In this document: positions 1 through 64,000 of the stretch, piece after piece
How positions within the stretch are numbered: position 1 is the stretch's first letter
How the letters are laid out: each line of letters starts with the position of its first letter
DNA from: a virus
Taxonomy: Duplodnaviria; Caudoviricetes
Reading direction: 5' to 3' (one strand)
DNA: 64,000 nt
Virus record (IMG/VR): IMGVR_UViG_3300028833_000058
Translations under genes and position numbers: made by a program
The notes under the pieces: generated by a model
The model's database searches: none
The model's input: the letters and a program-made list of their open reading frames with translations, nothing else
Told to the model about the DNA's origin: nothing

Positions 1-179
1 TCTGGGTCCCATATAAACTGAATCGTTCTTCTACTCACATTAAATTTCCTCGCACATTCACGTTGAGACATTGTACCTTTTAATGCAGCTATTTCATCCT
101 TCTGTTTATCAGTTAACTTTCTTCTTCTGTCTTTAGAAGTACCAGCTAACTTTACAAGTTTTTCAGATTTATATGGCAT
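1..179 (-). CDS. HTH DNA-binding protein (partial, runs off the window start; not in ORF track)
   Basis: Translated by hand from ATG at 179: MPYKSEKLVKLAGTSKDRRRKLTDKQKDEIAALKGTMSQRECARKFNVSRRTIQFIWDP; SQRECARKFNVSRRTI is an HTH pattern. Confidence 0.75.
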   Translation of the reverse strand, partial: MPYKSEKLVKLAGTSKDRRRKLTDKQKDEIAALKGTMSQRECARKFNVSRRTIQFIWDP

Positions 180-486
180 TGTTTTCCTCCAAGTCTGCTT
201 TTAACTTAATTAACTCTTGATATAATTCACTCAGGGTTAAATTTTTATCATTAGTCATATTAATTCTACCTAAATGTTTATACCAAGTGATTAATAAACC
301 AGTTTCCGTATCTAAAATATAAAAGTCATCATAATGCCTTGTTAAGATAAACTTATAACTCTGGTAACCCTCATATCTTGTCATCAAATCAAAAATTTTA
401 TCATATTGATTATTTGTGAATACTTCATTGAATACGTTACAAAAATCTTGTCTTTCAAAATGGTATTGTTTCATGGTATCAAACAT
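169..486 (-). CDS. hypothetical phage protein
   Basis: ORF with AGGAG RBS, co-oriented in operon. Confidence 0.75.
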   Translation of the reverse strand: MFDTMKQYHFERQDFCNVFNEVFTNNQYDKIFDLMTRYEGYQSYKFILTRHYDDFYILDTETGLLITWYKHLGRINMTNDKNLTLSELYQELIKLKADLEENNAI

Positions 487-498
487 TTTTACATCTCC

Positions 499-1806
499 TT
501 AAAATCCATTCTTTTCTCTATCAACGATGTATGGATAAACTGTATTTTTCATTTTCAGCGGTGGTACAAACTCTGGATGGTCTACAATCAACCAAACTAC
601 AGGATAAGGACACGTTGTTTCTTCATCACCATTCACTGGGTCATAACCATCTGTAAAACAAACAAATACATCTGGCCTATCTTTTTTGTAATATTCGTTC
701 ATGAATTCGAAATTTTTTCTCATGTCATTACCACCGTCAGACATGATTTTAAAATCTTTAATTTTATTCTTATTTGTTTTCGTACATCTGACAAGACTTT
801 CTTTATACACTTCAGAACCGCAACACCAAACGTCAATTGTAAAATTATTAAAAGCAGATAGAATTGTGTACACATGGTCAAGCATAGACTGTAACTCTGC
901 ATTACTAATTGAACCAGAAGTGTCAACAGCTAAAGCTATATGAATACACGGTGATACATTGCAAGAAGGGAGTATTAAACCATTAGCTATACCTGCACGA
1001 GATGGTCTATTCCAAGTGTAATTTTCTTTAATCCAACTTCTTATATATTTTGTCAATGCACTCTTCCAATTGAACGGCAAAGGTTTCATAACATGCTTTA
1101 TAAACCTGTCAATAGATGAATTAGAAACAGAGTTATTCTTACTACCGAAGACTTCTGATATCACTTGTGCTAAATCACTTTTTATCAAATCATCATCAAT
1201 TGAAATATGTTTATCTAAATGAAAACCAAAAGGAGTTGATTCTACTTGTAAAATTATTTTATCAGCGTTTTTTTCAAGTTCGTGATATATCTCTTCTGCT
1301 GTCATTTCTTTATATTTTTCTTCATATAAGGCAGAAGGTAAGATTCTTCCGATAGGTTTATTGGTATAATCTTCTCTATTGTTCACAAGTAAAGAGTTTA
1401 TGGCATAGTCTGTAGCAATATTCCATAGTTTCAACCTTGATTCATTTTCTAAATCGTTGATTCGATATTCATTATGTAAACCTAAATTTTCTGCTCTATC
1501 CATTGTAGCTGTTAACAAGTGCATTAACTCATGACAAAAGATAAATATCATTTCTTCTTTACCAATTGAACAGTTTTTACTTTCACCTGTTAGACTATTA
1601 ACTCTTGTTGGCTTATCATTTAATTCTGCTATAAGTCTATCGTTGATATAGATTGTTTTACCATTAGTACAAGCTATACAATCCCCAAGGTCTTTATAAT
1701 TGTAACCTATTCTAATAAGAAACTGAGCGTATGTAGAGAAGTTTAAAACAAGCTTCAATATCGCATCATCTACTATGTCATGTACTTTTTCGATATCTAA
1801 TGACAT
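499..1806 (-). CDS. HExxH metallopeptidase-like + VWA-like domain protein (DUF2201-type), copy 1
   Basis: CHELMH, WNIATDYAIN, VDTSGS MIDAS, FTDG; directly downstream of an AAA ATPase. Confidence 0.85.
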   Translation of the reverse strand: MSLDIEKVHDIVDDAILKLVLNFSTYAQFLIRIGYNYKDLGDCIACTNGKTIYINDRLIAELNDKPTRVNSLTGESKNCSIGKEEMIFIFCHELMHLLTATMDRAENLGLHNEYRINDLENESRLKLWNIATDYAINSLLVNNREDYTNKPIGRILPSALYEEKYKEMTAEEIYHELEKNADKIILQVESTPFGFHLDKHISIDDDLIKSDLAQVISEVFGSKNNSVSNSSIDRFIKHVMKPLPFNWKSALTKYIRSWIKENYTWNRPSRAGIANGLILPSCNVSPCIHIALAVDTSGSISNAELQSMLDHVYTILSAFNNFTIDVWCCGSEVYKESLVRCTKTNKNKIKDFKIMSDGGNDMRKNFEFMNEYYKKDRPDVFVCFTDGYDPVNGDEETTCPYPVVWLIVDHPEFVPPLKMKNTVYPYIVDREKNGF

Positions 1807-1821
1807 AACATTGTCCTTTCT

Positions 1822-3003
1822 TTAATCCTCGATAGCTTTAGTTAATAACAATACAAGTTCTGGTGCATCTGTCCTTGGGTTAAACAAGTCTAAATTACCT
1901 GAGCAACGTTCAGACCTTGACAACTGAATAAGACAAGAAGCTTTTAATTCTTTAGCTGTCAAATTGTTTAAAGCCTTTACATAATTTAAGATATAGCGTC
2001 TGCAGACTCCATCATCTTTTTCACTGATTATGGCGTGTAAACAAGACATTTGTACTGCCCAAAACTGGTCTTGTGATTCGTTTCTAAAAGGTTTACCATC
2101 AACAAGAATTTCATGCCAATCTTGATATTTTTCTTTGTTCTTGATATATTCAAAAAACTTGGAGCTTAAAGCAGAACCTAATCGACCAGTACAATAAGCT
2201 TGCTTTTCTTGCATTGTGAATTTATCATTAGGTAAATTTAATACTTTACCAACAACTTCCCAAGACCTTGGAGTAACAAATACATCTGTAAACAATGTAT
2301 CTTTTAAACTACCAACCTTATTTTCCATGTTAATTTTATCAAATAATAAGGCAGTGTCTTGAGTTTTTAGAAATGACATAACGTCTAAATTACCGTCATT
2401 GTTCATTTCATAATTTAACCAAGAGTTAAAGTCTACCTTAATATTAAAATGACTAAATCTATTTGCCAAAGGTATACTAAAATCAGATACAGTTGCATTG
2501 AAAGCAGGTGGATTAGAAGATGCTATGATTAAATAATTATCTGGTACTTTATAATCACCTAATCTTCTATCTTGGATAAGTTGAAAGGCAGCGTTCAATA
2601 TGGCTGGCTGTCCTTGGTTCATCTCATCAAGGTGAATTACACCACCAGAAAATCTACCATCTTCTGGCCAAACAGAAGGAATACACCAAACTGTTCTCAT
2701 TTGCCCATCCATTCGAGTAGGAAGAGGGACTCCGACTAAATCTACTGGTTCCTTCATAGATAAACGTATATCACAAATGTCTGGATTCCAATTTTTATCT
2801 GATTTACAACGTTGGTTATTCCATTGTATTACAGCTTGACTCTTACCAAACCCAGGTCCGCTCCACTGCATAATCGAATCGTGTATTTCATAAGCAATAT
2901 CATACATACGCTTGATACCAACATTAATAATTTTACCCGAATCGTTAACAACTGGGTCAATGGTAAATTCTGGCATTAAAAATTTTGAAGTTATATCAGA
3001 CAT
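1822..3003 (-). CDS. MoxR-like/AAA_5 AAA+ ATPase, copy 1
   Basis: Walker A GPGFGKS, Walker B IHLDEMN, LANRF arginine finger, TPRSW sensor II. Confidence 0.88.
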   Translation of the reverse strand: MSDITSKFLMPEFTIDPVVNDSGKIINVGIKRMYDIAYEIHDSIMQWSGPGFGKSQAVIQWNNQRCKSDKNWNPDICDIRLSMKEPVDLVGVPLPTRMDGQMRTVWCIPSVWPEDGRFSGGVIHLDEMNQGQPAILNAAFQLIQDRRLGDYKVPDNYLIIASSNPPAFNATVSDFSIPLANRFSHFNIKVDFNSWLNYEMNNDGNLDVMSFLKTQDTALLFDKINMENKVGSLKDTLFTDVFVTPRSWEVVGKVLNLPNDKFTMQEKQAYCTGRLGSALSSKFFEYIKNKEKYQDWHEILVDGKPFRNESQDQFWAVQMSCLHAIISEKDDGVCRRYILNYVKALNNLTAKELKASCLIQLSRSERCSGNLDLFNPRTDAPELVLLLTKAIED

Positions 3004-3092
3004 TTAGTTTTCCTTTCTTTCATCTATCAGCGTTCTATTGTTGGCAAAACCACAATATACAATTTACTTCATAGGCTTGTTAATATGTGAGT

Positions 3093-3121
3093 ATTATACT
3101 CCCATATTATAGAAAAGTCAA
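3093..3121 (-). promoter_or_regulatory. sigma70-type promoter TTGACT-N17-TATAAT
   Basis: Near-consensus, upstream of AAA gene. Confidence 0.7.
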
Positions 3122-3128
3122 GTAAAAA

Positions 3129-3491
3129 TTAAATAGCTTGGTTGATTTTTAATAAAGTATATGTTTCCAAAGGGTTAACTCTTTGTTCTGGATTATCAAA
3201 TTCCATTTTAACTCTATAGGTATACAATCTTTGGTTAATTAAGTTAAACCCATATTGTTTATTCAAATGTTCTTTTATGATGTCAAACACTTCTTGTTTT
3301 TCGTTTTGTTTTATTCTAACCCATAATAAAAAATTCAGTCTTGCACCTTGTGTATTCACTATCACTTGAAAAGAGATGTCATGATACCCATTTATAAAGC
3401 CATATGCGTTAAAAACTTTTGTTATTTGTTTTAACACATCTTCACGTAATCCATGACTTATTTCACTAAGTAACTTTTCATTTAAATCCAT
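3129..3491 (-). CDS. hypothetical protein
   Basis: ORF with RBS and upstream promoter-like motif. Confidence 0.7.
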   Translation of the reverse strand: MDLNEKLLSEISHGLREDVLKQITKVFNAYGFINGYHDISFQVIVNTQGARLNFLLWVRIKQNEKQEVFDIIKEHLNKQYGFNLINQRLYTYRVKMEFDNPEQRVNPLETYTLLKINQAI

Positions 3492-3603
3492 GTTACATCC
3501 CTTTCTTCAAAATGTTTATAACAAGTTATCATAAATGTAAAGTTAAATATAAAAAAATAAGTGCCATTATTGACACTTATTACAGGTTCGCAACCATGAA
3601 CTT

Positions 3604-3906
3604 TTAGAATTTAAATAACTTTGTAATCTTTTCCCAAGTCGTTTTCTTTGGTTGTGGTAGCATCTTCTTTTCATAACATTCTACTTCTAATTCAGTAGGA
3701 AGATGGTCTTTACCAAAGATTTTGTAAAGCTCTGGATATTTTCTTCTGTCAAATATACGACCAGGATAATACTTTATATAACCTTCTGGAACAGCCCCAA
3801 ATACTTCTTTTGTGGTTCCGATTATTTCGGTATCTTCTACTGGGATACCATTTTTAAATACATCATCTCTTTTTCGAGCTTTAATAACTCTTACTAAATA
3901 AGACAT
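3604..3906 (-). CDS. small protein with tail-collar-like motif
   Basis: PEGYIKYYPGRIFDRRKYPELYKIFG resembles phage tail collar domain; followed by terminator hairpin (~3557-3580). Confidence 0.55.
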   Translation of the reverse strand: MSYLVRVIKARKRDDVFKNGIPVEDTEIIGTTKEVFGAVPEGYIKYYPGRIFDRRKYPELYKIFGKDHLPTELEVECYEKKMLPQPKKTTWEKITKLFKF

Positions 3907-4001
3907 GGCTAAACTCTTTTGTTCATTAGTAACTGATATATCGCTTACTATAAGAACTTTTATTTTTTAGAGTTTAGCACACGTCTTTGCCTTAAATTAG
4001 A

Positions 4002-4418
4002 CTATTCGAAGTCAGCAAAATTGATTGTGGCTCTACGATTCTTAGCCCATGCTTCTTCGTTATGACCATCGTCTACTGGGTTATCTTTACCATAAGATAC
4101 TGTTTCGATTCTATTGCCATCTACACCTAGTGTTTGTAAATAGTCTGATACAGCATTAGCTCTACGTTCACCAAGACCTAAGTTGTATTCACGAGTTCCA
4201 CGTTCATCACAATAACCAGATACAACAACTAAGTTGTCATCATCTTTAATATCCTTAGCTTGTGCTTCAATTGTTGCAACGGCTTCTGGTTTCAATACTG
4301 AACTATCGAAATCAAAATAAACTGTATCTTCAACCTTTGCACTATCACAATTAGGATTAAAAATTGCACAACCAGACAAAGAAGTCATGATTGCAAATAA
4401 AGTTAAAAGTTTTTTCAT
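4002..4418 (-). CDS. pal: peptidoglycan-associated lipoprotein (Pal/OmpA family)
   Basis: Signal peptide with lipobox LSGC; VYFDFDSS, GYCDERGTREYNLGLGERRANAV, VSYGK, AWAKNRRA. Confidence 0.9.
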   Translation of the reverse strand: MKKLLTLFAIMTSLSGCAIFNPNCDSAKVEDTVYFDFDSSVLKPEAVATIEAQAKDIKDDDNLVVVSGYCDERGTREYNLGLGERRANAVSDYLQTLGVDGNRIETVSYGKDNPVDDGHNEEAWAKNRRATINFADFE

Positions 4419-4504
4419 ATTAAAATCTCCATGAATATTTTATTAACAAAAACAAGATAAACTTACAACAATAAAATGTTAAAGTCAATTTTAATGTTTT
4501 CCAC

Positions 4505-4520
4505 TAGTTCTATATAAATA
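4505..4520 (+). promoter_or_regulatory. putative late promoter TAGTTCTATATAAATA
   Basis: Motif recurs upstream of the capsid gene and other + strand late genes; contains T4-like TATAAATA. Confidence 0.65.
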
Positions 4521-4545
4521 TAATGTCAAAAAAAAGGTGTAAGTT

Positions 4546-5094
4546 ATGTCTAAGTTTCGGAATTTAATAGAAAATATACTAAAAGAAAAATTGAATTTCT
4601 TAAAAGAAAATAATAATCAAGTGTATCGTACTTATGCAGATGGTCAATATTTTAACGATATAACAGGTAATCTTATGAATAAGCCACGTAGTGGTTTATG
4701 GGGTTGTGTAGACGACAGTTGGAAAGAATGGTGTGACGATAATGACTTTCATTGCGCAAAAGGTTATTACGAGTGGATTCTTAAACCAGGTACAAAAGTT
4801 TTCAAGATAAACAATGTAGATGATTTCATATATCTGTTAAAAAATTATCCAACAAATGATTACGATGGCAAATGTTTTATAGATTTCATGAAAGTGGCTA
4901 AAGATTATGATGCTGTAGAGTTAACACAAGAAGGTAATTCTCAGTTACATTTTAGTATTGAAACAGATGATTCAGAATTACAAGACCCTAAATACATGAT
5001 ATCCTTAACGATGTCATTAAACGCTTGGGATGTACCTAGTATATGTGTATTTAACCCAAGCAAAACTGTCGAAGTCATCAATACTAATTTCTAA
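4546..5094 (+). CDS. hypothetical late protein, possibly head-internal; possible ADP-ribosyltransferase-like fold
   Basis: N-terminus MSKFRNLIENILKE; KP-GLW, W-WC, IDF, YDAVEL and AWDV-S motifs. Confidence 0.6.
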   Translation: MSKFRNLIENILKEKLNFLKENNNQVYRTYADGQYFNDITGNLMNKPRSGLWGCVDDSWKEWCDDNDFHCAKGYYEWILKPGTKVFKINNVDDFIYLLKNYPTNDYDGKCFIDFMKVAKDYDAVELTQEGNSQLHFSIETDDSELQDPKYMISLTMSLNAWDVPSICVFNPSKTVEVINTNF

Positions 5095-5125
5095 TTTGAT
5101 AGACATTTAGTTTCTTTGTTTAAAA

Positions 5126-5575
5126 TTAGTAATTGTTATTTATTGTAAATATTTTTTCTCTTTCAAATACAGTATGATTTCCGTCTCCTGCTATATCTCG
5201 ATAAACCCATCCTTCGCTGTCATACGTAAATTTCCAACCCTCTTTTTCTAATTGCTCAATAATTGTACTACTTCTGGCTATATCTTCAACAGTGTCCTTT
5301 ATAAAGGAATTCCAGTTATCAGCAAATTCTGTAGCTTCTTTCTCGCTGTCAAAATAAAAAGTTTCACCAAGTCCATTGACAGCAACCCATTCACCTTTTT
5401 TGTCCGAAAAAAACACGTTTGGTCTTTTCTCTATCATGTATAACCATTCCTTGTGAGGTATATTATTTTCGGGAGCAATCAATCCTGGCTGCTCTGTATA
5501 AACATCCCATTCGTCTAAATCTGGATATCTTTTGCGACATTCTTCTATATGTTTTAATAAATCTTTAACTTTCAT
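5126..5575 (-). CDS. hypothetical protein
   Basis: ORF with GAAAGGA RBS and early-type promoter. Confidence 0.75.
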   Translation of the reverse strand: MKVKDLLKHIEECRKRYPDLDEWDVYTEQPGLIAPENNIPHKEWLYMIEKRPNVFFSDKKGEWVAVNGLGETFYFDSEKEATEFADNWNSFIKDTVEDIARSSTIIEQLEKEGWKFTYDSEGWVYRDIAGDGNHTVFEREKIFTINNNY

Positions 5576-5660
5576 AGATTTCCTTTCAATATTTAGTTCT
5601 ATGTTTATATAGTATCACACGAATTAAAAAAGTAAAGTAAATTTTCGAAAAGGTGCACAG

Positions 5661-6017
5661 ATGAGTCAATTCAGAACAATTGTAGAAAGCATAATCGATG
5701 AAGCAAATTCAAAAGCCAGTATCAAAAACAAAATCTATAAAGCAGTTACTCCATTTACAAATCATATTTACAGAGATGCTTACTGGCAAGGTTATCGTGA
5801 TGTATTGAAAGCCATAGAAGACCTTGGTTTTGATGTTATATCAGGACCATCTAACGACCAATATCACAGAAGTGGTTATACTTCAGATGATAAATCAAAA
5901 CAATGGGATTTAGATATACAAAAAGATGGTATAACAATTTTAAATGGACACATTAACACATATATCGCTAGTGATAGCAATGGCGAGTATTACGATTTAA
6001 CAGTTACACTTTGGTAA
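5661..6017 (+). CDS. hypothetical late protein, possibly head-internal
   Basis: N-terminus MSQFRTIVESIIDEA; TAGTTCTA motif at 5594. Confidence 0.7.
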   Translation: MSQFRTIVESIIDEANSKASIKNKIYKAVTPFTNHIYRDAYWQGYRDVLKAIEDLGFDVISGPSNDQYHRSGYTSDDKSKQWDLDIQKDGITILNGHINTYIASDSNGEYYDLTVTLW

Positions 6018-6050
6018 AAACATAAGTGAATCCATAACGAAGTAGCCTAA

Positions 6051-6608
6051 CTATAACTCTTCTCTTGCAAACAGTTCATCTATCGATGGTTCATCGTCAG
6101 TATCGTGTATAATGTCACATATTGTTTCCCAATCGATGCCGTACTTTTTAGATAGGTTCTTTATGACCTCTGCTGTATCTGTTATAAACTCGGATTGAAT
6201 TTGTCTTATCAATTTCTTATAATCGGTATCGATTGTATCTTCTACAAAATTATCGTCAACGTTACCGTTCTTTTTTCTATTAGCCTTGATAGGTTTATAC
6301 TTACACCACTGTAAATTTTCTACTCTGTTGTCACTCTTATCGCCATTTATGTGATTGACCCATGTGTAGTTATGTGGATTAGGAACAAAAGCTTGTGCTA
6401 CTAACACATCTACAAATCTTTTATCTCTTACTCCATGCATCCTGAATTCAACACTACCACGTGCACTTGTAAAATGATATTCAGTAAAGATTTTACCTGT
6501 ACTAGATTTTCTGACTCTACCTTTGTTACTTATCTCATATAAACCATTGTAATCATTGATAGTTTTCCAAATTTCGTCTTCAAAATGTTGTTCAATATTC
6601 ATTATCAA
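6051..6608 (-). CDS. NUMOD4 + HNH endonuclease
   Basis: EIWKTINDYNGLYEISNKGRVR (NUMOD4); LVAQAFVPNP..VNHINGDKSDNRVENLQW (HNH). Confidence 0.85.
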   Translation of the reverse strand: MIMNIEQHFEDEIWKTINDYNGLYEISNKGRVRKSSTGKIFTEYHFTSARGSVEFRMHGVRDKRFVDVLVAQAFVPNPHNYTWVNHINGDKSDNRVENLQWCKYKPIKANRKKNGNVDDNFVEDTIDTDYKKLIRQIQSEFITDTAEVIKNLSKKYGIDWETICDIIHDTDDEPSIDELFAREEL

Positions 6609-6694
6609 CCCTCCGATAACAATTTATTATTTACGGATATCGTATTGTATAGAAAAAACTAAGTAAAGTTAAAAGTTACAAATTTGAACATTTA

Positions 6695-6976
6695 TCAACA
6701 ACTAGAATCTGACCGTTCTTTATCTAATATCTTATTTAAACAGTCTACTTGAGCTTTCGATAGCCAGCCTTTTTCATTAAGACATTTTCTACAACTTTCA
6801 GTAAAGTAATTACAGCCATATTTTTCTACTTCTTCTAAAAGTTTAGTACATTTTTCTTTATAGTTACCGTCTGGATGAGGTAACCAACGAATGAACTTAC
6901 CATTTTCGTCAACTTCTTTTGCATAATGCGGTCCAGATTCCATTTTAATTATCGGCATGCTCTTTTTCTCTTTCAA
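6695..6976 (-). CDS. hypothetical protein
   Basis: ORF in operon. Confidence 0.65.
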   Translation of the reverse strand: MKEKKSMPIIKMESGPHYAKEVDENGKFIRWLPHPDGNYKEKCTKLLEEVEKYGCNYFTESCRKCLNEKGWLSKAQVDCLNKILDKERSDSSC

Positions 6977-6982
6977 TTTCCT

Positions 6983-7579
6983 CTATACTCTAGGTTTATA
7001 ATGTTCATCATATCTTTCATGTGTGTCAATTTGTATATCAAAAACATCGCCACAAATCTTTTTAATCTCTTCTTTACGTTCTTCTGGTATACTAAACGTA
7101 TCACATGTATCTTCAAGTTTATCAAGGTCTTTGTCTTTAAGATTATGTTTGTAATTGATTAAGAATAAACTTTGTATTCCTCTGCATGTATAATTACTAA
7201 TGTTATCAAAAGTAGCGTGTTCTCTACCAAACGCTCCAGTTCCTAAATCCATCTCTTCGGCCAATCTCATTACTTTATGATAACGAATCCAACAAACGTA
7301 TTTGAACTCTTTATCTCCCTTTTCGACTGCTTTTTCGTAATCCATATATACGAAATCAATAAGAGCACCAATAGCCATTGAACAAACTACTGTATTTTTA
7401 CACAAGTCGTTTAGCAAATGCATTATCTTGTAATCTTTATCACTAGAATATTCTGATATCACGTTGTAATCTGATACATCATCGTTAAGTTCTTTTGAAC
7501 CCCATTTTAACATACAGTTCCTAGCACCTTTAATCAAATTAGTTATTGGTTGTTCTAATCTTAATATATCACCCATCAC
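6983..7579 (-). CDS. hypothetical protein
   Basis: ORF with GAAAGGA RBS. Confidence 0.75.
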   Translation of the reverse strand: MMGDILRLEQPITNLIKGARNCMLKWGSKELNDDVSDYNVISEYSSDKDYKIMHLLNDLCKNTVVCSMAIGALIDFVYMDYEKAVEKGDKEFKYVCWIRYHKVMRLAEEMDLGTGAFGREHATFDNISNYTCRGIQSLFLINYKHNLKDKDLDKLEDTCDTFSIPEERKEEIKKICGDVFDIQIDTHERYDEHYKPRV

Positions 7580-7613
7580 AAATTCCTTTCAACTAACATG
7601 AAAAACGACTATG

Positions 7614-8144
7614 TTATTTTTCTTTTTTTTCAATTTTACATTCTTTACATTTCAACGTGATAGATATACTGTCACCTTGCCATCTAAATGCACTGTTTCC
7701 AATTATTTTAACGTATTCAAAGTCTTCAGTGAATAATATCTTAACAGTTCCAGTAAATTCACCTGTACAACGTCTTCCATCAGTATAAAAATCTATAATA
7801 CGGCTTAAATCTTCCCAATTGTCATGATATTTTTCATATAACATCCAACAATCACAAAAACTAGACTTTTCGATTTTACCACCTTTTTTAATAATTCCCC
7901 ATCTACGTTGTATTTCATTACAAAGATAATAAGCAGGTTCTTCGTCTTTTTTGTCAACATAATGTAACGTACCTGACACTAACCTAATTGCTTTTACAAT
8001 CTTAGGTTCACCATCAATATTAATCGACACATTCTTTTCTGATTCGATTTTGTCTGCGTTGATAGAAATAGAACCATCTTCAATCCACTTACCATCAACA
8101 TTTGAATATTCTTTATATTTGTCCATAGAATTACACCCTTTCAC
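7614..8144 (-). CDS. hypothetical protein
   Basis: ORF with early-type promoter at ~8170-8200. Confidence 0.7.
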   Translation of the reverse strand: MKGCNSMDKYKEYSNVDGKWIEDGSISINADKIESEKNVSINIDGEPKIVKAIRLVSGTLHYVDKKDEEPAYYLCNEIQRRWGIIKKGGKIEKSSFCDCWMLYEKYHDNWEDLSRIIDFYTDGRRCTGEFTGTVKILFTEDFEYVKIIGNSAFRWQGDSISITLKCKECKIEKKEK

Positions 8145-8330
8145 TTGTTAATTTAGTGACCATGTGTCTATTATACAGTAAAATATAAAAAAGTAAAGTG
8201 AAAAATTGTTAGTTGTGTTCTTTTTCCCACTTATAAATATACATACCTTTTAGTACGTAAAGCAACTGTCTCAATGTATAGACAAATAGACAAAAAATAA
8301 AAAAGATAAATTCACGCTCTATCTTTTCCT

Positions 8331-8633
8331 TTAATCCTCCATGTTATCAAAATCAAATTCATTCTCACTATCTAATACATAAAACTCTCTACCATTACTC
8401 ATATAGACTTTAATTATCCATTCGTGTATAAATTTTCCACCATCTTCAATTGTTCCATAAAAAGGTATAAGCGCACTAATATCACTCTTTCGTATATGTA
8501 CTTCATTAAGTTTATGATATCCATCTTCACATAAACACGTATCGGCAATGAAATATACTTCACCATTATTTTCACTTGGATTACATTGAGGAATATAGTT
8601 ATAACCCCAAACAAATTCTTCATGATTTAACAT
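8331..8633 (-). CDS. hypothetical protein
   Basis: ORF with AGGAG RBS and downstream terminator. Confidence 0.7.
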   Translation of the reverse strand: MLNHEEFVWGYNYIPQCNPSENNGEVYFIADTCLCEDGYHKLNEVHIRKSDISALIPFYGTIEDGGKFIHEWIIKVYMSNGREFYVLDSENEFDFDNMED

Positions 8634-8759
8634 ATCAACTTACTCCTATTGCTAAAGATTAACTCTAGTCATCTTCATAACAGAAATAACTCTAATAGTA
8701 AAATCTAAAAAACTTATCCACATTTAATTCAAAAACATAAAGAAAATTTCATAACTAAA

Positions 8760-8788
8760 TAGTTCTACAAAATAGTTCTACATAAATA
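8760..8788 (+). promoter_or_regulatory. tandem putative late promoters (TAGTTCTACAAAATA / TAGTTCTACATAAATA)
   Basis: Two overlapping copies upstream of capsid gene. Confidence 0.7.
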
Positions 8789-9004
8789 CATAACAATGAA
8801 CATTATGACTATTCTGGAGTTCTTTGGCTAATCTGTGACAGATATTCACGAAACAGCCGTTATATATAAGAGAAACATAAACATTATATATAAAAAACCA
8901 AAAAAGAGCGGATACATAGGGACTTTATGAGAAATAGACAGCTTGTTTAGAACCTATTGCTCAAAATAAACGTTAAAATATATAATATAAAGGAAAATAA
9001 ACTA

Positions 9005-10591
9005 ATGTCTATATTAACAAAGAAAATTGAGAATGAAGGTTTGGCTGCTAAAGCTCGTTCTCAGAAAATCAATGCAGGTTTAGCTCATGCAGCTACTGTA
9101 TTGCACGAATCCAGCTTAGGTCGTAGATGCCCTAACTTGGTAAAAATGATTGAATCAGAAGACCGTGACGCTCGTTATCAAGCTGCTACTATGGTTCAAT
9201 TAATGGAAAACACAGCTGATTACGTTCTCAATCAAGACCACGTACAGTTATTCACAGAAGCTGACGCTTATGGTAACACTGCTTCTACTTCTGCTGTATC
9301 ATTGTTAAGTCCTGGTGTAGCCAGCTTAACTCCTCGTGTTGTCGACATAGTTAACGTCTTCTACCCAATGATGATTGCAAATTATATTGCGGATATTCAA
9401 GCACTTGACAGACAATCTGGTCAAATTTTCGTAATTAAGACTCGTTACTCTCAAGACCAAGGTGAAGGTGCTACTGAAATTAAAGCTGGTGACATCGTAT
9501 TTGAAAAACCGACTGATGGTAACTACTCTTCTGAAATGATGAGCTGGGAAGCTAAAGAAATCGGTACTGGTACAATCACTTTAGCTGCTCGTTCTGATTT
9601 AGCTGCTGACGCTACTGTTAAAATCCGTGCTGGTTCTTTCATCGTTCGTATTGAAGGTAAAGAAGTTGCTCGTGACTATGGTAACGGTGCTGCTGATACT
9701 GAAGGCAAGAACGATGGTAACTATGGCATCTTCGGTCGTGGCGTTTCTGGTCACATCAATGCTCAAGATGGTTCTGGTGAAATTGTATTCGATACAACAA
9801 TCTTTGCTAGTGCTATTGCAGACGGTGTTAAAGTATCTCTCGAAGCTGCTTATGATACAGAAACTGACGTTGATTTGATTCGTAAGATTCAATTCGATAT
9901 TCCTAACCAACCGATTTTAGCTAAAGAACACCCATTAATGAGTTCTTACTCTGTTGCTGCTGGTTTGGTAATGAACGCTCACTTAGCTATTGATACTGAT
10001 GAATTGATTGCTAACCAATTAGCTGGTACAATTCGTTGGGAAAGAGATTTAACTTTGATTAAATTGTTAAATGACAGTGCTAAGTTAAATACTTCATTAA
10101 CATTCGACTGCTCTGGTAACGGTGAAAACTTAACATTACAACAAAGATATAGCTCTTATTCTACAGTTATCTCTTCAGCTCGTGGTTTAATCCAAGAGGC
10201 TGCTGGTCGTGGTACTGTTGAATGGATGGTTGTAAGTGCTACTCAGGGTCTTCCGATTGTAGAACAAATCGAAGGCTTCAAGGCTGCTCCTGAATCTAAA
10301 AAGCCAATTGGTCCGTACTTAGCTGGTACATTACGTGATGGCACAATCAGTGTTATCGCTGTTCCTTATACAGCTACATTACCTGCTGACCAAGTAATCT
10401 TTGGTTTCAAAGGTTTCCAACTTGGTGATAGTTCTGTAGTTTTGGCTGAGTGGGTTCCGTTGTACTTCACTCCAACCTTCCAAGCTCCGAACTTGAAGAA
10501 CCATCGTGGTGCTTTATCTTTCTACGATTTGTTCTTGAACAAGCCAGAATATATGGTTAAAGGTGCTATTGCTAACTTCAACCAACAGTAA
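9005..10591 (+). CDS. major capsid protein, T4 gp23-like
   Basis: Start at ATG 9005 after AAGGA; YPMMIANYIADIQAL..SGQIF, GPYLAGTL, LAEWVPLY motifs; LFTE/A propeptide-like site; highly biased codon usage; strong terminator. Confidence 0.88.
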   Translation: MSILTKKIENEGLAAKARSQKINAGLAHAATVLHESSLGRRCPNLVKMIESEDRDARYQAATMVQLMENTADYVLNQDHVQLFTEADAYGNTASTSAVSLLSPGVASLTPRVVDIVNVFYPMMIANYIADIQALDRQSGQIFVIKTRYSQDQGEGATEIKAGDIVFEKPTDGNYSSEMMSWEAKEIGTGTITLAARSDLAADATVKIRAGSFIVRIEGKEVARDYGNGAADTEGKNDGNYGIFGRGVSGHINAQDGSGEIVFDTTIFASAIADGVKVSLEAAYDTETDVDLIRKIQFDIPNQPILAKEHPLMSSYSVAAGLVMNAHLAIDTDELIANQLAGTIRWERDLTLIKLLNDSAKLNTSLTFDCSGNGENLTLQQRYSSYSTVISSARGLIQEAAGRGTVEWMVVSATQGLPIVEQIEGFKAAPESKKPIGPYLAGTLRDGTISVIAVPYTATLPADQVIFGFKGFQLGDSSVVLAEWVPLYFTPTFQAPNLKNHRGALSFYDLFLNKPEYMVKGAIANFNQQ

Positions 10592-10622
10592 TCTGAGCTT
10601 TAGAGCTTAAAGTACTAAAAAG

Positions 10623-10657
10623 TATCCCCTGAGTTATTTCTTGGGGGATATTTTTTT
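10623..10657 (+). terminator. intrinsic terminator of capsid gene
   Basis: TATCCCCTGAG/CTTGGGGGATA stem + T7. Confidence 0.85.
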
Positions 10658-10691
10658 GCTTGACATTATTTTTTATTTGTGATAATTATAA

Positions 10692-10829
10692 GCTAACATA
10701 AATGATATGGAAAGAAGATTTGATATAAATCATATATCATGATAGGTCTCCTTTTTTTGAGTTAGTTATGTTATTTGTAGTTTTAGAGGTAGTCCTGTGT
10801 ATGTCTTTATTATACAGGACTATTTTTTT
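10692..10829 (+). ncRNA. putative small RNA 1 with anti-Shine-Dalgarno motif
   Basis: TTGACA 10660 and extended -10 TGTGATAAT (spacer only 15 nt); terminator 10790-10829; internal CATGATAGGTCTCCTT. Confidence 0.55.
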
Positions 10830-10875
10830 ATTCAATATATACGGTAAAACTTCTGAATGTTATCTTAGAGCATAC

Positions 10876-11040
10876 TTTAAGAACGAAGCTTGTGGGTTAA
10901 GCTCGCTCTTAAATATACCCTATTTATATATGAAAGTGAGAGAGAGGTACCAGACTCTCTTGAGCAGCGGACTAAACTGCTACGTAAATGGTCAAACTAA
11001 TATTGTAACTGTGAAAGGGAGTTTTCAGTACCTCTCTGCG
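10876..11040 (+). ncRNA. putative structured RNA (faint HEARO/omegaRNA resemblance)
   Basis: Several stems; AGAGAGGTAC/GTACCTCTCT long-range pair; ACCAGACT..CTACGT. Confidence 0.35.
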
Positions 11041-11089
11041 ATTCTGATGTATATATTAATATATCTTTAAAGTAAAGACATTTTTAAAA

Positions 11090-11137
11090 ATTAATTGTAA
11101 AAAAGTACTTGACAATGATTATTTATATCTGTATAAC
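11090..11137 (+). promoter_or_regulatory. early-class promoter ATTAATTGTAA-N8-TTGACA-N17-TATAAC
   Basis: Same upstream box as the early cassettes; drives a non-coding transcript. Confidence 0.8.
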
Positions 11138-11142
11138 TAAGC

Positions 11143-11236
11143 CCATAGTACATTTGGTTTAGTTGTTATTATAGTTGTTGGTGTTATTGACAGTGATGCT
11201 CATCTGATTTCCCATCCAATCAGATGAGTTTTTTTT
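11143..11236 (+). ncRNA. putative small RNA 2 (G/U-rich)
   Basis: Consensus promoter directly upstream, no ORF, terminator CTCATCTGATT/AATCAGATGAG + T run. Confidence 0.7.
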
Positions 11237-11285
11237 GTCTAAAATTGAAGGATGAAAAGTGTGTATTTCCTATTAATAGAAAACA

Positions 11286-11308
11286 CTAACTAAGTCATTG
11301 ATTTTACG
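11286..11308. repeat. 23-bp element containing IHF consensus, copy 1
   Basis: CTAACTAAGTCATTGATTTTACG; 21/23 identical to 34642-34664. Confidence 0.65.
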
Positions 11309-11379
11309 TAATTCTCAAAATTTTGTGTTTCAATCGTTTTAAGAGCTATTTTTTGTCTAAAATGGTGTTAGATAGGCAT

Positions 11380-11497
11380 AAAAAAGCTCTGATTCCCCAT
11401 TAGGCATAATCAGAGCTTCATTTGATAACTGTTGTAAAAGAAATTGCCCCGTGCGCTGAAACAAACAAGGCAATCGATATACTTAACCAGTATAACA
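11380..11497 (-). ncRNA. putative small RNA 3
   Basis: TTGACA (11531-11526)-N16-TATAAA promoter, two hairpins, terminator AAGCTCTGATT/AATCAGAGCTT + U run. Confidence 0.6.
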
Positions 11498-11561
11498 CGA
11501 ATGTTTATATCATGTTTTTTTCATTTGTCAAGTAGTTTTTCATCAATGGTGCTCATAAAAG

Positions 11562-11618
11562 TAGTTCTATATAACAGATGAATTAACTGCGCTGGTTCAT
11601 CCGAATAGTTCTTATAAG
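11562..11618 (+). promoter_or_regulatory. two putative late promoter motifs
   Basis: TAGTTCTATATAACA and TAGTTCTTATAAG. Confidence 0.6.
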
Positions 11619-11635
11619 CGTGTTTTAAATAAGGA

Positions 11636-12022
11636 ATGATTGTTATGGAAAGAATCGTTAAAGAATGTATCGCTGCTGGTATAGTAGTATCTGAAAAAGA
11701 CGAAGCAGGTAAACTCGTAAAAGAAATTGCTGCTACTGTTTATGAAGAGAAAATTATCAACGATGAATCTGCTTCTAGTTCTGCCGCTGAAGGTAAAAAA
11801 TCTGTTGTATTAAAATACAAAGATATGGCTTATGCAGAAGATATTGTTGCTCCTCTTGGCTTCGATGAAATTGCTGGTGACGCTGAATTAGTAGTTCCTG
11901 GTATCGGTGGCCATAAAGACGTTACATTAGCTGCACCTGTTGTTGTTAAATATTCAAAGACTAAATCTTTTGAACGTAATGGTAACACAGTTGTATTCGC
12001 TTCTTTACGTTATGATATGTAA
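11636..12022 (+). CDS. highly expressed late protein, possible head decoration/structural protein
   Basis: Capsid-like codon bias, late promoters, own terminator; function inferred. Confidence 0.6.
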   Translation: MIVMERIVKECIAAGIVVSEKDEAGKLVKEIAATVYEEKIINDESASSSAAEGKKSVVLKYKDMAYAEDIVAPLGFDEIAGDAELVVPGIGGHKDVTLAAPVVVKYSKTKSFERNGNTVVFASLRYDM

Positions 12023-12057
12023 TTAAACATATCACCCTTACTGTTTATTTAAATTGG

Positions 12058-12088
12058 ATACCCTCAGTCGAAAAACTGAGGGTATTTT
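12058..12088. terminator. terminator between convergent late and early units
   Basis: ATACCCTCAGT/ACTGAGGGTAT 11-bp stem. Confidence 0.8.
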
Positions 12089-12145
12089 GGTGCGAAGGAG
12101 AATATGAAGGAGAACAGAACGTGCTCTAAGGCGATTTAAAGACCC

Positions 12146-12208
12146 TACAGAGCATATCAAATGTTTTAAGCTAGGGGTGTAGCTTAAACAATAAATATAC
12201 GCTCTGTA
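12146..12208. repeat. long imperfect inverted repeat
   Basis: TACAGAGC..TTTAAGCTA-GGGGTG-TAGCTTAAA..GCTCTGTA. Confidence 0.75.
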
Positions 12209-12232
12209 CTATGTGATTTTAGTCCTGTGTGT

Positions 12233-12367
12233 TTAATCAATCCAAACTGGGTTTACTATAGCTCCACACATTCTTTTCTTTATTTCTCTACATGCATCTG
12301 TACAATCACCAAAATATTGGTAAGGTTCAGTAAGAATCGGTCTACCATTTATTTCAACGTACCACAT
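12233..12367 (-). CDS. small hypothetical protein (MWYVEING...)
   Basis: AGGAG RBS before ATG 12367. Confidence 0.65.
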   Translation of the reverse strand: MWYVEINGRPILTEPYQYFGDCTDACREIKKRMCGAIVNPVWID

Positions 12368-12389
12368 TGTTTTAACTCCTTTTATAAAA

Positions 12390-12494
12390 TTATCTCCTTG
12401 TAACATCTTGATAAATAAGTACATCAAGATTTGGTCTTGGTTCAATATGAATACCCATTTGTCTTGGGTCACTAATTCTTCTAACTTTTCTCAT
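12390..12494 (-). CDS. 34-aa peptide MRKVRRISDPRQMGIHIEPRPNLDVLIYQDVTRR
   Basis: AAAGGAGAAAGACAATG start context identical to neighbouring gene. Confidence 0.6.
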   Translation of the reverse strand: MRKVRRISDPRQMGIHIEPRPNLDVLIYQDVTRR

Positions 12495-12506
12495 TGTCTT
12501 TCTCCT

Positions 12507-12728
12507 TTAACTTACGTTACGAGCTACCAAAGTTCTAAAGAGCTCGGTCTTTGATATTCTTTTTATGGCACCAGCTTTAAGAAGTTTTTTCTTTTCAGCT
12601 TCACCAATGTTATAGTTACCTAATACATAACCAGTAGATAATTTATATCCCTTTATAAACGTACCTGCTTTAAAAGGTAAGGTATTCTTTACAGGTTTTT
12701 TAACTTCAAAATACTCATATTTAATCAT
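12507..12728 (-). CDS. hypothetical protein
   Basis: Strong RBS. Confidence 0.75.
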   Translation of the reverse strand: MIKYEYFEVKKPVKNTLPFKAGTFIKGYKLSTGYVLGNYNIGEAEKKKLLKAGAIKRISKTELFRTLVARNVS

Positions 12729-12745
12729 TGTCTTTCTCCTTTCAT

Positions 12746-13078
12746 CTAATATTCCTCGGCCAGCATAACCGTGAGTACCCGATTGGTCTTGCTTGGGTCA
12801 GCTGGGTCTTCTGATGCGTATTCATAGTTTGTGTCATAGTAATCTATTTTAAAGAAGATTCTATTACCTTTGTAGTCGAATGCCCCAAAGTCATGCTGTT
12901 GATAAGGGTCATCACCTGGTTCAAAAGTATTAAACTGGGATACCATCTTCATAACTTCAGTAACATCAGCTGGTGGTAAAGCGTTTATCCCTTGGGTAAC
13001 CAATACTCTTCCACCTCTAAATGTTTTTCTAAAGTCATCGTTTAGCTTTCTTATGGCTTCTGTGTTACTCATCATCAT
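12746..13078 (-). CDS. DUF3768 family protein
   Basis: IRKLNDDFR..DDPYQQHDFG..FFKIDYYD..DPADP..RVLTVMLAEEY. Confidence 0.85.
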   Translation of the reverse strand: MMMSNTEAIRKLNDDFRKTFRGGRVLVTQGINALPPADVTEVMKMVSQFNTFEPGDDPYQQHDFGAFDYKGNRIFFKIDYYDTNYEYASEDPADPSKTNRVLTVMLAEEY

Positions 13079-13084
13079 CTCCTT

Positions 13085-13339
13085 TTAAAGTATCTCTTCT
13101 AACTTATAGAGTTTAACACCTTTTGCTTTCTTGATATATTCAACCGTGAACTCATATTTACTTACGCAGCCGTATGAATTTACTTGATGTGCTGCTATGA
13201 TTACATCTGTAGGTGCAAATTGGTCAAAACAATCTACATCATCTACTAATGCAGCATCGACATCATAAAACTCACCATTGATTCTAATACCAGTGATTTC
13301 GTTTTTATGGTCGATAATCTTTTGTATAATGTTTTGCAT
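13085..13339 (-). CDS. hypothetical protein
   Basis: Strong RBS. Confidence 0.75.
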   Translation of the reverse strand: MQNIIQKIIDHKNEITGIRINGEFYDVDAALVDDVDCFDQFAPTDVIIAAHQVNSYGCVSKYEFTVEYIKKAKGVKLYKLEEIL

Positions 13340-13360
13340 GTCCTTTCTCCTTTGGTAATG

Positions 13361-13702
13361 TTACTCTAATTGTTCACTTACCCATCTTCCATTGAACTCT
13401 ACTGCTTCTGGTTCCTCACCATCTTCACAATCTGGATAGAAGTTAACGTAAGCACATAATCTTACACCCGTTGTATCATCGAACATGATTGTTGTATGAA
13501 TATGTTGATAGTCAATATCAGCTACACCAGAATCTGTTTCAGAGATTACAAAATCATCAAGAACATTAAGGTCATCTTTTAGAGAAGTTAATTTATTTTT
13601 AAACTCTTCTAAATTAGTGACCTTAAACATTCCTACTCTTCTGAGTTCAAATGTCAGTTCGTTAAGTTCTTGTCTAGCTTCTGATTCGTACTGCATCATC
13701 AT
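13361..13702 (-). CDS. hypothetical acidic protein
   Basis: Strong RBS. Confidence 0.75.
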   Translation of the reverse strand: MMMQYESEARQELNELTFELRRVGMFKVTNLEEFKNKLTSLKDDLNVLDDFVISETDSGVADIDYQHIHTTIMFDDTTGVRLCAYVNFYPDCEDGEEPEAVEFNGRWVSEQLE

Positions 13703-13708
13703 TCTCCT

Positions 13709-14320
13709 TTATTCGAATCTATCGTCATCGTAGCCAGCATCTTCAACGAATCTTATATCTTCAAGTTCATATCCAGCAGGAGCTTTATCAGTTACTTCTA
13801 GTAAATCACCTGCCCACATACCAACTGCATAAGAATCAGGATATTCAGTTCCATAATCACCACCGCCACGGCCATTACCAATTGCAGTAAGTAATGATAA
13901 CGGGTGAACAATCCAACCGTTGTTATTACATTTACTCATATAGAGGTCAAAGTCAAGATAACATTTGTGAGTATGGTTGACTAAAAACTTATGTGCATAA
14001 TTAAATTTACCTTTCATCTTCAACGGGGGTAAATCAACTTCGCCTTTTGGATAAATCTTTTTATAATCTATCCAATGAACATTCTTGAAATCTCCTTGTT
14101 CATCTGCATAATCACCACACCAAACCAATCTACCTTTATGGTTATATAATTCTTTTGTCATAGCGTCCATAAACTTATTACCAATCCAAGAATGTTCCAT
14201 AAGCTTTAAGCCGTTATAATCTTTGTAGTTATTGTAATTGTTACGTGAAGTAGAATATTGAGCATCAAAACGTCTAATCTCACCATCTTGTTCTAATGCT
14301 TGTCTGTAATATTGTCCCAT
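13709..14320 (-). CDS. conserved phage hypothetical protein (MGQYY..GLKLMEHSW..GRGGGDY family)
   Basis: Recognisable motifs; start at 14320 after GAAAGGA. Confidence 0.8.
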   Translation of the reverse strand: MGQYYRQALEQDGEIRRFDAQYSTSRNNYNNYKDYNGLKLMEHSWIGNKFMDAMTKELYNHKGRLVWCGDYADEQGDFKNVHWIDYKKIYPKGEVDLPPLKMKGKFNYAHKFLVNHTHKCYLDFDLYMSKCNNNGWIVHPLSLLTAIGNGRGGGDYGTEYPDSYAVGMWAGDLLEVTDKAPAGYELEDIRFVEDAGYDDDRFE

Positions 14321-14362
14321 TGTCTTAATCCTTTCGTTTCTGTTGCTGTTGAATATGTTTAT

Positions 14363-14411
14363 AATATACAAAGATTTCTTAAGAAAGTAAAGTCAGAATT
14401 TTACAATTAAT
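14363..14411 (-). promoter_or_regulatory. early promoter cassette (ATTAATTGTAA box, TTTACT -35)
   Basis: Repeated motif with 17-nt spacer. Confidence 0.75.
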
Positions 14412-14424
14412 TCGTTAAAGGGTC

Positions 14425-14513
14425 AAAAAAGAAATGGTGCCCTAGATAAGTAGCACCAGAGCACCATTTACATTTCAACAGATTACGAATTCATAATAAT
14501 ATGGACGACAATG
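14425..14513 (-). ncRNA. 3' UTR/terminator element antisense to early leaders
   Basis: Contains reverse complements of ATTTCAACAGATT(G)ACGAA and ACGACAATG, then AAATGGTGC/GCACCATTT stem + U run. Confidence 0.5.
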
Positions 14514-14828
14514 TTAAACTTTCTTATTTGAAATCTTTTCTTTATTATCAATTAATTTTTTAAATATGTGTCGCATTAAATCATGGTTCAGTTCTTTGTC
14601 TGTGGCCCAGGACTTAATGTGAGCCTTAATATATTCCTTTTCTTCTACTGTTAAGTCTAAGTTTTCAATCTCCTTTTTCATCATTCCCTGTAGTTTCTCA
14701 GCGTTGGACGTAATGTCCTTCTCATTGATTGCGTCACCAGTCAGTTCAAATAACTCATCGAAGAATTGTTCCGTAACTTTATGATGACTGTTAATATATA
14801 TTTCTTTAAGTTCTTGTTCTGATTTCAT
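14514..14828 (-). CDS. hypothetical protein
   Basis: GAAAGGA RBS before ATG 14828. Confidence 0.7.
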   Translation of the reverse strand: MKSEQELKEIYINSHHKVTEQFFDELFELTGDAINEKDITSNAEKLQGMMKKEIENLDLTVEEKEYIKAHIKSWATDKELNHDLMRHIFKKLIDNKEKISNKKV

Positions 14829-14842
14829 ATCCTTTCCTTCTG

Positions 14843-14917
14843 TTATTTTCTCCATTTCCTGGAACCTCTCTTGATGAGATGGTTCGCTTTTCTTACACTA
14901 ATTAATCTAAATGACAT
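14843..14917 (-). CDS. 24-aa basic peptide MSFRLISVRKANHLIKRGSRKWRK
   Basis: GAAAGGAG RBS, first ORF after promoter cassette. Confidence 0.6.
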   Translation of the reverse strand: MSFRLISVRKANHLIKRGSRKWRK

Positions 14918-14944
14918 TTGTTTCTCCTTTCATATATGTTAAAG

Positions 14945-14991
14945 TTAATAATGTAGTCTCTTAAAAAAGTAAAGTCAAATTAGTACAATTA
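14945..14991 (-). promoter_or_regulatory. early promoter cassette (variant box)
   Basis: ATAATTGTAC..ACTTTACTT. Confidence 0.65.
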
Positions 14992-15588
14992 TCACAACTG
15001 TTCTGATTTAGGCTGCACAATTTCAATGTTATAATATTTCATCAGTGAAAGAAAAGAAGATACAAACGCTTCGTTATTTTCACCAGAGAAATATCTAGGG
15101 TCATAATTCATATATTCAACGAATCTTACAATCCTATCTACTTCAAACGATTTGTCATCAGCATCAGGATGTTCACTGTAATATTTACTTCCTTCTGATT
15201 CAGGGTCATTAAAAATAAATAACTTGCCAGATTCTATTTGGCCGTATCTATTCATTTTAATTTTTAGCAGCATACCACCGTTGTTGTTATCCTGAGTGTC
15301 ATTAATCCACTTCATAACCTTTTCAGGCGTTGCTTTACCTTCAAACGGTACCTCATATTCTTTTCCGTTTAATAGATACCCTTTACTCAATCTTTCAGGA
15401 AATTTAATTCCCTCATCGCAATCACAGAAATAAGTGTTAACAAACATCATTATATCAAGTAACTGCATCTTACCAATTCCCCATTGGTTGTGATATGAAC
15501 CAACGTAAGTCTTCTTGACATCTTTACCAGTGTCATAATCACGTTGTGGTTTAGTTACCTCTATCACTAATTGTGTTCTTTGTCCCAT
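14992..15588 (-). CDS. conserved phage hypothetical protein (MGQR..QWG..DNNNG)
   Basis: RBS and motifs. Confidence 0.78.
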   Translation of the reverse strand: MGQRTQLVIEVTKPQRDYDTGKDVKKTYVGSYHNQWGIGKMQLLDIMMFVNTYFCDCDEGIKFPERLSKGYLLNGKEYEVPFEGKATPEKVMKWINDTQDNNNGGMLLKIKMNRYGQIESGKLFIFNDPESEGSKYYSEHPDADDKSFEVDRIVRFVEYMNYDPRYFSGENNEAFVSSFLSLMKYYNIEIVQPKSEQL

Positions 15589-15590
15589 TG

Positions 15591-16043
15591 TTATTCTCCT
15601 TCAATTATTTTTGTGATATCTGTTTTAACTTTTTTAAGCACATTCACTTTATCTTCAAGCGTAGGTGCTTTGATTATCCAAGATGTTGAACCACTGAACA
15701 CTACGTTGCTATGGTTACTTGAAAGATGTAATACAAGATAATCAGGGTCATTGTGTAACCAAAAATGTAACTTCATACCTCTATCATCACATCTTAAACC
15801 AAGTTCGCTTTCGTGGATGTAAGATTTGTTCTTATCAAAGTAAGCATAAATCTTGCTAAGCTTACTTATGTTACCAGTTTTCAATAAATCAAAACTCATT
15901 GAGCGATGGCGTTTGCAATATGTTTCAAGTTCTTGTGTCTTGTTTTCTTTTTCTTTTTCTAAACTATAAAGCTTAAGTCTTGCTTTTGATTCTTCACGCT
16001 CATACTTTTCAAAACGTGTTAATGGCTTTTTACTCATTGTCAT
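15591..16043 (-). CDS. hypothetical protein
   Basis: RBS within conserved leader. Confidence 0.75.
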   Translation of the reverse strand: MTMSKKPLTRFEKYEREESKARLKLYSLEKEKENKTQELETYCKRHRSMSFDLLKTGNISKLSKIYAYFDKNKSYIHESELGLRCDDRGMKLHFWLHNDPDYLVLHLSSNHSNVVFSGSTSWIIKAPTLEDKVNVLKKVKTDITKIIEGE

Positions 16044-16069
16044 TCTCCTTTCGTCAATCTGTTGAAATT

Positions 16070-16118
16070 ATGATATCAAGAATCCCACTAAAAGTAAAGT
16101 GAGATTCTTACAATTAAT
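16070..16118 (-). promoter_or_regulatory. early promoter cassette
   Basis: ATTAATTGTAA-N9-TTTACT-N17-TATCAT. Confidence 0.8.
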
Positions 16119-16128
16119 TCCTAAGTCA

Positions 16129-16443
16129 TTAAAATGGAATAATAAAATGATTTGTAATTAATTCAATGAGGTCATCTCCAAAGTTGACATCAAACTCATC
16201 ACATTTGAACTCATCATCCATGAGAACACCACCGTCTGAATCTAAAGTACACTCATCAATTTTATTACCATTCAAATCTTTGACTTCAACATGATAAATG
16301 TCTTCCTCGTCATTATCTCTATAACAAAAGACATTGTACGTTATCATTGTTTTAGTGTCATAGATTCTAAATTGAACCTCCTCTAAAGTAACTGTTTCAC
16401 GTTCAATGCTACCACAAGCCATTATCTTTAATCTATCGGACAT
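16129..16443 (-). CDS. hypothetical acidic protein
   Basis: ORF in operon. Confidence 0.7.
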   Translation of the reverse strand: MSDRLKIMACGSIERETVTLEEVQFRIYDTKTMITYNVFCYRDNDEEDIYHVEVKDLNGNKIDECTLDSDGGVLMDDEFKCDEFDVNFGDDLIELITNHFIIPF

Positions 16444-16676
16444 TCTTCTTCTCCATTCAAATTGATTACATTACCTAATTGCTTTCCGTCTTTGTTATAT
16501 ACTTTTGATATACCACAAAACGTTAATGCAAAGTCCTCATTCCAAGTAGTACCGCAATCTGCACATTCGCAAGGATAGCTCATAACATCATCATTTAAGT
16601 CTGAGCTTCCATAATTGACCATACTTGAACCACATTTAGGACAAGTACATTCTTTAACTATCAATTTCTTTTTCAT
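16428..16676 (-). CDS. small zinc-ribbon protein
   Basis: CPKC..CADC. Confidence 0.7.
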   Translation of the reverse strand: MKKKLIVKECTCPKCGSSMVNYGSSDLNDDVMSYPCECADCGTTWNEDFALTFCGISKVYNKDGKQLGNVINLNGEEECPID

Positions 16677-16690
16677 TTCCTTTCTCCTTT

Positions 16691-16846
16691 CTAAAACGGA
16701 TTTTTATATACGATTTTAAAATCCGTTAGTTTAAAACCATTTTCTAAAATCCAATTATTAGCGGTTGTTCTTGCACTGTATCCTTTCGGGATTTTAAAAC
16801 CGCAAACTATTTCACCTGTTTTTATATTTTTAAGCCAAAACTTCAT
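16691..16846 (-). CDS. 51-aa hypothetical protein (MKFWLKNIKTGEIVCGF...)
   Basis: Fills gap; ATGA overlap with upstream gene. Confidence 0.6.
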   Translation of the reverse strand: MKFWLKNIKTGEIVCGFKIPKGYSARTTANNWILENGFKLTDFKIVYKNPF

Positions 16847-17340
16847 TTTTCTTTATCCTTTCTCATCTGTTGAATCTTTTTGGTTGTATCAGTTATAAAC
16901 CCGTAAGTTGAGTTCCAAAAGATTCCCTCTTTGCTAATTACAACGACACAAGCTCCAACAGACCGTAACTTTTCAGCTCCTGCTTCTGTTATTGCTACAA
17001 TCTCATCATCAAGTAACTGTTCTTGTAAATACTGCATAGATGATATAGTTCTGTATTTGGTTTCATCATCAAAGATAGATTCATCATCTACCTCATTGCA
17101 ATCTAAATCACAAACTTCATCAGCATAGTATTTTCTTACAGCAACTACTTTACCTGATTGTTTATCAATGATTACTTCATCATCATCATTAAGATTAGCG
17201 TCATAACTACCAATGAACACACTGTTATTTTCGGTATATACTTCATCATAACCTAATGCACCAAATACTCTTGCTACTTCATCTACATCTTTAACTTTAA
17301 TGTAGTCATTTGATGCCACTGAAAATACATAATTAGCCAT
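16843..17340 (-). CDS. hypothetical protein
   Basis: Strong RBS. Confidence 0.75.
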   Translation of the reverse strand: MANYVFSVASNDYIKVKDVDEVARVFGALGYDEVYTENNSVFIGSYDANLNDDDEVIIDKQSGKVVAVRKYYADEVCDLDCNEVDDESIFDDETKYRTISSMQYLQEQLLDDEIVAITEAGAEKLRSVGACVVVISKEGIFWNSTYGFITDTTKKIQQMRKDKEK

Positions 17341-17342
17341 TG

Positions 17343-17660
17343 TTATTCTCCTTTGTTTTCTTGTTCTTCTATTACGTCTTTAATCAAATCATCAAAGACA
17401 CAATCCATAGTATTATACAAATCACCGTAATCAGAAAAGTCTAATCTATCAATGACTTCTTGTGCGATATTATTTATCTCATCATCTGTCATCTTTATAT
17501 CATACTTATTATTACGTTCTATTATACGAATTTTTACATCATCAGTAGACCAAACCCATATCTGTTTATTGAGTTCATCTGCTAAATCGTGTAAAGTGAT
17601 ACCATAAGTATTCATAGCATCAATAATCTCTTTTAGTTTCTCGTTTTTAGTCATCTTCAA
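17343..17660 (-). CDS. hypothetical acidic protein
   Basis: ORF in operon. Confidence 0.7.
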   Translation of the reverse strand: MKMTKNEKLKEIIDAMNTYGITLHDLADELNKQIWVWSTDDVKIRIIERNNKYDIKMTDDEINNIAQEVIDRLDFSDYGDLYNTMDCVFDDLIKDVIEEQENKGE

Positions 17661-17871
17661 TCTCCTTTACTAAATCAACACCAAGGCTCAACGTGTGTCT
17701 TGCTCCGCAGTGTGGACATTTAAATTCAAAAGTTTTTGTAAATAAGTTTATGTACAAATCATCATTTATACGAAACACAAACTCTTGCTTACATCTTTGA
17801 CACTTTACAGTAATCTCAGATGTTACAAGTGCTAAAGCTCCATAGTTTATTTCTTCTGCTTTCTTACTCAC
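17647..17871 (-). CDS. small zinc-ribbon protein
   Basis: CQRC..CPHC. Confidence 0.7.
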   Translation of the reverse strand: MSKKAEEINYGALALVTSEITVKCQRCKQEFVFRINDDLYINLFTKTFEFKCPHCGARHTLSLGVDLVKEIEDD

Positions 17872-17882
17872 GATTAGTCCTC

Positions 17883-18575
17883 CTAAGATTCTTCACAATA
17901 GTCTTCGTAGTCATAACCCCAAACTTCACAAGCAAACTTTCTAGGGTTATCAATAGCTACTTCTTCAACTTCTCCATTTTCAAAGCGTAAGATACCACAG
18001 TTACTACCAATGTCTTCATCAGCGTAGGTTACTTCAATGACTTCGTTTGGTAACGCTTCAGAAAGTTTGATATACACAGGTGAAGGTATAGACCAAGCTG
18101 TTTGAAATTCTATAACATTACCATCAATGTTTGTACTAGAAGCATTCCATTTCGTTCCCCAATTCTCTAAAGCCCAGTTATACCAATTTATTGAACCATA
18201 ACGTTTTAAATTGAAGTAACCAGCTATGTAGGTACGAATATGTGAAATGTTTGTATTAGAAAAATTTTTCAACTTACAAATAGCTTTTACAACTAATTCG
18301 TTTTTCATAATTTTGTCAACGAATTTTACCTGTGTTGTTTTTTCATTATAACACTTTTCAAATTCTTTGATTATAACTAATTCACATACATCTTTTTCTG
18401 AATGTAATCCTTCGTATTCTATGTTTGAATAATCACAAAAACCAGCATCAATGTCAAGGTCTTTTGGTCTAGGTACAATTTTATTGAAATCTACATTACC
18501 TTCTTCATTTACAAGTAAATTCATCAATTCACTCATATTAGAGCAAGTTACTCTGTTTATAACCCAATTTGGCAT
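17883..18575 (-). CDS. DUF1281/YubB-like ferredoxin-fold protein
   Basis: MPNWV-N, DFNKIVP, WYNW..NWGTKWNA, F-TAWS-P, YADED-G-NCG. Confidence 0.8.
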   Translation of the reverse strand: MPNWVINRVTCSNMSELMNLLVNEEGNVDFNKIVPRPKDLDIDAGFCDYSNIEYEGLHSEKDVCELVIIKEFEKCYNEKTTQVKFVDKIMKNELVVKAICKLKNFSNTNISHIRTYIAGYFNLKRYGSINWYNWALENWGTKWNASSTNIDGNVIEFQTAWSIPSPVYIKLSEALPNEVIEVTYADEDIGSNCGILRFENGEVEEVAIDNPRKFACEVWGYDYEDYCEES

Positions 18576-18610
18576 TGCCGTTCTCCTTTCGTCAATCTGT
18601 TGATTTATAA

Positions 18611-18659
18611 ATTATAACTCACCTTACCATAGAAGTAAAGTGAGTTAATTACAATTAAT
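18611..18659 (-). promoter_or_regulatory. early promoter cassette
   Basis: ATTAATTGTAA-N9-TTTACT-N17-TATAAT. Confidence 0.8.
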
Positions 18660-18669
18660 TCTGTATAGG

Positions 18670-18858
18670 TTATACATTGCCATACATATAACTATGTTGT
18701 GCATTACCATCTAGCAGTAGCCGAACTTGTCTTCGTTCTTCTACTGTATTGACATTGTATTTATCACATATTTCACAAAATCTATTGTAGGTCAATCCCT
18801 TAATAGATTTGCAAATAGCTACTACAATGTCAATTTTATCCATTTCATGATTATCCAT
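18670..18858 (-). CDS. hypothetical protein
   Basis: GGAGG RBS. Confidence 0.65.
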   Translation of the reverse strand: MDNHEMDKIDIVVAICKSIKGLTYNRFCEICDKYNVNTVEERRQVRLLLDGNAQHSYMYGNV

Positions 18859-18867
18859 GTCTTCCTC

Positions 18868-19425
18868 CTATCTAAAATATTCTCTACTGTCAATGTAAAC
18901 ACTACCTTTTCCATTTGCACAATCTCTTAAAGAAGTTGCGTGAAAAGCAGAACGACTTAAACCAGATAAGAATTCGTGTGTCCCTAACATTCTTTTTGCT
19001 GTTCTTGCGCTAACCTTTTTCCCACGAGAAGTTTCAAAGGTAGTATGTTCAATCACTCTGTCTATTTGGTATATGTCTTTCGTGTCATATCCCCATTCTT
19101 TTAACAGAGAAATATCACTATTCTTTAGATTTTTAATAGTGTCTTTTTGAGTTTCATCATAAGGTTTTATTTCACCTTCCCAAATCATAAAGGTATTCGC
19201 ACAAGGTACAACTGGCTTATCAAATCCTTCTAATTTGAAAACGTCAGCTTCTCCATCGTGAATTTTATAAAACTTATCGTAATCATAAGTTCCTTTATAT
19301 TTATTAAAAGTGTTATCTAAATACACATCTGTTCTTGTGTAGTTTATCGCAGCTCCTTTGATGGTATCTGCAAATTGTCCAAGAACTGTGAATTTGTGTC
19401 CTCTATATTTAAACGTCTTACGCAT
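18868..19425 (-). CDS. hypothetical protein
   Basis: GAGGAGAACGACAATG start. Confidence 0.75.
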   Translation of the reverse strand: MRKTFKYRGHKFTVLGQFADTIKGAAINYTRTDVYLDNTFNKYKGTYDYDKFYKIHDGEADVFKLEGFDKPVVPCANTFMIWEGEIKPYDETQKDTIKNLKNSDISLLKEWGYDTKDIYQIDRVIEHTTFETSRGKKVSARTAKRMLGTHEFLSGLSRSAFHATSLRDCANGKGSVYIDSREYFR

Positions 19426-19675
19426 TGTCGTTCTCCTCTAAAAAAACGCAGTCCATAACTTTATCCATAGCCTGCTCTTTTGTTTCTGTCTTGAAAGAAA
19501 TGTAAACACTATTAGAAGGTTTACCAAAAGCATAAAACCACTTTTCTTTCTCTTCATCAACTGCTGTGTAATATGGAAAGGATTCAACCCAAGCTACAAT
19601 CTTGTTACCAGATTTTAGTAGATATTGCTCTGCACCGTAGTCTGTAACTCTTTTAACCCATTTAAGATTAGCCAT
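19418..19675 (-). CDS. hypothetical protein
   Basis: CAACAGGAG leader/RBS. Confidence 0.75.
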   Translation of the reverse strand: MANLKWVKRVTDYGAEQYLLKSGNKIVAWVESFPYYTAVDEEKEKWFYAFGKPSNSVYISFKTETKEQAMDKVMDCVFLEENDNA

Positions 19676-19704
19676 AGTTTTACTCCTGTTGAAATGTTAC
19701 AAAT

Positions 19705-19753
19705 GTTATATCATATTTTATCTTTAAGGTAAAGTCAGATTCTTACAATTAAT
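19705..19753 (-). promoter_or_regulatory. early promoter cassette
   Basis: ATTAATTGTAA-N9-TTTACC-N17-TATAAC. Confidence 0.78.
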
Positions 19754-19967
19754 TCTTACTCCTTTCTACTTCATCTAAATAAATATCTTCATCACAAGGG
19801 ATAAGGATTAGTATGTTATCTACTTTACTAAAGGATACAATATTATCTAAAGTTCCATATCCATTTCGTTCACTATCTCTAGACATTACAACGGCCATAT
19901 CGCCATATAGCTTTTTAACCTTTTGTAATTTCTTGATAACTTGTGAAATTGTCATAGTCTGTTTCAT
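19749..19967 (-). CDS. hypothetical protein
   Basis: Strong RBS. Confidence 0.7.
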   Translation of the reverse strand: MKQTMTISQVIKKLQKVKKLYGDMAVVMSRDSERNGYGTLDNIVSFSKVDNILILIPCDEDIYLDEVERSKN

Positions 19968-19979
19968 AGTGTATCTCCT

Positions 19980-20429
19980 TTATAGAGTTAGTAAATCTAA
20001 TCTATCTTCTGCTAATACCAATAACCATGAATAATCATCGTCTGATATAATCTTTTGAGCAGTTTTATGTTTCCTGATATATTCTAGTAGTTCAGAATAA
20101 CTATCAAATTGTTTTTTACCAAGTTGTTCTGTTATGTCTTTGAATATTAAATCAAATATAACAACATCCATAACATCCATAATATCACATTTAACATTAT
20201 TGTTAAACTCAGGTTGAACAAGTATAGTTCTTATTGTTCCATCACAGTTATCTCTGATTATAAAACAATGCTGCCCTTCTTGTTCTTTTAACTCTTCATC
20301 CAAGTAAAGTTCTTTCCAAGTAGATGAAAAGTTTTCAACAATCTCATCATAAGGTGGCACTGTTGTTTCTTCTACCGAATAGTTTGCTGCATTAATTAAA
20401 TCGTTAATGCTAACTTTTACTTCTTTCAT
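19980..20429 (-). CDS. hypothetical protein
   Basis: CAACAGGAGG leader/RBS. Confidence 0.75.
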   Translation of the reverse strand: MKEVKVSINDLINAANYSVEETTVPPYDEIVENFSSTWKELYLDEELKEQEGQHCFIIRDNCDGTIRTILVQPEFNNNVKCDIMDVMDVVIFDLIFKDITEQLGKKQFDSYSELLEYIRKHKTAQKIISDDDYSWLLVLAEDRLDLLTL

Positions 20430-20506
20430 GGTATACCTCCTGTTGAGTTTTAGTCATAAAAAAACGGCACCTTAATAACAAATGCCGTTTCTCTGGTTAA
20501 TTTGGA

Positions 20507-20929
20507 TTAGTATATATCTCCTCTTTCCCATCTCCTTTTAAAGTCCTCGTTAGCTTTCTTCTTATCAACAGGTGGTACTGGATACAAACCAGTTCTGTCT
20601 TGAAGTACGCTAATCTGTTTCAGTGTTAATCCAGTTCTCATTTTGACATAAGCTAAGTCGTGATAATAGATATTTGAACAACATCTAATGTAACGAGCTT
20701 CGTCTTTTGGTGATATTCCCCACTTATCACAAACGTTCTCTGGCTTTATAACCATTGCGTCAAGTTCTTCTGCAAGCTTTTTCTTTCTTGCTCTAGCTTC
20801 CCTTGACTTTTGGTTTTGGTATAATCTTTTAGCTTCTGCTTTAGCGTCTGCCTTTGGTGTTCCGATTCTACCATGCCGTTGATTTGGATTTGGATTCAGT
20901 TGCTTTCCCATAATCATTTTCCCTTTCAT
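20507..20929 (-). CDS. hypothetical basic protein
   Basis: ORF followed by terminator (~20458-20490). Confidence 0.7.
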   Translation of the reverse strand: MKGKMIMGKQLNPNPNQRHGRIGTPKADAKAEAKRLYQNQKSREARARKKKLAEELDAMVIKPENVCDKWGISPKDEARYIRCCSNIYYHDLAYVKMRTGLTLKQISVLQDRTGLYPVPPVDKKKANEDFKRRWERGDIY

Positions 20930-21015
20930 ATATAACTTTTTTGTTACCCACGAAAGAAAGTTTATTATGGAAAAGTTAATAAGTGGTAAATAAATTACAG
21001 TTTTTCACAAGTTTT

Positions 21016-21285
21016 TTATTTTTTCTTTAATTCCAAATAGTTAAGATATTGTTGATAAGGGAAAGACAACCAACTTGAAGTTATGTTATCTCTGCCCGCT
21101 AACTCAATGATATACTCAACTCTTAAATCATCACCATCAAAAGTTATGTCTGTGCAATCTATATGTATTTCCTCCTCGTTAAGTTTGATTGCTAAAATCT
21201 CTATAATGACGTTTTTAAACTTTTGATAGTCATTAAGTGTTTGTTCAAGTTCATTTCTATTCATCATCATCCTCCTCGTCTTCAT
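21016..21285 (-). CDS. hypothetical protein
   Basis: ORF in operon; true start probably a downstream Met. Confidence 0.65.
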   Translation of the reverse strand: MKTRRMMMNRNELEQTLNDYQKFKNVIIEILAIKLNEEEIHIDCTDITFDGDDLRVEYIIELAGRDNITSSWLSFPYQQYLNYLELKKK

Positions 21286-21511
21286 CTATATCTTCTTCAA
21301 TGAGTTCAACTTCCTCATCTTCATCACGTTCAGTATCACTATGAATACTCATATTCCAATCTGTAATTTCATCACGAAGATTGTTTTCAGCGTGGTCAAG
21401 TATTCCGCCAAAGTTATCTAAAACAATATCTTCGGCTTTACTATCATCTTCAGCAATAACATCAACTGTTCCTGTGAAGATAAGTTTTACTGGCACCCTA
21501 TATTTATTCAT
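21257..21511 (-). CDS. small acidic protein, DpnD/PcfM-like
   Basis: KYRV..V-VIAE..A pattern with acidic tail. Confidence 0.6.
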   Translation of the reverse strand: MNKYRVPVKLIFTGTVDVIAEDDSKAEDIVLDNFGGILDHAENNLRDEITDWNMSIHSDTERDEDEEVELIEEDIDEDEEDDDE

Positions 21512-21531
21512 TGTCGTTCTCCTTCGAGATG

Positions 21532-21711
21532 TTAATCTTCATCACTGCAAGTCTTTTTACCTTGCATAAGTTCACCAAGTATTTTGCAATACCTTTCTCT
21601 TTCGCTACCTTCAGAACAGGTCATAGCTTCAAGGTATTTCTTTACAGCAACCTCTCTTTCTAATTTCTCTGTCTTATTGTAGCAAGTAATTGTTACAATG
21701 TCTTTAGTCAT
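21532..21711 (-). CDS. 59-aa phage protein (..AMTCSEGSERERY..)
   Basis: Translated by hand; GGAG RBS; below ORF-track cutoff. Confidence 0.7.
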   Translation of the reverse strand: MTKDIVTITCYNKTEKLEREVAVKKYLEAMTCSEGSERERYCKILGELMQGKKTCSDED

Positions 21712-21865
21712 CGTTCAATACTCCAAAGCGTTTGATTTCTTCATCTGTCATACCGATAACGTTTTTCCAAAAATACTCACGTTCTTCTTTGGATTCGTTA
21801 TCCTTGAGTTCAAAGAGATATCCAATGCACCCGTCAAGTAACTCCTGTAATCTTTTCTTTGTCAT
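21704..21865 (-). CDS. 53-aa hypothetical protein
   Basis: Translated by hand; CAACAGGAG leader/RBS. Confidence 0.7.
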   Translation of the reverse strand: MTKKRLQELLDGCIGYLFELKDNESKEEREYFWKNVIGMTDEEIKRFGVLNDD

Positions 21866-21899
21866 AGCTTTCTCCTGTTGAAATGTTAAAGTTAAATAT

Positions 21900-21947
21900 A
21901 TTATACATAGTCATAAATAAAAGTAAATTCAAATTCTTACAATTAAT
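21900..21947 (-). promoter_or_regulatory. early promoter cassette
   Basis: Near-identical to 22750-22797. Confidence 0.8.
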
Positions 21948-21955
21948 ATTCCTCC

Positions 21956-22171
21956 TTAAAACGTTCTAGTTTCGTTATATGAAAGAAAATAGTCAACATA
22001 CTTTTTGAATTCTTCTAAAGTCATATCGTATTCTCTAGCATAATCTTCTAACTCTTCTTCACTAACATAAGGTTGGTCACATATAAAATCAGGAAAGTGT
22101 CCACATTCATAACAATCTTTCCATTCTTTTATAGCTTGACGTTTTAATTTAGCATCAGTCCATTTAGCCAT
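21956..22171 (-). CDS. hypothetical protein
   Basis: RBS. Confidence 0.7.
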   Translation of the reverse strand: MAKWTDAKLKRQAIKEWKDCYECGHFPDFICDQPYVSEEELEDYAREYDMTLEEFKKYVDYFLSYNETRTF

Positions 22172-22324
22172 CGTTTACCTTCCTTTCAGTGTTTAATGGT
22201 ATGTAAACATATTCCATTTGTTCTTGCGGTTTGTATTGAAATTCACTTGTATATTTCTTTTGTAAAAAAGCTTTCTTTAAAGTATCAGCTATTCTTTTTA
22301 ATTTTCGCTTAATGTTTTTATGCA

Positions 22325-22705
22325 TTACTCACCTCTTTTGATTTCATTTGACAAACTTTGTTTAAGATACTCTGTGCCAAGTTTTATAATCTCTGCAGAG
22401 TTCTGACCAGCTTCTTGTAGCTGTTGGTTCTCTACAATATACGGTGCAGCTATAATAAACGCTAACTGCTTTTGATTAGGAATAAACGTTATAATTAAAG
22501 AAAGTATACAACCAAGAATAAAAGATAATTTAATTGCTCTAAAATCTGACTCTTTATCTTCATCTTCATCTTTTTCTTTAATTAACGTATTTTCATCTTC
22601 AGCAGTTGCGATAAAACCAATCACAGCAAACAGAAATAAAAACGCTATTACAACGCCAAGCAGTGTTTTAATGTTAGGTAGCATAGCAAACAAATAGTAT
22701 TTCAT
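22325..22705 (-). CDS. membrane protein (2 TM)
   Basis: Two hydrophobic segments. Confidence 0.75.
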   Translation of the reverse strand: MKYYLFAMLPNIKTLLGVVIAFLFLFAVIGFIATAEDENTLIKEKDEDEDKESDFRAIKLSFILGCILSLIITFIPNQKQLAFIIAAPYIVENQQLQEAGQNSAEIIKLGTEYLKQSLSNEIKRGE

Positions 22706-22749
22706 TGTTCATCTCCTTAAAAAACGTTCTTGTTAAACCATTTAGATAT

Positions 22750-22797
22750 ATTATATACAATCATAAATAAAAGTAAATTCAAAACCTTACAATTAAT
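22750..22797 (-). promoter_or_regulatory. early promoter cassette
   Basis: ATTAATTGTAA..TTTACT..TATAAT. Confidence 0.8.
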
Positions 22798-22809
22798 CTC
22801 CCTCCTTTA

Positions 22810-23031
22810 TTAACCATTAGGCCAACGTTTTACTTTCTTTTTATCAGTATCATCTGTTATACATTCTACCGATACAACCTTAGAGCTTTCGTCAAGTTCC
22901 TCTTCAGTTTCAGGTAAATATCCACCGTCTTCAATTTCACGTTTAGCTTCTGCTTTTGAATTAGCCATTATGGTGTAGGTTAATTCAACTTGTTTTGTAA
23001 CAACTTCTGTTACTTTATACATTTTAGTCAT
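22810..23031 (-). CDS. small protein, DpnD/PcfM-like
   Basis: YKV..T-MANSKAEA pattern. Confidence 0.6.
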   Translation of the reverse strand: MTKMYKVTEVVTKQVELTYTIMANSKAEAKREIEDGGYLPETEEELDESSKVVSVECITDDTDKKKVKRWPNG

Positions 23032-23207
23032 TGGTTATCTCCTTTCAGTATTTGTAAAATTCATCATAAATTTCTTCCCAAGATTTACCATCTCTTTTGG
23101 CCTTAGCGATAGCTTTATCTCTAGATGTGCGAAGACCACTATACACAAACCAATGTGCAAAGACTATCGCAAAAATAATTTTTAGTATTATCATTGTCTA
23201 CCTCCTT

Positions 23208-23579
23208 TCAAAGTAGATTTTTCATTTTGTATAACACAACTAAATTTTCTAATTCAGATTTAGGAAACAAAACCTCGTTGTAATAACTATCGGATTCTGT
23301 AAATCCTAAACTTTTGAAATAACTTAATAATTTCTTTACTATTTTAAAGCGATTACTACCTTTGGCTTGTGTTACTCCAAATCTGTAAAATTTACAACCA
23401 TCTGGAGATACTGTATACATCTCAAAACGAAATCTTGATGTTCTATCAAGAAATCCAAGCTGCATAGAATCTCTAAAAATCGCTTTTAAGATGTCTGTTG
23501 GTAAGACAAACTGTTCACCATTCATTTTAGCTGAAATTTCTTCATCACTCCAAATCTCATCTAGTTTTATCTTCATCAC
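23208..23579 (-). CDS. hypothetical protein
   Basis: ORF in operon. Confidence 0.7.
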   Translation of the reverse strand: MMKIKLDEIWSDEEISAKMNGEQFVLPTDILKAIFRDSMQLGFLDRTSRFRFEMYTVSPDGCKFYRFGVTQAKGSNRFKIVKKLLSYFKSLGFTESDSYYNEVLFPKSELENLVVLYKMKNLL

Positions 23580-24349
23580 TCATCTCCTTTCACTGCTATA
23601 TCATCAGGAAGTTCAATATACAACTTACCATAAGTAGTTTTTGTTACCTTTAACCCTAATGCTTCCAACTCTCCTTTCATATCTTCACATCTCTTTTCGT
23701 TTTCACTTTTCGGTAACATATATTCTGCAAAGTCAACTTGATATACACAACTCTCTGAATATATCCAAGGTGTCTTGTTATACTTTTCGCAGACAGCTTT
23801 GATTTGATTTCCAAAAAGCTGTTCTAACAACTGACCTTTTTTCTTTTCAAGGTCTAATTGTTTCTCTCGTTCAGTTAATTTGGTAATCTCCTGAATGTCA
23901 TCTAAACGAATAAGTATTTGTTTTAACGCAATGTTATCTATACTCATATCAGGTAAAGCTGAATTGTAAAAAGATTCTATCAGGTTCCCCATACTTTCAT
24001 ATTTGGTTCCTGTAAGAAGTTGAAGTTCATTTACCAAACGGCGCATATTGTAATAGTCACCCGTATCAAGTATATAATCACCATCATTGTTCATTGTGAT
24101 TTGCCAAAAAGAAGTGTTATCAAACCATTCAATAACTTTCCGTGTGCAGAACATTCTATAGATATAAGGCAATTTACACACTTTTGATATACCACGCCAT
24201 CTACTTTGTCTACTTGTATACACAGCTTCAAGACCACCGTTTGTATTGTAGTAAAGATAAAAAGGCTTTTTATATCTGTATATCCTAACACCTTGTTGAT
24301 TAAAAACAAGTTCAGGCTTAATCTTCATTTCATCAATTTGAGCTTTCAT
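23576..24349 (-). CDS. paralogue family A member 1
   Basis: IKPELVFNQQGVRIYRYK..LFGNQIKAVCEKY. Confidence 0.8.
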   Translation of the reverse strand: MKAQIDEMKIKPELVFNQQGVRIYRYKKPFYLYYNTNGGLEAVYTSRQSRWRGISKVCKLPYIYRMFCTRKVIEWFDNTSFWQITMNNDGDYILDTGDYYNMRRLVNELQLLTGTKYESMGNLIESFYNSALPDMSIDNIALKQILIRLDDIQEITKLTEREKQLDLEKKKGQLLEQLFGNQIKAVCEKYNKTPWIYSESCVYQVDFAEYMLPKSENEKRCEDMKGELEALGLKVTKTTYGKLYIELPDDIAVKGDE

Positions 24350-25169
24350 CTCTGTTCTCCTTTACAATGTCTTCTTTAAGTCTAATGTTTCTTACAAGCG
24401 TTAAACGACAAATACTCTTTTTAATCTCATTTTCGTCAATCTCACCAGTAAACCCTAGTTCGTCTAACTCTTTCATTAAAGTATCTTCAATGAGTTTATG
24501 AGCAAAATTATATATAGCAATGTTAATATCACCTCTAGTGTAATATCCTGTGCTCAAATATGTTTTACCATTATCAAACTCTGAAGTAACTAATCCGTGT
24601 TTATTAGCTATATTATTGATTGCATTATAAAAATAAGTATTTATAAACTTATCTTTATTTTGTTTAAGTTGTTCCTCCTTTTCTGTATCAGTAAAATCAA
24701 AAAGTTCTACGAATTTACTTGTGTCGTAAAACTCTCTGCCACCTCCATCAGTTTTAACTGTAGCGTTACGATAGTTTATAACATCACCTTGAACGAATAC
24801 AAATTTACTGAGGTCATAGCCTGTTACTCTTTGTATAGTATCAAATGCAAACTCTCTTATACTGAGTTTACCTTCATACCAAGTAGAATAAATACCTTTC
24901 TCTAGATATTTATTCTTTACTTCGTTTTTGACTATTTCATTTACTCTATCTATTAAGTCTTTGCTCATAACTAATCTGTAGATATAATCACAGGTGAATA
25001 CTCTAGGCTCATAATACTTCCTGTCACGTCTGCTTATAGTAGTATCTTCAATGTGCTTATCTTGATTAGTATAGATATAATGTAACTTCTTATATCTAAA
25101 GATTCTTAAACCGTTATTGTTAAACATTAATTCAGGTTTAATTTTCTCCTCGTTTAGTATTGCTTTCAT
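24333..25169 (-). CDS. paralogue family A member 2
   Basis: MKAILNEEKIKPELMFNNNGLRIFRYK; start at 25169 after AAGGAG. Confidence 0.8.
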   Translation of the reverse strand: MKAILNEEKIKPELMFNNNGLRIFRYKKLHYIYTNQDKHIEDTTISRRDRKYYEPRVFTCDYIYRLVMSKDLIDRVNEIVKNEVKNKYLEKGIYSTWYEGKLSIREFAFDTIQRVTGYDLSKFVFVQGDVINYRNATVKTDGGGREFYDTSKFVELFDFTDTEKEEQLKQNKDKFINTYFYNAINNIANKHGLVTSEFDNGKTYLSTGYYTRGDINIAIYNFAHKLIEDTLMKELDELGFTGEIDENEIKKSICRLTLVRNIRLKEDIVKENRDESSN

Positions 25170-25884
25170 CGGCTTTCTCCTTTTCAAATAAGTCGTCTCT
25201 AGCTTTGATGGAATAAATGGTATCAGTAAAAGCGGTTTTGATATCAAACATACTAACTTTAGTATCAAAGCCTAAATCATTTAGGTCTTTGACGATTGTA
25301 TTGTTGATAAGTTTTTCAATCTCTTTGGTAAAAAAGTTATCACCATAACACCAGCTAACTAAAGCTGAACCCTTTTGAAATCCCTTAAATTCAAAACCAT
25401 ACTTTTCAGCAAGAGCTCTAAAAGTATTGCCGAATAAACCTTCTAGAAGTTTATCCTTATTAGCAGTTCTTTGCCTCTGAAGTTCAAGGTTAGTCAACCC
25501 AGTGTCATCGTGATAATCTGATTCTTTGTAATAGGCTAAAGAATGTACAACATCTGAAAACTTACCCCAGTCAGTAAACGTTATGTCATCATCACGCCAT
25601 AAATGTTTCAAATCTCTAACCTTTTGTCCAGTAACTTTTTCAATGTTATATTCATCTGTGTTATCGTGTAAGTTATCCATACCTTCTTTACTTATACATA
25701 TTCTGTAGATATAATCAGAACAACCTCTGCGTGAATATCTAAACAAATCATTTCTTTTAGTTGAAGTTTTTACTAAACCACCCCAAGCGAAATACCCAAA
25801 GTGTGGATACTTATATCTATAGAGCCTTATACCTTTAATGTCAAATATCAGTTCAGGCTCAATGTTCTGTATCGTTACTTTCAT
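25138..25884 (-). CDS. paralogue family A member 3
   Basis: IEPELIFDIKGIRLYRYK..LFGNTFRALAEKYG. Confidence 0.8.
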   Translation of the reverse strand: MKVTIQNIEPELIFDIKGIRLYRYKYPHFGYFAWGGLVKTSTKRNDLFRYSRRGCSDYIYRICISKEGMDNLHDNTDEYNIEKVTGQKVRDLKHLWRDDDITFTDWGKFSDVVHSLAYYKESDYHDDTGLTNLELQRQRTANKDKLLEGLFGNTFRALAEKYGFEFKGFQKGSALVSWCYGDNFFTKEIEKLINNTIVKDLNDLGFDTKVSMFDIKTAFTDTIYSIKARDDLFEKEKADESNTKRGEN

Positions 25885-26062
25885 TAGCTTTCTCCTTCTG
25901 CTCTTTAATATATTTCACTAAAGCCAATACGCTTTCGTGAAGGTTCTTATTGAGTTCAGCTTGTTCAAGAAGTTGTTTTTTAGTTTCAAGCATATAATCT
26001 TCAAACTGTTTTTCAATTTTCTTGATTTTGTCCAACAATCTCAATTCATTTGTGCTTAACAT
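25859..26062 (-). CDS. small coiled-coil protein
   Basis: AGGAG RBS. Confidence 0.65.
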   Translation of the reverse strand: MLSTNELRLLDKIKKIEKQFEDYMLETKKQLLEQAELNKNLHESVLALVKYIKEQKEKANESNDTEH

Positions 26063-26673
26063 CGTAGGTCTCCTAAGAAGTCATAATCTTGTTTAATGTA
26101 ATCATACACCGTGCCAAAGTCATACTCATATATTTTACAGAGCATACTTATTTCGTCTTTTCTAGGTTTCTGTTCAAGACATACACGCATAGCTCTGAAC
26201 AACTGAAACATCTTCTTGTTGTCCTTATACTTTTTACGTAACTCTTTATCAATACAAGTAGAGTAAGCGTTTTTAATTCGTATTATGTCTTTAGATTTTA
26301 GAGCATTAGCAAAGTCATCAACTAATGATTCAACATCACCAGTTTCTTTGCCTTCGCTATCTCTCATTTCTACACGGTGATACATAGGCATACAGTTCCA
26401 ACGATTGAAACACACACCATGACGAAAAACTCTAGGTTGTTCATAAGTTCCGTCTTCAAAAGGTAAAGACTTTAAACTAACATCAAACGCTGTATAAACG
26501 TGTCTATTAGTTGTAACAGACCAGCCATTCCAAAGTCTTATGTATTTTCCTTCAGGTGTCATTTTAACTACATCAGTTGAATAGGACTGAAGTATTTTAG
26601 TTCCGTCACTATATGTCTTTACCCAAGCTTCCATATAGTTAACACGTTTTTTAGATACTAATTCAGCAGTCAT
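26056..26673 (-). CDS. hypothetical protein
   Basis: L-SY-T-V and WS-TT-RH phage motifs; strong RBS. Confidence 0.75.
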   Translation of the reverse strand: MTAELVSKKRVNYMEAWVKTYSDGTKILQSYSTDVVKMTPEGKYIRLWNGWSVTTNRHVYTAFDVSLKSLPFEDGTYEQPRVFRHGVCFNRWNCMPMYHRVEMRDSEGKETGDVESLVDDFANALKSKDIIRIKNAYSTCIDKELRKKYKDNKKMFQLFRAMRVCLEQKPRKDEISMLCKIYEYDFGTVYDYIKQDYDFLGDLRC

Positions 26674-27433
26674 TGTCGTTCTCCTTCATTAACAAATCAT
26701 CGCCAAGTTCAATGTTTATCATAGGTATCTTGATTGTATATTTATGATACCTATTTTCACATGTAGTTGCCTTAAGACCCAAATCTGTAAACTTCTCTAT
26801 TACATTTTGTATATGTTCATTTATAATCTCTTGTATATCATCACCATCTAAATAGATACGTTTTTTATCCATCCAATGGGCTACATGCATTTTGCTATCT
26901 TTTGTAATAGCTTCTATTTGCTTTCCAAAGAGTTGTTCTACTATTTTCCGTTTTGAGCTTTCCTGTTGTAGCATTTTCTCCTTTTCACTGATAGTTATTA
27001 TTTCTTTCATATCACTTTTAAGAAATATAACTTTGTTAATGTTAATGTTTTGTTTTGTGTCATTTTCAAATTCAAAGCTACCATAACGCTCTGAAATATA
27101 ATCAGCTTTAAACGTGGTCAACATCTCAAGTTGAGAAAGAAGTGTAACCTCATCATTTATACTGACTTTACCGTTAGACCATTTTGTTATGCAATTAGTT
27201 TTTTCAAGCTCATTAATAACACAATCGTCTAAATGTATTCTGTAAAAACAAGACACTTTAAACAATCTATCTGTAGTTTTAGTTCTTGGTACCCTAGTCT
27301 TATATGTATAAAACCAGTCGTTGTTATAAAAATACAGGTATAACGGTTGGTTATACCTGTATACTTCTATACCATTTTGATTAAACACAAGTTCGGATTT
27401 AATCTTTTGTTCGTCAATCTTTATAGTGGACAT
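26663..27433 (-). CDS. paralogue family A member 4
   Basis: IKSELVFNQNGIEVYRY..LFGKQIEAI. Confidence 0.8.
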   Translation of the reverse strand: MSTIKIDEQKIKSELVFNQNGIEVYRYNQPLYLYFYNNDWFYTYKTRVPRTKTTDRLFKVSCFYRIHLDDCVINELEKTNCITKWSNGKVSINDEVTLLSQLEMLTTFKADYISERYGSFEFENDTKQNININKVIFLKSDMKEIITISEKEKMLQQESSKRKIVEQLFGKQIEAITKDSKMHVAHWMDKKRIYLDGDDIQEIINEHIQNVIEKFTDLGLKATTCENRYHKYTIKIPMINIELGDDLLMKENDNDC

Positions 27434-27444
27434 TTGATTCTCCT

Positions 27445-28854
27445 TTAGTCATCATCCTCATAATCAAAGCGGTCAGCCTTGATAAGTTTCGGTGGTATGA
27501 AATTCTTGTTGTTCAACACTAACCATACACATTTACAATAGTCAAAACGTGTTGTTGTGTCGTTATGCAATCTATCTTCAAAGTCACTGAATACTATAAG
27601 CGTATCAGGTCTTTCACTTCCATAATGTTTCTTTACCCATTCAAAGTTAGATGAAATGTCAGTTCCACCATAACTATTGAGCTTAAAGTCACCAATGATA
27701 TTTCTACTCCTTTCAGTGTAGGTGACTAATGTATCTTCGTGGACTTGAGTTGAGAAACACCAAGCGTCTATCTTGAATTGCTTAAACTGTGAAGCAATAG
27801 ATAACAAGTGATTCATAAAGCAGTTTAATTGTTTATCTGATATAGAGCCAGACGTATCAATAGCAACCGCAACCTTCAATATTTTTCTCTTGTCAGGACT
27901 TGGTAATATAAGACCTCTATATACACCAGACCTAGCAGGTTTCTTCCAAGTGAAGTCAGCTTTAGCAAAGGACTTGATATACTTTCTTAAAGCCTGTCGC
28001 CAATTAAATCTTACAGGTTTCAATACAAAGTTCTTTAATCTCTCTAAAGCAGTTGAGTTAGATGAATAGCCAGATTCACTTAAAGCAGTTTCTATTTGTG
28101 CTTTTAAGTCACTCATTTCCATTTCATTCAACTCAACTGGCATATGCTTATCAAGTTCAATTTGTCCTTTACCTTTTCCATTACCATCTCCATCTTCAGG
28201 CTTACCTTTACCGTTAGCCTTACCTTTACCATCACCTCCTTTAGATTTCTCTTTTGAATCGGAGTCAGTTTTGGAATTTTCGCCGTTACTTCCTTTGTCC
28301 AACATATCTTTCAAGGACTCTACAAGTTGTTGCATTTCGTCTATATTATCTTTAGACTGTTCAAGTAACTCTTTGTAGATTTCTTCAGCTGTCTTATTGA
28401 TATACTTGTCATCATACAATACCCATTCAGGTTTCCTACCAATAGGACTTGAAGTTCCATTGTTTTTATTGTTATACAGCAGACTATTGATTTCATAGTC
28501 AGTTGCTATATTCCAAAGTTCGTTTAGACATTGACCTTTAATAGAAGTATCTTTGAAGTCTATACCAAGTGCTTTACCTCTATCCCAAGTTAAGCCAAGG
28601 ATATGACTTAACTCGTGGGCAATAATAAAAGTCATTTGCTTTTTATCAATAGGGGTTTTAGCATATTGTTTGTTCTGCTCTTCAACACCAAACTCATTTA
28701 TGAAGATACATTTACCATCTGTCCAAGCACAATATGGCAAACTTGTATCATTAACCACCTTGTAACCAATTCTAGCTACAAGGTGGGCATATACTGGACA
28801 ATTAAACATCATATCAATTATGCTATTGTCCACCAATTCTCGTACATTAGACAT
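27445..28854 (-). CDS. HExxH metallopeptidase-like + VWA-like protein (DUF2201-type), copy 2
   Basis: AHELSH, WNIATDYEIN, G/K-rich linker, IDTSGS, GGTD. Confidence 0.85.
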   Translation of the reverse strand: MSNVRELVDNSIIDMMFNCPVYAHLVARIGYKVVNDTSLPYCAWTDGKCIFINEFGVEEQNKQYAKTPIDKKQMTFIIAHELSHILGLTWDRGKALGIDFKDTSIKGQCLNELWNIATDYEINSLLYNNKNNGTSSPIGRKPEWVLYDDKYINKTAEEIYKELLEQSKDNIDEMQQLVESLKDMLDKGSNGENSKTDSDSKEKSKGGDGKGKANGKGKPEDGDGNGKGKGQIELDKHMPVELNEMEMSDLKAQIETALSESGYSSNSTALERLKNFVLKPVRFNWRQALRKYIKSFAKADFTWKKPARSGVYRGLILPSPDKRKILKVAVAIDTSGSISDKQLNCFMNHLLSIASQFKQFKIDAWCFSTQVHEDTLVTYTERSRNIIGDFKLNSYGGTDISSNFEWVKKHYGSERPDTLIVFSDFEDRLHNDTTTRFDYCKCVWLVLNNKNFIPPKLIKADRFDYEDDD

Positions 28855-28867
28855 TGTTTTGTTCTCC

Positions 28868-30019
28868 TTAGCCTAATACAGCAGTTGCTACAAGGCTTAA
28901 TAAGTCTTTAGCGTCTGCATTTAAGTTGAATAAGTCAGGACGTTTGACTAACCTTGGTGAGTTGCACAAACGAGTTATATTCATAGCCTTGTTAGGATTA
29001 CTACTTAAAGCTCTAGTTGCCTTGATAAAGTTCAAGACATACTTTCTAACTTTAGTATCATCAGGCTCTTTGTTAATGGCTTGCATACAGTTAAGTTGTA
29101 CACACCAGAAAGCCATTTCATCCTCATTCTTAAAGTTCTCACCTTTCTCAAGAATAGATTGCCAAGATTGATATTTCTCACTATCCTTGATGAAGTTAAA
29201 TAATCTTGAGGATAGAGCTAACCCTAATCTACCTGTGGCATAGTATTGTTTTTCCAACATTGAGAAGTTAGGTAAGGCTATCAATTTCTCAATGACTTCC
29301 CAAGAACGTGGTGTAGGTATAATGTCTGTAAAAACACCATCTTCATCAACACTACTACCAATTCTGTCCTCAAAGGCTTTGGTATCAAACAATAATGAGC
29401 TATCCTGTGTTTTAAGGAAAGCTAATACCATAGGATTACCATCGTGAGCCATTCTGTAATTAAACCAACTGTCAAAGTCAGGTTTAACGTTAAAGTGACT
29501 AAACCTATTACAAAGAGGTAAGCTCAATTCTGTAACAGTTGAGTTATAGCAACTAGGATTAGCCGCTGCTACGATTACATACCCATCAGGTACTTTATAA
29601 TCGCCTAACGCTCTATCTTGAATCAACTGGAAAGCTGCGTTCAAGATTGAAGGTTGACCTTGATTTATTTCATCAAGTAGTATTGTGCCACCCTCATAAG
29701 TGTCATCAGGCCACATAGACGGAACAGCCCAAACTGTTTTGTCCTTGCCATCAATTCTAACTGGGATAGGAATACCAACCATATCCACAGGCTCTTTCAT
29801 TGACAACCGAACATCACAAACTTTCGGGTTCCAGTTCTTATGTTTGGCAACCTGTTCTTGATTCCATTGATAAACACCTTGGGATTTACCAATACCAGGT
29901 GCACCGTGAAACATAACTGAATCTTTCAAAGCTAAAGCCATATCAAGGATTCCTTTCATCCCAGGAATCTTCTCACCATCTTTAGTTTTGTTATCAATCG
30001 TAATCTGTTGTACCAACAT
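28868..30019 (-). CDS. MoxR-like/AAA_5 AAA+ ATPase, copy 2
   Basis: GAPGIGKS, LLDEIN, LCNRF, TPRSW. Confidence 0.88.
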   Translation of the reverse strand: MLVQQITIDNKTKDGEKIPGMKGILDMALALKDSVMFHGAPGIGKSQGVYQWNQEQVAKHKNWNPKVCDVRLSMKEPVDMVGIPIPVRIDGKDKTVWAVPSMWPDDTYEGGTILLDEINQGQPSILNAAFQLIQDRALGDYKVPDGYVIVAAANPSCYNSTVTELSLPLCNRFSHFNVKPDFDSWFNYRMAHDGNPMVLAFLKTQDSSLLFDTKAFEDRIGSSVDEDGVFTDIIPTPRSWEVIEKLIALPNFSMLEKQYYATGRLGLALSSRLFNFIKDSEKYQSWQSILEKGENFKNEDEMAFWCVQLNCMQAINKEPDDTKVRKYVLNFIKATRALSSNPNKAMNITRLCNSPRLVKRPDLFNLNADAKDLLSLVATAVLG

Positions 30020-30030
30020 GGTAGTTCTCC

Positions 30031-30855
30031 TTAATCAGTTGAAGTTGTTGTATCGTCATCTGTTTGTTTGGTGGTCAATTCTTCTTTGAATTTAATACCT
30101 TTGATTAAATCCCCATTGATATTAACATCACCAGCAAACTTACCTGTCAAACCTAATTCACCTAAATCTTTGAGTATGTTATTTTCTACAAACTCTTTAA
30201 CAAGGTCAGTTAGGACATTCTTTCCACTTCGCCAAGATATATTCATAACGATTTCTCCATCTTGACGAGCTTGCCAAAGTTTAACACCATATTTTTCTTC
30301 TATGGCTTCAATTTGGGCTTTCATAAGTGTAGTTATTAAATTGTATGTGTTGTCATTCCTTTCCCTTCTTTTTTCCATAGGTGATAATGTTACCACTTTC
30401 TCACCCTCTTCAAGTTTAAATAGCTCACAACTTTGAGTTTCATTTTTAAAGTTATAAGTGCCTATCTTATCAGGCTCACCATACACATTAACAAGTCTGG
30501 TATTGTATGGTGTAGAAAATTCACTCAAATCGTAAGGACTAGCCGCTTGGATTAACCGTTGTATTTTATCTTGGTCATACTCCCAGTTTGTATAATACTT
30601 ACTCTCATTCTTTACACCAACAGCCTTTTTGATTCCTATAATGAAATCACTTGTAAAGGTCATATAGTAGTAGTATTTAAACTTCAAGCACTCTGTTTCT
30701 CGCCAACCAATAGGTGTGTGTGAACTAGTAACTCTTGTTATATGGTCAACATCATTACCTCTTTTTCCTATATACACATATTGAGTTTTCTTGACTTTGT
30801 ATAGTGTCATCTGCTCATTTTGTGCAACGATTTCAGGTTTCACTTCTTTAGTCAT
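30031..30855 (-). CDS. paralogue family A member 5 (divergent)
   Basis: VKPEIVAQNEQMTLYK..LMKAQIEAIEEKYG..ILKDLGELG. Confidence 0.72.
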   Translation of the reverse strand: MTKEVKPEIVAQNEQMTLYKVKKTQYVYIGKRGNDVDHITRVTSSHTPIGWRETECLKFKYYYYMTFTSDFIIGIKKAVGVKNESKYYTNWEYDQDKIQRLIQAASPYDLSEFSTPYNTRLVNVYGEPDKIGTYNFKNETQSCELFKLEEGEKVVTLSPMEKRRERNDNTYNLITTLMKAQIEAIEEKYGVKLWQARQDGEIVMNISWRSGKNVLTDLVKEFVENNILKDLGELGLTGKFAGDVNINGDLIKGIKFKEELTTKQTDDDTTTSTD

Positions 30856-30868
30856 AGCACTTACTCCT

Positions 30869-31375
30869 TTAAAGTTCAGTTTCTTCATAAGTTATGTCAA
30901 AGTCATAGTGCTTACCATTATCACCATAGCACTTATGCCATAAGACGTGTTCCATTATCTCTGATAGCATAAACGCTTTAGAGGTAACTTTTTCAAGACT
31001 TACGCTATCTTTAGGCTCTTGAAGTTTAAGAGTATTCAGTTCATCATCTTTATAATGTTCGTCAACTATATGTATGTCATAACAGTCGCCACCGTCTAAT
31101 ACAAAGCAAGTATATTCATCATCATCAACTTCAATACTTCTTTGTGCTAAGATTTTCTTACCGTATTTCTTTTCAAGTTTTATACATAAACCACCCTCAA
31201 GAAACATACACATTTCAACTGTGTCAGCAATAGGTCTTAAATCATTTAATTCTTTTTCAAGACGTTTTTTACTAGCGTCAGACATTTCGTTAAAGTGTCT
31301 TAACATTCTGCTATAAATACCTTGACTTGGTGCAAGAGTTTTTATAGTGTCTATATACAATTCATAGTTTGTCAT
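30869..31375 (-). CDS. hypothetical protein
   Basis: LAPSQGIYSRML motif; RBS. Confidence 0.75.
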   Translation of the reverse strand: MTNYELYIDTIKTLAPSQGIYSRMLRHFNEMSDASKKRLEKELNDLRPIADTVEMCMFLEGGLCIKLEKKYGKKILAQRSIEVDDDEYTCFVLDGGDCYDIHIVDEHYKDDELNTLKLQEPKDSVSLEKVTSKAFMLSEIMEHVLWHKCYGDNGKHYDFDITYEETEL

Positions 31376-31506
31376 AGTCGTTACTCCTATTAGGTGTTAC
31401 TCATCTTTACCATCGTCAACTACAAGACCAATTTGTCCTGCTTGACTTCCTCGTAAAATCACAATGATTCCACAAGCAAGTCTTGTTTCTGTTATACTAC
31501 TCATGA

Positions 31507-31974
31507 CTAATCTCCTTTAACTAAATCTAAATTGTCGTCAAGTTCAAGGTTATAATATGTCATAACCTCTGTGATATAATCGTCAAACCCATACTTATGT
31601 CTGTATGAGTTAGCAATAAAGATGATTTTTTTAACATCAGGTTTCGGTTCGTTGAATCTGATATGTCTTTCAAGCTCTACCGAATAAGGGTGTTCACCAT
31701 ACGTCTTTTGATAGTTCTCAACAAACGCAAGTATCAAAGCACCATCAGGCACATAAGGTTCTTCAATTTGTTTAGGTTGTTCCACATAGTCCTCAACTGA
31801 TTCAGGATATGCCGTCATAACACAATCTTCAAATCTTAAATCAAACGCACCATGATGAGCCAAGTTTAATTGACCTGTAACTTGCTTTTCAACAATTTCA
31901 AGAGGATTATACCCTCTCGTGTCTTTAACATCAACTACAACATCAAAGACAAATCTTGCTTTTACTTTTACCAT
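31507..31974 (-). CDS. hypothetical protein
   Basis: GGAGTAACGACAATG start at 31974. Confidence 0.7.
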   Translation of the reverse strand: MVKVKARFVFDVVVDVKDTRGYNPLEIVEKQVTGQLNLAHHGAFDLRFEDCVMTAYPESVEDYVEQPKQIEEPYVPDGALILAFVENYQKTYGEHPYSVELERHIRFNEPKPDVKKIIFIANSYRHKYGFDDYITEVMTYYNLELDDNLDLVKGD

Positions 31975-32030
31975 TGTCGTTACTCCATAAAAAGAGCCTA
32001 CCATATTTCAGATAGGCTCTGCGTTTGTCA

Positions 32031-32933
32031 TTAATCTTCGTGGCTTGCTAATTTCAAAAGATAATCAGCCGCTTTTTGTGCCATACTACAAGCTGTTATT
32101 ATTGATTTTGGTTTGTCTTGTAAAGTCTTTATCCAACTTTCAATATATTTTAAATTGTTTTGGCTAAACATATAAGTATGACCAAATTCTTGAGCTATAA
32201 AACCTGCACCAATATCAGCTACAAGCTCTTCAAAGGCATAGCTCTCACTTCCAAACCTACCACTTAAATCTCTGTTGAGTCTTGATTTAGCACCAGACCA
32301 ATGCACCGTTTCGTGGCAAGCTGTCGGTATATATTCTTCAAGCATATCCTTGTTATATTGAGATAAGCTAGGAAGTTCAATAACATCTCTGCTCGGTATG
32401 TAGCAAGCGTGTCCGTGTCCTTCCGAATATACTGCACCTATTCTGTCAAGATAATTGTCTTTAAACAATCCAATCTTGTGCAAGATATTTTCGTCAATAG
32501 GCTCTTTGGTTTCTTCTTCAGGTTTATAATCCTGTAACTGGCACTCATTAAATACCGTATAATATCTCATAAACGGTATCATTTTTTCAATGTCATCACC
32601 ATTTTCATCTTTTTCATCAGTCTTAACCTTAACCTGTTTCCAAAAGATGATGTTTGTGCCTTTTTCACCCTTTTTAACAAACCGTTTAGCTTTCTTCCAT
32701 TGGTCAAAAGTTCCCCATTTGTTAGAGGTATATCCTTTTTCTTCACTAACGAAAGCAAGCAATACCATATTGAATCCTCTGTATAACTTCTTGCTTTCAA
32801 AATTAACACTTAAAGTATTAGAAGAAAAGAACGGTTTTACCCAGTGTCCTTTTCCTTTAACTTCTTCAAGCATAGCGATAAATTTATCAGCTGTGCTCTT
32901 AACAATTTGTTCTGTAACGTTTACCATTGTCAT
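32031..32933 (-). CDS. ardC: ArdC-family antirestriction protein (ssDNA-binding + zincin-like)
   Basis: YRGFN, WGTFDQW..VKKGEKG, YTVFNECQ, HETVHWSG..RLNR, YAFEELVA, YIESW. Confidence 0.9.
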   Translation of the reverse strand: MTMVNVTEQIVKSTADKFIAMLEEVKGKGHWVKPFFSSNTLSVNFESKKLYRGFNMVLLAFVSEEKGYTSNKWGTFDQWKKAKRFVKKGEKGTNIIFWKQVKVKTDEKDENGDDIEKMIPFMRYYTVFNECQLQDYKPEEETKEPIDENILHKIGLFKDNYLDRIGAVYSEGHGHACYIPSRDVIELPSLSQYNKDMLEEYIPTACHETVHWSGAKSRLNRDLSGRFGSESYAFEELVADIGAGFIAQEFGHTYMFSQNNLKYIESWIKTLQDKPKSIITACSMAQKAADYLLKLASHED

Positions 32934-33006
32934 AGTCCTTTCTTACTAAATTAGAGATAAGGTTTGAGCGGTGCTTTTAAACAACACCGCTCTTATTTGT
33001 TTTAGG

Positions 33007-33450
33007 TTAGTTAGCTTGAGCTTTGTTAATCATAGCTCTTACTTTTGCTCTGACTTCTTCTTTCATTGAGTCAATAGCGTCAAGTAAAGCTAATCCTTCT
33101 TCAAGCCGTTTCTTAAAATTAACGGCATATTCATCATCAGCTTTGATATTGACAGTATGAACGGTGCTAACCTTTGAGCATCTTTCAATTACTTCTTTAC
33201 CAACAATGCTTTCAAGCATTTTCTTATCAAGATTAACTCTTTCAGAGTCAATCACTTGGATTTCACCAATACCGTCAACTCTATAAGGCTCGTGAACATT
33301 ACCTTTGCTGTCTTGACCTACAACTGTCGTTTCCAGTTCATCGGTCTTAACTTTATCTTTTACAGCTTTCAAATTATCTGCTGTGATTTTTGCCATAAGC
33401 TGTGCGTCAACTAATGCACAAACTTCTGCTCTTGTTAATTTACTTTTCAT
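33007..33450 (-). CDS. hypothetical early protein
   Basis: First gene after promoter cassette; hairpin downstream. Confidence 0.75.
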   Translation of the reverse strand: MKSKLTRAEVCALVDAQLMAKITADNLKAVKDKVKTDELETTVVGQDSKGNVHEPYRVDGIGEIQVIDSERVNLDKKMLESIVGKEVIERCSKVSTVHTVNIKADDEYAVNFKKRLEEGLALLDAIDSMKEEVRAKVRAMINKAQAN

Positions 33451-33497
33451 AGCTCTATCCTTTCATAGTAAATTACAGTTTAACGGAAAGCATAATA

Positions 33498-33546
33498 ATT
33501 ATACACGTTTATCATCTTTTAGGCAAGTGAGATTCTTACAATTAAT
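33498..33546 (-). promoter_or_regulatory. early promoter cassette
   Basis: ATTAATTGTAA-N9-TTGCCT-N17-TATAAT. Confidence 0.8.
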
Positions 33547-33588
33547 GTAATACCATTTGTCTAAAAGCTGTGTTCATAGATTAAGAGT

Positions 33589-33632
33589 GTTGCTCTTAAC
33601 CCCCACCCCCCTCTAAAAGCGTTGCTCTTAAC
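33589..33632. repeat. 12-bp direct repeat GTTGCTCTTAAC flanking a C-run
   Basis: Copies at 33589-33600 and 33621-33632. Confidence 0.7.
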
Positions 33633-33658
33633 AAGGGGTATGGTATCCCCCCTATGCT

Positions 33659-33865
33659 TTACCAGTTTGAGCAAAGCATAGAAGTAATTTCATATTGACT
33701 TTTACCATTAAATGAGTTCAGCCATACCTCGCTGTTCTCTCTCAGTTCTCCCTCGTATCTCTTGTCCAAAATTGGTGTATATGAGATAGGTTTAGTATAT
33801 TCTTTTTTAGCTAGTTCAATCTTGCGGATTCTTTCAGCGTTTGATTTTAAAGTTTGTTTTACCAT
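33659..33865 (-). CDS. hypothetical protein
   Basis: GGAGG RBS. Confidence 0.7.
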   Translation of the reverse strand: MVKQTLKSNAERIRKIELAKKEYTKPISYTPILDKRYEGELRENSEVWLNSFNGKSQYEITSMLCSNW

Positions 33866-33967
33866 AATAGACCTCCAAAGTATTTTATATGTTAAAGTGG
33901 TTAATAAAAAGTTAATTGTTTATATTTCGGTTGATTTCAGTTAGCTTGTCTTATTGTCAATATATCC

Positions 33968-34371
33968 AAAAAAATCGGTAAAGCTAAACTAGACTAACTT
34001 TACCGACTAACTGGACTTATGACTTGACTTAAACCGAAAACATTAAAAGTCCGAAAAATAAATCATATAAACACTAAATACAAGTTAAGACTTAATGCTT
34101 ATATGATTTATTCGGTTATAAAGATTTTGAGATGATTTAGCTTTATTCGTTTTTTTTTATCTAGTGAGTCCGTTTGTTTTTTCTTTTTGTGGTATGATTC
34201 GGGGATTCGGTTTATTCGGTATTATAAAAAAAGATTCGGCGGTTTGTATAACATTAAATAAAAAACATTAATGAAAACTTTACCGCCGAATCTACATAAA
34301 AACTTATAAGAAAAAAAGCAAGCCAAAAAACACACGCCGAATCAAATCGGAGTCCGCTTGCTTGCTTTTTT
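33968..34371 (-). repeat. four consecutive large-loop hairpins, each followed by a U-tract on the minus strand
   Basis: Stems TCGGTAAAG, AATAAATCATATAA, AGATTCGGCGGT, AAAAAAGCAAGC with their reverse complements. Confidence 0.75.
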
Positions 34372-34405
34372 AAGGTTAGGTTGTTGTCCGCCTGTTTATG
34401 TATTA

Positions 34406-34453
34406 ATAGTATCATAAAAAACGATAAAAAGCAAATACATTTTTACAATTAAT
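34406..34453 (-). promoter_or_regulatory. early promoter cassette (outermost)
   Basis: ATTAATTGTAA-N8-TTGCTT-N17-TACTAT. Confidence 0.7.
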
Positions 34454-34641
34454 TTAGGGTATGGGGGGTGCCCTCCCCCCCTTGCCAGCCCTTTACACGC
34501 GAGGGAAGAATCGGCACACTCTGACCGAGTAGGAGCTTTTGCCGTCCCATTTGTTCCGTCATATCCCATTCCCCCTATTTTTTTGTCTATTCTGTTCGGT
34601 ATCTTTTGGTATTTTGCTCCCGAAGAAAACAACACCATGCT

Positions 34642-34664
34642 CTAATTAAGTCATTGATATTACG
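34642..34664. repeat. 23-bp element containing IHF consensus, copy 2
   Basis: CTAATTAAGTCATTGATATTACG. Confidence 0.65.
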
Positions 34665-35030
34665 CTATTATTATGTTTTTGTCGATTTGTCCGAATATGC
34701 TCATAATTTGTCCAAACCCCCTTCATCATACCCATATGTTACCCCCATTGTACCCCTAAGCATCGTATATTCAATGCTGTGTTTCAATTATTCCCTAGCA
34801 GTATCTCCCTTATGCTGAAGCATATATATCCATCTGCTGTTATCCAATCTCCCCACAGCTTCTCTATACATCCCTAATTCATGCTCTTCTGTTCCCCCAT
34901 TTTTTCGCTCTACAATGCCCATCTTCTTATTCCTGCTACAAATTATGCTCGCTTGCAAGTATTCCTCTGTACGAGCTTCTTTTCGCTTTCTTTCGTATTT
35001 TTCTATTTACTCCCTCTGATTATTTTCTGC

Positions 35031-35059
35031 TTTACTTTTTTCTTTTTTTCGTTTATAGT
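35031..35059 (+). promoter_or_regulatory. sigma70-type promoter TTTACT-N17-TATAGT
   Basis: Upstream of + strand paralogue array. Confidence 0.65.
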
Positions 35060-35109
35060 GTGGTTTGTAATATTATGCCCTAATGTATTTGAAAGGACTT
35101 ATAGTAAAT

Positions 35110-35385
35110 ATGACAGAAAAAGAATTAACGCTTGAAGAGCTTGAAGCTAAGTTTAACAGAGCGATGGAACTTCATGATGCAGAAATATATTACAATGGTT
35201 CTATTATGGCATTAGAATCATTGAGAAGAACTTTTATTGAATCTAAAGATAAAAGTATTACGGTTAAAGAATTAGTAGAAGAACTTATACCTGGTTTTAT
35301 TAAAGTTGTAATTGAGGAACATGAAGCTTTAGTAAAAGAAATAGAGGGTAAAAGTTATGTAAAAGATAAAGCTACTCTTAATTAA
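35110..35385 (+). CDS. paralogue family B member 1
   Basis: YYNGSIMALESLRRTF..LIPGFI..EEHE. Confidence 0.75.
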   Translation: MTEKELTLEELEAKFNRAMELHDAEIYYNGSIMALESLRRTFIESKDKSITVKELVEELIPGFIKVVIEEHEALVKEIEGKSYVKDKATLN

Positions 35386-35392
35386 AATTATA

Positions 35393-35713
35393 TTGGAAGA
35401 AAGGACTACGGTGAATATTATGACTAAAGAAGATTTAAATGAAGATACACCTACAGAAAAAGAAGTGAAAGAATTAAAAGAATTAACGACAATTATATTT
35501 TATGATGGATATACCAGAGGATTAGAAGATTTTGCTAAAGCGTTAAATATGGCAGCAGCAAGAATTGGAAAGAATAATTTACCCGTAGACTTAATTGTTA
35601 ATGAACTTATACCAGCTCATGTTAAATGTGTATGTAAGAAACGTGATGAAATATTAAAAGAAGTTGATAATGAAGGACAATGTTTAACAGTAAATAACGT
35701 TATTCTTAATTAA
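35393..35713 (+). CDS. paralogue family B member 2
   Basis: FYDGYTRGLE..NELIP..KRDEIL; start uncertain. Confidence 0.7.
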   Translation: MEERTTVNIMTKEDLNEDTPTEKEVKELKELTTIIFYDGYTRGLEDFAKALNMAAARIGKNNLPVDLIVNELIPAHVKCVCKKRDEILKEVDNEGQCLTVNNVILN

Positions 35714-35741
35714 TTTTGTATTTGGAGAAAGGGTTTGCGCT

Positions 35742-35987
35742 ATGAGTGATAAATATAACATAGAACTTCATGATACAGAAAAGTATTATGAAGGTTATAT
35801 TGATGCATTGGAGTACATAAGAAAAGGGTTTATTTATGACCAAAATGGGATTGGAATAAAAAATTTGAGCGTCAATAAATTAGTTAAAAGGACTATGCCT
35901 AGAGAAATTGAATGGGCAAAAAAAGAACGTGATAAAGCTATTGAAGAAATCAAGAAGAAATATGCTACATATATAATGTGTAATTAA
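35742..35987 (+). CDS. paralogue family B member 3
   Basis: YYEGYIDALEYIRKGF..MP..ERDKA. Confidence 0.72.
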   Translation: MSDKYNIELHDTEKYYEGYIDALEYIRKGFIYDQNGIGIKNLSVNKLVKRTMPREIEWAKKERDKAIEEIKKKYATYIMCN

Positions 35988-36010
35988 GTTACGGAAAGGA
36001 TTTAACTACA

Positions 36011-36319
36011 ATGGAAGAAAAGAAGAAAGTTACTAAAGAAGATATACTTGAATTAGTTGGTGATTTACAAAAGAATGTCATGAAGAATGATATTGTTAAT
36101 TACCATAATGGTTCTATTCATGCATTAGAATCTTTAAGACATATGTTCATAGAAGGTGATTATGGAAAATATATTGCACGTGAAGAATTAATCAATGAGA
36201 TTATTCCTAATTGTATCCAAATAGTCATAGAAGAACGTGATAATTTGTTAGCACGTGTTAATGAAGACGAAAATGTTGAAGATATCGCTAAACCTGAAAA
36301 ACCAATATTGTACAATTGA
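36011..36319 (+). CDS. paralogue family B member 4
   Basis: YHNGSIHALESLRHMF..IIP..EERDNLL. Confidence 0.75.
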   Translation: MEEKKKVTKEDILELVGDLQKNVMKNDIVNYHNGSIHALESLRHMFIEGDYGKYIAREELINEIIPNCIQIVIEERDNLLARVNEDENVEDIAKPEKPILYN

Positions 36320-36344
36320 TTTTATATGTGAAAGTAGGTATACT

Positions 36345-36623
36345 ATGGATAAAGATGAGATAGTTTTTACTTTAGATTGGTACGGAATATTCTTAACAAG
36401 GGCCAATGGGATTCTTATGAAGTATCTTCCGTGGTTTGCCGATTCATATAGAGTCATCAGCTTGAATCTGTCATCAAGAAGTGATACACAGGTCATCTGT
36501 ATATGTGAAAAGATAAACTTTGATACAGATAGAATGGATACAATATGTGTGGCTATACCATATAAGTATCTTCTTAGTGATAAAATATCTTATGTACGTA
36601 AGAAAGATTTAACAGTTTTGTAA
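36345..36623 (+). CDS. hypothetical protein
   Basis: Likely start MDKDEIV. Confidence 0.55.
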   Translation: MDKDEIVFTLDWYGIFLTRANGILMKYLPWFADSYRVISLNLSSRSDTQVICICEKINFDTDRMDTICVAIPYKYLLSDKISYVRKKDLTVL

Positions 36624-36851
36624 GTCTTCGATGTTTATCGTGTACATCTCTTCTACATAATCATTGCAAGGGGGTATACAGAAATCTACCTTGACAGTAA
36701 TTTGACCACCACCAGCGTTAGCAATACTACCAATGAACATTGGACAGTTTCTATAGTAACTACTTTTCACTTTTTCTCTTATTACTTTTTCTATGGATTC
36801 GTAAATCTTAGTTCTTAACGTAAAATAAGTGTAAACGTCTTCTTTATTCAT
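36609..36851 (-). CDS. hypothetical protein
   Basis: End of minus-strand operon. Confidence 0.6.
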   Translation of the reverse strand: MNKEDVYTYFTLRTKIYESIEKVIREKVKSSYYRNCPMFIGSIANAGGGQITVKVDFCIPPCNDYVEEMYTINIEDLQNC

Positions 36852-37266
36852 GAATTTTCTTTCCCTCTATAGTGAATTCTTGGTTATTATTTAATGTTAT
36901 CAATACTTCATACGTTTTGTCAATCAAATCTTTTGGTATCCGTTTGTCATTCTTTTTACTCTTATAGGCTCCCAATTGTAAAGACAACAGAAAAATTCTA
37001 TCGTCAGTTATGTTTAGGTGCATAGGCACTAAAGTCTCATTTGTTATTCGTGGTAAACTTTCGTGAAATGAAAATGTTGTTAAGCATTGAAACATTTTTG
37101 TATATACGAATAGACATATATTCATGCTGTCGTCATGTATAGAAATGTGAAAATGTTCATTGGCAAAAATTATTTCTAGAGTATATCCATCTTTTGTGGA
37201 TATACATTCAAAACCAGCTTCGTTTCCGTGTTCACGAATAGTATCAAATTTAAATGGATTGTTCAT
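36844..37266 (-). CDS. paralogue family C member 1
   Basis: NITDDRIFLLSLQLGAYKSK..IP..YEVL..NNQEF. Confidence 0.75.
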   Translation of the reverse strand: MNNPFKFDTIREHGNEAGFECISTKDGYTLEIIFANEHFHISIHDDSMNICLFVYTKMFQCLTTFSFHESLPRITNETLVPMHLNITDDRIFLLSLQLGAYKSKKNDKRIPKDLIDKTYEVLITLNNNQEFTIEGKKIHE

Positions 37267-37699
37267 TGAACCTAACTACCGATTCTTCATTTGAGATAAC
37301 CTCAAATTCTTGATTATTAGACATCATTATTAATAACTCATAAGCTTTATTAATCATGCGATTTGGAATACGTTTGTTAGTTATGTTACTTTTATAAGCT
37401 CCTAACTTAATACTCTCTGTTAATATTTCGTCATTTGTGATGTTTGGACAAGACGACTTGAAGTTATTGTATGTATACAAATTGTTTTTGAACTCATAAG
37501 AAAAAATTGTGAAATGATTTTCTCTTATAAAAAGACATTTGTTTATACTTTCATTTTTACTGTTTAGTTTATTATTAAGCGATAGCTTGTAATCACCATC
37601 TATATCGTAAAAGAATAAAGACGAGTAGTTATTTGTGTCATATATCCTACACGATTTGTCAAATGTAATTGTCTTTACCATTGAAATAAACCCAGGCAT
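37250..37699 (-). CDS. paralogue family C member 2
   Basis: NITNDEILTESIKLGAYKS..IP..YELL..NNQEF. Confidence 0.75.
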   Translation of the reverse strand: MPGFISMVKTITFDKSCRIYDTNNYSSLFFYDIDGDYKLSLNNKLNSKNESINKCLFIRENHFTIFSYEFKNNLYTYNNFKSSCPNITNDEILTESIKLGAYKSNITNKRIPNRMINKAYELLIMMSNNQEFEVISNEESVVRFNEQSI

Positions 37700-38114
37700 T
37701 GTTGTTTAAACTTACTTTAAATGGTTGTTCGTTATAAATACAGTTTAATAATTCATAAGACTGATTTATAATTTTTTCTGGAATAGCTTTACCATCTGTT
37801 TTTCTCTTATAAGCTCCAAGATACACAGATAATATAAAAATGTCATCGTTGTTTATGTTTTTATCTATAACCTTATTTGTTTTATTTAACTCTGGACTTG
37901 TCATTAAATGATTATGTCGTAAACTATAATAAAATAAAGTTGAATTCGATGAGTTTATATCTATCATACTTATAGTAAGATTTGTTTCATCATGTTGAGC
38001 GTTAAAACATATAGCGTATCCTTCTTCAACTGTTGTAAAATAGAACGATACGCTATACTGTCTAACACTTGTTCTACTAATATCATCAAATTCAAAACTT
38101 TTATAATCAATCAT
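37659..38114 (-). CDS. paralogue family C member 3
   Basis: NINNDDIFILSVYLGAYKRK..IP..YELL..NEQPF. Confidence 0.75.
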   Translation of the reverse strand: MIDYKSFEFDDISRTSVRQYSVSFYFTTVEEGYAICFNAQHDETNLTISMIDINSSNSTLFYYSLRHNHLMTSPELNKTNKVIDKNINNDDIFILSVYLGAYKRKTDGKAIPEKIINQSYELLNCIYNEQPFKVSLNNNAWVYFNGKDNYI

Positions 38115-38799
38115 TGAATTTTATCAACTCTTTATAAGGTGCTGATATCTTAGATAACTCTTCACGCATCTGGGTTAAATCCTGAAAGTCGTTTCTGTCA
38201 TCCATTGTGTATCTAACGTAATAAGCGATGACTAATTGTCTGGCTGTCAATTTACCATGACCTTGTTTTTTGGCCAATAAAAGAATCTTTTTAATTTTAT
38301 CTTGAGTAGTTAACTCTTTGTTTAACTTGATTAGATTATCCAACATGTAATCATCTTTTTTCAAACAAGCTATAGAAAAATCTCGTTCTTTCTCACTTGC
38401 TTCAAATTGACCATTCAACGCTGCTCTTTGCTCTTCGTCACGTAAGTATTTTTTAACTCTATTTATGATTACCTTAGTGAAATTCTTATTCCATTGCTCA
38501 CTGTCAGTGTTTCTTAACATATTAAGATTTGAAAAAGAAGAAGTTACATAATCTTTGACACGTTCTTTTGGGATGTACCAATATTTTTTATTATGAGCAC
38601 TTGTTCTTTCCATGACTTGTGGAAACTGTACTTTCACGCTGTCTTTCATACGTACAGCAGTTCTTTTGGATACAGCGAATCTTTTCATGATGTCCTCTAT
38701 GGTAACACCTTTTTCAGAATCCTGCATCCATAGAACTAAATCGAGTAAAACTCTAGTCTTTTTATAGAAGATATCATTCAATTGTGTATCTGCTTTCAT
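38107..38799 (-). CDS. DriD/WYL-regulator-type N-terminal wHTH fused to a family D domain (no WYL domain)
   Basis: LLDLVLWMQDSEKGVTIEDIMKRFAVSKRTAVRMKDSV..FPQ..KYWYIP. Confidence 0.72.
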   Translation of the reverse strand: MKADTQLNDIFYKKTRVLLDLVLWMQDSEKGVTIEDIMKRFAVSKRTAVRMKDSVKVQFPQVMERTSAHNKKYWYIPKERVKDYVTSSFSNLNMLRNTDSEQWNKNFTKVIINRVKKYLRDEEQRAALNGQFEASEKERDFSIACLKKDDYMLDNLIKLNKELTTQDKIKKILLLAKKQGHGKLTARQLVIAYYVRYTMDDRNDFQDLTQMREELSKISAPYKELIKFND

Positions 38800-39124
38800 C
38801 GAATGGAACTTTCTTTAAAATGTTTTCTCTGTATTCTGGATGAGTTTTCTTATACTGTTCCTCATCTTTTACCATTTTATTTAACTTTGCTTGAATTTGA
38901 TTTACAGTTTTTCTATCTTTTCCTCTTTGGTTATACATTCTATCGTAAGCAACAACAACTTCTTCTAAAGTAAGTGAATGTATACCCCTATCTTTAGCGA
39001 TATCAAACAAGTGATAAATTCTGTCACCAAATACATCTTTTCTGATTATTTCAAGTCCAAGTTTACGTTTTACATCTTGGGTTAAATCACTTGAATCAAA
39101 GATTGACTCGTCATAATTTTTCAT
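38774..39124 (-). CDS. family D putative winged-helix protein
   Basis: RIYHLFDIAK..SLTLEEVVVAY. Confidence 0.7.
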   Translation of the reverse strand: MKNYDESIFDSSDLTQDVKRKLGLEIIRKDVFGDRIYHLFDIAKDRGIHSLTLEEVVVAYDRMYNQRGKDRKTVNQIQAKLNKMVKDEEQYKKTHPEYRENILKKVPFDESRYTIE

Positions 39125-39143
39125 TTTAATATCCTTTCAAAAA

Positions 39144-39821
39144 TTAGTATTCTAACAATGTAAATGTACCAACAGCACCTTTTACTCTTACGATACATTT
39201 GTTTTTAGCACTTTTTATTTTATTTGTTTCTAAGTAATATATCTTGTTTGCAATTTGATGTTTCGTCTTTTGGCCATCTCTACCAAAAGAAGTATAAACT
39301 TTGTAATAAGCTGCTGTAACTTGGTCTATTGTTAAGGATTTCATGTTGAACATCTCAGCAAGGTCAAACAAATTAAAAATCTTGCTTGTAAAATCATCTT
39401 CTACTTCTCTTTTCAATCCAGCTCTGATTTTTATATCAACATCAGAAATGTTTGTCATATCGAATAGATTGTCAGGTGCATCAAAATGTTTATCAAGTTT
39501 AATTTCTACTTTCTTGTTTTCTTCAACTAATGTATTGAACATTTCTTTTTTAGACTGTACTTTTTTATTAACAATCTCTTTTACTTCACTCTTTGAGATG
39601 ACATTAGTTTTAGATTTATCATTTATGACCTTGTTTTCATCCTTGCGTGGTTCAATGGATTTAACTTTCTTTGGTTCTGGAATAATATCTCTAGCAAGTG
39701 CATCTGGAAAAACAGCAATTTCGTCTCTTTTCCTTCTGAAAAAAGGAAATGAATCAAAACATCCTTCTATCCTGTTTAGCAAACCACTTTCATCTTTCGT
39801 TTTCGACATAGTTTTTGGCAT
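39144..39821 (-). CDS. family D putative winged-helix protein with long N-terminus
   Basis: KIFNLFDLAE..SLTIDQVTAAYY. Confidence 0.7.
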   Translation of the reverse strand: MPKTMSKTKDESGLLNRIEGCFDSFPFFRRKRDEIAVFPDALARDIIPEPKKVKSIEPRKDENKVINDKSKTNVISKSEVKEIVNKKVQSKKEMFNTLVEENKKVEIKLDKHFDAPDNLFDMTNISDVDIKIRAGLKREVEDDFTSKIFNLFDLAEMFNMKSLTIDQVTAAYYKVYTSFGRDGQKTKHQIANKIYYLETNKIKSAKNKCIVRVKGAVGTFTLLEY

Positions 39822-39900
39822 TATTGATTTCCTTTCATATAAAAATTAGAATTTCTGACAAAAACTATAACATTAAAAATGAAAAAGTAAAGTTATTTTT

Positions 39901-40239
39901 TTAATCATCGTTTATGAAAAAGTAAATTTTATTAACGTCCCATATATTTTTATCTTTTATTTCAGCTAGATACTTTTCATAACTTTGTTTATTTTCACAC
40001 CACATATAAGCTTCTTCTTTACCACAGTCGTACAATACACCATAGGTACCTTTTTGTGGTAAACCCTCGACTTTTCTTAATTCAACTGGTTTTAACTCTT
40101 CTTCTGATTTAATCAAGTCTGGTTTTATAAATACAAACAATGGTAACGTTATAACAAATATTGTCAGAATGGCCATGACTAATACAAGAAATGGAACTGA
40201 TAAACAAGTTATAATTGTATTGTATAATCGTTTCTTCAT
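39901..40239 (-). CDS. membrane-anchored hypothetical protein
   Basis: N-terminal TM segment. Confidence 0.7.
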   Translation of the reverse strand: MKKRLYNTIITCLSVPFLVLVMAILTIFVITLPLFVFIKPDLIKSEEELKPVELRKVEGLPQKGTYGVLYDCGKEEAYMWCENKQSYEKYLAEIKDKNIWDVNKIYFFINDD

Positions 40240-40241
40240 CT

Positions 40242-40685
40242 TTAGATTCCTTCTCTTTTCAAGTTAGTAAATCTTTCTGTGAGATAATCAACAACTTCTT
40301 GCCATTTCTCACCATGAATACCGCCATTACAATAACCTTGGTCTGCTGACCACATGTGATACCAGTCTTGTGGTATTCTTTCATCAGTAATTGCAATAAA
40401 CGGATATTTTTCATCTACTTGGAACATAGTAATTTCAACTTTATTGTCTAAAAGAAATCTACTTATTGCTTCTCTAAAATTTTCACAATTAAAGTTACAT
40501 ACCATAAATCCTAGTCCCATTCCTTCTTCAGCCATAGATTCGTTTAAATTTGGAATTTGGTACTCTTTTTTTACACTCATTGAAAAATAGTTACCATATG
40601 ACAAAGGATAATCTTTACTTAGAATTCCAACTAAAGAATATGTAGCAACGTTTGCAGAAACTTTTATTTCACGTATTTTAATCAT
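40242..40685 (-). CDS. hypothetical protein
   Basis: ORF in operon. Confidence 0.7.
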   Translation of the reverse strand: MIKIREIKVSANVATYSLVGILSKDYPLSYGNYFSMSVKKEYQIPNLNESMAEEGMGLGFMVCNFNCENFREAISRFLLDNKVEITMFQVDEKYPFIAITDERIPQDWYHMWSADQGYCNGGIHGEKWQEVVDYLTERFTNLKREGI

Positions 40686-40896
40686 TTTCTTTAGATTCCT
40701 TCCATTCTACAGGTGTATTACAACGAGAACAATCTAAATGGGAATTCCCATTTTCATCAAACCATTGATATAACATATCAACTTCTTTTTTACATTTTGG
40801 ACAATAAAAATATGTAGAGTTACATCCCTTATATCCTACGAGTATTTCATCTTCAAGTTCTATCAATTTTACATCTGTTGCTTTATACATACCCAA
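40678..40896 (-). CDS. small zinc-ribbon protein
   Basis: CPKC..CSRC. Confidence 0.65.
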   Translation of the reverse strand: MGMYKATDVKLIELEDEILVGYKGCNSTYFYCPKCKKEVDMLYQWFDENGNSHLDCSRCNTPVEWKESKEND

Positions 40897-40927
40897 TTCC
40901 TTTCAACTATGTCGTTATTAAACTTAT

Positions 40928-41434
40928 CTACTTTTCCAATATCTCAAAGAACAATCTACCATCTGTTAATTGACTGTGAACAAACCAAGATGTATTAAAC
41001 CAGCAACTTCCTTTACTATTAAAATCACATCTTTTATCCAAAGCAATTAGACCAATACCATTTTTAAACAACTTGTGTCTCTTGGTTCCCTCAAGTGCAG
41101 TCATAGGAAGTAATAAGGCAAATGGTTTTTTCAATTCATAACACCTTTTTATAATATCGTCCTTCAAGCTGTAGGGCGGGTTCGTAACAATCATGTCATA
41201 TCCTTCTGGTTCGCATTTGAAGAAATCTTTACCTTCGTCTTTATGACTGTAAATAATGTCGTAACCAAAAGAAAGTAGTTCTTGAACAATGTTACTTTCT
41301 AATGTATCACAAGGACACCATACAGTTTTGACGTTATTTGGAATGTAATTTAAAAGTGGTTTGATAGCATAAGCTGGTGTATAGAGCTCATCGAACGCTC
41401 CTCTTTTAATGTAATCAAGCATTGCCTTTTTCAT
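40928..41434 (-). CDS. phage DNA amino-methyltransferase (NPPY)
   Basis: DELYTP, VWCPCD, GKDFF, IVTNPPYS, FALLLP. Confidence 0.8.
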   Translation of the reverse strand: MKKAMLDYIKRGAFDELYTPAYAIKPLLNYIPNNVKTVWCPCDTLESNIVQELLSFGYDIIYSHKDEGKDFFKCEPEGYDMIVTNPPYSLKDDIIKRCYELKKPFALLLPMTALEGTKRHKLFKNGIGLIALDKRCDFNSKGSCWFNTSWFVHSQLTDGRLFFEILEK

Positions 41435-42161
41435 TTATCCTATCCTCCGCTATATTAAAATAAGTTTCATTAAGTTCAATACCAATAAAATCTCTATTTA
41501 ATTTTTTACAAGCAACACCAGTAGTTCCGCTCCCCATTGTGAAATCAAGCACTATGTCTCCTTCATCGGTATAGGTCTTTACCAAATATTCCATTAGTTC
41601 CAATGGTTTCTGTGTTGGATGTAAATTACTTGTTAGAATATCTCTTTTAAATTGAATAACTTGTAGTGGATAACGTAAACCGTTATCTTTATATTGGTTC
41701 GGTTGCTTATTTCCAGAATCCACTAATAAACCTAATTTACCATTTTTAATTTTATTGGTTCTCAATGGTCCATCATGTTTAATCATCTGTGGATTATAGG
41801 TTGGTTGTTTGTCATAGAACACACAAATGTTTTCAATGACTTTTGCTGGTCTTTTCTTTAACTGAAATATATTTGTAGCTCTTTCTTTCTGCCAATACCA
41901 GTCATATTTATAGGCAGTCAAATTACTTTCTCTTAGAGCAGATGAAAACGGTTCGTTGCCAAAAAGACATACAACAGCGTCATCTTTTTTAATTCTGTTT
42001 ATGCAATCCCACATTGGTACAAACGGTATAGCTTTATCCCATGAACATCTTGTAATTTCGTAAGGTATATCTGTGATAACGGCATCGACTTTAATCCCAT
42101 CTCCAATGAGAGTATTCATCACTTCTATACAATCACCATTGTAAAGCTGAATATTACTCAT
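41415..42161 (-). CDS. site-specific DNA methyltransferase (N6/N4, beta class)
   Basis: LYNGDC, ITDIPY, HPTQKP, VLDFTMGSGTTG, FIGIE. Confidence 0.9.
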   Translation of the reverse strand: MSNIQLYNGDCIEVMNTLIGDGIKVDAVITDIPYEITRCSWDKAIPFVPMWDCINRIKKDDAVVCLFGNEPFSSALRESNLTAYKYDWYWQKERATNIFQLKKRPAKVIENICVFYDKQPTYNPQMIKHDGPLRTNKIKNGKLGLLVDSGNKQPNQYKDNGLRYPLQVIQFKRDILTSNLHPTQKPLELMEYLVKTYTDEGDIVLDFTMGSGTTGVACKKLNRDFIGIELNETYFNIAEDRINEKGNA

Positions 42162-42882
42162 TTTCTATCCTTTCTTTTGCGATATCAAAATAAGTTTTAT
42201 TAGCTTCGATACCTATAAAATTACGATTTAATCTTTTAGCAGCAACCCCTGTACTACCAGAACCCATACAAAAATCTAACACTGTATCACCTTCGTTTGT
42301 AATCATTTCGATACATCTTTCCATAAGAGCAACTGGTTTTTGAGTTGGGTGATTAACTTTTTCTTTACTGTTATGAGGTAACGCAGGTATATCAGACCAT
42401 ACATCAGACAACGTAATTCCATCTTTTAAGTAACCTGTTGTATATTCTGGTCTTTTACTATCAACTTTAATCTTAATGTTGTTAAATGTATAATTCTTTT
42501 TATCTTTAGTGTAATAACAAATCGGTTCATAACCAGATGCCAATGCTTTACCTCTTGTGTTGTTAAAAGCTCTTTTTCTTGACCAGATTATAATTCGTTT
42601 TTCGTAAAACGTTTTATCTAGCTCATAACAGATTTGACGATTATATTGTCGTCCTGTAAAAATTAACAAAGAACCATCTTCTTTAAGTAAATTATAACAA
42701 TAGTTAAAACAACTGTTACACCAACCAAGGTAATCAGATAAATCTCTCCATTGATTATCCCAGTCATTTTTAACAACTTGAAAATAAGGTATGTCTGTGA
42801 TAACAGCGTCAACTTTTACATGGGTATTCATGTCTTTTAAAATTTGATAACAGTCGACATTATAAAGTTTTATATCACTCAC
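42154..42882 (-). CDS. site-specific DNA methyltransferase (N6/N4, beta class)
   Basis: ITDIPY, SDVW, HPTQKP, VLDFCMGSGSTG. Confidence 0.9.
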   Translation of the reverse strand: MSDIKLYNVDCYQILKDMNTHVKVDAVITDIPYFQVVKNDWDNQWRDLSDYLGWCNSCFNYCYNLLKEDGSLLIFTGRQYNRQICYELDKTFYEKRIIIWSRKRAFNNTRGKALASGYEPICYYTKDKKNYTFNNIKIKVDSKRPEYTTGYLKDGITLSDVWSDIPALPHNSKEKVNHPTQKPVALMERCIEMITNEGDTVLDFCMGSGSTGVAAKRLNRNFIGIEANKTYFDIAKERIENE

Positions 42883-42976
42883 TTTTCAATTTCCATACAA
42901 TTGTAATCGATTCTAAGATTAGATTAGTAAATGATAATTGAAAACTAAAGTCAATTTTATCGTTATACCCAAATTT

Positions 42977-43501
42977 CTACGTTAAATTTAAGCAATCTTT
43001 AAATGGCCAATGTTCATCTTTCCAACTAACTATGAACGGGTAGTTGAGCAACATACCGATTCGCAATATAGGAAACTCTTCCATCAATTTGTCAAATATG
43101 AGTTTATTCTTTTTATGACAAAAACATAAATAATTCCACCAATCATCAGGTAACCACATTGTAGCATTTGGCATATTCAATCTAAGGTCATCTTCGTATA
43201 AACAATGGTCTCTATCAAAATAAAGTCCATATTTATCATAATCAACATCACCATTAGCGGATTTGTAAGGTAACTCCACACGAAGTTCTGGTCTAATATT
43301 TGAATATTCCTTTAAAGTTACTTTATGACCTTTTACACCAAGATTGTCTAAAAAACGTTCTATTTTCTCAACAAGCAGATGACAAGCCATTCTACGAGCA
43401 TCTATGACATGATGTTCTTTCCAATCCCACTCTTCTTGTTTACCTGCATATTTTAGTGCATATTTGTATATTTCTTTAGCAACTTCTTCGTTGTATGGCA
43501 T
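42977..43501 (-). CDS. hypothetical protein
   Basis: ORF in operon. Confidence 0.7.
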   Translation of the reverse strand: MPYNEEVAKEIYKYALKYAGKQEEWDWKEHHVIDARRMACHLLVEKIERFLDNLGVKGHKVTLKEYSNIRPELRVELPYKSANGDVDYDKYGLYFDRDHCLYEDDLRLNMPNATMWLPDDWWNYLCFCHKKNKLIFDKLMEEFPILRIGMLLNYPFIVSWKDEHWPFKDCLNLT

Positions 43502-43509
43502 GGATTGTC

Positions 43510-43890
43510 CTACTTTTTCATTTCTTTTGCAACAGGGTCAGGTGTTGTGTTTGAATAAGTTATAATAGGTTGTCTAATTTCTCTCCATGGGTCTACTGGA
43601 TTAACAGGGTCTCTTGGTGACACAGGAACAATTACTGGTGGAACAGGCATATTGTTTTTGGTGGTAACTTCTGCTTCTGTAACGTTTAAAATATCTAAAA
43701 TCTTATCAATAAGTTCATTTGTTGGTAAACTTGTAACTTTTTTGTTTATCGGAATTACAACTTCATAACCATTGTTTGTTATCTTCAAGTCATAATTTGT
43801 TCCAGATACTTTGTTGTTATCATCTACAACAGGTGTACAAATGATTTCAACTGTAGTAATAGGTTTGTAATTTTTGTCTTTTTTAGTCAT
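43510..43890 (-). CDS. hypothetical protein with Pro-rich C-terminus
   Basis: GGAG RBS. Confidence 0.7.
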   Translation of the reverse strand: MTKKDKNYKPITTVEIICTPVVDDNNKVSGTNYDLKITNNGYEVVIPINKKVTSLPTNELIDKILDILNVTEAEVTTKNNMPVPPVIVPVSPRDPVNPVDPWREIRQPIITYSNTTPDPVAKEMKK

Positions 43891-43906
43891 TGCTTATCTC
43901 CATGAT

Positions 43907-44659
43907 TTATTTTTCATCATATTCTTCAACTTCTAAATCTTCGTCATCATAAAGAAGATAACTGTCAATCTGATTTAAAAGAACATCTCTATCGTTTTCA
44001 CTTATATTACCAAGCTCAAACGCATTTTCTATATTAAATTTCATATATTCTCTACGTTCTTCAATTGTTTTACCTTTATCGTCATATAAAATCTCATCAC
44101 TATCATCTGTTTTTATCATATGCTTACGGATATTACCTTTTCTATCAAAGTAGTAATAAGCAACTGTTTTTCCATAATCGTAATAATGACAAATACCTAT
44201 CGTTGTGACTAAACTTTTTATGTGTGGTCCAACTAATTTAAAAAACTCATCAAGTGTTTCTGGTCTTCTTGGTAATGAAAGAATAGATACACCTATGTCT
44301 GGTAAAAGGTCATCTTCGTCAATCTTATTACCATCTTCATCTTCAAACCAACCGCGTTTTTCAAATAATTCGTTAGTATCAAGGTCATAAACATCCCATG
44401 TACTTAGTTGACAATGTTGAAAATCTACATTGTGATAAGCATCATTACGTTCAAGGTCATAAATAGCAGGATATTTTTCACCTAATTCTCTAATATCGTC
44501 ATCTTTAATTTTATTTGGATAATATTTTGTGTAATAATCAGTGAAACATGCAAGAATTAATTTCTTCATGTCTTTAGGCATTTCTGGTTTAATCTTGAAA
44601 GTTATTTGTACTAACGATGGGTCACTCATTTTCAATCCTTTCTTCAATGAATTTGTCAC
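43907..44659 (-). CDS. hypothetical protein
   Basis: ORF; true start probably MSDPS. Confidence 0.7.
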   Translation of the reverse strand: MTNSLKKGLKMSDPSLVQITFKIKPEMPKDMKKLILACFTDYYTKYYPNKIKDDDIRELGEKYPAIYDLERNDAYHNVDFQHCQLSTWDVYDLDTNELFEKRGWFEDEDGNKIDEDDLLPDIGVSILSLPRRPETLDEFFKLVGPHIKSLVTTIGICHYYDYGKTVAYYYFDRKGNIRKHMIKTDDSDEILYDDKGKTIEERREYMKFNIENAFELGNISENDRDVLLNQIDSYLLYDDEDLEVEEYDEK

Positions 44660-44852
44660 ATTGTAGTTTCATTTTAAATTGGCATAAATTTGAATCTGCT
44701 ACATATACTATTTCATTATATCGTGTAACAATCATCAAAGTCTTTTCATTACCAGTTTTAATATGATTCGTTGGAATAGCATAATATATACAATATCCTT
44801 TTCTTTCTGTCAACAATTTAAAAGTTATAGTATCGATACTCATTTTAATCAC
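44622..44852 (-). CDS. hypothetical protein
   Basis: ORF in operon. Confidence 0.6.
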   Translation of the reverse strand: MIKMSIDTITFKLLTERKGYCIYYAIPTNHIKTGNEKTLMIVTRYNEIVYVADSNLCQFKMKLQCDKFIEERIENE

Positions 44853-45328
44853 TATTTATAATCAATGTCTAACACACATGTTCTGTTAAATCCACCTGTT
44901 GTAAAATCACCATAGTCTATACAGTAAATTTTGCCGTGTTCATCTTTTTTAAAATTTTCTGGCTTTATATCGTTTATAACAAGATACGCTGTCTTTTCCC
45001 ACCATCTTTTTTCAATGTCTTCAATGAATTCACCTAAATCTTTTTGTAAAACCTCTTTCGGTAAATGTTTAACAACATTGACTAATCCAAGAAAACTAAA
45101 ATAACATGGACATAAAATAGGTGTTTGGTAAGTGTACTCCCAAGTATGACCCCATTGACACATTTTTTTACGTTGAACATAATATTTATAACGTTTTCTT
45201 TCTAGTACATTCATTATTATGCCACAAAGAAATCCCAAGAAAGGGTTACCGTTAAGTTTATCATATTTTGGAAACTTAAATCCGTAATTTCCTATATGGA
45301 AATAACATCTGTAAGCACCTTTTTTCAT
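44852..45328 (-). CDS. minimal protein-kinase-like protein
   Basis: KGAYR, GFKFPK (VAIK-like), NDIKPENF catalytic loop, CIDYG. Confidence 0.65.
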   Translation of the reverse strand: MKKGAYRCYFHIGNYGFKFPKYDKLNGNPFLGFLCGIIMNVLERKRYKYYVQRKKMCQWGHTWEYTYQTPILCPCYFSFLGLVNVVKHLPKEVLQKDLGEFIEDIEKRWWEKTAYLVINDIKPENFKKDEHGKIYCIDYGDFTTGGFNRTCVLDIDYK

Positions 45329-45352
45329 TTGTTTGACCCTCCCTTTTGCTAA

Positions 45353-46645
45353 CTAGTTGTTATTTAGACACCATTTTAAAAAGTGTTCAACCCTCTTGTC
45401 TATTATGATATCTTTTTCTTTCAGCTCTTTGGATATAAGCATGTCCACAGCCTTTCTTGTTCTGCTTAAAGCGACATATAATTGACCAGGAGCAAATATA
45501 CCTCTATCTATATCCAATATAACTTTGTCTAATGTTTTAGATTGTGATTTATGTATTGTTGTAGCATACCCAAGTTGCAATGGATATTGTTTAAATGTAC
45601 CAACAGTTTCTTCAGTTATTTTCTTCGTTGCTTTATCGTAATTGTATTTAACAAGTTCCCAAGAGTCTTTAAGAACAAAGACTTCTTCACCACTTGTTGT
45701 GAGTTCAACTAGTATATAATAATCATTACATTCTGTTACTATTCCTGTATTACCATTTATCCATCTTTTATCTTTATCATTTCTAGTAAATATGACGAGT
45801 GCACCTTCTTTTAGTTTCAGTTGTTCTGGTGCAGGTGTGTCTTTTTGATTTTTAAAAGTTCCTTCTATTTCGGCTTCATAAATATGTTCTTCACCAGTTA
45901 ATTTATTTAACCTTAATTCATTTATCTTATCTGCTTTCTCTCTATATGGAGTAATCACTGTTGCATTTTCAAACCCTTTGCCGTGTGGTATATTATTAAA
46001 AAAATCTAAAGTAGATTTTAAATTTTCGCCATTTCTTATATTTCTTAAATTTTCAAGTAACTTAGAATCATCTTGACGATGTACTATTTTCAATTCACGA
46101 GTTTCGAAACCACCTTCTTTGTAAGCTTTAGAATCAAAGAAATACGGAGATTTAGAACCATAAAAATCGTAGAAAATTTCTTTTACATCAGAGGTCACAA
46201 TTGGTGGTAATTGAAGTAAATCACCAACAAGAACGACTTGTATCCCACCAAATGGCTTTTTCGATTTTTTAACTTCTTTTAGTACTACATCTATGCAGTC
46301 TAATAAATCTGGTCTAACCATTGATATTTCGTCAATAATTAGAATTTGTATATGTTTTAAAACAATATCGTTACTCTTTTCTCTTTTGTTGAGTATAGTG
46401 TTTGGGTCCAAAAAATTTTTTGGTTTAAATCTAAACAACGAATGTAAAGTACAACCTCCTACGTTCATTGCGGCAATTGCTGTCGGACAAGCTACAACAA
46501 CGTTTTTCTCACTATCGTGTCTAACCCAGTTTATTAGGGTTGATTTACCAGTTCCAGCTTGACCTTGTATAAATAAATTTTTCTTTTGCTTTGTTATAGC
46601 ATTAAAAATTTCAATTTGTTCTTCTGATTTAATTTCGTTTGACAC
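45353..46645 (-). CDS. PIF1/RecD-like SF1B helicase
   Basis: GQAGTGKS, PTAIAA, DEISMV, FGGIQ..GDLLQLPP, QYPLQLGYATTIHKSQ, GQLYVALSR. Confidence 0.92.
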   Translation of the reverse strand: MSNEIKSEEQIEIFNAITKQKKNLFIQGQAGTGKSTLINWVRHDSEKNVVVACPTAIAAMNVGGCTLHSLFRFKPKNFLDPNTILNKREKSNDIVLKHIQILIIDEISMVRPDLLDCIDVVLKEVKKSKKPFGGIQVVLVGDLLQLPPIVTSDVKEIFYDFYGSKSPYFFDSKAYKEGGFETRELKIVHRQDDSKLLENLRNIRNGENLKSTLDFFNNIPHGKGFENATVITPYREKADKINELRLNKLTGEEHIYEAEIEGTFKNQKDTPAPEQLKLKEGALVIFTRNDKDKRWINGNTGIVTECNDYYILVELTTSGEEVFVLKDSWELVKYNYDKATKKITEETVGTFKQYPLQLGYATTIHKSQSKTLDKVILDIDRGIFAPGQLYVALSRTRKAVDMLISKELKEKDIIIDKRVEHFLKWCLNNN

Positions 46646-46749
46646 TTGACTTATCCTTTCATAACTATTATTAATAAAACAAACATTTCAAAAAGTAAAG
46701 ATATTTTTTTAATTCTAATAGACATAAAAATAAAACCGAGGTTAGATTT

Positions 46750-47466
46750 ATGCTTAAAAATAACAACATACCAATAAACAGAACATGGAAATTATTAAAA
46801 GAAGAAAGAAAGATAGCCCATAAACTTTTGGTTAAGCAAAGTAAGAAAATTGACATAAATCCAATAGTCAACATGACATTATCTCAGTATTATAGTGTGA
46901 TAAAAGAAGGTATGTTAGCATTATGTGAAGAAAATGGTGACTTTATAGATATTTACGATACTGGAAGACCTTTGTTCAACATCTACACAAGTCCAGAAGA
47001 TTATGTGTTAAGAAGAATTATGGATGGTCGTTCTTTATTTCATTCTGACTATGGTGACCCGTATGGTGTTTTAAATGACATAGACCATAATGACCCTATT
47101 GCTTTTAAGGATTGGGTTTGTAATGCACATTGGGGTGGGCATCCGTTTGAAACTAGATTTGGTGACTTTGTGCCTTATTGTATTTACAACGATGGCTACA
47201 ATTTTAGTTCAAGAAGAAAAAAAGGCATGATTGAAAGGTTGGCCACAGATATTGAATACTCAGACAATTGGTTATTATTGTTTTCAACAGCACATAGAAA
47301 CGATGAGTATGCGATGAGATGCTTTATTCGTTTGAAAAAATTAGGTTACCCTGTAATATGGGCTGTTGACAACGAAAGAGATAGAAAAATGTTGACCAAG
47401 CAATATATGGTAGAAAAAGAAAAACAACCAGATTGGTGGGACATTACAGTAAGTGAAATTATATAA
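46750..47466 (+). CDS. hypothetical protein (WGGHPFE motif)
   Basis: GAGG RBS; long ORF. Confidence 0.7.
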   Translation: MLKNNNIPINRTWKLLKEERKIAHKLLVKQSKKIDINPIVNMTLSQYYSVIKEGMLALCEENGDFIDIYDTGRPLFNIYTSPEDYVLRRIMDGRSLFHSDYGDPYGVLNDIDHNDPIAFKDWVCNAHWGGHPFETRFGDFVPYCIYNDGYNFSSRRKKGMIERLATDIEYSDNWLLLFSTAHRNDEYAMRCFIRLKKLGYPVIWAVDNERDRKMLTKQYMVEKEKQPDWWDITVSEII

Positions 47467-47474
47467 ACGAAGGA

Positions 47475-47534
47475 AGAAGTGGGCCATTCATAACAACAAA
47501 GAAACAAAGGAAAAGATTTGAACAACCCACTTCT
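47475..47534. terminator. large-loop hairpin between convergent genes
   Basis: AGAAGTGGG/CCCACTTCT stem. Confidence 0.6.
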
Positions 47535-47539
47535 ATGGA

Positions 47540-48493
47540 CTACAATCTAACTTTTGGAGTAACAACCATCGCTCTAAGTAAGGTTCTCATTATAGCTGCT
47601 AAAAGTATAGCTACTGGTAAGAGGAAGAACCTTATGATATTTTTAAATATCCAGTAGATGACATAAAGTATGTCAAAGCATAATTTAGTTACAAACATGA
47701 ATGTAAGGAATATTGTCCAAAAAACAGTACCTATCAGGCTGTTTTTATATAACAAATAATGAAGACGTGTAAACCAATGCCATCCAAATTGTTTAGGACG
47801 ACTTGGTTTTAAGAAGAATAGGATTTGATTTATTGTCACAAAAGGTATTGCTAAAACGTGTACAAACAATGCACCTAACATAGCCAATATGTTTCTACGC
47901 CATATTCCACCGAAAGCATTTTCAAACCTATAATCACACCAATGGTTTAGTATAGTAAAAATCGATTCTTTATGTGGATTTTTATAATACATGTCTGTCT
48001 CAAAAGAGCAGTTATCACGTGTATTATTATTTACAGGACGACCACTTTGAAGCCTAATTATATCAGACATGCATTGGTTGATTTGCATTTGTGTCATGGT
48101 GTTAGCTATAGTGTTCAGTTTACCGACAATTTCTTCTGTTTCTAATTTTCTAATTTCGTTACAAATGAGAGTATTTAATTTCTCTATGTTATCAATAGAT
48201 TTATCATAGCTACTTTGTGTTCCATAAGAAGAAACATTTGCTCCCTCATAAACAGTTAACTCATTTCTTCTTTCTTCAGCTTCTGCTTGACTAATCATTG
48301 CGTCATATTCTTTTCTTTTCTTAGAATTGGAGAGAACATTGTACGCTTCTAAAATCTCTTTGAATATCTCTGTGTTATTTGGATTTATATCTGGATGATA
48401 CTGTTTTGCTAAAATTCGATACTGTTTCTTTATCTCCCTATCAGAAGCATTTCTAGAAACGTTTAACGTATCATAATAAGTTGTTATTGTCAT
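47540..48493 (-). CDS. J-domain (DnaJ-like) membrane protein
   Basis: [33 protein letters not shown]; C-terminal TM helices. Confidence 0.88.
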
Positions 48494-48522
48494 AACTTTA
48501 CCCTTTCCTTTGTTGTAGCTTC

Positions 48523-48570
48523 ATTATACCACAAAATCAGGAGAAAGTAAAGTTGAATTTTACAATTAAT
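48523..48570 (-). promoter_or_regulatory. early promoter cassette
   Basis: ATTAATTGTAA-N8-TTTACT-N17-TATAAT. Confidence 0.8.
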
Positions 48571-49171
48571 TCATAAAGTGTCTCAATAGTTTTTTGTAGA
48601 ATTTTAAGTTTGAATTACGCCATTTTTCACACTGCTTACGTCTTTTTTGGTTATATTTACGAATTTCTTTATTTTCTTTATCTTTTTCTACATATTCTGG
48701 CTTTGGTTCAAGTCTATAGGCTTCTATATTTAACAAATCACTTCTAACTTTGTTGTATTTAATTTTGTTATATTCTTTGATTTTCCACTTTGCCTTCCAT
48801 TCTTTAGTGTCTTCCTCAACGATGTCTTTTAATGCCGATAAAACATTTAACAGATTACGACACACTTTGTCTTTTGTAGATTTTATAATTTCATCATACA
48901 TTTTAGTTCTGATGCCGTTTCTATCACATTGATTTATATATAAACTTTTGAAAAATGGTAACTCAAACCGTGAGATTTTTTCAACAAGATGGCCATTCAT
49001 AATGACTAACTCTACAATCGGTATAACTTCTAAAGCGAACTCTTTATCAATTGTTACATCAAAATATTTAGAAAGTTGCTTCATTTCTTCTTCAATCGAG
49101 TTCACGTCCTTTGGCTTGTTTGAGCAATTTCTTGTTTCTTTTTTCTTTGATAAGTTCTTTTTCATAATCAA
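48566..49171 (-). CDS. hypothetical basic protein
   Basis: ORF. Confidence 0.65.
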   Translation of the reverse strand: MIMKKNLSKKKETRNCSNKPKDVNSIEEEMKQLSKYFDVTIDKEFALEVIPIVELVIMNGHLVEKISRFELPFFKSLYINQCDRNGIRTKMYDEIIKSTKDKVCRNLLNVLSALKDIVEEDTKEWKAKWKIKEYNKIKYNKVRSDLLNIEAYRLEPKPEYVEKDKENKEIRKYNQKRRKQCEKWRNSNLKFYKKLLRHFMN

Positions 49172-49577
49172 CCCTCACTTTCTTTGAAATTTTGTCAGCT
49201 CTCTTGTTAAAATGAGATAAAACTGTTCCGTCTTGACAATGACCCTTAATATGGAACAACGTATAGCTACTGTATTCCATAAAATTTTGTATTTTCTTAA
49301 CCAAAGCTTCTTCACCTGGTCTATATCTATTTTCTCTTATAGCACCTATTGCATAGGTAGAATCTGTAAAGATGAATACTCTTTCATTTTCTTGGAGTAA
49401 CTCTTGTGTGTCATCTATAGCATATATTATCGCTAACAATTCTGCTGTATTGTTATCTATTTGGTCTATAACTATTCCATTTTTTTGAATTTCACCGTGT
49501 CGTTTATTCGTTGCTACATACCCTAATCCAGATATTCCACCTCGTGTACTGGCATCCGTATATATTCTCATAAACAA
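49092..49577 (-). CDS. rnhA: ribonuclease HI
   Basis: IYTDAS, NNTAELLA, FTDSTY, HIKGH, NKRADK. Confidence 0.88.
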   Translation of the reverse strand: MFMRIYTDASTRGGISGLGYVATNKRHGEIQKNGIVIDQIDNNTAELLAIIYAIDDTQELLQENERVFIFTDSTYAIGAIRENRYRPGEEALVKKIQNFMEYSSYTLFHIKGHCQDGTVLSHFNKRADKISKKVRVDYEKELIKEKRNKKLLKQAKGRELD

Positions 49578-49679
49578 CCTCCAAAAAAAGTAAATACAAC
49601 TAGCTCAACTGATAGAACTTTTAGATTTAATTCATAATTTACACAAAAAGATTTTAAAAAAGGTGTTCTTATAAATAGA

Positions 49680-49806
49680 GGTTAAGTCTTCTACCTGCAG
49701 TTACAAAATACACGGGATTTAATGAAACAAAAGAAGAAGTGATACAGTACTCAAAATCCACCTGCTTAAAAGACTACTGAGGTAATTCATATGAGTTACC
49801 TCTTTT
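49680..49806 (+). ncRNA. putative late structured small RNA
   Basis: GTTCTTATAAATA at 49665, closing stem AGTCTT/AAGACT, inner stem GGATTT/AAATCC, terminator 49779-49806. Confidence 0.5.
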
Positions 49807-51250
49807 ATTTTGATGCTGTGTCTTTTACAGTTTGTGGTACTGTATCCTTTATAGATTCTTGTGTCCAAGGCTCTCTTGATTCGAAATGGTTTTTATACAA
49901 ATTATGTTCCATGTAGATAATTGTTCCTGTTTTACCACTACGAGCTTTACCTACGTAGAATCTTGATAACCCTAATGCTTTTTCGTTTGGATTTTGGTTA
50001 AAGCTGATAAAGTTATGACATAAGTGAATTTTTGCAGCAGACTCCGCAACACTTGCAATGCTTACAACTTCATTACCAGTTATATTCCAAGCACTTCTAC
50101 CGACTTGTGAACCAGTAACAACAGGACATTCAAAAGTTATGGCAAGATTTTTACAATCGGAAGCAACATTGGCACCTGTCTCATAGATATTTGCGTTCTT
50201 AATTTTATCAACAGGCAACATTTTATCCATATAGTCTAAGATGATGATATCTGGCTTCCAATCTGTTATACCCTTATTCTTTTTAACATTGATTACTTTT
50301 TTAATAAAGTTATGTACTGTGTCTGCTGTTATGGCGTTTGGTTTATAAAACTTTACAATAACATTATCACTATTTTGATTTCTAAACTTTCTAAGAGATT
50401 CATTGAAACCTACTCTGTTTTCTTCTTTCATCAATTCACCTAAAGAATAACCAGTTACAGAAGTTAAAATGTTTTGCATTGTCTCTTCTTCTGTTAACTC
50501 AAGGCTTATGTAAATAACTCTTTTGTTTTGTTCTAAACATTTTTTAGTTAAGAAAGATAAAAACTTAGATTTACCACCGCCAGATGTAGCAGCAAAAAGT
50601 GTTAACGAATTTTTAACCAAACCACCACCTAATGCATCATCTAGCAATGGTATACCTGTTTTAATCATTTTTGTTGGGTCATAACTGTCTTTAATGGCAT
50701 CTAAAATTCTATTTCCATCTACTTCTTCACTTAAGTCGATACCTAAATTGGTTTCAGAACCTATTGACAATACTCTTTTAAAAGCTTCTATGGCTTCAGT
50801 GTAATTTCCTTGTCTAAAGCAACTGCCACCTCTCTCTAAAGCATTTTTCCATTCTATTTCACGAACGAAATTTACTGCTTGTTCTTTGAAATACTCCATG
50901 TCAGTAGATTCTTCAAGGTAACATATTTTTTCTATCTTATCAAGAATCGCATAATAGTCTTTTGAAGGTAGATTATACTTATTTACATAATCTTTAGCTT
51001 CATTCTCTAAAACTTCTTTAGTTGGAGTTTCTTTATATTTTTCGTAATAACGATGTATCCATGTACATATGGCTCTTAAAGTCTTGTTTTGAAAGTATTC
51101 TGCTTTTAGAATTTCGAGTCCGTCAAGTTTAGCCCATTCTGGTTCAAAAATCAAAAGACTTAAAATTTTTTCTTGTACCTGTAATTTAAATTCATTTTCG
51201 AAGCCGTATGAACCTTCTTCAGACATCCCACTCATATCTCCCACATTCAT
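49805..51250 (-). CDS. DnaB-like replicative helicase (T4 gp41-like)
   Basis: TGIPLLDDALGGG, ATSGGGKS, YISLE, IILDY, VVTGSQ, KARSG. Confidence 0.88.
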   Translation of the reverse strand: MNVGDMSGMSEEGSYGFENEFKLQVQEKILSLLIFEPEWAKLDGLEILKAEYFQNKTLRAICTWIHRYYEKYKETPTKEVLENEAKDYVNKYNLPSKDYYAILDKIEKICYLEESTDMEYFKEQAVNFVREIEWKNALERGGSCFRQGNYTEAIEAFKRVLSIGSETNLGIDLSEEVDGNRILDAIKDSYDPTKMIKTGIPLLDDALGGGLVKNSLTLFAATSGGGKSKFLSFLTKKCLEQNKRVIYISLELTEEETMQNILTSVTGYSLGELMKEENRVGFNESLRKFRNQNSDNVIVKFYKPNAITADTVHNFIKKVINVKKNKGITDWKPDIIILDYMDKMLPVDKIKNANIYETGANVASDCKNLAITFECPVVTGSQVGRSAWNITGNEVVSIASVAESAAKIHLCHNFISFNQNPNEKALGLSRFYVGKARSGKTGTIIYMEHNLYKNHFESREPWTQESIKDTVPQTVKDTASK

Positions 51251-51307
51251 TCTGTTATATAGAATATGTAAATTTACAAAATTGTAAAATCAATTATCAA
51301 ATTTTTC

Positions 51308-52876
51308 TTACAATTTTTTTAACTCGTTGTTTTTGTGACCAATTTCTTTTATCATTTCCATGAATTTGTATACATCGTCTATATTTTTAATACCAGAATC
51401 TTCTAATAATTCTTTTCTTTTCTCATATTGCTTTTGGAATATATGATGTCCACCTACGTCTTTAAAATCTATTATAAATGAAATGTTGTTAACAGCTTTT
51501 TTTCTGGAAGCACGACCAGACACTTGTAATATTTTAATCGGTGATTTTCCAGCACTGAATAAAATCGCTGCTTGGAATATTTCTATATCAACACCTTCGT
51601 CAAACACTTGTGATGCTAAAATAACATTATAACCGTTTAATAAAGCTTTTTTTACATCCTCTACATTACCTTTTCTTTCTTCTAATTTAAGTGTACCTCT
51701 AGTATTTTTCTTATATTCATATATCGTTTCGTTACCACAAATAAATAATGCTTTTACACCTTCTTCTGTTAATTGTTTTAGTAATTTTTGACCAGGTTTA
51801 ATATTATTAAAGGATACTAATGTTTTAATGTTATATTCATTTAAAAATTTTATCATCGCAAATCCAGCTGTGTTTCGATTCTTATTATTAAGAATGTTCG
51901 AACGGTATTGCATAAAGTAGTTGTCAGCAAGCCACGCTGGTATCTTACTTGGAATATTTTTATACCTTATAAAATAGCTATAAGGTTGAGCTATATTTTT
52001 GTCTGCTATCGTGTCTTTCATGTCATACTTAAAAGCAGGCTCACCTAATAAAGCTATGAGTGTATAATCTAATGGGTCTGAATAAGGCGATTTATATTCA
52101 CGGAAAGGGGTTGCTGTATACCCTACTACATGCTCTAACACATTTGGGTCCATGTAAAATAAGGGTTCAAAATTAGTAATAGACTGGAAATGCGAACACT
52201 CGTCTATACACCATAACTGAACCGTCTTTAAAAAATCTATATAATCTTGGTCTTGTCTATTCAATCTAACGTCTGAACTACTTGTATTTATTATAATTAT
52301 TCTTTTTGTATAATCTGGGTCTGCTGATTTGTTCCAACTTATGTCTGTTTCACCAAAAGAAATGAGTCTATCGTAAATTTGTTGAAGAATAAAATTATTT
52401 CCATTTGTTATGAGCACCCTTTTATTTTCTAATAATTCAACTAAAAGACACATAATCGAAGTTTTGCCACTTCCAGTTGAACTTTGTATTAAACTATTGA
52501 ATCTAAACAAAGAACTGTAAACAGCGTCAATCTGATAGTTTCTAACTTCATATTTCTCGTTTATTTTTGCTATCTCATTTGCTTTTTTATAAATATCTTC
52601 TTTAGTTATTTTATCAAACTCTCTAGGTTTATCAATAACCTCTACCATTAAAAACAATGATAGATACCGTGTTAAACCAGATGGGAATCTTATTGTTGTA
52701 TATCTTTCTAAATCAATTTCAATTTCACTTACAACTTGATAATACGTACCAACAGTTACTTTGCCAGTTTGGTAATCTTTATCTTCACGAGTCAAAAGTT
52801 TTTTTGCCATATCAATGACAGATTCCGATTCGTTTATGATATAATTCCAAAACGTGTTAGTATTTATTATCGGCAT
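51308..52876 (-). CDS. SF2 helicase, UvsW-like
   Basis: RNYQ, STGSGKT, IDECSH, GYTATP, FDEGVD, QVSGRASR. Confidence 0.88.
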   Translation of the reverse strand: MPIINTNTFWNYIINESESVIDMAKKLLTREDKDYQTGKVTVGTYYQVVSEIEIDLERYTTIRFPSGLTRYLSLFLMVEVIDKPREFDKITKEDIYKKANEIAKINEKYEVRNYQIDAVYSSLFRFNSLIQSSTGSGKTSIMCLLVELLENKRVLITNGNNFILQQIYDRLISFGETDISWNKSADPDYTKRIIIINTSSSDVRLNRQDQDYIDFLKTVQLWCIDECSHFQSITNFEPLFYMDPNVLEHVVGYTATPFREYKSPYSDPLDYTLIALLGEPAFKYDMKDTIADKNIAQPYSYFIRYKNIPSKIPAWLADNYFMQYRSNILNNKNRNTAGFAMIKFLNEYNIKTLVSFNNIKPGQKLLKQLTEEGVKALFICGNETIYEYKKNTRGTLKLEERKGNVEDVKKALLNGYNVILASQVFDEGVDIEIFQAAILFSAGKSPIKILQVSGRASRKKAVNNISFIIDFKDVGGHHIFQKQYEKRKELLEDSGIKNIDDVYKFMEMIKEIGHKNNELKKL

Positions 52877-52917
52877 ACTAAATCTTTCTTAAAAAATTTT
52901 TTATTTTTCCTTCATTT

Positions 52918-52935
52918 AGTAGTTCTAATAACTAA
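52918..52935 (+). promoter_or_regulatory. putative late promoter TAGTTCTAATAACTA
   Basis: Motif before + strand operon. Confidence 0.6.
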
Positions 52936-52955
52936 ACTAAAAAAAGGAGTTATAT

Positions 52956-53228
52956 ATGTTCAAGGGTCTTTTCTCTAAAAAGAAAACAAAATCTGTCGAA
53001 GTAGATTCGGAATTTGTCATCAATTTTCAAGATTTAACCTCTCAAGACATTATTGTTAAAACAAAACAAAGTGGAAATAAAGTCATTTTTTCACTTTCTA
53101 ACAAGAAAACTAAATTTGAGATGTTATTGGACGAAGAACAAGCAGTAATTTTGTCTATAATTTTACAAGATTTTGCTAAAAACAAGAATTTGAATAATAT
53201 TTACAAAACTTTAAACGAAGAAGGGTAA
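52956..53228 (+). CDS. hypothetical protein
   Basis: AAGGAG RBS. Confidence 0.75.
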   Translation: MFKGLFSKKKTKSVEVDSEFVINFQDLTSQDIIVKTKQSGNKVIFSLSNKKTKFEMLLDEEQAVILSIILQDFAKNKNLNNIYKTLNEEG

Positions 53229-53232
53229 TGAC

Positions 53233-53613
53233 ATGGAAAAAGAAAACATTAATAATAAAGCGTATGAACTTTCTGAAAAGATTGTAGCTGATGTCAACAC
53301 ATTCAACTCAGATTTTGTTACGGACACTGGTAAAATCGTTCCGTCTCAAGATATGGTTATGGCACTAAATACGATTATAGAAGAAGGCTTTGTACTTCAT
53401 AAATATGTTGTAGAAAATAAAATTTATGAAGGTAAGCCAGAGATAACTGTTGATGTTATTGAACTTGGAAAACAAATGCAGAATTTAGAAATGTCCGAAG
53501 AAAATTCTAAAAGACTCGACTTACAAAGTGCAATGAATACATGGGAAGCTTGTGAAGTCATTATTGCCAAACTGGCCTGTGATTTGTTAGATTTTAGGGA
53601 TGGGTTGAACTAA
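53233..53613 (+). CDS. hypothetical protein
   Basis: ORF in operon. Confidence 0.7.
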   Translation: MEKENINNKAYELSEKIVADVNTFNSDFVTDTGKIVPSQDMVMALNTIIEEGFVLHKYVVENKIYEGKPEITVDVIELGKQMQNLEMSEENSKRLDLQSAMNTWEACEVIIAKLACDLLDFRDGLN

Positions 53614-54101
53614 TGGTATACAAAAGAGAATCTAATCTAAGAAAAAATAACTTCGGTACTGTAAAGACTCGTGTAAAAGCAGCAAAGAAGAAAGAAACTG
53701 GTGGTATAGCAAGAGACCAAACTTTAACTGAAGCTGAATTACAAAAAGAGATTGTTAAAAGACTTCGTTGCTACCAAGATTTATTCATAATTTACAATGA
53801 CCCTGTGTCACCAGCGTTAAAATTCATATCTGATAATCAAAAAAGGATGGGGTTTATTCAATATAGTAAGTCAAGGGGCTGGGAAAAGGGTAGTACAGAC
53901 TTATTGATAATTTGGCATGGTAAACCAACTTTTCTTGAGCTTAAGCATGATAATAAAACAAAAGGTAAATTACGTCCAGAACAAGTTAGTTACAAAGAAC
54001 GTGTTTTGAAAGCTGGATATGAATGGCAATCTTGGAGAACGATTGACGAATGTGTAAATTGGATAAATCTCCAATTAGAGCTATACAAAATGGATAAATA
54101 A
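53613..54101 (+). CDS. VRR-NUC/PD-(D/E)xK nuclease (resolvase-like)
   Basis: EAELQKEI, GSTDLLI, FLELK, LRPEQ. Confidence 0.8.
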   Translation: MVYKRESNLRKNNFGTVKTRVKAAKKKETGGIARDQTLTEAELQKEIVKRLRCYQDLFIIYNDPVSPALKFISDNQKRMGFIQYSKSRGWEKGSTDLLIIWHGKPTFLELKHDNKTKGKLRPEQVSYKERVLKAGYEWQSWRTIDECVNWINLQLELYKMDK

Positions 54102-54105
54102 GACA

Positions 54106-54630
54106 ATGGTAAAGTATGCTGATTTAATTCGTGGTATGGAAAGAGTTACACCTGGAACAACGAGTAACCCTAATTTAAGTACACCACAATTTAGAGTATC
54201 ACAGCCAGATAAACCAGTATATTATGCAGGAACTAAAATAATTCGTTTTATTGCTCGTGTGCACTCTGATAGAATTGATAATAAAAAAGGTCCGAATTCA
54301 ACCTATAGAAGACCGACTTGGTACAATGTTGAAATAGATTTCAAAGATGTTACACCAGACACTGGCCTAAGTCCAGCTGAAATCCAACAAAAATATCTTC
54401 CAAGACCATCTTTGAGTAAAAATGATATAATGGTTAGATGTAATTGTATCACTTATAGGTTTCGTATGGACTTTGCAAACAGAAGAAACAGAGCTGCAGT
54501 AGGTTCTAGACCACCAGCATACCACAAGTTGACAAACAGACCTTATATAAACAATGATACACCAGCTATATGTAAACACGCTGTGGCGTATGTAAAATGG
54601 TTGTTGAAAAATGGTTTCATAACAGAATAG
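54106..54630 (+). CDS. SWIM-like zinc-finger phage protein
   Basis: VRCNC..ICKH. Confidence 0.7.
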   Translation: MVKYADLIRGMERVTPGTTSNPNLSTPQFRVSQPDKPVYYAGTKIIRFIARVHSDRIDNKKGPNSTYRRPTWYNVEIDFKDVTPDTGLSPAEIQQKYLPRPSLSKNDIMVRCNCITYRFRMDFANRRNRAAVGSRPPAYHKLTNRPYINNDTPAICKHAVAYVKWLLKNGFITE

Positions 54631-54637
54631 GTGACAA

Positions 54638-55396
54638 ATGTTACTAGGTATAATAAGATACGCTGTTCCAAACGCTTTCATGAACACAAATAAGTCAAGA
54701 AATGTTGTTCAATTATACGAAGAACCATATTTTTCAGATAGGTTTAACATTTTTAAGAACATAACGTTAAAGAGTTTTGAAAATCAGACTAACAAAGATT
54801 TTATATTGTTGGTATATCACACTAATTTAATTCCTGCTGACAAAAAGAGATTATTTGATGAATTAGAAGAAAAATACGGCTTTATGAGGAATGTGTATAT
54901 CAATGATACTAATTTAATAATCCCAGAAGATTTAAAAACAAACCCTTTATTTACATTTAGAATTGACAATGACGATGGAATTGCTTCAGATTTTATAAAT
55001 AAGCTCAAATCTGTTGAAAATCTTGATATGTCAGACGTTGCAATTACAATCCAACACATGCACAGAATCTGTAGAATAGGTGAAAACGAATATAAGATTA
55101 TTTCTTTAGATTATGTTTCAAACTCAATTGGGTTAGCGTATTTATCAAACGAAAGTAAGACAGTTATAGAATTAGGAGACCATTCTAGGGTAGCAAAAAC
55201 CTTTAATACAATCCGTTTAGACGGAAACGGTGGGCTACAAACAATAAATAATTATAACGTTGCTAATAAATTTAAACGCAATGCGGATAGAAATAGGTCA
55301 GAAGAATATATTTTTAATCAAGAGGAAGCAAAACAATTTTTAATTAAAGAAAATTATGGTGAGTTAGACATAACCTGTCTTCCTATCATGAAATGA
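54638..55396 (+). CDS. putative rhamnosyl/glycosyltransferase
   Basis: RF..F..ITLKSFENQTNKDF, RIDNDD. Confidence 0.72.
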   Translation: MLLGIIRYAVPNAFMNTNKSRNVVQLYEEPYFSDRFNIFKNITLKSFENQTNKDFILLVYHTNLIPADKKRLFDELEEKYGFMRNVYINDTNLIIPEDLKTNPLFTFRIDNDDGIASDFINKLKSVENLDMSDVAITIQHMHRICRIGENEYKIISLDYVSNSIGLAYLSNESKTVIELGDHSRVAKTFNTIRLDGNGGLQTINNYNVANKFKRNADRNRSEEYIFNQEEAKQFLIKENYGELDITCLPIMK

Positions 55397-55403
55397 GGTA
55401 AAC

Positions 55404-57035
55404 ATGAATCCCTTAGTTTCAGTTATTGTTCCAGTCTATAACAGTGAAAAATATTTAAAACAATGTTTAGACAGTATTGTAAACCAAACTCTAAAGAATA
55501 TTGAGATTATTTGTGTAGATGATGGCTCAACAGATAATTCTTTGGCCATTTTATATGATTATGCACAAAGAGATAGTAGGTTTTCAGTATTAAAGCAAAA
55601 CAATTTACACGCTGGGGTAGCTAGAAATACTGGATTGCTAAACGCAAAAAGCGATTATGTAATATTTTTAGATTCTGATGATTTTTTTGGGCTAACCATG
55701 CTAGAAGAGATGTATAACAAGATAGTGGAAGATGATTCAGATGTTGCCGTTTGTGGATTTTATAAATACATAAATGAAAGTAAGATAATAAAAAATAGAC
55801 CTATCAATAAATGTTTTGCAGAAAAATCACCTTTTAGTCCGTTAGATTTAGGTGTTGATGCATTTAATTTTACGAATCCAGCACCGTGGACAAAATTGTT
55901 TAGAAAAAGTGTGTTTTTAAACAACAACATAAGATTTGAAGATTATATTAGTTGTAATGATTTAACTTGTATAATTCTTGCCTTAGCTTGTTGTACTAAA
56001 ATAAGTATTGTTGATAAAATGTTTGTCTACTATCGTGCGAATCAAAAAACAAATATTACGGCTAACAGAAATAAACATGTAGAATACGTTTTCTATTCTT
56101 TAGATAAGGCTCAAAAAGAGTTTAAGAGATTAGGTATATACGCTCAATTTGAAAAAGCTTTCTTACAACGAGCTAAGAATTCAATGAGGTACGAACTTTC
56201 TTTATGTTCTGAGGATGATAAAAACAAATATCTTATGATTGGAAAAGAAATATTAAATGACGAGCTTTATGAGATATTGCATTTTCTTATATGTCACCCG
56301 AAAGTGTCTATAATAATTCCTGTCTATAACAACAAAAAGTATCTTAGACAATGTTTAAATTCTGTAAGAAACCAGACATTAAGAGAGATAGAAGTTATAT
56401 GTGTAAACGATTGCTCTACTGATGGTTCACTTAAGTTATTAAAGCAGTATGAAAATTTAGATAACAGAATCCATGTTATAAATTTAGAGAAAAATAGTGG
56501 TGTAAGTTACGCAAGAAACATTGCACTAGAAAAAATATCTGGGGACTATGTTTGTTTCTTAGACAGTGATGATTTTTTAGAATTAGATTTTTGTAAACTA
56601 TTGGTATCTGACATAGAGAATAAAAAATCTGATTTGTCTTGCGGTGGTCATTGCAAATATAACAAATTCAATCAAAAAATTTCAACTTGGCTACCAAAAA
56701 AGATAGTTTCTGCTAATCTTATGAACGATATAAATTTACTTACAAAACATAGAAATGTGACACAAAAGTTGTTCAAGACAAACATTATCAAAGAAAACAA
56801 ACTTAAATTTGATACAACTTTACATTACATGGAAGACGCTTTGTTTTTAATTCAATATCTAACTCATTGTAAAACCATTTCTGGTGTAGATAAATCTTTA
56901 TATGTAGTTAGGATAAACGAACATAGTTTGTGCAGAAGTACAGAGTTCGTAGAAAGACGTAAACAAGAAAGTGAAAAAGCTAAGGCATATATTAACGACA
57001 TTATATCTAAATATGAGCAAAATCGTCATTTATAA
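55404..57035 (+). CDS. tandem GT2 glycosyltransferase
   Basis: Two copies of VSxIxPVYN..CVxDxSTD..ARN..FLDSDD. Confidence 0.92.
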   Translation: MNPLVSVIVPVYNSEKYLKQCLDSIVNQTLKNIEIICVDDGSTDNSLAILYDYAQRDSRFSVLKQNNLHAGVARNTGLLNAKSDYVIFLDSDDFFGLTMLEEMYNKIVEDDSDVAVCGFYKYINESKIIKNRPINKCFAEKSPFSPLDLGVDAFNFTNPAPWTKLFRKSVFLNNNIRFEDYISCNDLTCIILALACCTKISIVDKMFVYYRANQKTNITANRNKHVEYVFYSLDKAQKEFKRLGIYAQFEKAFLQRAKNSMRYELSLCSEDDKNKYLMIGKEILNDELYEILHFLICHPKVSIIIPVYNNKKYLRQCLNSVRNQTLREIEVICVNDCSTDGSLKLLKQYENLDNRIHVINLEKNSGVSYARNIALEKISGDYVCFLDSDDFLELDFCKLLVSDIENKKSDLSCGGHCKYNKFNQKISTWLPKKIVSANLMNDINLLTKHRNVTQKLFKTNIIKENKLKFDTTLHYMEDALFLIQYLTHCKTISGVDKSLYVVRINEHSLCRSTEFVERRKQESEKAKAYINDIISKYEQNRHL

Positions 57036-57050
57036 AGTTCTATTATCTAT
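57036..57050 (+). promoter_or_regulatory. putative late promoter AGTTCTATTATCTA
   Basis: Motif variant before structural genes. Confidence 0.5.
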
Positions 57051-57071
57051 ATAGTGTTTAAAGGACGTAAT

Positions 57072-58046
57072 ATGCCAAATATAAACTTAAATATACCCTC
57101 TAATTCAAGGTTCCATAGTAGCTTAAATGAGATAGATTTAGCTATGAAGCAGATATTGTTATCTGTTATGCGTATAGCTGACCCAAGAGATTTTACAAGA
57201 GAGCAATACAGCACAACAGATAAAGAGGAAGATTACCTTTGGAATGATTCGAGAGTTTTTCAAGTAGATGAATTAGAAACAACAGAAATATTTAATACTT
57301 ATCTTTTACGTAAGAAAATAAACAACTCTAAAGGTGTAGATGTAACATATCCTTTACTCGGTTTTGTACAAAAAGATATTGACACAGTATTCTGGGGAAC
57401 TGGTAATCGTTATCACCAGTGGTATTTTGATATCCCAGTTAATAACACGAACGTAGAAAAAGGTGATAATGTCATAATAGCTGAACATGGCAAATATTTT
57501 GGTATAAAAGGTAAAATTGGTGATTCAAAGATAATTAACAACACAGTAAGTTATTCTGTTTTAGTTAACGAAAAACCACTTACAGAAGAAAATAAATTTA
57601 CACATAAACAAGAGATTAAATATTTTTCTACTGATGATTTACGCTTTATTGACCCAGATAAAATGCCACAGAGATATAAAGCAAAAGCTATAACTGGTAC
57701 ATACATGGCCGTTGTTTTATGTGACACTAAAGATGAAGCTCAATATTTAAGAGATAAATTCATATTAAGATGTGCTGATGCAAAGATTTGGTGGAAGTAT
57801 AAATCACCAACAATTGATAATAATGAAAATCAAGTTTTCACGGTATTCGGTATTCCTAACCTAGACCGTTATCCAAGTTCAGATGATAAACTTCAAAACA
57901 CTGGTTATATTTATGGTATAGCTTTTGAAATAAACTATTGGGGATGTTTAACAGACGAACCATTGCCTGCTGGCTACATTGAAGCTATCAGAATGAATAT
58001 GCATGTTGAAAACGTTGATGGTATAAACAGAATTGTAGTTAATTAG
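57072..58046 (+). CDS. putative virion structural protein (tail completion/neck-like)
   Basis: Late motif and position before tail-fibre genes; function inferred. Confidence 0.5.
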   Translation: MPNINLNIPSNSRFHSSLNEIDLAMKQILLSVMRIADPRDFTREQYSTTDKEEDYLWNDSRVFQVDELETTEIFNTYLLRKKINNSKGVDVTYPLLGFVQKDIDTVFWGTGNRYHQWYFDIPVNNTNVEKGDNVIIAEHGKYFGIKGKIGDSKIINNTVSYSVLVNEKPLTEENKFTHKQEIKYFSTDDLRFIDPDKMPQRYKAKAITGTYMAVVLCDTKDEAQYLRDKFILRCADAKIWWKYKSPTIDNNENQVFTVFGIPNLDRYPSSDDKLQNTGYIYGIAFEINYWGCLTDEPLPAGYIEAIRMNMHVENVDGINRIVVN

Positions 58047-58054
58047 AGAAAGTC

Positions 58055-60577
58055 ATGGCTCAAGTAGAATATAGCACAATTGTAAGAGATGTAACTTTTA
58101 ATAGTAAAAGCACTTTAACAAGTGTTGATATAAATAGCAGACCAATACAATATGGTCTGTTTACGACTGGTTTTAGAGATTGCACAAAGTTAAAAATTGT
58201 AAAAAATTTCCCAAGCTCAATAAAAAACATGGGTTATACTTTTTTAAATTGTATATCGTTGGAAACTATCCCTGCTATCCCTTCTGATTGTGAAAGCATG
58301 TACGGTACATTTGTAAATTGTTCAAAATTTAACTCTAAAGTCATAATACCAAACAGTGTTACAAATGTAGATGATTGTTTTAGAGGATGTGTAAGTCTAA
58401 CTAAGCAACCTGGTTTAAGTAATAATATAACAAGTCTATTTAGAACTTTTGAAAATACTGCTCTAACAAGTTTCTCAAATATACCAGACGGTGTTACTAA
58501 TATGGAATGGTGCTTCAAAGAGTGTACAAAATTGGCTTCTGTATCAAATTTACCATCATCTTTAGTTAATCTGAAAGAATGTTTTAAAAATTGTACAAGT
58601 TTAACAACTATCCCAGCTATACCAGATTCTGTTACAGATTTATACAATTGTTTTTATAACTGTCCAAAATTAGCTGGTGACATTACAATTAGAAGTCCAA
58701 ATGTTACACAAGTAGGTAGTTGCTTTTATTTATCTGAATCAAGTACGATAGATAGAAATGTATTCATTAATTTAGATAGTACAACATATCAAAGTTTTAT
58801 TTCATCTGGATATTCTACTACGAAAAGAAAGCATGGTGTATTACTTTTACCTTTAGATTACGAATACGTAACGTTTACAATTTTAGGTTTAGGTATAATT
58901 GATGTATCTAATGCCGTTGTCAAAGTAACATACGATGGAGTTGAACATACTTGTTTGAACACATTAAGTACCCATGATAATGGAGTATGCCCAAGTGGTG
59001 CATGTATGAATAATAAATTCTATTTACCTATTCCAGCGAATAAATCCTTTACATACAGTGTTAGCTTAACTGATTATAACACAGAAACAGGAAGTGGCAC
59101 AACTGGTAGTGGTAATAGGAGTCAAGATATTCAAATAGCTTTGACACACGCTACAAAAACTTTTACTGTAAATGTAACTCCATCTGGGTCACATGTCGAG
59201 TTATATGTAGGTAGCACAAAAGTAGCTGAAGGTGATGACACAGCTTCTTACAGTTATAGCACTGGTCATATATTAGCAATGAAAATCATTTGTACAAACG
59301 CAAACTATCCTACAATACAACAATCAGTCAACTGGGATAGCAGTAATGATTATGTGAAGAATATAGATATGGTACCTGTTTCTGGTGAAGTGCTGTATGA
59401 AAGTAACACTGGTGGTCAAGTTAGTACATTACAATTAGGTGCAAATCGTCTATATGAGATAATCTGCATAGGCGGTGGTGGTGGAAGTGGTAATAATGCT
59501 GGTACTGGTGGTGCTGGTGCTTTTTGGAAAGGAAATATAAACACAAGTAAAAGTGTTACACTTACAATGACTACTGGTTCAGGTGGACAAGCTGGTGAAT
59601 CAAGAGTAGATGGTAAACCTGGTACTGCTTCTACAATTGATACTAATAGTGAAACTTCTGAGATAAAAATAACAGCAGAAGGTGGAATGGGTGGTTACAC
59701 AGCGTATAACAGTCCATCAATATGGACTGGTGATAAAAAAGACCCTAGGTACCCTAATGGTTATTCAATTGGCCCAAAAGTATCTATACTTCAACATAAA
59801 AATACACTTACTGGCTTTAGTAAAACTGAACGAAGACAAGTTAGTTGGGTAAGTGGTACTACATATGGAATGGGTGCTAATGTTAGTTTTCAGAATGGAA
59901 AACCAGGTTATATAAAAATTACATACTTAGGTGAATTAACACCAACATCAGGCGGTGCAACAGAAGTATTCAGAAGAACAACTGCTGGTAATGGTACTGT
60001 ACAATTAGAAGCTGGAACATATACACTAATTTGTGTAGGTGGCGGTGGTGGAGCTCTTTGCTACTATGACACTGGCAGTGTAGAAGAATCAACTACATCT
60101 AAATCATATAAAGCAACTGGTGGTTCTGGGTCTTACTTAAACGTTACAGTACAACTAGAAGCTGGAACATATAACTGGTCAGTTGGTGCACTAGGAACAA
60201 CAAATTATTATCCAAACACAGCTACTGATGGTGGAAATACGACATTTGGTGATTTTATCGCCTACGGTGGTCAAGCTGCTATTTTTCTTGCATCTCCTTA
60301 CAATTTCGGAAACACAGGTGTAAGTGGAACATTTGCTGAAGGTTATGGTGGTAATGTTCCAATGCTTGCCAACTCTTGTATCGGAACAACACAACTCTTT
60401 CAAGGAAACGATGGACAAGTAGATGAAGAACTCACAACGAATCACACTTTAGCTGGTGGTGCTAGTCCATACTTTTCATATGGTAAAGGTTCTGGATTTG
60501 CAAACAATGGATTTTTTGCTGGTCCAAATCCAAACCCAGGTACAAATGGATGTTTGATAATAATTAAATTAGATTAA
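58055..60577 (+). CDS. LRR (BspA-like) + glycine-rich domain virion/receptor-binding protein
   Basis: IPxSVTNxxxCFxxCxxL repeats; two CxGGGGG Gly-rich modules. Confidence 0.75.
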   Translation: MAQVEYSTIVRDVTFNSKSTLTSVDINSRPIQYGLFTTGFRDCTKLKIVKNFPSSIKNMGYTFLNCISLETIPAIPSDCESMYGTFVNCSKFNSKVIIPNSVTNVDDCFRGCVSLTKQPGLSNNITSLFRTFENTALTSFSNIPDGVTNMEWCFKECTKLASVSNLPSSLVNLKECFKNCTSLTTIPAIPDSVTDLYNCFYNCPKLAGDITIRSPNVTQVGSCFYLSESSTIDRNVFINLDSTTYQSFISSGYSTTKRKHGVLLLPLDYEYVTFTILGLGIIDVSNAVVKVTYDGVEHTCLNTLSTHDNGVCPSGACMNNKFYLPIPANKSFTYSVSLTDYNTETGSGTTGSGNRSQDIQIALTHATKTFTVNVTPSGSHVELYVGSTKVAEGDDTASYSYSTGHILAMKIICTNANYPTIQQSVNWDSSNDYVKNIDMVPVSGEVLYESNTGGQVSTLQLGANRLYEIICIGGGGGSGNNAGTGGAGAFWKGNINTSKSVTLTMTTGSGGQAGESRVDGKPGTASTIDTNSETSEIKITAEGGMGGYTAYNSPSIWTGDKKDPRYPNGYSIGPKVSILQHKNTLTGFSKTERRQVSWVSGTTYGMGANVSFQNGKPGYIKITYLGELTPTSGGATEVFRRTTAGNGTVQLEAGTYTLICVGGGGGALCYYDTGSVEESTTSKSYKATGGSGSYLNVTVQLEAGTYNWSVGALGTTNYYPNTATDGGNTTFGDFIAYGGQAAIFLASPYNFGNTGVSGTFAEGYGGNVPMLANSCIGTTQLFQGNDGQVDEELTTNHTLAGGASPYFSYGKGSGFANNGFFAGPNPNPGTNGCLIIIKLD

Positions 60578-60594
60578 CTATTAGGAATAATGTA

Positions 60595-63500
60595 ATGGCA
60601 ACAGGAAATACAAGTGCAAGAAGTAGAAAAGTAATTTTAGCAGACGTTGAGTTTACTGAAAATGGTTTGTATATTCCAAGTGAAGAAGTGACTGGCTTCG
60701 GTAGAGTTACTGTTGCTGTACCACCTGACGCTAGAAGAAAACCTATTTATATAACACCTACTGCTACTAATATTGTAAGTCAACCTACTTGGGATGAATA
60801 TACTGGTCCTTATGTTGACGAATACGTAAAAACAATCGGGTACAAAAAAGAAAATAGAACCGTTTATGATTTTAATAATAATTACTTAGGCACTTGTTCA
60901 ATTGAAGGTGTTATAACTGATGATTCTGGTAATGTTATCGGTAAAGTTTCAAATTATCGTGTAATACGTGACGAAGATAATATAATCATAGGTTACGCAG
61001 ATGACAAAAACTTTGCGTTTAATCTAGAAGATAACCAGATAGGTAAAGTATTAGGTGACAATTCAGTAATCAATGACGAAGGGGATGTCATAGGAGAAGC
61101 ATCTTTTACTGAATATCTTGCTTACAATAATAACGAGAACGAGTTTGTTGGCGTAAGAGACATAAAAGTAAGAAAGATTGGTGCATGGATAGATTCTAAC
61201 ATTTCTGCAGATAACATTCGTCAAGGGCATAGTATTTTAGGTGTTGCAGGTAATGTGGTAGAGCTACTTGGAGAAGAAAGAACTGTAAATTCAAGTACTT
61301 CTACACAAACTATTACTCCTTCTAGTGGAAAAAACGCTATTACAAAAGTTACTGTAAATCCTTACACACTAGGAACAAGAACGGTTGACCCAGAGTTCGA
61401 AAGAAAAACATATTATACACCTAGTGGATACAATGGAATGTCTTCCTTTACAGTAAATCCAATTGATGTTCAAACTATCGTAGAAGAAGAACCGCAGTTA
61501 AAAGCAGAAAACATTAAGAAAAACGTTAGATTGTTTGATGGTCAAATTGTAGGTACATATGATAATTATGTAGCTCCAGTCGTTCAACCTGTATCAATTT
61601 CACCAACAACCTCTCAACAGATTGTAAATGCACCAAGTGGTGTTGATGGTTTCAATAGGGTTACTGTTGATGCTGTTACTTCCACCATTGACCCAAACAT
61701 TCAAGCAAGTAACATCAAAAAAGATGTAACAATATTGGGCGTTACAGGTACATATCGTACTGAAAATTTACAAGATAAAACTGTAGACCCACAACAATTT
61801 CTCCAAGTTGTAAGCTACGATTCAACACAATACGATGGATTAAATTCTGTTACAGTAAACGCAGTTACGAACACTATTGATGCTAACATACAAGCTGGTA
61901 ACATTAAGAAAAATGTACAAATTTTAGGTGTAACAGGTGATTATGACCCACAACCAAATATTCAAGCACCTGTTACGGTTACTCCTAGTACATTACAACA
62001 ATCTGTAACTCCAGACCAAGGTTATGATGGTTTAGGTAGAGTTGATATAAATGCTGTTACATCTTCAATAGACCCAAACATCTTGGCTGAGAATATTAAG
62101 AAAAACATTGAAATTTTAGGGGTTACTGGTAGTTATGACCCTCAACCTAATTATCAAGCTTCTAAAACAGTCCAACCAGTTAGTTCTGGTGATGTTGAAG
62201 TTACAGCAGACCCAACTTATGACGCATTGCTAAAGGTTATAGTTAAAGCAGTTACAGCTTCTATTGACCCTAACATCATGCCTAAAAACATAAGAAAGAA
62301 TGTGAGTATTTTAGGTGTTTTAGGTACAATGGAGGAAGGTGGAGAACAGAAGTGGTTTGACTTTTCTGGAATTCAAAACTTTGTTGAATTGAATCAAGAC
62401 GCTTTTAGTGAAGGTGGAACAGAATCTATATCAATCGTTATCGATAAAAATAATTATGAACTTAAAAAACTTATAGATGACACATTTCCAGCTATTAGTA
62501 ACATAAATGCAGTTATGTTCAGTGAAGTTTATGGATATAACGATGAAGAAATGACTAACCCAATAACAAAACAATGCTACATTGATTTTGTTGATGGTTA
62601 TATGTATCAAGATTATAGTACAACAACATATATACCAAATCAAATTCGCTATTTTTATTCATTTGATAACAATTATGGTGTAAATGGTTTAACAATTGGA
62701 TTGGCCAATGACGATGGGTCAGCAAGGACAATGAAACTTTATGTAATTGCTGACAGCACTAAAAATAATAAACCTATTCCTGTTCTTGTAAATGGTAATA
62801 TGACTGTTAGTGATTTACCAGAAGATTATGATGACTTTAGATATGTAAAAGACATTGAGGTTCCAGCACATGATGTATATATACCAAAATTTATAGAAAA
62901 AGATAACGTTCAATGGGTATTACGTGATGAAGATGGTATAAGAACAAAAGTAATTGAGTCAGTTGAAATTGAACCAAACAATGTTGAGGTAAGTGCTTAC
63001 GATAGAGACTACGGCACACAGGATGTAGAAACAGATAGTGTGATAGGATATAGATTGAGACATTTCAACAATTTAGTTCTCAACGAAGATACATTAGTCG
63101 CTAGTCAAATAGATACAAGTAAAAATGGTACAATTCTTATTTTAAATGATTTTGTTAAACAAGACCAAAGTTATTACTACTTTGCATTTAAGCCAAGTGC
63201 ATACAATGGAAGTAATACATACCATACAGTTGCTAAATGTGAAGGTTTATTCCAAGTAGGTTTTTACAGAAATAGTAGTGATTCTTATTACAGACCAGCT
63301 TGGGTTTCATCTTGGTCATCTGCTAGTGCTGGAACTTGGAGCAACAACAGTACGTCTAGTTACAGAATGTACAATGGAACGACATATTATTACAGAATTT
63401 ATGTAAACGGTACAACTACGATTATAGATTGGTCTAACAATGGAACAACCTGGGTAACAATGGGAACTGTTACGAGTGAGTATATTGACCCATTGAACAC

Positions 63501-64000
63501 AAATCAAGTTGAAATATATGCCAAAAGTGGACCAAATACAAAACTTTGTACGGATGGTATTTATGTAGCAGATAATTCAAATAATATTTTATACTCTGTA
63601 TTAGATGATAAAATAGCAAAGAAAACAAGTCATAACATAGTTCCGTTAGACGATAATAATCTTTTTGTGCAACGTGCAGATGATAGAGTAAGTCCTCGCT
63701 ACATTGGAACAGAAGATATAAGATTTGTAAGTTATAATAAAACAACTAAACTTTTAACTACTGGACAAGGTGGTTACATAGAATTACAAGATGAATGGAA
63801 GCCAGGAAATAAACCTTGGCAAGTCAATGTACACTTGAAATATTATTCTCGTACAGAATATACGACACACATTGTAAGTTGGAATGGTGGTACAAATGCA
63901 AGAAATGTATTCTGGTTTTACAACAATCAACTACAAGGACGAATATTTAAATCAGCAAGTTCAACTATTTTTGATGGAAGACTTAGTAGCTACAATTTTG
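60595..64000 (+). CDS. very large tail-fibre/adhesin-like protein (partial; open to window end, absent from ORF track)
   Basis: ATG 60595 after AGGA; no in-frame stop in the stretches translated; ~62-aa repeats with IDxNIxAxNIKKxVxILGVTG. Confidence 0.8.
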   Translation, partial: MATGNTSARSRKVILADVEFTENGLYIPSEEVTGFGRVTVAVPPDARRKPIYITPTATNIVSQPTWDEYTGPYVDEYVKTIGYKKENRTVYDFNNNYLGTCSIEGVITDDSGNVIGKVSNYRVIRDEDNIIIGYADDKNFAFNLEDNQIGKVLGDNSVINDEGDVIGEASFTEYLAYNNNENEFVGVRDIKVRKIGAWIDSNISADNIRQGHSILGVAGNVVELLGEERTVNSSTSTQTITPSSGKNAITKVTVNPYTLGTRTVDPEFERKTYYTPSGYNGMSSFTVNPIDVQTIVEEEPQLKAENIKKNVRLFDGQIVGTYDNYVAPVVQPVSISPTTSQQIVNAPSGVDGFNRVTVDAVTSTIDPNIQASNIKKDVTILGVTGTYRTENLQDKTVDPQQFLQVVSYDSTQYDGLNSVTVNAVTNTIDANIQAGNIKKNVQILGVTGDYDPQPNIQAPVTVTPSTLQQSVTPDQGYDGLGRVDINAVTSSIDPNILAENIKKNIEILGVTGSYDPQPNYQASKTVQPVSSGDVEVTADPTYDALLKVIVKAVTASIDPNIMPKNIRKNVSILGVLGTMEEGGEQKWFDFSGIQNFVELNQDAFSEGGTESISIVIDKNNYELKKLIDDTFPAISNINAVMFSEVYGYNDEEMTNPITKQCYIDFVDGYMYQDYSTTTYIPNQIRYFYSFDNNYGVNGLTIGLANDDGSARTMKLYVIADSTKNNKPIPVLVNGNMTVSDLPEDYDDFRYVKDIEVPAHDVYIPKFIEKDNVQWVLRDEDGIRTKVIESVEIEPNNVEVSAYDRDYGTQDVETDSVIGYRLRHFNNLVLNEDTLVASQIDTSKNGTILILNDFVKQDQSYYYFAFKPSAYNGSNTYHTVAKCEGLFQVGFYRNSSDSYYRPAWVSSWSSASAGTWSNNSTSSYRMYNGTTYYYRIYVNGTTTIIDWSNNGTTWVTMGTVTSEYIDPLNTNQVEIYAKSGPNTKLCTDGIYVADNSNNILYSVLDDKIAKKTSHNIVPLDDNNLFVQRADDRVSPRYIGTEDIRFVSYNKTTKLLTTGQGGYIELQDEWKPGNKPWQVNVHLKYYSRTEYTTHIVSWNGGTNARNVFWFYNNQLQGRIFKSASSTIFDGRLSSYNF
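61189..62330 (+). repeat. six imperfect in-frame fibre repeats
   Basis: NI(R/K)K..(I/L)LGV-G cores near 61190, 61500, 61690, 61876, 62068, 62263. Confidence 0.8.

Follow-up and report, generated by a model that had tools for sequence, protein, structure and literature searches.

An accessory island of candidate small RNA genes behind the major capsid gene of an uncultured T4-like phage lineage

Based on the analysis of a 64 kb stretch of phage DNA (the window) and on comparison with its relatives, we propose that the gap behind the major capsid gene is an accessory island of four small non-coding units, two on the plus strand (units 1 and 2) and two on the minus strand (units 3 and C), whose products are most likely short early RNAs, a reading that we hold with moderate confidence. 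Units 1, 2 and 3 each consist of a host-type -35/-10 promoter and an intrinsic terminator, and no conserved ORF was found in any of the four; the units are probably phage small RNAs. We infer transcription and every function from features of the DNA, and the early timing from promoter type only. The island is real, accessory and restricted to the clade; it lies in a recombination hotspot, and its units, which are candidate phage sRNA genes, are gained, lost, duplicated and swapped as cassettes among relatives. An initial inspection of the window without database searches (the sequence-only reading) had described a dedicated sRNA array at this position; the ORF-free units with kept promoters and terminators (units 2 and 3) agree with that description, whereas the cassette turnover in relatives speaks against a fixed array.

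The window belongs to a viral record of 148 kb with an estimated completeness of 62%; relatives near completion measure 227-237 kb, and the related contigs come from metagenome collections. The major head protein gene (9005-10591) matches phrog_138, and a homologue of its product matches Pfam Gp23; given this Gp23-type capsid, the phage is T4-like. The lineage is an uncultured T4-like giant phage, of gut or rumen origin by our reading, and the host, judged from the promoter and Shine-Dalgarno types, is probably a Firmicute. Downstream of the gap lies a gene encoding 125 aa (11645-12022), for which family scans gave no match. A 12-base late-type motif is common to the upstream regions of the 125-aa gene, the capsid gene and gene 4546; since the capsid gene and the 125-aa gene are preceded by the same late-type motif, the 1.05 kb gap is placed between two late genes. 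Rightward of the gap there is a long minus-strand block of small genes, with nine promoters carrying the 11-base box described below. The capsid gene is followed by a bidirectional terminator (10615-10658, both strands), whose stem is preceded by an A run and followed by a T run; it was called on both strands, has a fold z of -6.2 and is conserved in relatives.

The three promoter/terminator units that had been claimed for the gap were all recovered where the sequence-only reading had put them, as units 1, 2 and 3. A terminator scan of the 64 kb window called ~10 strong compact terminators, four of which lie within 10623-11416. The gap also holds three of the 23 TTGAC[AT]-type promoter-like sites, including two of the best four, and when the whole 148 kb record was searched for promoter-to-terminator units without an ORF of at least 30 aa, three of the five that emerged were units 1-3. 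Unit 2 carries the 11-base box of early-type genes, which bears out the claim that one unit uses an early promoter box; it lies at 11090-11100 on the plus strand, in the UP-element position, and is conserved in relatives. The box is present in 10 exact copies against 0.29 expected, and every copy lies 8-9 bases upstream of a -35 hexamer. Given this enrichment of terminators, promoters, orphan units and box copies, the units are not a chance product of A+T-rich DNA. Like phage intergenic sRNAs, they have promoters of their own, with consensus-like hexamers that keep their places while the spacers vary; a terminator follows within ~250 nt of the start in units 1, 2 and 3, though not in unit C; and the sequence shows no credible translated ORF in any of them, a 15-codon frame described below being a possible exception.

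The reported absence of a credible ORF was upheld, as the candidate frames are broken in close relatives and searches for protein homologues of the gap frames found none. In most relatives a 2-base deletion, for example, disrupts the 100-aa plus-strand frame at 10768-11070. Two very small frames were considered separately, on the reading that one or more units encode very small proteins. The first, a 15-codon frame antisense to unit 1 (10740-10693, minus strand), has a strong ribosome-binding site, the single case of a six-base Shine-Dalgarno match before a start codon in the gap; the site and its spacing match those of real genes of the phage, and its 9-base core is common to two of them. Against this, there is no convincing minus-strand promoter directly upstream of the frame, and unit 1', a paralogue of unit 1 in relatives, keeps the same motif without a start codon behind it. 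The second, a 26-codon frame of unit 3, is hydrophobic, as would suit a type I toxin; its GTG start falls at the predicted transcript start without a ribosome-binding site, and in the 97%-identical relative L091 a stop interrupts it at codon 4, so that a type I toxin-antitoxin locus was rejected. No homologue was found for the 15-codon peptide or for the 26-codon peptide. With the frames broken in relatives, small-protein readings of the gap were set aside, and we regard it as highly unlikely that any unit encodes a peptide.

Comparison with known RNA families, which the sequence-only reading had proposed as a check, brought no family match in the window. Rfam covariance models gave nothing at gathering score, the hits with E up to 10 being chance-level and far below threshold, and classes including HEARO/omegaRNA, CRISPR repeats and riboswitches were likewise without a match in the window, where ARAGORN predicted no tRNA or tmRNA. 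A HEARO-like identity of the middle segment was therefore rejected, as there was no Rfam match and no IscB/TnpB gene nearby in the ORF list or in a PHROGs scan of the neighbouring ORFs. Public phage records contained no DNA match, and exact-word scans of viral contigs with two RNA pieces were empty.

Closer relatives were obtained by a protein search with the 125-aa gene, and their contigs align to the gap at 78-97% identity. Synteny downstream of the capsid gene, the other comparison that had been proposed, was thus found in part: units recur, in varying sets, behind the capsid gene in these 78-97% relatives, while in distant relatives (capsid 55-73% identical) blastn detected no similarity to the gap and blastx no remnants of their ORFs in it. 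The distant relatives differ in what lies behind the capsid gene, and among them the 125-aa gene has homologues in both orientations. The variable plus-strand ORFs found behind the capsid gene of relatives are mostly homing-endonuclease-like, with NUMOD3 above its Pfam cut-off and GIY-YIG/SegE and NinG just below theirs, and one ORF carries DUF7487, a domain of unknown function; a search of the present gap for an endonuclease ORF (GIY-YIG, HNH, NUMOD or similar) found none. In L086-L090, the cassette slot, which extends from the capsid terminator to unit C, is occupied by NUMOD3 genes, by unrelated DNA or, in L086, by the decayed remains of an endonuclease-like gene together with a further small unit on the minus strand, B. 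The left edge of hairpin 2 of unit C coincides exactly with the breakpoints of cassette insertions. T4-like phages have insertion sites for free-standing homing-endonuclease genes, the seg and mob genes. The present locus is alike in that the endonuclease-like genes of relatives come and go beside a conserved structural gene, here a Gp23-type capsid gene; it differs in that this window contains at most ~8 vestigial endonuclease codons and in that the small units persist with or without an endonuclease.

The turnover leads to the main rival of the small RNA reading: the promoters and terminators would have arrived with homing-endonuclease or other mobile cassettes and would persist as leftovers and insulators that keep stray or convergent transcription out of the late genes, and any RNAs would be by-products without function. 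This is a possible explanation, although we consider it rather unlikely. It draws on the content of the relatives' slot after the capsid terminator (NUMOD3, GIY-YIG, weak sub-threshold NinG and DUF7487 genes), on the decayed pieces of such a gene in L086, on the presence and absence of units among near-identical phages, on the match between the 5' end of unit 1 and the start of a 602-aa gene, promoter included, in L077 and L057, and on the fact that units 2 and 3 keep their promoters and terminators but not their bodies. The turnover and the poor conservation of the bodies are thereby explained well. Less well explained are the motif, unit C and the loops: unit 1' keeps an internal motif besides its promoter and terminator, hairpin 2 and parts of unit C exceed synonymous-site conservation, and terminator loops stay nearly constant while their stems change. 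In addition, four strong early-type promoters running into terminators within 1 kb would be costly for debris. Purifying selection is indicated by the conservation, among the relatives, of the promoter core, the terminators and hairpin 2 of unit C, which exceeds that of third codon positions in the neighbouring gene.

Unit 1 (10660-10829, plus strand) has its -35 hexamer at 10660-10665, a predicted RNA at ~10692-10829 and a terminator stem at 10790-10822 followed by a T run; its fold z is -4.3. It sits in the variable cassette slot and is present in L091, L093, L082, L081 and L080 and absent from L086-L090. Its promoter and first bases match the promoter and start-codon region of the 602-aa DUF7487 gene of L077 and L057 (67% over 120 bases, 73% over 48 bases), and a vestigial 8-codon frame at 10702-10728 on the plus strand resembles the start of that gene; beyond the first 7-8 codons, no further remnant of it was found in the window. 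The 5' end of unit 1 has the look of a leftover from an endonuclease gene that was lost. Unit 1' follows as a tandem paralogue in L082 and L080, with the same promoter, the same type of terminator and the same CU-rich motif, and has no start codon behind the motif on the opposite strand.

The CU-rich motif, which resembles an anti-Shine-Dalgarno sequence, lies at 10745-10759 on the plus strand of unit 1 and is conserved in relatives as well as in unit 1'. It can be read in two ways, either as a plus-strand anti-Shine-Dalgarno seed or as the ribosome-binding site of the minus-strand 15-codon frame, and nearly all copies of the CU-rich word in the window complement ribosome-binding sites of minus-strand genes. 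As regards the strand, two substitutions in L082 leave the plus-strand stem of unit 1 paired, and by our reading four G-U pairs of the stem would be mismatches on the minus strand. When the body of unit 1 was compared with 177 translation-start regions of the record, its predicted pairing was better than that of shuffled sequences (z -4.8 over the ten best and -5.2 for the mean), and a contiguous 16-pair duplex with one G-U was predicted over the ribosome-binding site of a gene for 244 aa that lies beyond the window (record 41144-41878, minus strand) and whose product resembles, by eye, a ClpP-type protease. The same comparison gave no excess pairing with phage translation starts over shuffles for units 2, 3 and C. 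RsaE/RoxS are C/U-rich anti-Shine-Dalgarno sRNAs of Firmicutes. Unit 1 is similar in that its CU-rich stretch complements the local Shine-Dalgarno consensus and shows an excess of predicted pairing; it differs in being phage-borne, in having no Rfam match and in that its motif is predicted to be paired in the minimum-energy fold and not loop-exposed.

The stem-rich segment that had been noticed between units 1 and 2 is present as described; instead of a passive spacer, it is most likely a fourth unit, C, which has a conserved promoter on the minus strand, an assignment that we make with moderate confidence. Unit C (11076-10866, minus strand) has a -35 hexamer at 11076-11071 and a -10 hexamer at 11053-11048, followed by a long, branched hairpin (11046-10930) and by hairpin 2 (10925-10866). 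For the middle segment the fold z is -3.1 (plus strand) or -4.4 (minus strand). In the promoter, the -35 is conserved and the 17-base spacer varies freely among relatives; the -10 is conserved yet atypical, without the usual final T. The promoter is homologous to one in L076 and L024. A search for an intrinsic terminator of unit C found none, and the transcript may run on antisense to unit 1, up to the two-way capsid terminator.

Comparison among relatives points to the minus strand as well. When the helices of unit C were scored across relatives, 435 of 455 cells were paired if read on the minus strand, compared with 388 of 455 on the plus strand, a comparison biased by the fact that the helices were taken from the minus-strand prediction. 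About 11 substitutions in unit C are G-U on the minus strand and A-C on the plus strand; ~6 favour the opposite strand, four of them in a rearranged outer stem of L090. Unit C includes some of the best-conserved sequence of the gap: hairpin 2, with 85-100% identity among relatives, exceeds synonymous sites. In the long hairpin several stretches are invariant, while over its whole length the identity of 70-95% is no better than that of third codon positions (74-98%). The consensus folds of unit C show conservation at the sequence level and little covariation, and a covariance model of the long hairpin gave no match outside the close clade. A 7-base CU-rich motif found here in unit C recurs in many distant relatives downstream of the capsid gene, there on the minus strand and often in large hairpin loops. 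We nonetheless do not claim an RNA family common to the distant relatives, as the covariance model is confined to the clade and unit C has no excess pairing.

Unit 2 (11109-11237, plus strand) consists of a -35 hexamer at 11109-11114, a 17-base spacer, a -10 hexamer at 11132-11137 and a predicted RNA at ~11143-11237, with a terminator stem at 11199-11228 followed by 8 T. The 5' part of its body is G/U-rich and largely unpaired (fold z -2.0). Unit 3 (11531-11380, minus strand) has its -35 at 11531-11526, its -10 at 11509-11504 and a predicted RNA at ~11497-11380, which contains an inner hairpin (11473-11444) with a short U run after it and a terminator (11416-11386) consisting of a stem and a T run; its fold z is -5.0. 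The hexamers of both promoters keep their places in the 78-97% relatives, while the spacer of unit 2 varies in sequence and that of unit 3 in length. Both terminators show the same pattern of conservation: in each, two stem pairs are altered on both sides with pairing retained, and the loop is nearly constant across relatives, a single base varying in three of eight in the case of unit 2. For unit 3, 92% of cells are paired, compared with at most 57% when the partners are slid; covariation is weak, and with n = 7 sequences the shuffle controls of this comparison were not significant.

The bodies of units 2 and 3 behave differently from their terminators. The body of unit 2 is 29-33% identical in L086 and L087, and in one subclade it is replaced outright. 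That of unit 3 is 50-64% identical in L086, L087 and L090; in the same phages the neighbouring gene has 74-89% identity at third codon positions; unit 3 is replaced as a whole in L080 and L081, and in L076, L024 and L077 its promoter and terminator are recognisable around an unrelated body. Both bodies fall below synonymous sites in conservation. This speaks against a conserved seed, which a trans-acting RNA would normally have. By our reading, the two terminators have a 13-base repeat in common on the plus strand. Kissing-loop or antisense pairing of units 2 and 3 was rejected, since despite this repeat the duplex energy was no better than that of shuffles.

Between the convergent terminators of units 2 and 3 lies a conserved non-coding block (11238-11379). 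It is 92-95% identical to L086 and L087, exceeding synonymous sites, and its core is present even in the distant L076, L024 and L077. An 8-base palindrome lies within it at 11304-11311, and a direct repeat of 15 bases has its copies at 11231-11245 and 11352-11366; the block may be a protein-binding site. It is conceivable that unit C and this block, the most conserved parts of the gap, act as DNA and not as RNA, either as binding sites for a phage regulator or as a recombination or homing target, with the hairpins being inverted repeats only. The palindrome and the direct repeat would fit such a role, as would the sequence-level conservation with little covariation in unit C and the cassette breakpoints at the edge of hairpin 2. 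An 8-base motif of hairpin 2 points in the same direction; it occurs in 6 copies against 2 expected, four of them adjoining promoters in the two ORF-free regions, this gap and a second one, and it recurs in distant relatives. What a DNA-level role does not account for is the promoter with conserved hexamers that points into unit C, or the substitutions that favour minus-strand G-U pairs, which are relevant to RNA only. We consider this explanation quite improbable.

Returning to the small RNA reading, we propose that host RNA polymerase would fire the four promoters early in infection and halt at the terminators. Unit 1 would probably act through its CU-rich motif, pairing with ribosome-binding sites and blocking translation. 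Unit C would yield a structured RNA of ~180 nt or more, whereas units 2 and 3 would yield short terminator-bearing RNAs that may act by fast-changing pairing regions, by their conserved terminator loops, or not at all. In relatives the hotspot slot also takes free-standing homing-endonuclease genes, and the units are exchanged there as cassettes. A more far-reaching and, in our estimation, unlikely possibility is that the island is the RNA counterpart of the protein islands for anti-defence and host takeover, with conserved promoter/terminator shells and with bodies exchanged in an arms race. RNAs of the unit 1 type would then mimic the anti-Shine-Dalgarno tail of 16S rRNA and silence chosen messages, such as the ClpP-like late gene or host mRNAs, and the loop-conserved terminators would serve as docking sites for protein or RNA.

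The cataloguing of small RNAs from lytic phages has only begun, and for hardly any of them is a function known. Intergenic sRNAs of the Pseudomonas phages 201phi2-1, phiKZ and PAK_P3 were mapped by ONT-cappable-seq, with a start site closely before a terminator; their function is unknown, and some are positionally conserved among relatives (PMC11512511). The present units are similar in being short intergenic units of a large lytic phage. They differ in that they are predicted from sequence only and not derived from RNA data, in that several are found in one 1 kb hotspot between late genes with cassette turnover, and in that no sequence or Rfam relation connects them to the Pseudomonas phage sRNAs. 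[quoted passage not shown] Here too, the predicted non-coding RNAs would lie between genes of a large lytic phage, whose host is probably a Firmicute; they are not similar in sequence to those of phage K, and the phages differ in family and host.

The locus is a new, sequence-unrelated example of a documented kind, the short ORF-free intergenic transcription units of phages, and nothing categorically new. What sets it apart is that several units are packed between two late genes, that they turn over like cassettes next to homing-endonuclease genes, and that conserved shells enclose variable bodies. Comparison alone shows a lineage keeping several orphan promoter-to-terminator units in one hotspot and indicates which parts are under selection, namely the promoters, the terminator hairpins and loops, and unit C, and not the bodies of units 2 and 3. 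Endonuclease-driven hotspots may in this way spread RNA cassettes. We regard the result as moderately interesting rather than surprising. Immediately right of the island and outside it, the region before the 125-aa gene (11563-11644, plus strand) contains the late-type promoter motif and a conserved hairpin; it is 93-100% identical among relatives, and the stem of the hairpin covaries.

Among the non-coding DNA behind the capsid gene, the stretch at window 11563-11644 is conserved best, with an identity of 93-100%; it lies ahead of the late gene encoding a 125-aa protein. It contains a 12-base late-type motif, which also precedes the capsid gene and gene 4546, and a hairpin at ~11576-11603. 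Contigs of related phages (L081, L090, L076, L024 and L077) show covariation in the stem of this hairpin; the loop is nearly fixed in the same relatives, with two bases differing in L077. For the gene of the 125-aa protein, this stretch is probably the late promoter combined with a 5' leader element.

Relatives have an additional small promoter-to-terminator unit, unit B, which the window lacks. It is well conserved among phages with 72-86% identity to the window in the 125-aa protein. Unit B is located on the minus strand at L076:985-1085, L024:3215-3320, L077:2468-2560 and L086:2135-2250, and the loops of its terminator and of the unit 3 homologue are complementary, unit 3 being one of the ORF-free units behind the capsid gene. 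Small minus-strand units were also found in more distant relatives (L039, L054, L072, L051 and L046), 120-760 nt downstream of the capsid genes. These have stems of 7-12 bp that differ in sequence from one another, and loops of 24-26 nt composed almost exclusively of C and U, in which several anti-Shine-Dalgarno-like words occur; the first hairpin is followed by another CU-loop hairpin of the same kind in L039 and L054. The CU-loop units look like a separate sRNA family.

The slot after the capsid gene is a hotspot of free-standing homing-endonuclease-like genes. Such genes lie directly 3' of the capsid genes in L003, L004, L006, L010, L012, L013, L077, L087 and L088, at least four types occupy the slot (NUMOD3, GIY-YIG/SegE-like, a weak NinG match and DUF7487), and in L086 one such gene is present there as decayed fragments.

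Unit 1 is complementary, over 16 contiguous pairs, to the ribosome-binding site of a 244-aa gene outside the window (minus strand, 41144-41878 of the full virus record), the product of which by eye resembles a ClpP-type protease. This site has a 9-base core in common with window gene 25859-26062. A late-type motif is present upstream of the 244-aa gene.

The second ORF-free region of the window (33450-34460, minus strand) contains three strong terminators (33975-34006, 34063-34106 and 34318-34365) and two early-type box promoters (33546 and 34453), and had no match in Rfam. It could be a replication origin or a further set of non-coding units. Gene orientation changes at this region, which also holds repeated CCGAAT-type 6-base words and G/C-rich hairpins.

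The 8-base word TTAAGAGC or its complement occurs in six exact copies against two expected, four of them within the two ORF-free regions; together with near copies, it is found at window 10867-10912, 11339-11346 and 33592-33631. The word may be a regulator binding site. Among the relatives, it is also found near promoters.

Follow-up and report, generated by a model that had tools for sequence, protein, structure and literature searches.

The window analysed in this work, a stretch of 64,000 nucleotides, is part of a 148-kb IMG/VR record of an uncultured rumen phage (62% complete according to CheckV, 32% G+C). Near-identical DNA is present in sheep gut metagenomes. Comparison of the region with public phage records by megablast and blastn gave no match, and the best protein match of the helicase among deposited phages was only about 30% identical, i.e. 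there is no close relative among them. Single-protein scans of IMG/VR and of the genome sets did not find a relative, nor did a protein alignment search of IMG/VR and genome_contigs. Scanning IMG/VR and the genomes with the promoter box yielded three raw matches, and scanning them with the tail motif described below yielded five, every one of which was in unrelated coding sequence. The window and the genome record differ by one base at position 63040.

Between 12 and 34 kb the window contains a block of small minus-strand genes, which are transcribed from eight copies of a single promoter cassette (Table 1). The cassette consists of the box TTAATTGTAAGAATCTSACTTTAC, followed after 16-17 nt by a TATAAT-like hexamer. 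Common to the eight early promoters is the upstream box (A)ATTAATTGTAAGAATCT, which adjoins the CTTTAC(T) -35 element, and in five of the eight cassette leaders CAACAG stands directly upstream of the SD. One of the early proteins, 230 aa long and encoded at 17883-18575 on the minus strand, has a C-terminal DUF1281_C domain (E 1e-11), the ferredoxin-like domain of Api92-like proteins.

The transcription unit considered here starts at promoter 16117 and comprises, in this order, a leader, the genes 15591-16037 and 14992-15588, an internal promoter at 14992, a 24-codon ORF, the gene 14514-14828 (P0001), a short tail and a terminator. No minus-strand terminator was predicted within the unit (16035 to 14514). 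The structure model of the P0001 protein is a helical bundle (pLDDT 79) without a match in PDB; for this protein and the others of the unit no Pfam family was found, and the Pfam and PHROGs searches returned nothing useful. The small ORF is conserved in the relatives described below (L009-L030), where it has 23-26 codons, is basic, has a strong SD and lies about 400-420 nt upstream of the P0001 stop codon. It reads MAFRFISVRKANNLIKRGSRKWRK and similar, and was recovered in 15 of the 16 loci; in the remaining one, L029, the same start is present. Its product could function as a leader peptide or as a small RNA-binding protein. Transcription from the internal promoter is predicted to give a short mRNA, which would carry the small ORF, P0001 and the tail, without the leader to which the tail is complementary.

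RNA data suggest that the early region is expressed in the rumen: over 13300-16300, contigs assembled from two RNA libraries of a single sheep gut metatranscriptome agree with the early genes at 99% or better (14065-14334, 14624-15078 and 15329-16186) and cross both promoters of the unit, DNA carry-over in the library being possible. None of them covers 14335-14535, which, with assembled contigs, speaks neither for nor against a stable tail fragment or a transcript end.

Directly past the TAA stop codon of P0001 (14516-14514) the minus strand reads CATTGTCGTCC (14513-14503), ATATTATTATG (14502-14492) and AATTCGTAATCTGTTGAAATG (14491-14471); the tail, from the stop of the gene to its terminator, is 44 nt long. 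The terminator hairpin has the stems AAATGGTGC/GCACCATTT (14469-14432), is followed by CTTTTTTG (14431-14424), and folds with -26.2 kcal/mol (z -3.9). An earlier note on this DNA had described the segment as a 3' UTR immediately past the stop codon on the minus strand, ending in a terminator, and both the sequence and the fold of the hairpin bear this out. The same note had distinguished two antisense modules directed against early leaders and start codons of the phage. The antisense relation to leaders and starts is real, but the modules are not independent seeds: in all ten genomes compared (see below) the tail, taken as reverse complement, can be aligned with the entire leader up to the start codon, thus the two modules constitute one collinear inverted copy of a leader and its TIR. 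Read on the plus strand, the element comprises the leader (CATTTCAACAGATT-ACGAA) and GGACGACAATG, between which an A/T-rich insert replaces the SD.

Table 1. Features of the transcription unit, its tail and the related early leaders
Feature	Position	Strand	Description
Module 1 of the tail, CAUUGUCGUCC	14503..14513	-	antisense to spacer, start codon and part of the SD of early TIRs; adjoins the stop codon
AU box, AUAUUAUUAUG	14492..14502	-	highest conservation within the tail; leader contains no partner; internal loop opposite the SD
Module 2 of the tail, AAUUCGUAAUCUGUUGAAAUG	14471..14491	-	antisense to the leader AUUUCAACAGAUU(G)ACGAA
Intrinsic terminator	14424..14469	-	9-bp outer stem extending to 14 pairs, then U tract
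Gene P0001	14514..14828	-	104 aa, all-helical, last gene of the unit
Basic small ORF of 24 codons, MSFRLISVRKANHLIKRGSRKWRK	14843..14917	-	strong SD, behind the internal promoter
Internal early promoter	14950..14992	-	TTGACT-17-TACATT, partial upstream box
Leader and TIR of the first gene of the unit, AAUUUCAACAGAUUGACGAAAGGAGAAUGACAAUG	16035..16069	-	best partner of the tail, 1.5 kb upstream
Early promoter cassette of the unit	16070..16117	-	TTAATTGTAAGAATCTCACTTTAC box, then TTTACT-17-TATCAT
Second leader with the same core, AUCAACAGAUUGACGAAAGGAGAACGGCAAUG	18573..18604	-	second-best partner, duplex -26.2 to -27.2 kcal/mol
Leader of the next downstream gene	14318..14356	-	behind cassette 14387-14410; weaker partner, -22.9 kcal/mol
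Eight early promoters	14387-14410, 14969-14992, 16094-16117, 18635-18658, 19729-19752, 21923-21946, 22773-22796, 33522-33545	-	

No Rfam 15 family was found for the tail; the two matches obtained (E 0.25 and 0.82) were at chance level and far below the gathering scores. Reading of the window and of the relatives' sequences revealed no -35/-10 pair for a promoter inside the tail. The AU box was considered as a -10 element on either strand and rejected, since it is accompanied neither by a -35 or a TG motif nor by conserved spacing. In the same phage a further tail contains anti-TIR sequence: at the far end of the early block (12094-12114, minus strand) two copies of UUCUCCUUC, an anti-SD sequence, lie just 5' of a hairpin (ACCCTCAG...CTGAGGGT), which is without a clear U tract.

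Relatives of the unit were found in metagenomes. P0001 has 25 metagenome homologues with 57-88% identity, and through these we fetched 16 distinct metagenomic contigs, which served as the comparison set. The earlier note had made its proposal depend on conservation in related phages; the element is kept between the stop codon and the terminator in all 16 contigs, together with the terminator hairpin. It has a single orientation throughout, and no joints were seen in the DNA run. The order past the stop codon in the relatives is a GU-rich module 1, the box TATTATTAT, a variable spacer, module 2, the hairpin and the next promoter cassette. Module 1 takes the form (CA)TTGTCGTC, TTGTTGTCCT or ATTGTTACTCCTT; as UUGUUGUCCU or AUUGUUACUCCUU it is complementary to the SD and the spacer, and the part complementary to the start codon (CAUUG) is limited to the window's own clade. 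Module 2 is GTTATCTGTTGAAGTG in most relatives and is reduced in L017 and L029. A promoter is present at -445 to -469 from the P0001 stop codon in the 15 relatives that extend that far upstream. In most relatives the internal promoter before the small ORF lacks the upstream box, which hints at two promoter classes.

The AU box (UAUUAUUAU in the window) coincides with the invariant columns of the relatives' alignment. In all of them it varies less than any other part of the tail, although the leader contains no complement to it. The box may serve as a nuclease site or a protein-binding site; its conservation is explained neither by the pairing nor by any of the rival readings discussed below.

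In the larger clade of relatives UUGUUGUCCU is an exact complement, 8-10 nt long, of the TIR GAAAGGACAAC(A/G)A (L010:5151-5160, L009:6302-6311, L013:4062-4069, L017:5503-5511), which belongs to a gene 1.8-3 kb downstream. The TIR AGGACAACAA was considered as a second conserved target of module 1 and rejected; it is found in L009, L010, L013 and L017, and is absent from the window's orthologue of the L013/L017 gene (13085-13339).

Pairwise identity among the contigs was 0.70 in the single-stranded tail, 0.64 in the terminator hairpin, 0.45 with many indels in the spacer behind the terminator, 0.75 in the promoter region, and 0.65 at the four-fold degenerate sites of the gene. Conservation of the tail is about at the level of the promoter and much above that of the neutral-looking spacer, and only slightly above that of the four-fold sites. 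The divergence within the phage family is limited, as the identity at four-fold sites indicates, and this weakens the argument from conservation.

Every complementarity listed in the earlier note, to leader motifs and to RBS-to-start spacers, including the one with a single bulge, is present in the sequence. Copies of TTTCAACAG lie at 16059, 19686 and 21875 (minus strand) and at 14473 (plus strand); the six matches of this motif in the window compare with 1.4 expected, and none of 100 shuffles gets to six. ACGACAATG is found at the starts 19425, 21511, 26673 and 31974 and in a plus-strand copy at 14505 (five matches vs. 0.3 expected). The leader 16069-16035 matches the tail with one bulged G, the leader 18604-18573 has the same core, and perfect 12-mer complements are present in the leaders 19697-19673 and 21886-21863. 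If transcription starts about 7 nt past the -10 element, the leader motif of the window would lack its first 5 nt in the RNA. When duplexes of the tail were calculated with 199 TIRs, the best was formed with the leader 16069-16035 (-29.2 kcal/mol, 29 pairs), covering the spacer and the start codon. The best duplex of shuffled tails averaged -23.9 kcal/mol (sd 1.9), one of 120 equalling -29.2 kcal/mol, and only the TIRs 16037 and 18575 surpassed the level of shuffled tails. In a comparison of 18 TIRs the leader 16069-16035 again ranked first.

Five TIRs contain a 10-mer complement to the tail, as compared with 1.0 for shuffles (p 0.0065), and these five represent one leader/TIR family. With 9-mers, 8% of the genomic 44-mers reach the level of the tail and a shuffled tail matches about 3.7 TIRs; the 9-mer matches at 19425, 21511, 26673 and 31974 reflect the common TIR consensus. 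The local-alignment score of the tail is in the top 1.4% of genomic 44-mer windows, most of the higher windows being antisense to other TIRs, and among 128 3' flanks the tail ties for 4th to 7th place. Judged by this genome alone, the complementarity is moderately unusual (about the top 1-5%), not extreme.

The relation between tail and leader could be followed in ten genomes in which both the tail and the upstream unit leader were on the contig, 1.5-2.8 kb apart. In nine of these the tail paired with its own leader more strongly than shuffled tails did (z -2.3 to -4.9; mean -2.9), the exception being L029, whose own pairing was no better than that of shuffles (z -0.9). Covariation in related phages had been proposed as a check in the earlier note, and tail and leader do change together: the duplex energies of own pairs sum to -249.3, those of permuted pairs to -219.5 (sd 9.6), which corresponds to a permutation p of 0.001 for the ten genomes, and the exact p within the larger clade alone is 0.024. 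Matched changes can be recognized in several genomes. L023 has CAGAGAA/UUCUCUG where the others have CAGAUAA/UUAUCUG, L021 has A/U where the others have C/G, the window and L012 have ACGACAA/UUGUCGU in place of ACAACAA/UUGUUGU, and in L017 CAGAU is missing from tail and leader alike. The co-variation signal rests largely on about four events. Counted by columns the covariation is weak (77% paired vs. 71% in permutations, p 0.017), because the leaders contain indels.

The earlier note had seen the main target of the tail in a broad set of early cistrons. This was not upheld: the main partner is the leader of the tail's own unit, which ranks first or second among 7-22 TIRs in all ten genomes. 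It is a better partner than the leader of the downstream gene in eight of the ten, and of these three the one behind the internal promoter pairs least well in nine. The first gene of the unit varies among the genomes (148 aa, 114 aa or 73-100 aa) and the tail-leader relation holds nevertheless, thus the relation appears to be a property of the architecture of the unit, not of one target protein.

Other calculations, which at first sight spoke for pairing, lost their weight when shuffled tails were used as controls. Whole-transcript MFE folds join the two ends of the transcript in most genomes; shuffled tails give similar end pairing (23 pairs vs. 3-22 with shuffled tails), therefore these folds add little. 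The duplex formed on the gene strand is stronger than that on the opposite strand in all ten genomes, by a mean of -3.25 kcal/mol, and G-U pairs number 19 in the gene-strand duplexes and 4 in the opposite-strand duplexes. The same strand difference is -1.9 kcal/mol for shuffled tails, hence the bias is mostly compositional, and G-U pairs cannot separate a role of the RNA from a role of the DNA.

We think there is an even chance that the tail mimics, in antisense, the leader and TIR with which its own unit begins, and that RNA pairing of the type described for the icaR mRNA (see below) limits early expression. Transcript ends, pairing in vivo and an effect on translation or decay are what we infer here. 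The transcribed tail would base-pair with the leader of the first gene, module 2 with the CA-rich part of the leader, and module 1 with the spacer and start codon (in the relatives also with the SD), the AU box forming an internal loop between them. Such a duplex would hide the ribosome-binding region, and, being long and imperfect, it might be a substrate of a double-strand RNase, so that early expression would be self-limiting. Since the pairing covers the spacer and the start codon, and in relatives the SD as well, repression of initiation and formation of a double-strand RNase substrate are the likely consequences. Two modes can be envisaged. In cis, the pairing would take place inside the long transcript, as in icaR; in trans, the short mRNA from 14992 would bring the tail, and could also reach sister leaders such as 18604-18573.

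Several other explanations have to be weighed against this one. The tail may be an inert relic, i.e. an undecayed duplicate of the leader cassette lying inverted behind the gene, with the co-variation being due to common descent and a small number of chance events. A duplication would be expected to leave just such a collinear inverted copy, and the moderate divergence (0.65 at four-fold sites), the small number of covariation events and the moderate in-genome statistics are all compatible with such an origin. A relic should, however, have decayed like the adjoining noncoding spacer, which is down to an identity of 0.45 with many indels, while the tail is at 0.70; nor would one expect the stop-to-hairpin position to be kept in 16 contigs, matched changes to occur on two sides 1.5-2.8 kb apart, or the tail-leader relation to stay when the first gene of the unit is exchanged. 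We consider this origin unlikely, though by no means far-fetched. Rather improbable in our judgement is the proposal of the earlier note, according to which a stable small RNA of about 90 nt, processed or made from its own promoter, silences many early cistrons in trans through CAACAG and the ACGACAAUG spacer. Such an RNA would have its terminator in common with the mRNA, as 3'-UTR-derived small RNAs do; it would find the perfect 12-mers in the leaders 19697-19673 and 21886-21863 and 9-mers in four TIRs, and in relatives another TIR, AGGACAACAA (L010:5164, L009:6315), has an exact 10-mer complement in module 1. But no -35/-10 pair of an internal promoter was found, only the TIRs 16037 and 18575 are beyond the reach of shuffled tails, the anti-start part is restricted to one clade, the window lacks the additional module 1 target, and in a genome so rich in A+T short exact complements to TIRs are frequent (a shuffled tail matches about 3.7 TIRs at k = 9).

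The identity of an inverted DNA repeat is indistinguishable from complementarity of RNA, and the G-U test does not discriminate between them; the two copies might therefore be inverted protein-binding sites (operators, or recombination or inversion sites), which bracket the unit and co-evolve with the binding protein. The leader motif of the window indeed contains a partial dyad, TTCAACA-GAT-TGACGAA. This dyad is, however, not kept in the relatives, recombinase sites would not be expected to show the 4-10 nt variation in module spacing and the indels between the copies, the orientation is the same in all contigs, with no joints in the DNA run, several cassette promoters are without the motif, and no recombinase gene was seen nearby, so that a role at the DNA level seems quite improbable. 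Even less credence can be given to the idea that in read-through RNA the downstream gene has its TIR masked by the tail, transcripts from the proximal promoter 14410 remaining translatable. Some T4 genes are read from early and late promoters, an arrangement to which this could be likened. The MFE fold of the intergenic RNA does pair both modules with the leader 14356-14318, and the downstream leader of L012 and L015 contains a near-perfect match, but when read-through RNAs of 15 genomes were folded, the mean number of pairs between the tail and the downstream TIR was 16.1, as compared with 17.5 for shuffled tails, and the upstream leader is the better partner in eight of ten genomes. There remains the plus strand, which the earlier note had named as the reading that would speak against its own: a promoter-leader cassette, decayed or active, for an antisense transcript or a tiny ORF. 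The plus strand of the window does read leader, weak SD, ATG and then a 6-codon ORF. In most relatives the ATG is missing, and no plus-strand ORF or promoter is conserved; there is no promoter-like site on the plus strand at 14440-14520, the spacing of the possible hexamers is not conserved, and what lies directly upstream on this strand is the terminator hairpin, not a promoter. We regard this alternative as practically negligible.

Early-gene shut-off in phages is usually ascribed to transcription factors, nucleases and protein repressors of translation. If the tail acts as an antisense mimic of its own unit's leader, it would represent a simple, host-independent RNA device making early expression transient, and it would add polycistronic phage messages to the very few bacterial mRNAs for which 5'/3'-UTR pairing is known. 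One may go further and speculate, with a rather small chance of being right, that anti-leader tails are a general, so far undescribed device of phage early operons, the 3' end of each unit silencing its own leader once the unit has been fully transcribed. The length of the transcript would then serve as a timer for host-takeover genes, perhaps aided by the conserved 24-residue basic peptide from the same short mRNA, and the anti-SD tail at 12094-12114 would be a further case.

It is instructive to compare the phage tail with known regulatory RNAs. CpxQ, DapZ and RsaC are small RNAs derived from 3' UTRs, which use the terminator of the mRNA. The phage tail resembles them in having an unstructured seed directly upstream of the gene's own terminator, and differs from them in that no internal promoter was found. 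Regulatory 3' UTRs of bacteria have been reviewed (PMC5502269). In Listeria monocytogenes mRNA-mRNA pairing couples the expression of a virulence factor and its chaperone (PMC8722363). A coding mRNA there regulates another mRNA through a UTR, as in the trans version proposed for the 14992 transcript; in the phage the partners belong to one operon, and repression is expected. [quoted passage not shown] Common to the two systems would be long-range UTR-UTR pairing within one mRNA, a similar length of pairing (14-19 bp for module 2) and the low-GC Gram-positive setting; the hbs pairing protects the leader and stabilizes the mRNA, whereas the phage pairing covers the start region, which makes repression more likely.

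The closest parallel is the icaR mRNA of Staphylococcus aureus, whose 3' UTR contains the motif UCCCCUG; by pairing with the SD region of that mRNA, the motif prevents initiation and gives rise to an RNase III substrate (PMC3868564). The phage transcript differs from it in being polycistronic, with 1.5-2.8 kb between the partners, and in having an internal promoter that would yield a second transcript without the partner leader. In place of a 7-nt anti-SD motif the phage tail copies the whole leader, with about 25-30 predicted pairs in two blocks, with the SD of the window's clade in an internal loop. In both cases a 3' UTR is complementary to the TIR at the 5' end of the same transcript, a predicted one in the phage, the pairing can be thought of in cis or in trans, and lower translation and faster decay of the message would be the expected outcome.

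Follow-up and report, generated by a model that had tools for sequence, protein, structure and literature searches.

In the bacterial systems RavA-ViaA and CbbQ-CbbO, a MoxR ATPase ring acts with a VWA partner that engages the client through its MIDAS, where VWA domains usually bind their ligands. To our knowledge, these cellular VWA partners lack a zincin domain, and we know of no exchangeable adaptor family for either system. Pairs of a MoxR-like ATPase and a zincin-VWA protein are widespread among phages and resemble the cellular systems in their combination of ATPase and VWA partner, but we are aware of no client or adaptor for any of them. The unit, an AAA_5-type ATPase with a zincin-VWA protein, is present in many large phages. 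It has been described as a MoxR/metallopeptidase-vWA pair in group 2.2 jumbo phages (Iyer, Anantharaman, Krishnan, Burroughs and Aravind 2021, PMC7824862), where a role in assembly was proposed with reference to the MoxR-vWA system known from Acidianus two-tailed virus. The same pair is encoded at the locus described here (PHROGs 1297 and 1314, DUF2201_N and DUF2201), with an AAA_5-type ATPase followed by an HExxH zincin-VWA protein possessing a MIDAS. The published description names no flanking paralogue family, whereas the window analysed here (64,000 nt of IMG/VR virus record IMGVR_UViG_3300028833_000058) contains two pairs of different lineages, one of them amid five members of an orphan family.

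The ATPase of the latter pair (AAA1, 383 aa) is encoded on the minus strand at 28868-30019 and matches phrog_1297 (E 3.3e-58 over 320 residues). It scores 21.2 bits against Pfam AAA_5 (cut-off 22) and E 0.035 against bpMoxR, with no match among PDB sequences at E 0.01 or better. A Walker A motif (GAPGIGKS, residues 39-46) and a Walker B motif (ILLDE, 113-117) were identified in its translation, both conserved in its paralogue AAA2 of the second pair. VWA1 (469 aa, 27445-28854, minus strand) starts 13 nt from the AAA1 stop, in a gene order common to all related loci, and matches DUF2201_N (61.7 bits, cut-off 23.2), DUF2201 (49 bits, cut-off 26.4) and phrog_1314 (E 1.2e-67). An initial reading of the DNA, referred to here as the first-pass annotation, had described the two flanked genes as an AAA+/HExxH-VWA pair, and these matches bear out that assignment. 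The HExxH (H80, E81, H84) and MIDAS DxSxS (D333, S335, S337) residues of VWA1 are invariant in an alignment of 62 sequences, and its profile aligns with integrin I-domains at the MIDAS strand; judged by these residues, VWA1 retains an intact zinc site and MIDAS and is a putative metallopeptidase. It also possesses an insert of approximately 60 aa rich in K, G and D, and groups with P0043, P0044 and P0045 in a clade apart. The closest cultured-phage homologues of AAA1 are annotated as MoxR, with the best tblastn matches (~28% identity) occurring among Vequintavirinae. A MoxR-type ATPase gene from that group of phages, bas54_0063 of phage Bas54, is required to overcome the predicted defence system DS-28 (preprint 10.1101/2025.11.20.689424). 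It is only distantly related to AAA1, the screen paired it with a gene of unknown function from another part of the genome, and no paralogue array was reported for it (10.1101/2025.11.20.689424).

All five family members are minus-strand ORFs, found where the first-pass annotation had placed them on either side of the pair. p5 (274 aa, 30031-30855; family profile E 1.5e-71; orthologues P0005 and P0013) lies directly upstream of AAA1, and p4 (256 aa, 26663-27433; orthologue P0004, 53% identical) directly downstream of VWA1, with gaps of 11-13 nt separating them from the pair. The remaining members are p3 (248 aa, 25138-25884; orthologues P0003 and P0011), identified by ORF, alignment and BLASTP, p2 (24333-25169, 278 aa from the ATG at 25169, before which an SD sequence is found; orthologues P0001 and P0006) and p1 (257 aa, 23576-24349; orthologues P0002 and P0010). 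The sequence AAGGAG(AA) occurs 5-8 nt before each ATG of the five genes. For p5, the SD sequence AAAGGAG precedes the ATG at 30855 and none is present ahead of 30888, so the start is placed at 30855, as it had been earlier. Two unrelated genes on the same strand are located inside the array. One (26056-26673, 205 aa) has an N-terminus matching phrog_5643 and phrog_4264 and is 35% identical to a gene of the related phage G009 located downstream of the VWA gene; its membership of the family was ruled out (hhalign probability 0.5%). The other (25859-26062, 67 aa) is an ORF with an SD sequence, and a search for its homologues found none. From 30888 down to 23576, intergenic spacing ranges from +13 nt to -32 nt (overlap), confirming the tight packing noted previously; this fits one operon with possible translational coupling. 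The first-pass annotation had also called the operon early; a promoter scan gave a number of sites not above that of shuffled sequence.

MAFFT alignment of the five proteins reproduced the N-terminal motif KIKPELVFN..G.R.YRYKKP and the C-terminal motif LT..EK...LFGNQI.AI.EKYG ... K.L..LGL. Together with identities calculated by part, it recovered the previously claimed arrangement of shared ends around variable middles: pairwise identity averages 31% in the N part and 26% in the C part but 15% in the middle, with 27% gaps there. Compared with p1, the other copies are 22-31% identical. All five are linked by pairwise BLASTP (E-values computed for a database size of 1e6), with most pairs at E 5e-22 to 1e-7 and the two weakest, at E 0.38, bridged by p2 and p3. 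In the 148-kb record, the five-member profile hits exactly these five loci; among 1.84 billion proteins, the family profile retrieved only 28 cluster representatives, all unnamed and metagenomic. The similarity is therefore far beyond chance, and the five genes are true paralogues. Residues 1-75 are basic (pI 8.6-9.9) and the remainder acidic (pI 4.6-5.3), the proteins being built of a basic beta-rich N domain, a hypervariable middle, a long helix and a small alpha/beta C-terminal domain. An "acidic tail" motif considered as a docking signal proved to be for the most part the next gene's ribosome-binding site.

The high divergence among the copies (22-43% identity), along with the absence of one of them, p4, from a natural variant, would suit drifting duplication leftovers with no present function. 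This reading is very improbable: all five reading frames are intact with strong ribosome-binding sites, the motifs are kept across 35 family members, and every copy in the window has its own orthologues in other phages, which indicates that the duplications are old and that each copy has been kept.

No profile match at E 0.01 or better was obtained for the five paralogues in Pfam, PHROGs, PADLOC or NCBIfam, nor any match among PDB sequences, and when 35 members were scanned singly no known family recurred in more than two. The AlphaFold2 model of p1 (26 sequences) reached pLDDT 83.7 and pTM 0.75, and the N domain modelled alone pLDDT 80.6 and pTM 0.76. The family had been called unknown in the first-pass annotation, and a Foldseek search of PDB and BFVD with the whole p1 model returned nothing at E 1e-3 or better. 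For the N-domain model the best Z was 2.8, none of 48,161 chains reaching Z 5, while matches to the C-domain model (HAD cap, EpsL-like alpha/beta) stayed at background level, with Z up to 7.5. The family is an orphan by sequence, and its N domain, as modelled, appears to be of an unrecognised fold. No fold or motif suggesting a binding or inhibitor role was found in the paralogues.

The family is confined to one clade of uncultured jumbo phages of about 200-250 kb from the ruminant (sheep and cattle) gut. In addition to the five full-length copies here, two each were identified in G005 and G009 and one each in G006, G007 and G010. Every family-bearing contig with recoverable context also holds the AAA+/VWA pair: the two adjoin in this phage, and in G005, G006, G007, G009 and G010 the family is located 5-8 kb downstream of the pair in the same gene string, although one G005 copy is 54 kb away. 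A short relative of the family, cl7 (112-163 aa), is present as a single copy in this string, downstream of the VWA gene, in 7/7 relatives. It shares the C-terminal helix and alpha/beta domain of the family (hhalign 94% against the C domain, E 1.3e-7), with motifs ..FW...NG.....L.KYGL and LEKE..ITG.K, but in these relatives (G005-G012) it lacks the beta-rich N domain and variable middle, and it is absent from the present genome. Cluster P0044 of the VWA1 clade, 68% identical to VWA1, is found on contigs equal in nt size (11664, 15876 and 25714) to those of family clusters P0008/P0021, P0217 and P0032. This sharing of contigs, inferred from equal sizes in nt and not from sequence, would mean that the family and the AAA1/VWA1 block persist together in a second phage type; it shows co-inheritance, not function.

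A second pair is encoded on the minus strand at 499-3003 (VWA2 499-1806, AAA2 1822-3003; phrog_1314 and phrog_1297), AAA2 and VWA2 being 53% and 34% identical to AAA1 and VWA1, respectively. There are no family members near it, and relatives G005-G012 carry its vertical orthologue as their only pair. The pair is universal in the phage clade that carries the family, yet G008, G012 and the complete genome G011 have it with no full-length member. Among cultured phages, 713 records carry the ATPase, and three probes run by tblastn against 50,697 phage records found no family member. The AAA+/VWA pair is thus a known, widespread phage pair that clearly does not require the family. The co-occurrence expected from the first-pass annotation stands in one direction, in that every family context has the pair, but not in the other, as the pair occurs without the family; it is moreover clade-wide, and since the linked genomes are all related to one another, the linkage does not count as independent evidence.

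These distributions bear on the model put forward in the first-pass annotation, in which the paralogues would be exchangeable adaptors or substrates of an AAA1/VWA1 machine. In a fuller form of this model, the N and C parts would dock with either the ATPase ring or the VWA-zincin protein, and the variable middle would pick a host protein, for example a defence protein, that is then remodelled or cleaved. The close flanking of the pair by p5 and p4, the downstream position of the family in relatives, the fixation of cl7 in that string, the contigs shared with VWA1's own clade, the intact HExxH and MIDAS, and the anti-defence role of the Bas54 MoxR gene are all consistent with it. Against it stand the pairs that occur without full-length members, the distant G005 copy, the dispensability of p4, the neighbour of VWA1, in a natural variant, and the nature of the "acidic tail"; linkage among related genomes may also reflect shared ancestry only, and the same-contig argument depends on equal sizes. 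We consider the model possible but doubtful. Its extension, that the family belongs with the AAA1/VWA1 lineage to a single undescribed phage system, an ATP-driven zincin/VWA machine with interchangeable two-domain adaptors (the five paralogues here; cl7 and one or two members in relatives), is a little more doubtful still. If true, the phage would need only one engine to remodel or cleave a number of host (defence) proteins.

An assembly role such as that proposed for the same domain pair in group 2.2 jumbo phages (PMC7824862) would make the pair a virion-assembly chaperone or protease and the family its cofactors or processed structural or scaffold proteins. In relatives the string with pair and family ends beside the major capsid gene, and in this genome AAA2/VWA2 is located 6 kb from the capsid gene. 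That gene is, however, on the opposite strand, the paralogues match no PHROG structural family, and a copy number of 0-5, hypervariable middles and a natural p4 deletion would be unusual for structural or assembly parts. The neighbours, ArdC and small ORFans typical of non-structural regions, also argue against morphogenesis, which we regard as improbable.

Variation among strains was observed within the array itself. In a contig of gut metagenome run X5, p4 is cleanly deleted, 26678 being joined to 27438 with 759 nt skipped, between two AAGGAGAA sites (8-nt microhomology). In an otherwise colinear 9-kb contig of run X6, dissimilar sequence stands in place of the p3 middle (25214-25655). Between G000 and the 98%-complete G005, core genes are 35-72% identical, while the window from 3 to 49 kb has almost no counterpart in G005: the region is hypervariable. 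At least three further tandem paralogue sets were identified in the window, indicating that duplication is a general habit of the region. Short contigs, 100% identical and covering all parts, were found in sheep-gut metatranscriptome libraries of another study; as such libraries can contain DNA, they are no proof of transcription. Three genes upstream, near the head of the same gene string and on the same strand, lies an ArdC-like anti-restriction gene (32031-32933, minus strand), whose matches to ArdcN (E 4.7e-31) and to MPTase-PolyVal (E 7.5e-34) both clear the cut-off. As the sole known anti-defence neighbour it is weak evidence for an anti-defence island, a neighbourhood that the counter-defence role of the Bas54 MoxR gene makes plausible. 

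We tentatively favour the paralogues being stand-alone host-interaction effectors, acting in host takeover or counter-defence. In such a putative effector, the conserved N and C parts would provide the scaffold, and the variable middle a binding surface whose host target differs from one paralogue to the next. The paralogues lie in a hypervariable accessory string, which also houses ArdC and the additional MoxR-like AAA+/zincin-VWA pair and whose genes, equipped with near-identical ribosome-binding sites, are gained, lost and swapped through recombination. Family members and AAA1/VWA1 are co-inherited as a block; we read this as common residence in a single accessory module, which falls short of proving that they act as one machine. 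Multigene families that expand and contract under host pressure are known from the "genomic accordions" of poxviruses and the MGFs of African swine fever virus, which resemble this locus in tandem paralogues, a variable region, copy-number differences between closely related strains, and conserved scaffolds with variable parts. Here, by contrast, the host is a bacterium and the duplications are old, each copy having its own orthologues; old, singly conserved paralogues are less typical of an arms-race accordion than recent bursts. The steady closeness to AAA+/VWA pairs and the presence of cl7 in all seven relatives also suit a functional tie to the pair at least as well as independent effectors. 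For the proposal in the first-pass annotation that the machine would be aimed at host defence, the support comes down to ArdC nearby and a single preprint, which concerns a distant MoxR homologue.

With one phage MoxR homologue recently tied to counter-defence, the locus offers a concrete candidate partner set for a phage MoxR/zincin-VWA pair. The family has no sequence relatives beyond one phage clade and an N domain without structural neighbour, and it is a cheap target for structure determination and host-protein pull-downs; the natural variants with p4 deleted or the p3 middle swapped mark the variable part as its likely business end. Even if functionally unrelated to the pair, it would represent a clean case of an old, maintained multigene family in an accessory region of gut jumbo phages.

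Five minus-strand genes, p1 (23576-24349), p2 (24333-25169), p3 (25138-25884), p4 (26663-27433) and p5 (30031-30855), were identified as members of a single paralogous family. The first-pass annotation had described shared motifs at both the N- and C-termini of these proteins, and both were recovered in the alignment. All five are connected by BLASTP (lowest E-value 5e-22), with mean pairwise identities that fall from 31% in the N part to 15% in the middle and rise again to 26% in the C part, and the family profile has exactly five matching places in the 148-kb record, namely p1-p5. Residues 1-75 of the paralogues are basic while the rest is acidic. The acidic C-terminal tail was considered as a possible MIDAS ligand, an idea weakened because the codons of the tail motif (K-E-N / K-G-D-E) are mostly the AAGGAG ribosome-binding site that serves the following gene.

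The window corresponds to positions 71605-135604 (minus strand) of this 148-kb IMG/VR record, which has a CheckV completeness of 62%. From 31375 to 23208 every gene lies on the minus strand; neighbouring genes are never more than 13 nt apart or overlap by up to 32 nt, and they come in the order 168-aa gene, p5, AAA1, VWA1, p4, 205-aa gene, 67-aa gene, p3, p2, p1 and 123-aa gene. An AAGGAG(AA) ribosome-binding site is located 5-8 nt 5' of each ATG in this string, and its position places the start of p5 at 30855. A scan for promoters and terminators gave no surplus of sites over shuffled sequence. The 205-aa gene (26056-26673, minus strand) interrupts the array; the N-terminus of its product matches phrog_5643 and phrog_4264 (both of unknown function), and a homologue (35% identical) is found directly downstream of the VWA gene in the related phage record G009. 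ArdC (32031-32933) is encoded three genes upstream, on the same strand. A Pfam or PHROG match marks a double glycosyltransferase (GtrB-like) at 55404-57035 on the plus strand.

The family has no named member. Its profile matched 28 cluster representatives among 1.84e9 proteins, all from Logan/ENA metagenome assemblies and none (0/28) named. No family match was found in Pfam, PHROGs, PADLOC, NCBIfam or PDB sequences, and ESM Atlas gave no usable match. Likewise, megablast of the region and tblastn with p1 and the metagenomic homologues P0017 and P0023 gave no matches among 50,697 phage records, nor did the family appear in scans of IMG/VR (using alignment A1 and homologues P0004 and P0012) or of JGI metagenomes (using A1). 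AlphaFold2 modelling of p1 from 26 sequences was confident (pLDDT 83.7, pTM 0.75). In the predicted structure a beta-rich N domain is followed by a middle of low order, then by a helix of 30 residues and finally by a C domain that is small and alpha/beta. A Foldseek search with this model returned nothing in PDB or BFVD, and an exhaustive structural aligner matched the C domain alone, with Z values of up to 7.5 that do not rise above background. When the N domain was modelled separately (pLDDT 80.6, pTM 0.76) and compared with 48,161 chains, none reached Z >=5; the best Z of 2.8 is unusually low, since unmatched models typically reach 7-8 with such an aligner. If the model is right, the predicted N-domain fold is absent among solved structures. 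About half of the weak rows were protein-kinase-like N-lobes; with Z of 2.0-2.7 and an rmsd of 4-5 Å, a kinase N-lobe was rejected as a fold assignment. Kinship with the neighbouring DUF1281_C protein (17883-18575, minus strand; Api92-like, ferredoxin-like, with a Pfam/PHROG match) was also rejected, at an hhalign probability of 0.2%.

Embedded among the paralogues are AAA1 (28868-30019) and VWA1 (27445-28854), and their initial assignment as an AAA+ ATPase and HExxH-VWA pair holds: AAA1 matches phrog_1297, with Pfam AAA_5 slightly below threshold, while VWA1 possesses DUF2201_N and DUF2201 domains, both over threshold. The HExxH and MIDAS residues of VWA1 are unchanged in an alignment of 62 homologues. 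Its zincin and VWA domains are separated by a low-complexity insert, about 60 residues long (residues ~175-230) and rich in Lys, Gly and Asp, that is lacking in VWA2 of a second pair in the window. The AAA+/VWA pair is an already known unit. Homologues of the ATPase, often annotated as MoxR, were found in 713 cultured-phage records, such as those of phiTE, CR3 and CBB. A role in virion assembly has been proposed for the MoxR and peptidase-vWA pair of jumbo phages (Iyer et al. 2021, PMC7824862); that p1-p5 would themselves be assembly factors is improbable. The MoxR gene of phage Bas54 is described as necessary for overcoming a defence system (2025 preprint, 10.1101/2025.11.20.689424).

The second MoxR-like AAA+/zincin-VWA pair is located at 499-3003 on the minus strand (AAA2, 1822-3003; VWA2, 499-1806) and shares 53% and 34% identity with the first. 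An OmpA-domain protein with a Pfam/PHROG match (4002-4418, minus strand) adjoins it. A quick tree places VWA2 within the VWA proteins of related phages and VWA1 in a separate clade with the metagenomic homologues P0043 (95%), P0044 (68%) and P0045; this genome therefore carries two lineages of one machine. AAA2/VWA2, as the vertical orthologue, corresponds to the one pair that related phages have.

These related IMG/VR records were reached using a distant family alignment (A6) and the capsid protein; they comprise G005 (237 kb, 98% complete), G011 (203 kb, complete, capsid protein ~55-57% identical) and the fragments G006-G010, G012 and G014. Structural and replication genes of the window's record are 35-72% identical to those of G005, while in the 46 kb of window 3000-49000 almost nothing but the capsid gene, the AAA+/VWA genes and a further two small genes has a G005 counterpart, which places the locus in an accessory region that is hypervariable. 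A single AAA+/VWA pair is present in every relative, orthologous to the window's second, within the conserved string cl0-cl1-cl2-AAA-cl4-VWA-...-cl6-...-cl7-cl9, with the capsid gene further on and on the opposite strand. G005, G006, G007 and G010 have full-length family members downstream of the ATPase gene, at a distance of 5-8 kb, and G009 has two diverged tandem members (hhalign 92%). None was found in G008, G012 or G011; in the last, neither the 280-aa gene that follows the VWA gene nor further genes close by proved to be hidden family members. The short protein cl7 (112-163 aa; L058:8380-8853 and counterparts in L059, L060, L062, L064, L065 and L066) is found in each of the seven close relatives but not in the window's genome; with the family it has only the C-terminal domain in common (hhalign 94%, E 1.3e-7).

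The first-pass annotation had proposed that the paralogues serve the AAA1/VWA1 machine as adaptors or substrates. A tie to the pair is favoured by the family lying near a pair in every recovered context, by cl7 as a fixed member of the pair's gene string, and by co-inheritance of the VWA1 lineage and the p1-p5 subfamily in a second phage type. Equal contig sizes in nt, an indirect indication of contig sharing, suggest that family members and VWA1-clade proteins of the P0044 cluster lie together on contigs of 11664 nt (P0044, P0008 and P0021), 15876 nt (P0196 and P0217) and 25714 nt (P0198 and P0032), that a 9699-nt contig holds three types of paralogue (P0010, P0014 and P0226), that P0090 and P0024 lie on one contig of 18982 nt, and that a 246,429-nt contig, probably the full genome of the window's phage type, carries both VWA1 and p1 types (P0207 and P0227). 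However, the pair clearly needs no family member to work, both in many phages and in the window's own genome, the second G005 family copy lies at a distance of 54 kb from the pair, and the linked genomes are all kin. Complex prediction for VWA1 (62-row alignment) with p4 (35-row alignment) scored 0.00 and gave no answer either way.

Turnover of individual paralogues was seen between strains. The region is present in sheep-gut metagenomes, which are its probable source, and another study's sheep-gut metatranscriptome libraries contain short contigs that match it at 100% identity; the uncovered parts of these contigs carry no meaning. A 9-kb contig of sequencing run X6 is colinear at ~93-95% save for three replaced stretches, the p3 middle among them. 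At the junction of the p3 start and the 67-aa gene (25734-25890), 155 nt in the window stand against 879 nt in the X6 strain, where the extra sequence has room for a ~240-aa gene, possibly a sixth paralogue. In run X5, position 26678 is joined directly to 27438 on one contig, an exact deletion of p4 between two AAGGAGAA ribosome-binding sites; this 8-nt sequence is identical ahead of p4 and of the next gene (26663-26690 and 27425-27447, minus strand). Such repeated sites apparently serve as points of recombination through which stretches the size of a gene are gained and lost. The dispensability of p4 also argues against a tie to the pair.

In the family tree, p1 groups with P0002 and P0010, p2 with P0001 and P0006, p3 with P0003 and P0011, p4 with P0004, and p5 with P0005 and P0013, with p1+p4 and p2+p3 as sister pairs (SH-like supports 0.95-1.0). 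Each paralogue thus has its own orthologues in other assemblies, and therefore the duplications are old and each copy has been maintained; that p1-p5 are decaying duplicates is highly improbable. Further tandem paralogue sets consist of four genes of ~100 aa (35083-36319, plus strand) and, on the minus strand, three of ~150 aa (36844-38114), two of ~235 aa (41415-42831) and a partial pair (38774-39821). Tandem duplication generally characterizes the window's accessory region, and these other families likewise weigh against a specific tie to the pair.

Because of these points (pairs without the family, the distant copy, loss of p4, kinship of the linked genomes and the other tandem families), a role as adaptors or substrates appears less likely than the reading that we tentatively favour, itself held with reserve: p1-p5 may be stand-alone host-interaction effectors, in which the variable middle would be the target-binding part.

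Follow-up and report, generated by a model that had tools for sequence, protein, structure and literature searches.

Can a phage retain the DNA-reading part of a host regulator while discarding the parts with which that regulator senses its signal and activates transcription, and what might it gain by doing so? The question is raised by a 230-aa protein (P0001), encoded as an intact ORF at 38107-38799 (-) of the window, i.e., the whole stretch of 64,000 nucleotides that was analysed, in which a winged helix-turn-helix (wHTH) head is joined to a C-terminal domain of a different kind. WYL regulators such as DriD, CapW and BrxR are emerging as ssDNA-sensing switches of DNA-damage and anti-phage responses. 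If the reading set out below is true, a phage-borne head of this type would represent a form of counter-defence directed at how immunity is controlled transcriptionally and not at the immune proteins themselves.

The source phage

The window lies within a 148-kb phage record of IMG/VR, estimated to be 62% complete, and has a GC content of ~0.31; among its products are a DnaB-like helicase, a Dda-like helicase and a major head protein. An identical 230-aa protein is also encoded on a contig of 246,429 bp, and the ORF is intact both there and in several samples. The source is thus a large phage. Megablast and tblastn against 50,697 GenBank phages gave no match, PHROGs and NCBIfam returned nothing meaningful for P0001 or its neighbours, and a back-translated scan of IMG/VR did not find relatives of P0001. 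The first 26 nt of the gene are shared with the end of the upstream gene; both the N-terminus of the protein and this overlap (~26–29 nt) are kept in related phages.

Elsewhere in the window, the genes at 27445-28854 (-) and 499-1806 (-) code for a pair of paralogues of ~435–469 aa, both belonging to phrog_1314 (annotated as HNH endonuclease).

The head as a DriD-type winged helix-turn-helix

Sequence and fold matches both place a DriD-type wHTH at residues 12–83 (38551-38766 (-)), with a recognition helix that includes K45, R46, T47, V49, R50 and K52 and a wing that includes K71 and K72. It is followed at residues 84–98 (38506-38550 (-)) by what the hit ranges and the alignment identify as the remains of the DriD linker, along with the beginning of the first helix in DriD's three-helix bundle. 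The only significant sequence matches among solved chains of the PDB (phmmer) are to Caulobacter DriD, namely 8tp8 and 9pfq (E 1e-4, residues 12–77), and the WYL model of PADLOC is matched via its N-terminal positions 5–78 of 229 only (E 4.5e-5). The Pfam model HTH_11 (PF08279) remains sub-threshold (18.5 vs 25 bits, E 0.0019), which says little, since the DriD homologue of the probable host, discussed below, likewise falls under that threshold (20.2 bits). When 1.84 billion representatives were searched exhaustively with phmmer, 186 matches were recovered at E<=1e-3, nearly all of them on residues ~12–98. The full-length proteins among these (E 1e-17 to 1e-8) carry the Pfam WYL and WCX domains: for example, both are present in P0013, P0022 and P0037 (315–323 aa), with WYL only in the 249-aa fragment P0009, and all four align without gaps with P0001 over the recognition helix and wing. 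The scores of these relatives against PF13280 (WYL) range from 32 to 51 bits.

The structural comparison leads to the same family. An AlphaFold model built from a 62-sequence alignment has a pLDDT of 82–94 over residues 21–80, and the single-sequence model is poor except at the wHTH. In a search of 48,161 chains, the top fold match is DriD 8tp8_A (Z 11.4, rmsd 1.7 Å over 69 residues, 33% identity), with the runner-up at Z 9.0 and BrxR at Z 7.9; DriD chains also come first in the Foldseek ranking. Residues ~12–98 are a true homologue of the wHTH of DriD-type HTH-WYL-WCX regulators and, as judged from the modelled fold (Z 11.4 for DriD vs 7.9 for BrxR), the head is to be placed in the DriD family and not with BrxR/CapW. 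The proposal of an earlier note on this DNA, that the N-terminus is a DriD-like wHTH, is therefore borne out; that note had also named unrelated HTH proteins as best hits as the outcome that would count against it, and the best solved matches, by sequence as well as by fold, are DriD.

Loss of the DriD modules and the family D domain

Homology to the regulators stops at about residue 98, within the would-be first helix of the three-helix bundle, nearly all phmmer matches having ceased to align by residue ~98–110. The bundle itself is absent, with residues 99–160 finding homologues in the closest phages only. This segment (38320-38505 (-)) is predicted with low confidence as a helical spacer (pLDDT <50), and the 160-aa orthologues P0004 and P0012 do without it. 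Neither WYL (PF13280) nor WCX (PF25583), the latter present in the relatives, gives a Pfam match in P0001 even at E<=1, and only helices are predicted in the C-terminal half; the loss of the WYL sensor, likewise claimed from the sequence at the outset, is thereby confirmed. Since the three-helix bundle, WYL and WCX were each tested for and found absent, P0001 is a derivative of the DriD head and not a WYL regulator.

A degenerate WYL domain was also considered for the C-terminal half and rejected, given the lack of any HMM signal and the all-helical prediction.

What follows the spacer is a helical domain at residues 161–230 (38110-38319 (-)), termed family D, of ~70 aa with a conserved core LT-x2-Q-x3-AYY-x2-YT that emerges from alignments and the HMM. 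Two neighbouring genes code for the same domain: a 116-aa protein (38774-39124 (-)) consists of it alone, and a 225-aa protein (39144-39821 (-)) has an uncharacterised N-terminal half followed by it. These two match each other strongly (2e-12). Direct pairwise comparison of P0001 with the 116-aa and 225-aa proteins is weak (E 1e-3 and 0.05), and the link is made via phage orthologues, which connect it to them with BLASTP E-values of 7e-8 and 1e-6, so that the family D C-terminus asserted in the earlier note stands as common to all three proteins. Scanning the genome with the family D HMM yielded no copy beyond these three. Elsewhere the domain occurs either fused to the same head (orthologues of 160–192 aa) or alone (97–116 aa), and among 5.8 billion proteins searched with a profile there were 12 members, of which all whose genomic context was retrieved lie on phage contigs. 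Family D may thus be regarded as a small new protein domain, common to three proteins of one cassette.

Its model consists of a helix, a short strand and two further helices, predicted with moderate confidence (pLDDT 66–84). Fold searches with the whole model were dominated by the wHTH and are uninformative on the C-domain; the ESM-Atlas model of this stretch shows moderate similarity to solved domains (TM 0.5–0.63), among them the winged-helix families WHD_Cdc6, ScpB and TP6A_N (TM 0.53–0.62), and on these modelled structures family D is probably winged-helix-like.

The conserved cassette

The gene lies in a cassette whose order is the same in phages on contigs of 237–251 kb from ruminant gut samples: DNA methylases are followed by a C-domain protein of 185–225 aa, a second C-domain protein of 107–116 aa, the protein combining the head with the C-domain, one to three copies of a 140–158 aa family and, lastly, an 80-aa protein. 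In the window, the methylases are represented by three adjacent DNA methyltransferases (one EcoRI/Eco57I-like and two N6_N4_Mtase) at 40928-42882 (-). The 140–158 aa family is represented by three tandem paralogues (151, 149 and 140 aa) at 36844-38114 (-), directly downstream of P0001; a C-terminal LGAYK...KRIP motif is common to all three, related phages keep the family in the same place behind the head gene, and Pfam, PHROGs and PADLOC give no match. The 80-aa protein (36609-36851 (-)) is 49–58% identical in the related phages. Before the three genes for C-domain proteins lies a promoter-like site (TTTACT-16-TATAGT with an upstream TG; 39864-39891 (-)), which is a consensus match only, such sites being no commoner in the cassette region than in shuffled sequence.

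A gene combining ArdC-N and MPTase-PolyVal domains is found at 32031-32933 (-). In related phages, too, an ArdC-like gene lies a few kb past the cassette, and one relative has a faint Tad2-like match. Flanked as it is by methyltransferases and an ArdC-like gene, the neighbourhood of the cassette looks like an anti-restriction region.

Converging on the cassette from the opposite strand are four small tandem ORFs (100, 106, 81 and 102 aa; 35083-36319 (+)), which look like paralogues of each other with a common Y-x-G-x-I-x-ALE motif.

Cellular relatives and the probable host clade

With each prokaryotic species represented by one genome, a scan uncovered 24 loci with a head 49–62% identical to that of the phage protein, 21 of them at 53–57% over residues 9/10–98. 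All but two of these loci lie in uncultured Alphaproteobacteria-type MAGs from rumen or gut (19 labelled Alphaproteobacteria, Rhodospirillales or Rhodospirillaceae, and three labelled 'uncultured bacterium' only), with the other two in a Gastranaerophilaceae bin. All 24 code for orthologues of one protein of 315–316 aa, mutually 64–99% identical and furnished with both WYL and WCX, which matches DriD along its entire length (E 1.4e-51, residues 2–307). A quick maximum-likelihood tree was made of 125 heads; in it, the five phage sequences belong to a clade that contains ten of the ten MAG regulators placed and stands apart from 91 other WYL-regulator heads at 94–95% SH-aLRT; resolution within the clade of phage and MAG sequences is poor.

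Two further phage genes point in the same direction. An OmpA-family gene and a DUF3768 gene (4002-4418 (-) and 12746-13078 (-)) show 66–84% (~70%) nucleotide identity to genes of the same bacterial order and, among the matches listed, have counterparts in most of its 283 genomes from the rumen alphaproteobacterial order, which suggests that they are host-derived and offers a clue to the host. The MAG genomes of this order are of 1.2–2.0 Mb, and the GC of the loci examined is ~0.34–0.40. No spacer matching positions 1–20000 of the window was seen in the 283 genomes among the best 150 of 488 matches listed. From the homology of the head and the identity of the OmpA and DUF3768 genes, the probable host clade is that of the uncultured rumen/gut Alphaproteobacteria, and the head would appear to have been captured from the lineage of this probable host. 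The locus thereby provides an uncultured rumen phage of 246 kb with a probable host clade.

The two loci from the Gastranaerophilaceae (Melainabacteria) MAG, L027 and L030, are short contigs whose DriD-like regulator is 78–79% identical to that of the alphaproteobacterial locus L018; either contamination of the bin or horizontal transfer would account for them.

Base-reading residues and the host box

Caulobacter DriD reads the box CGxC-N7-GxCG with Arg37 contacting G2, Arg41 the G paired with C4, and Glu40 C1 (PMC10853764). In the phmmer alignment, the equivalents of Arg37, Arg41 and Glu40 are R46, R50 and V49 in P0001 and R, R and I in the MAG regulators; thus, both guanine-reading arginines are kept in the phage protein, and the replacement of Glu40 by V49 parallels the Ile of the host, both being hydrophobic. 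The recognition helix and wing of P0001, P0002, P0004 and P0223–P0225 are almost identical to those of the host regulator. In two orthologue groups the base-reading residues are altered, to RRTATS in P0003 and EHTAVK in P0012, from which it follows that specificity varies across the phage group.

The promoters of the host regulators furnish a candidate target. When upstream regions were taken from 21 of the MAG loci, 19 of the 21 displayed TGYCA-N5-TGACA (xG2xC4-N7-G12xC14x), whose geometry, G2/C4-N7-G12/C14, is that of the DriD box. The copy lies 70–75 nt ahead of the ATG of the regulator in 17 loci, and at -185 and -85 in L008 and L029, respectively, its position being constant even among unrelated flanks; in the remaining two loci the box is further upstream, ahead of a T5orf172 gene that precedes driD. 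The change of C to T at box position 1 would fit the change of Glu to Ile/Val in the protein. In most loci the 3' half-site occupies the would-be -35, 16 nt before a conserved TAAAT element, and the two may well constitute a -35/-10 promoter arranged as in DriD, judging by the sequences. The DriD box is known to overlap the -35 and to keep a constant spacing to the -10 (PMC13004042).

The box is not confined to the promoter of the regulator. Several loci have additional strong boxes near it, one of which precedes a GmrSD type IV restriction gene (L009:616-2460 (-)) and another a T5orf172 gene (L012:5382-5984 (+)), and L024 has a cluster of boxes around its regulator gene, at 3851, 5309, 5928 and 8145. 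One MAG has a DrmD-like SNF2 helicase gene on either side of the regulator, with an adjoining DNA methylase. Away from the neighbourhood of the regulator, strict boxes number 0–4 per genome in five host genomes, and the genes next to them are uninformative.

No obvious ORF follows several of the extra host boxes, from which small RNAs or short genes might be expressed.

The phage genome offers nothing comparable in the part that was scanned. A PWM was built from 16 distinct sites, the real ones scoring 19–28 bits; on the 148-kb phage record (~60% of the genome) its best match reached 12.1 bits, and random genomes had equal or greater numbers of such matches. The loose pattern TGYC-N7-GRCA occurs zero times in these 148 kb vs 2–5 times in random genomes (mean ~3), a depletion that is marginal. 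De novo analysis of the same record found no enriched GC-containing palindromes, and no boxes were found in the related phage loci or, for the host-type box, upstream of the phage's own cassette.

Possible roles of the phage protein

Among the parts that have been lost is the one through which DriD activates transcription: its three-helix bundle contacts the alpha-CTD and the beta subunit of RNA polymerase, which brings about activation (PMC13004042). The same bundle autoinhibits the DNA-binding domain of DriD in the apo state. Further, DriD dimerises mainly via WCX, and the conformation of the linker matters for specific binding. As the host-like reading residues have been kept and the three-helix bundle and WYL lost, the phage protein would be expected to bind boxes independently of the signal and without activating. 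Hence, the reading adopted here, albeit tentatively and at a little short of an even chance, is that P0001 serves as a constitutive competitor on host DriD operators that is unable to activate transcription. The head, comprising the wHTH and the first linker residues joined to a domain found only in this phage group, would bind the host boxes TGYC-N7-GACA overlapping the -35 with or without ssDNA and, being unable to recruit the polymerase, would competitively silence DriD-dependent promoters. This competition might then damp the ssDNA-triggered induction of driD and of its box-preceded neighbours, defence genes included. Dimerisation would proceed through the C-domain, the only candidate for this role, possibly together with the two C-domain partners encoded alongside. 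The ssDNA made by phage replication is the DriD signal, and blocking the response to it plausibly helps the phage. Whether such squatting on the DriD boxes goes as far as to prevent infection-triggered induction, including that of restriction and defence genes such as GmrSD, is a slightly more tentative matter, and may be seen as a real possibility that falls somewhat further below even chances.

Weighed against this is the less likely, if still quite conceivable, interpretation that P0001 is an ordinary phage regulator without a host target, with its wHTH placed on phage operators for middle/late timing or autoregulation of the cassette. Small HTH regulators are common in phages, the scan for operators covered 148 kb with ~40% of the 246-kb genome (~98 kb) lying outside it, the altered residues of two orthologue groups are what one would expect were specificity to drift with phage operators, and the presence of the C-domain in two neighbours hints at a phage-internal complex. 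Against it stand the lack of any host-type box or enriched GC-containing palindrome in the 148 kb and the near-identity of helix and wing to those of the host in P0001, P0002, P0004 and P0223–P0225.

Distinctly unlikely is that the head tethers the C-domain, along with its partners or some other factor, to the host boxes and so rewires DriD genes useful to the phage, e.g., in repair and replication. The Caulobacter DriD regulon includes recA, recJ and dnaG, and the C-domain is common to a conserved set of three genes. Its ESM-Atlas matches, moreover, are winged-helix modules, and those such as ScpB's and Cdc6's often mediate protein contacts. What speaks against such a hijack is that P0001 has no known activation surface and its C-domain no known partner, whereas activation of the DriD type requires the three-helix bundle. 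At the far end lies the very improbable alternative that the gene is a functionless, decaying remnant of a captured regulator: a recombination accident could indeed truncate a multidomain regulator, but orthologues with an overall identity of only 34–43% (P0003, P0004 and P0012) retain the two-domain build, the overlap with the upstream gene and the residues in contact with DNA, and the ORF has remained intact on the 246-kb contig and across samples. Conservation of the cassette across phages all but rules out a decaying fragment.

Relation to known systems

The competitor reading may be set against the systems closest to it. With Caulobacter DriD, P0001 has in common the fold and sequence of the wHTH (Z 11.4; 33–36% identity), the equivalents of Arg37 and Arg41, the phosphate-contact positions, the FPQ motif and, in its probable target, the geometry of the box. 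It differs from DriD in being phage-encoded, in its lack of the three-helix bundle, the WYL ssDNA sensor and WCX, in the substitution of Val for Glu40, and in its unrelated C-terminal domain. The host homologues of DriD (e.g., L018:6004-6951), at 53–57% identity over residues 9–98, are closer still, with 8 of 9 residues identical in the recognition helix and 8 of 10 in the wing; unlike P0001, they are encoded on the chromosome, contain WYL and WCX within their 315–316 aa, and are preceded by boxes in the promoters of their own genes. Against this background, the locus provides a candidate for a natural 'sensor-deleted' allele of the head of the host regulator, together with a predicted operator and a predicted regulon context of GmrSD, T5orf172 and SNF2 helicases.

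BrxR and CapW, the wHTH-WYL-WCX repressors of defence systems, have a head of the same broad superfamily as P0001, and the host regulator sits, as they do, among defence genes; they differ from DriD in their helix/beta-hairpin connector and their symmetric binding of DNA. In the literature searched on WYL or DriD in connection with phages or anti-defence, no phage-encoded, sensor-less head of the WYL family was reported, and no phage countermeasure against these switches was found. The closest functional precedent found is TgrL of phage phiCbK, an XRE protein paralogous to host factors; early in infection it represses promoters of the host (PMC10688885). The likeness lies in the fact that an alphaproteobacterial phage carries its own copy of a host transcription factor. 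TgrL, however, is a whole XRE protein that can heteromerise with host factors, whereas P0001 has kept the DNA-binding head only, with the sensing and activating parts replaced.

Heads of the same kind occur in two further proteins, P0007 (258 aa) and P0011 (231 aa), with T1RH-like_C and Fic C-termini, respectively; these may be other natural domain swaps or chimeras of assembly.
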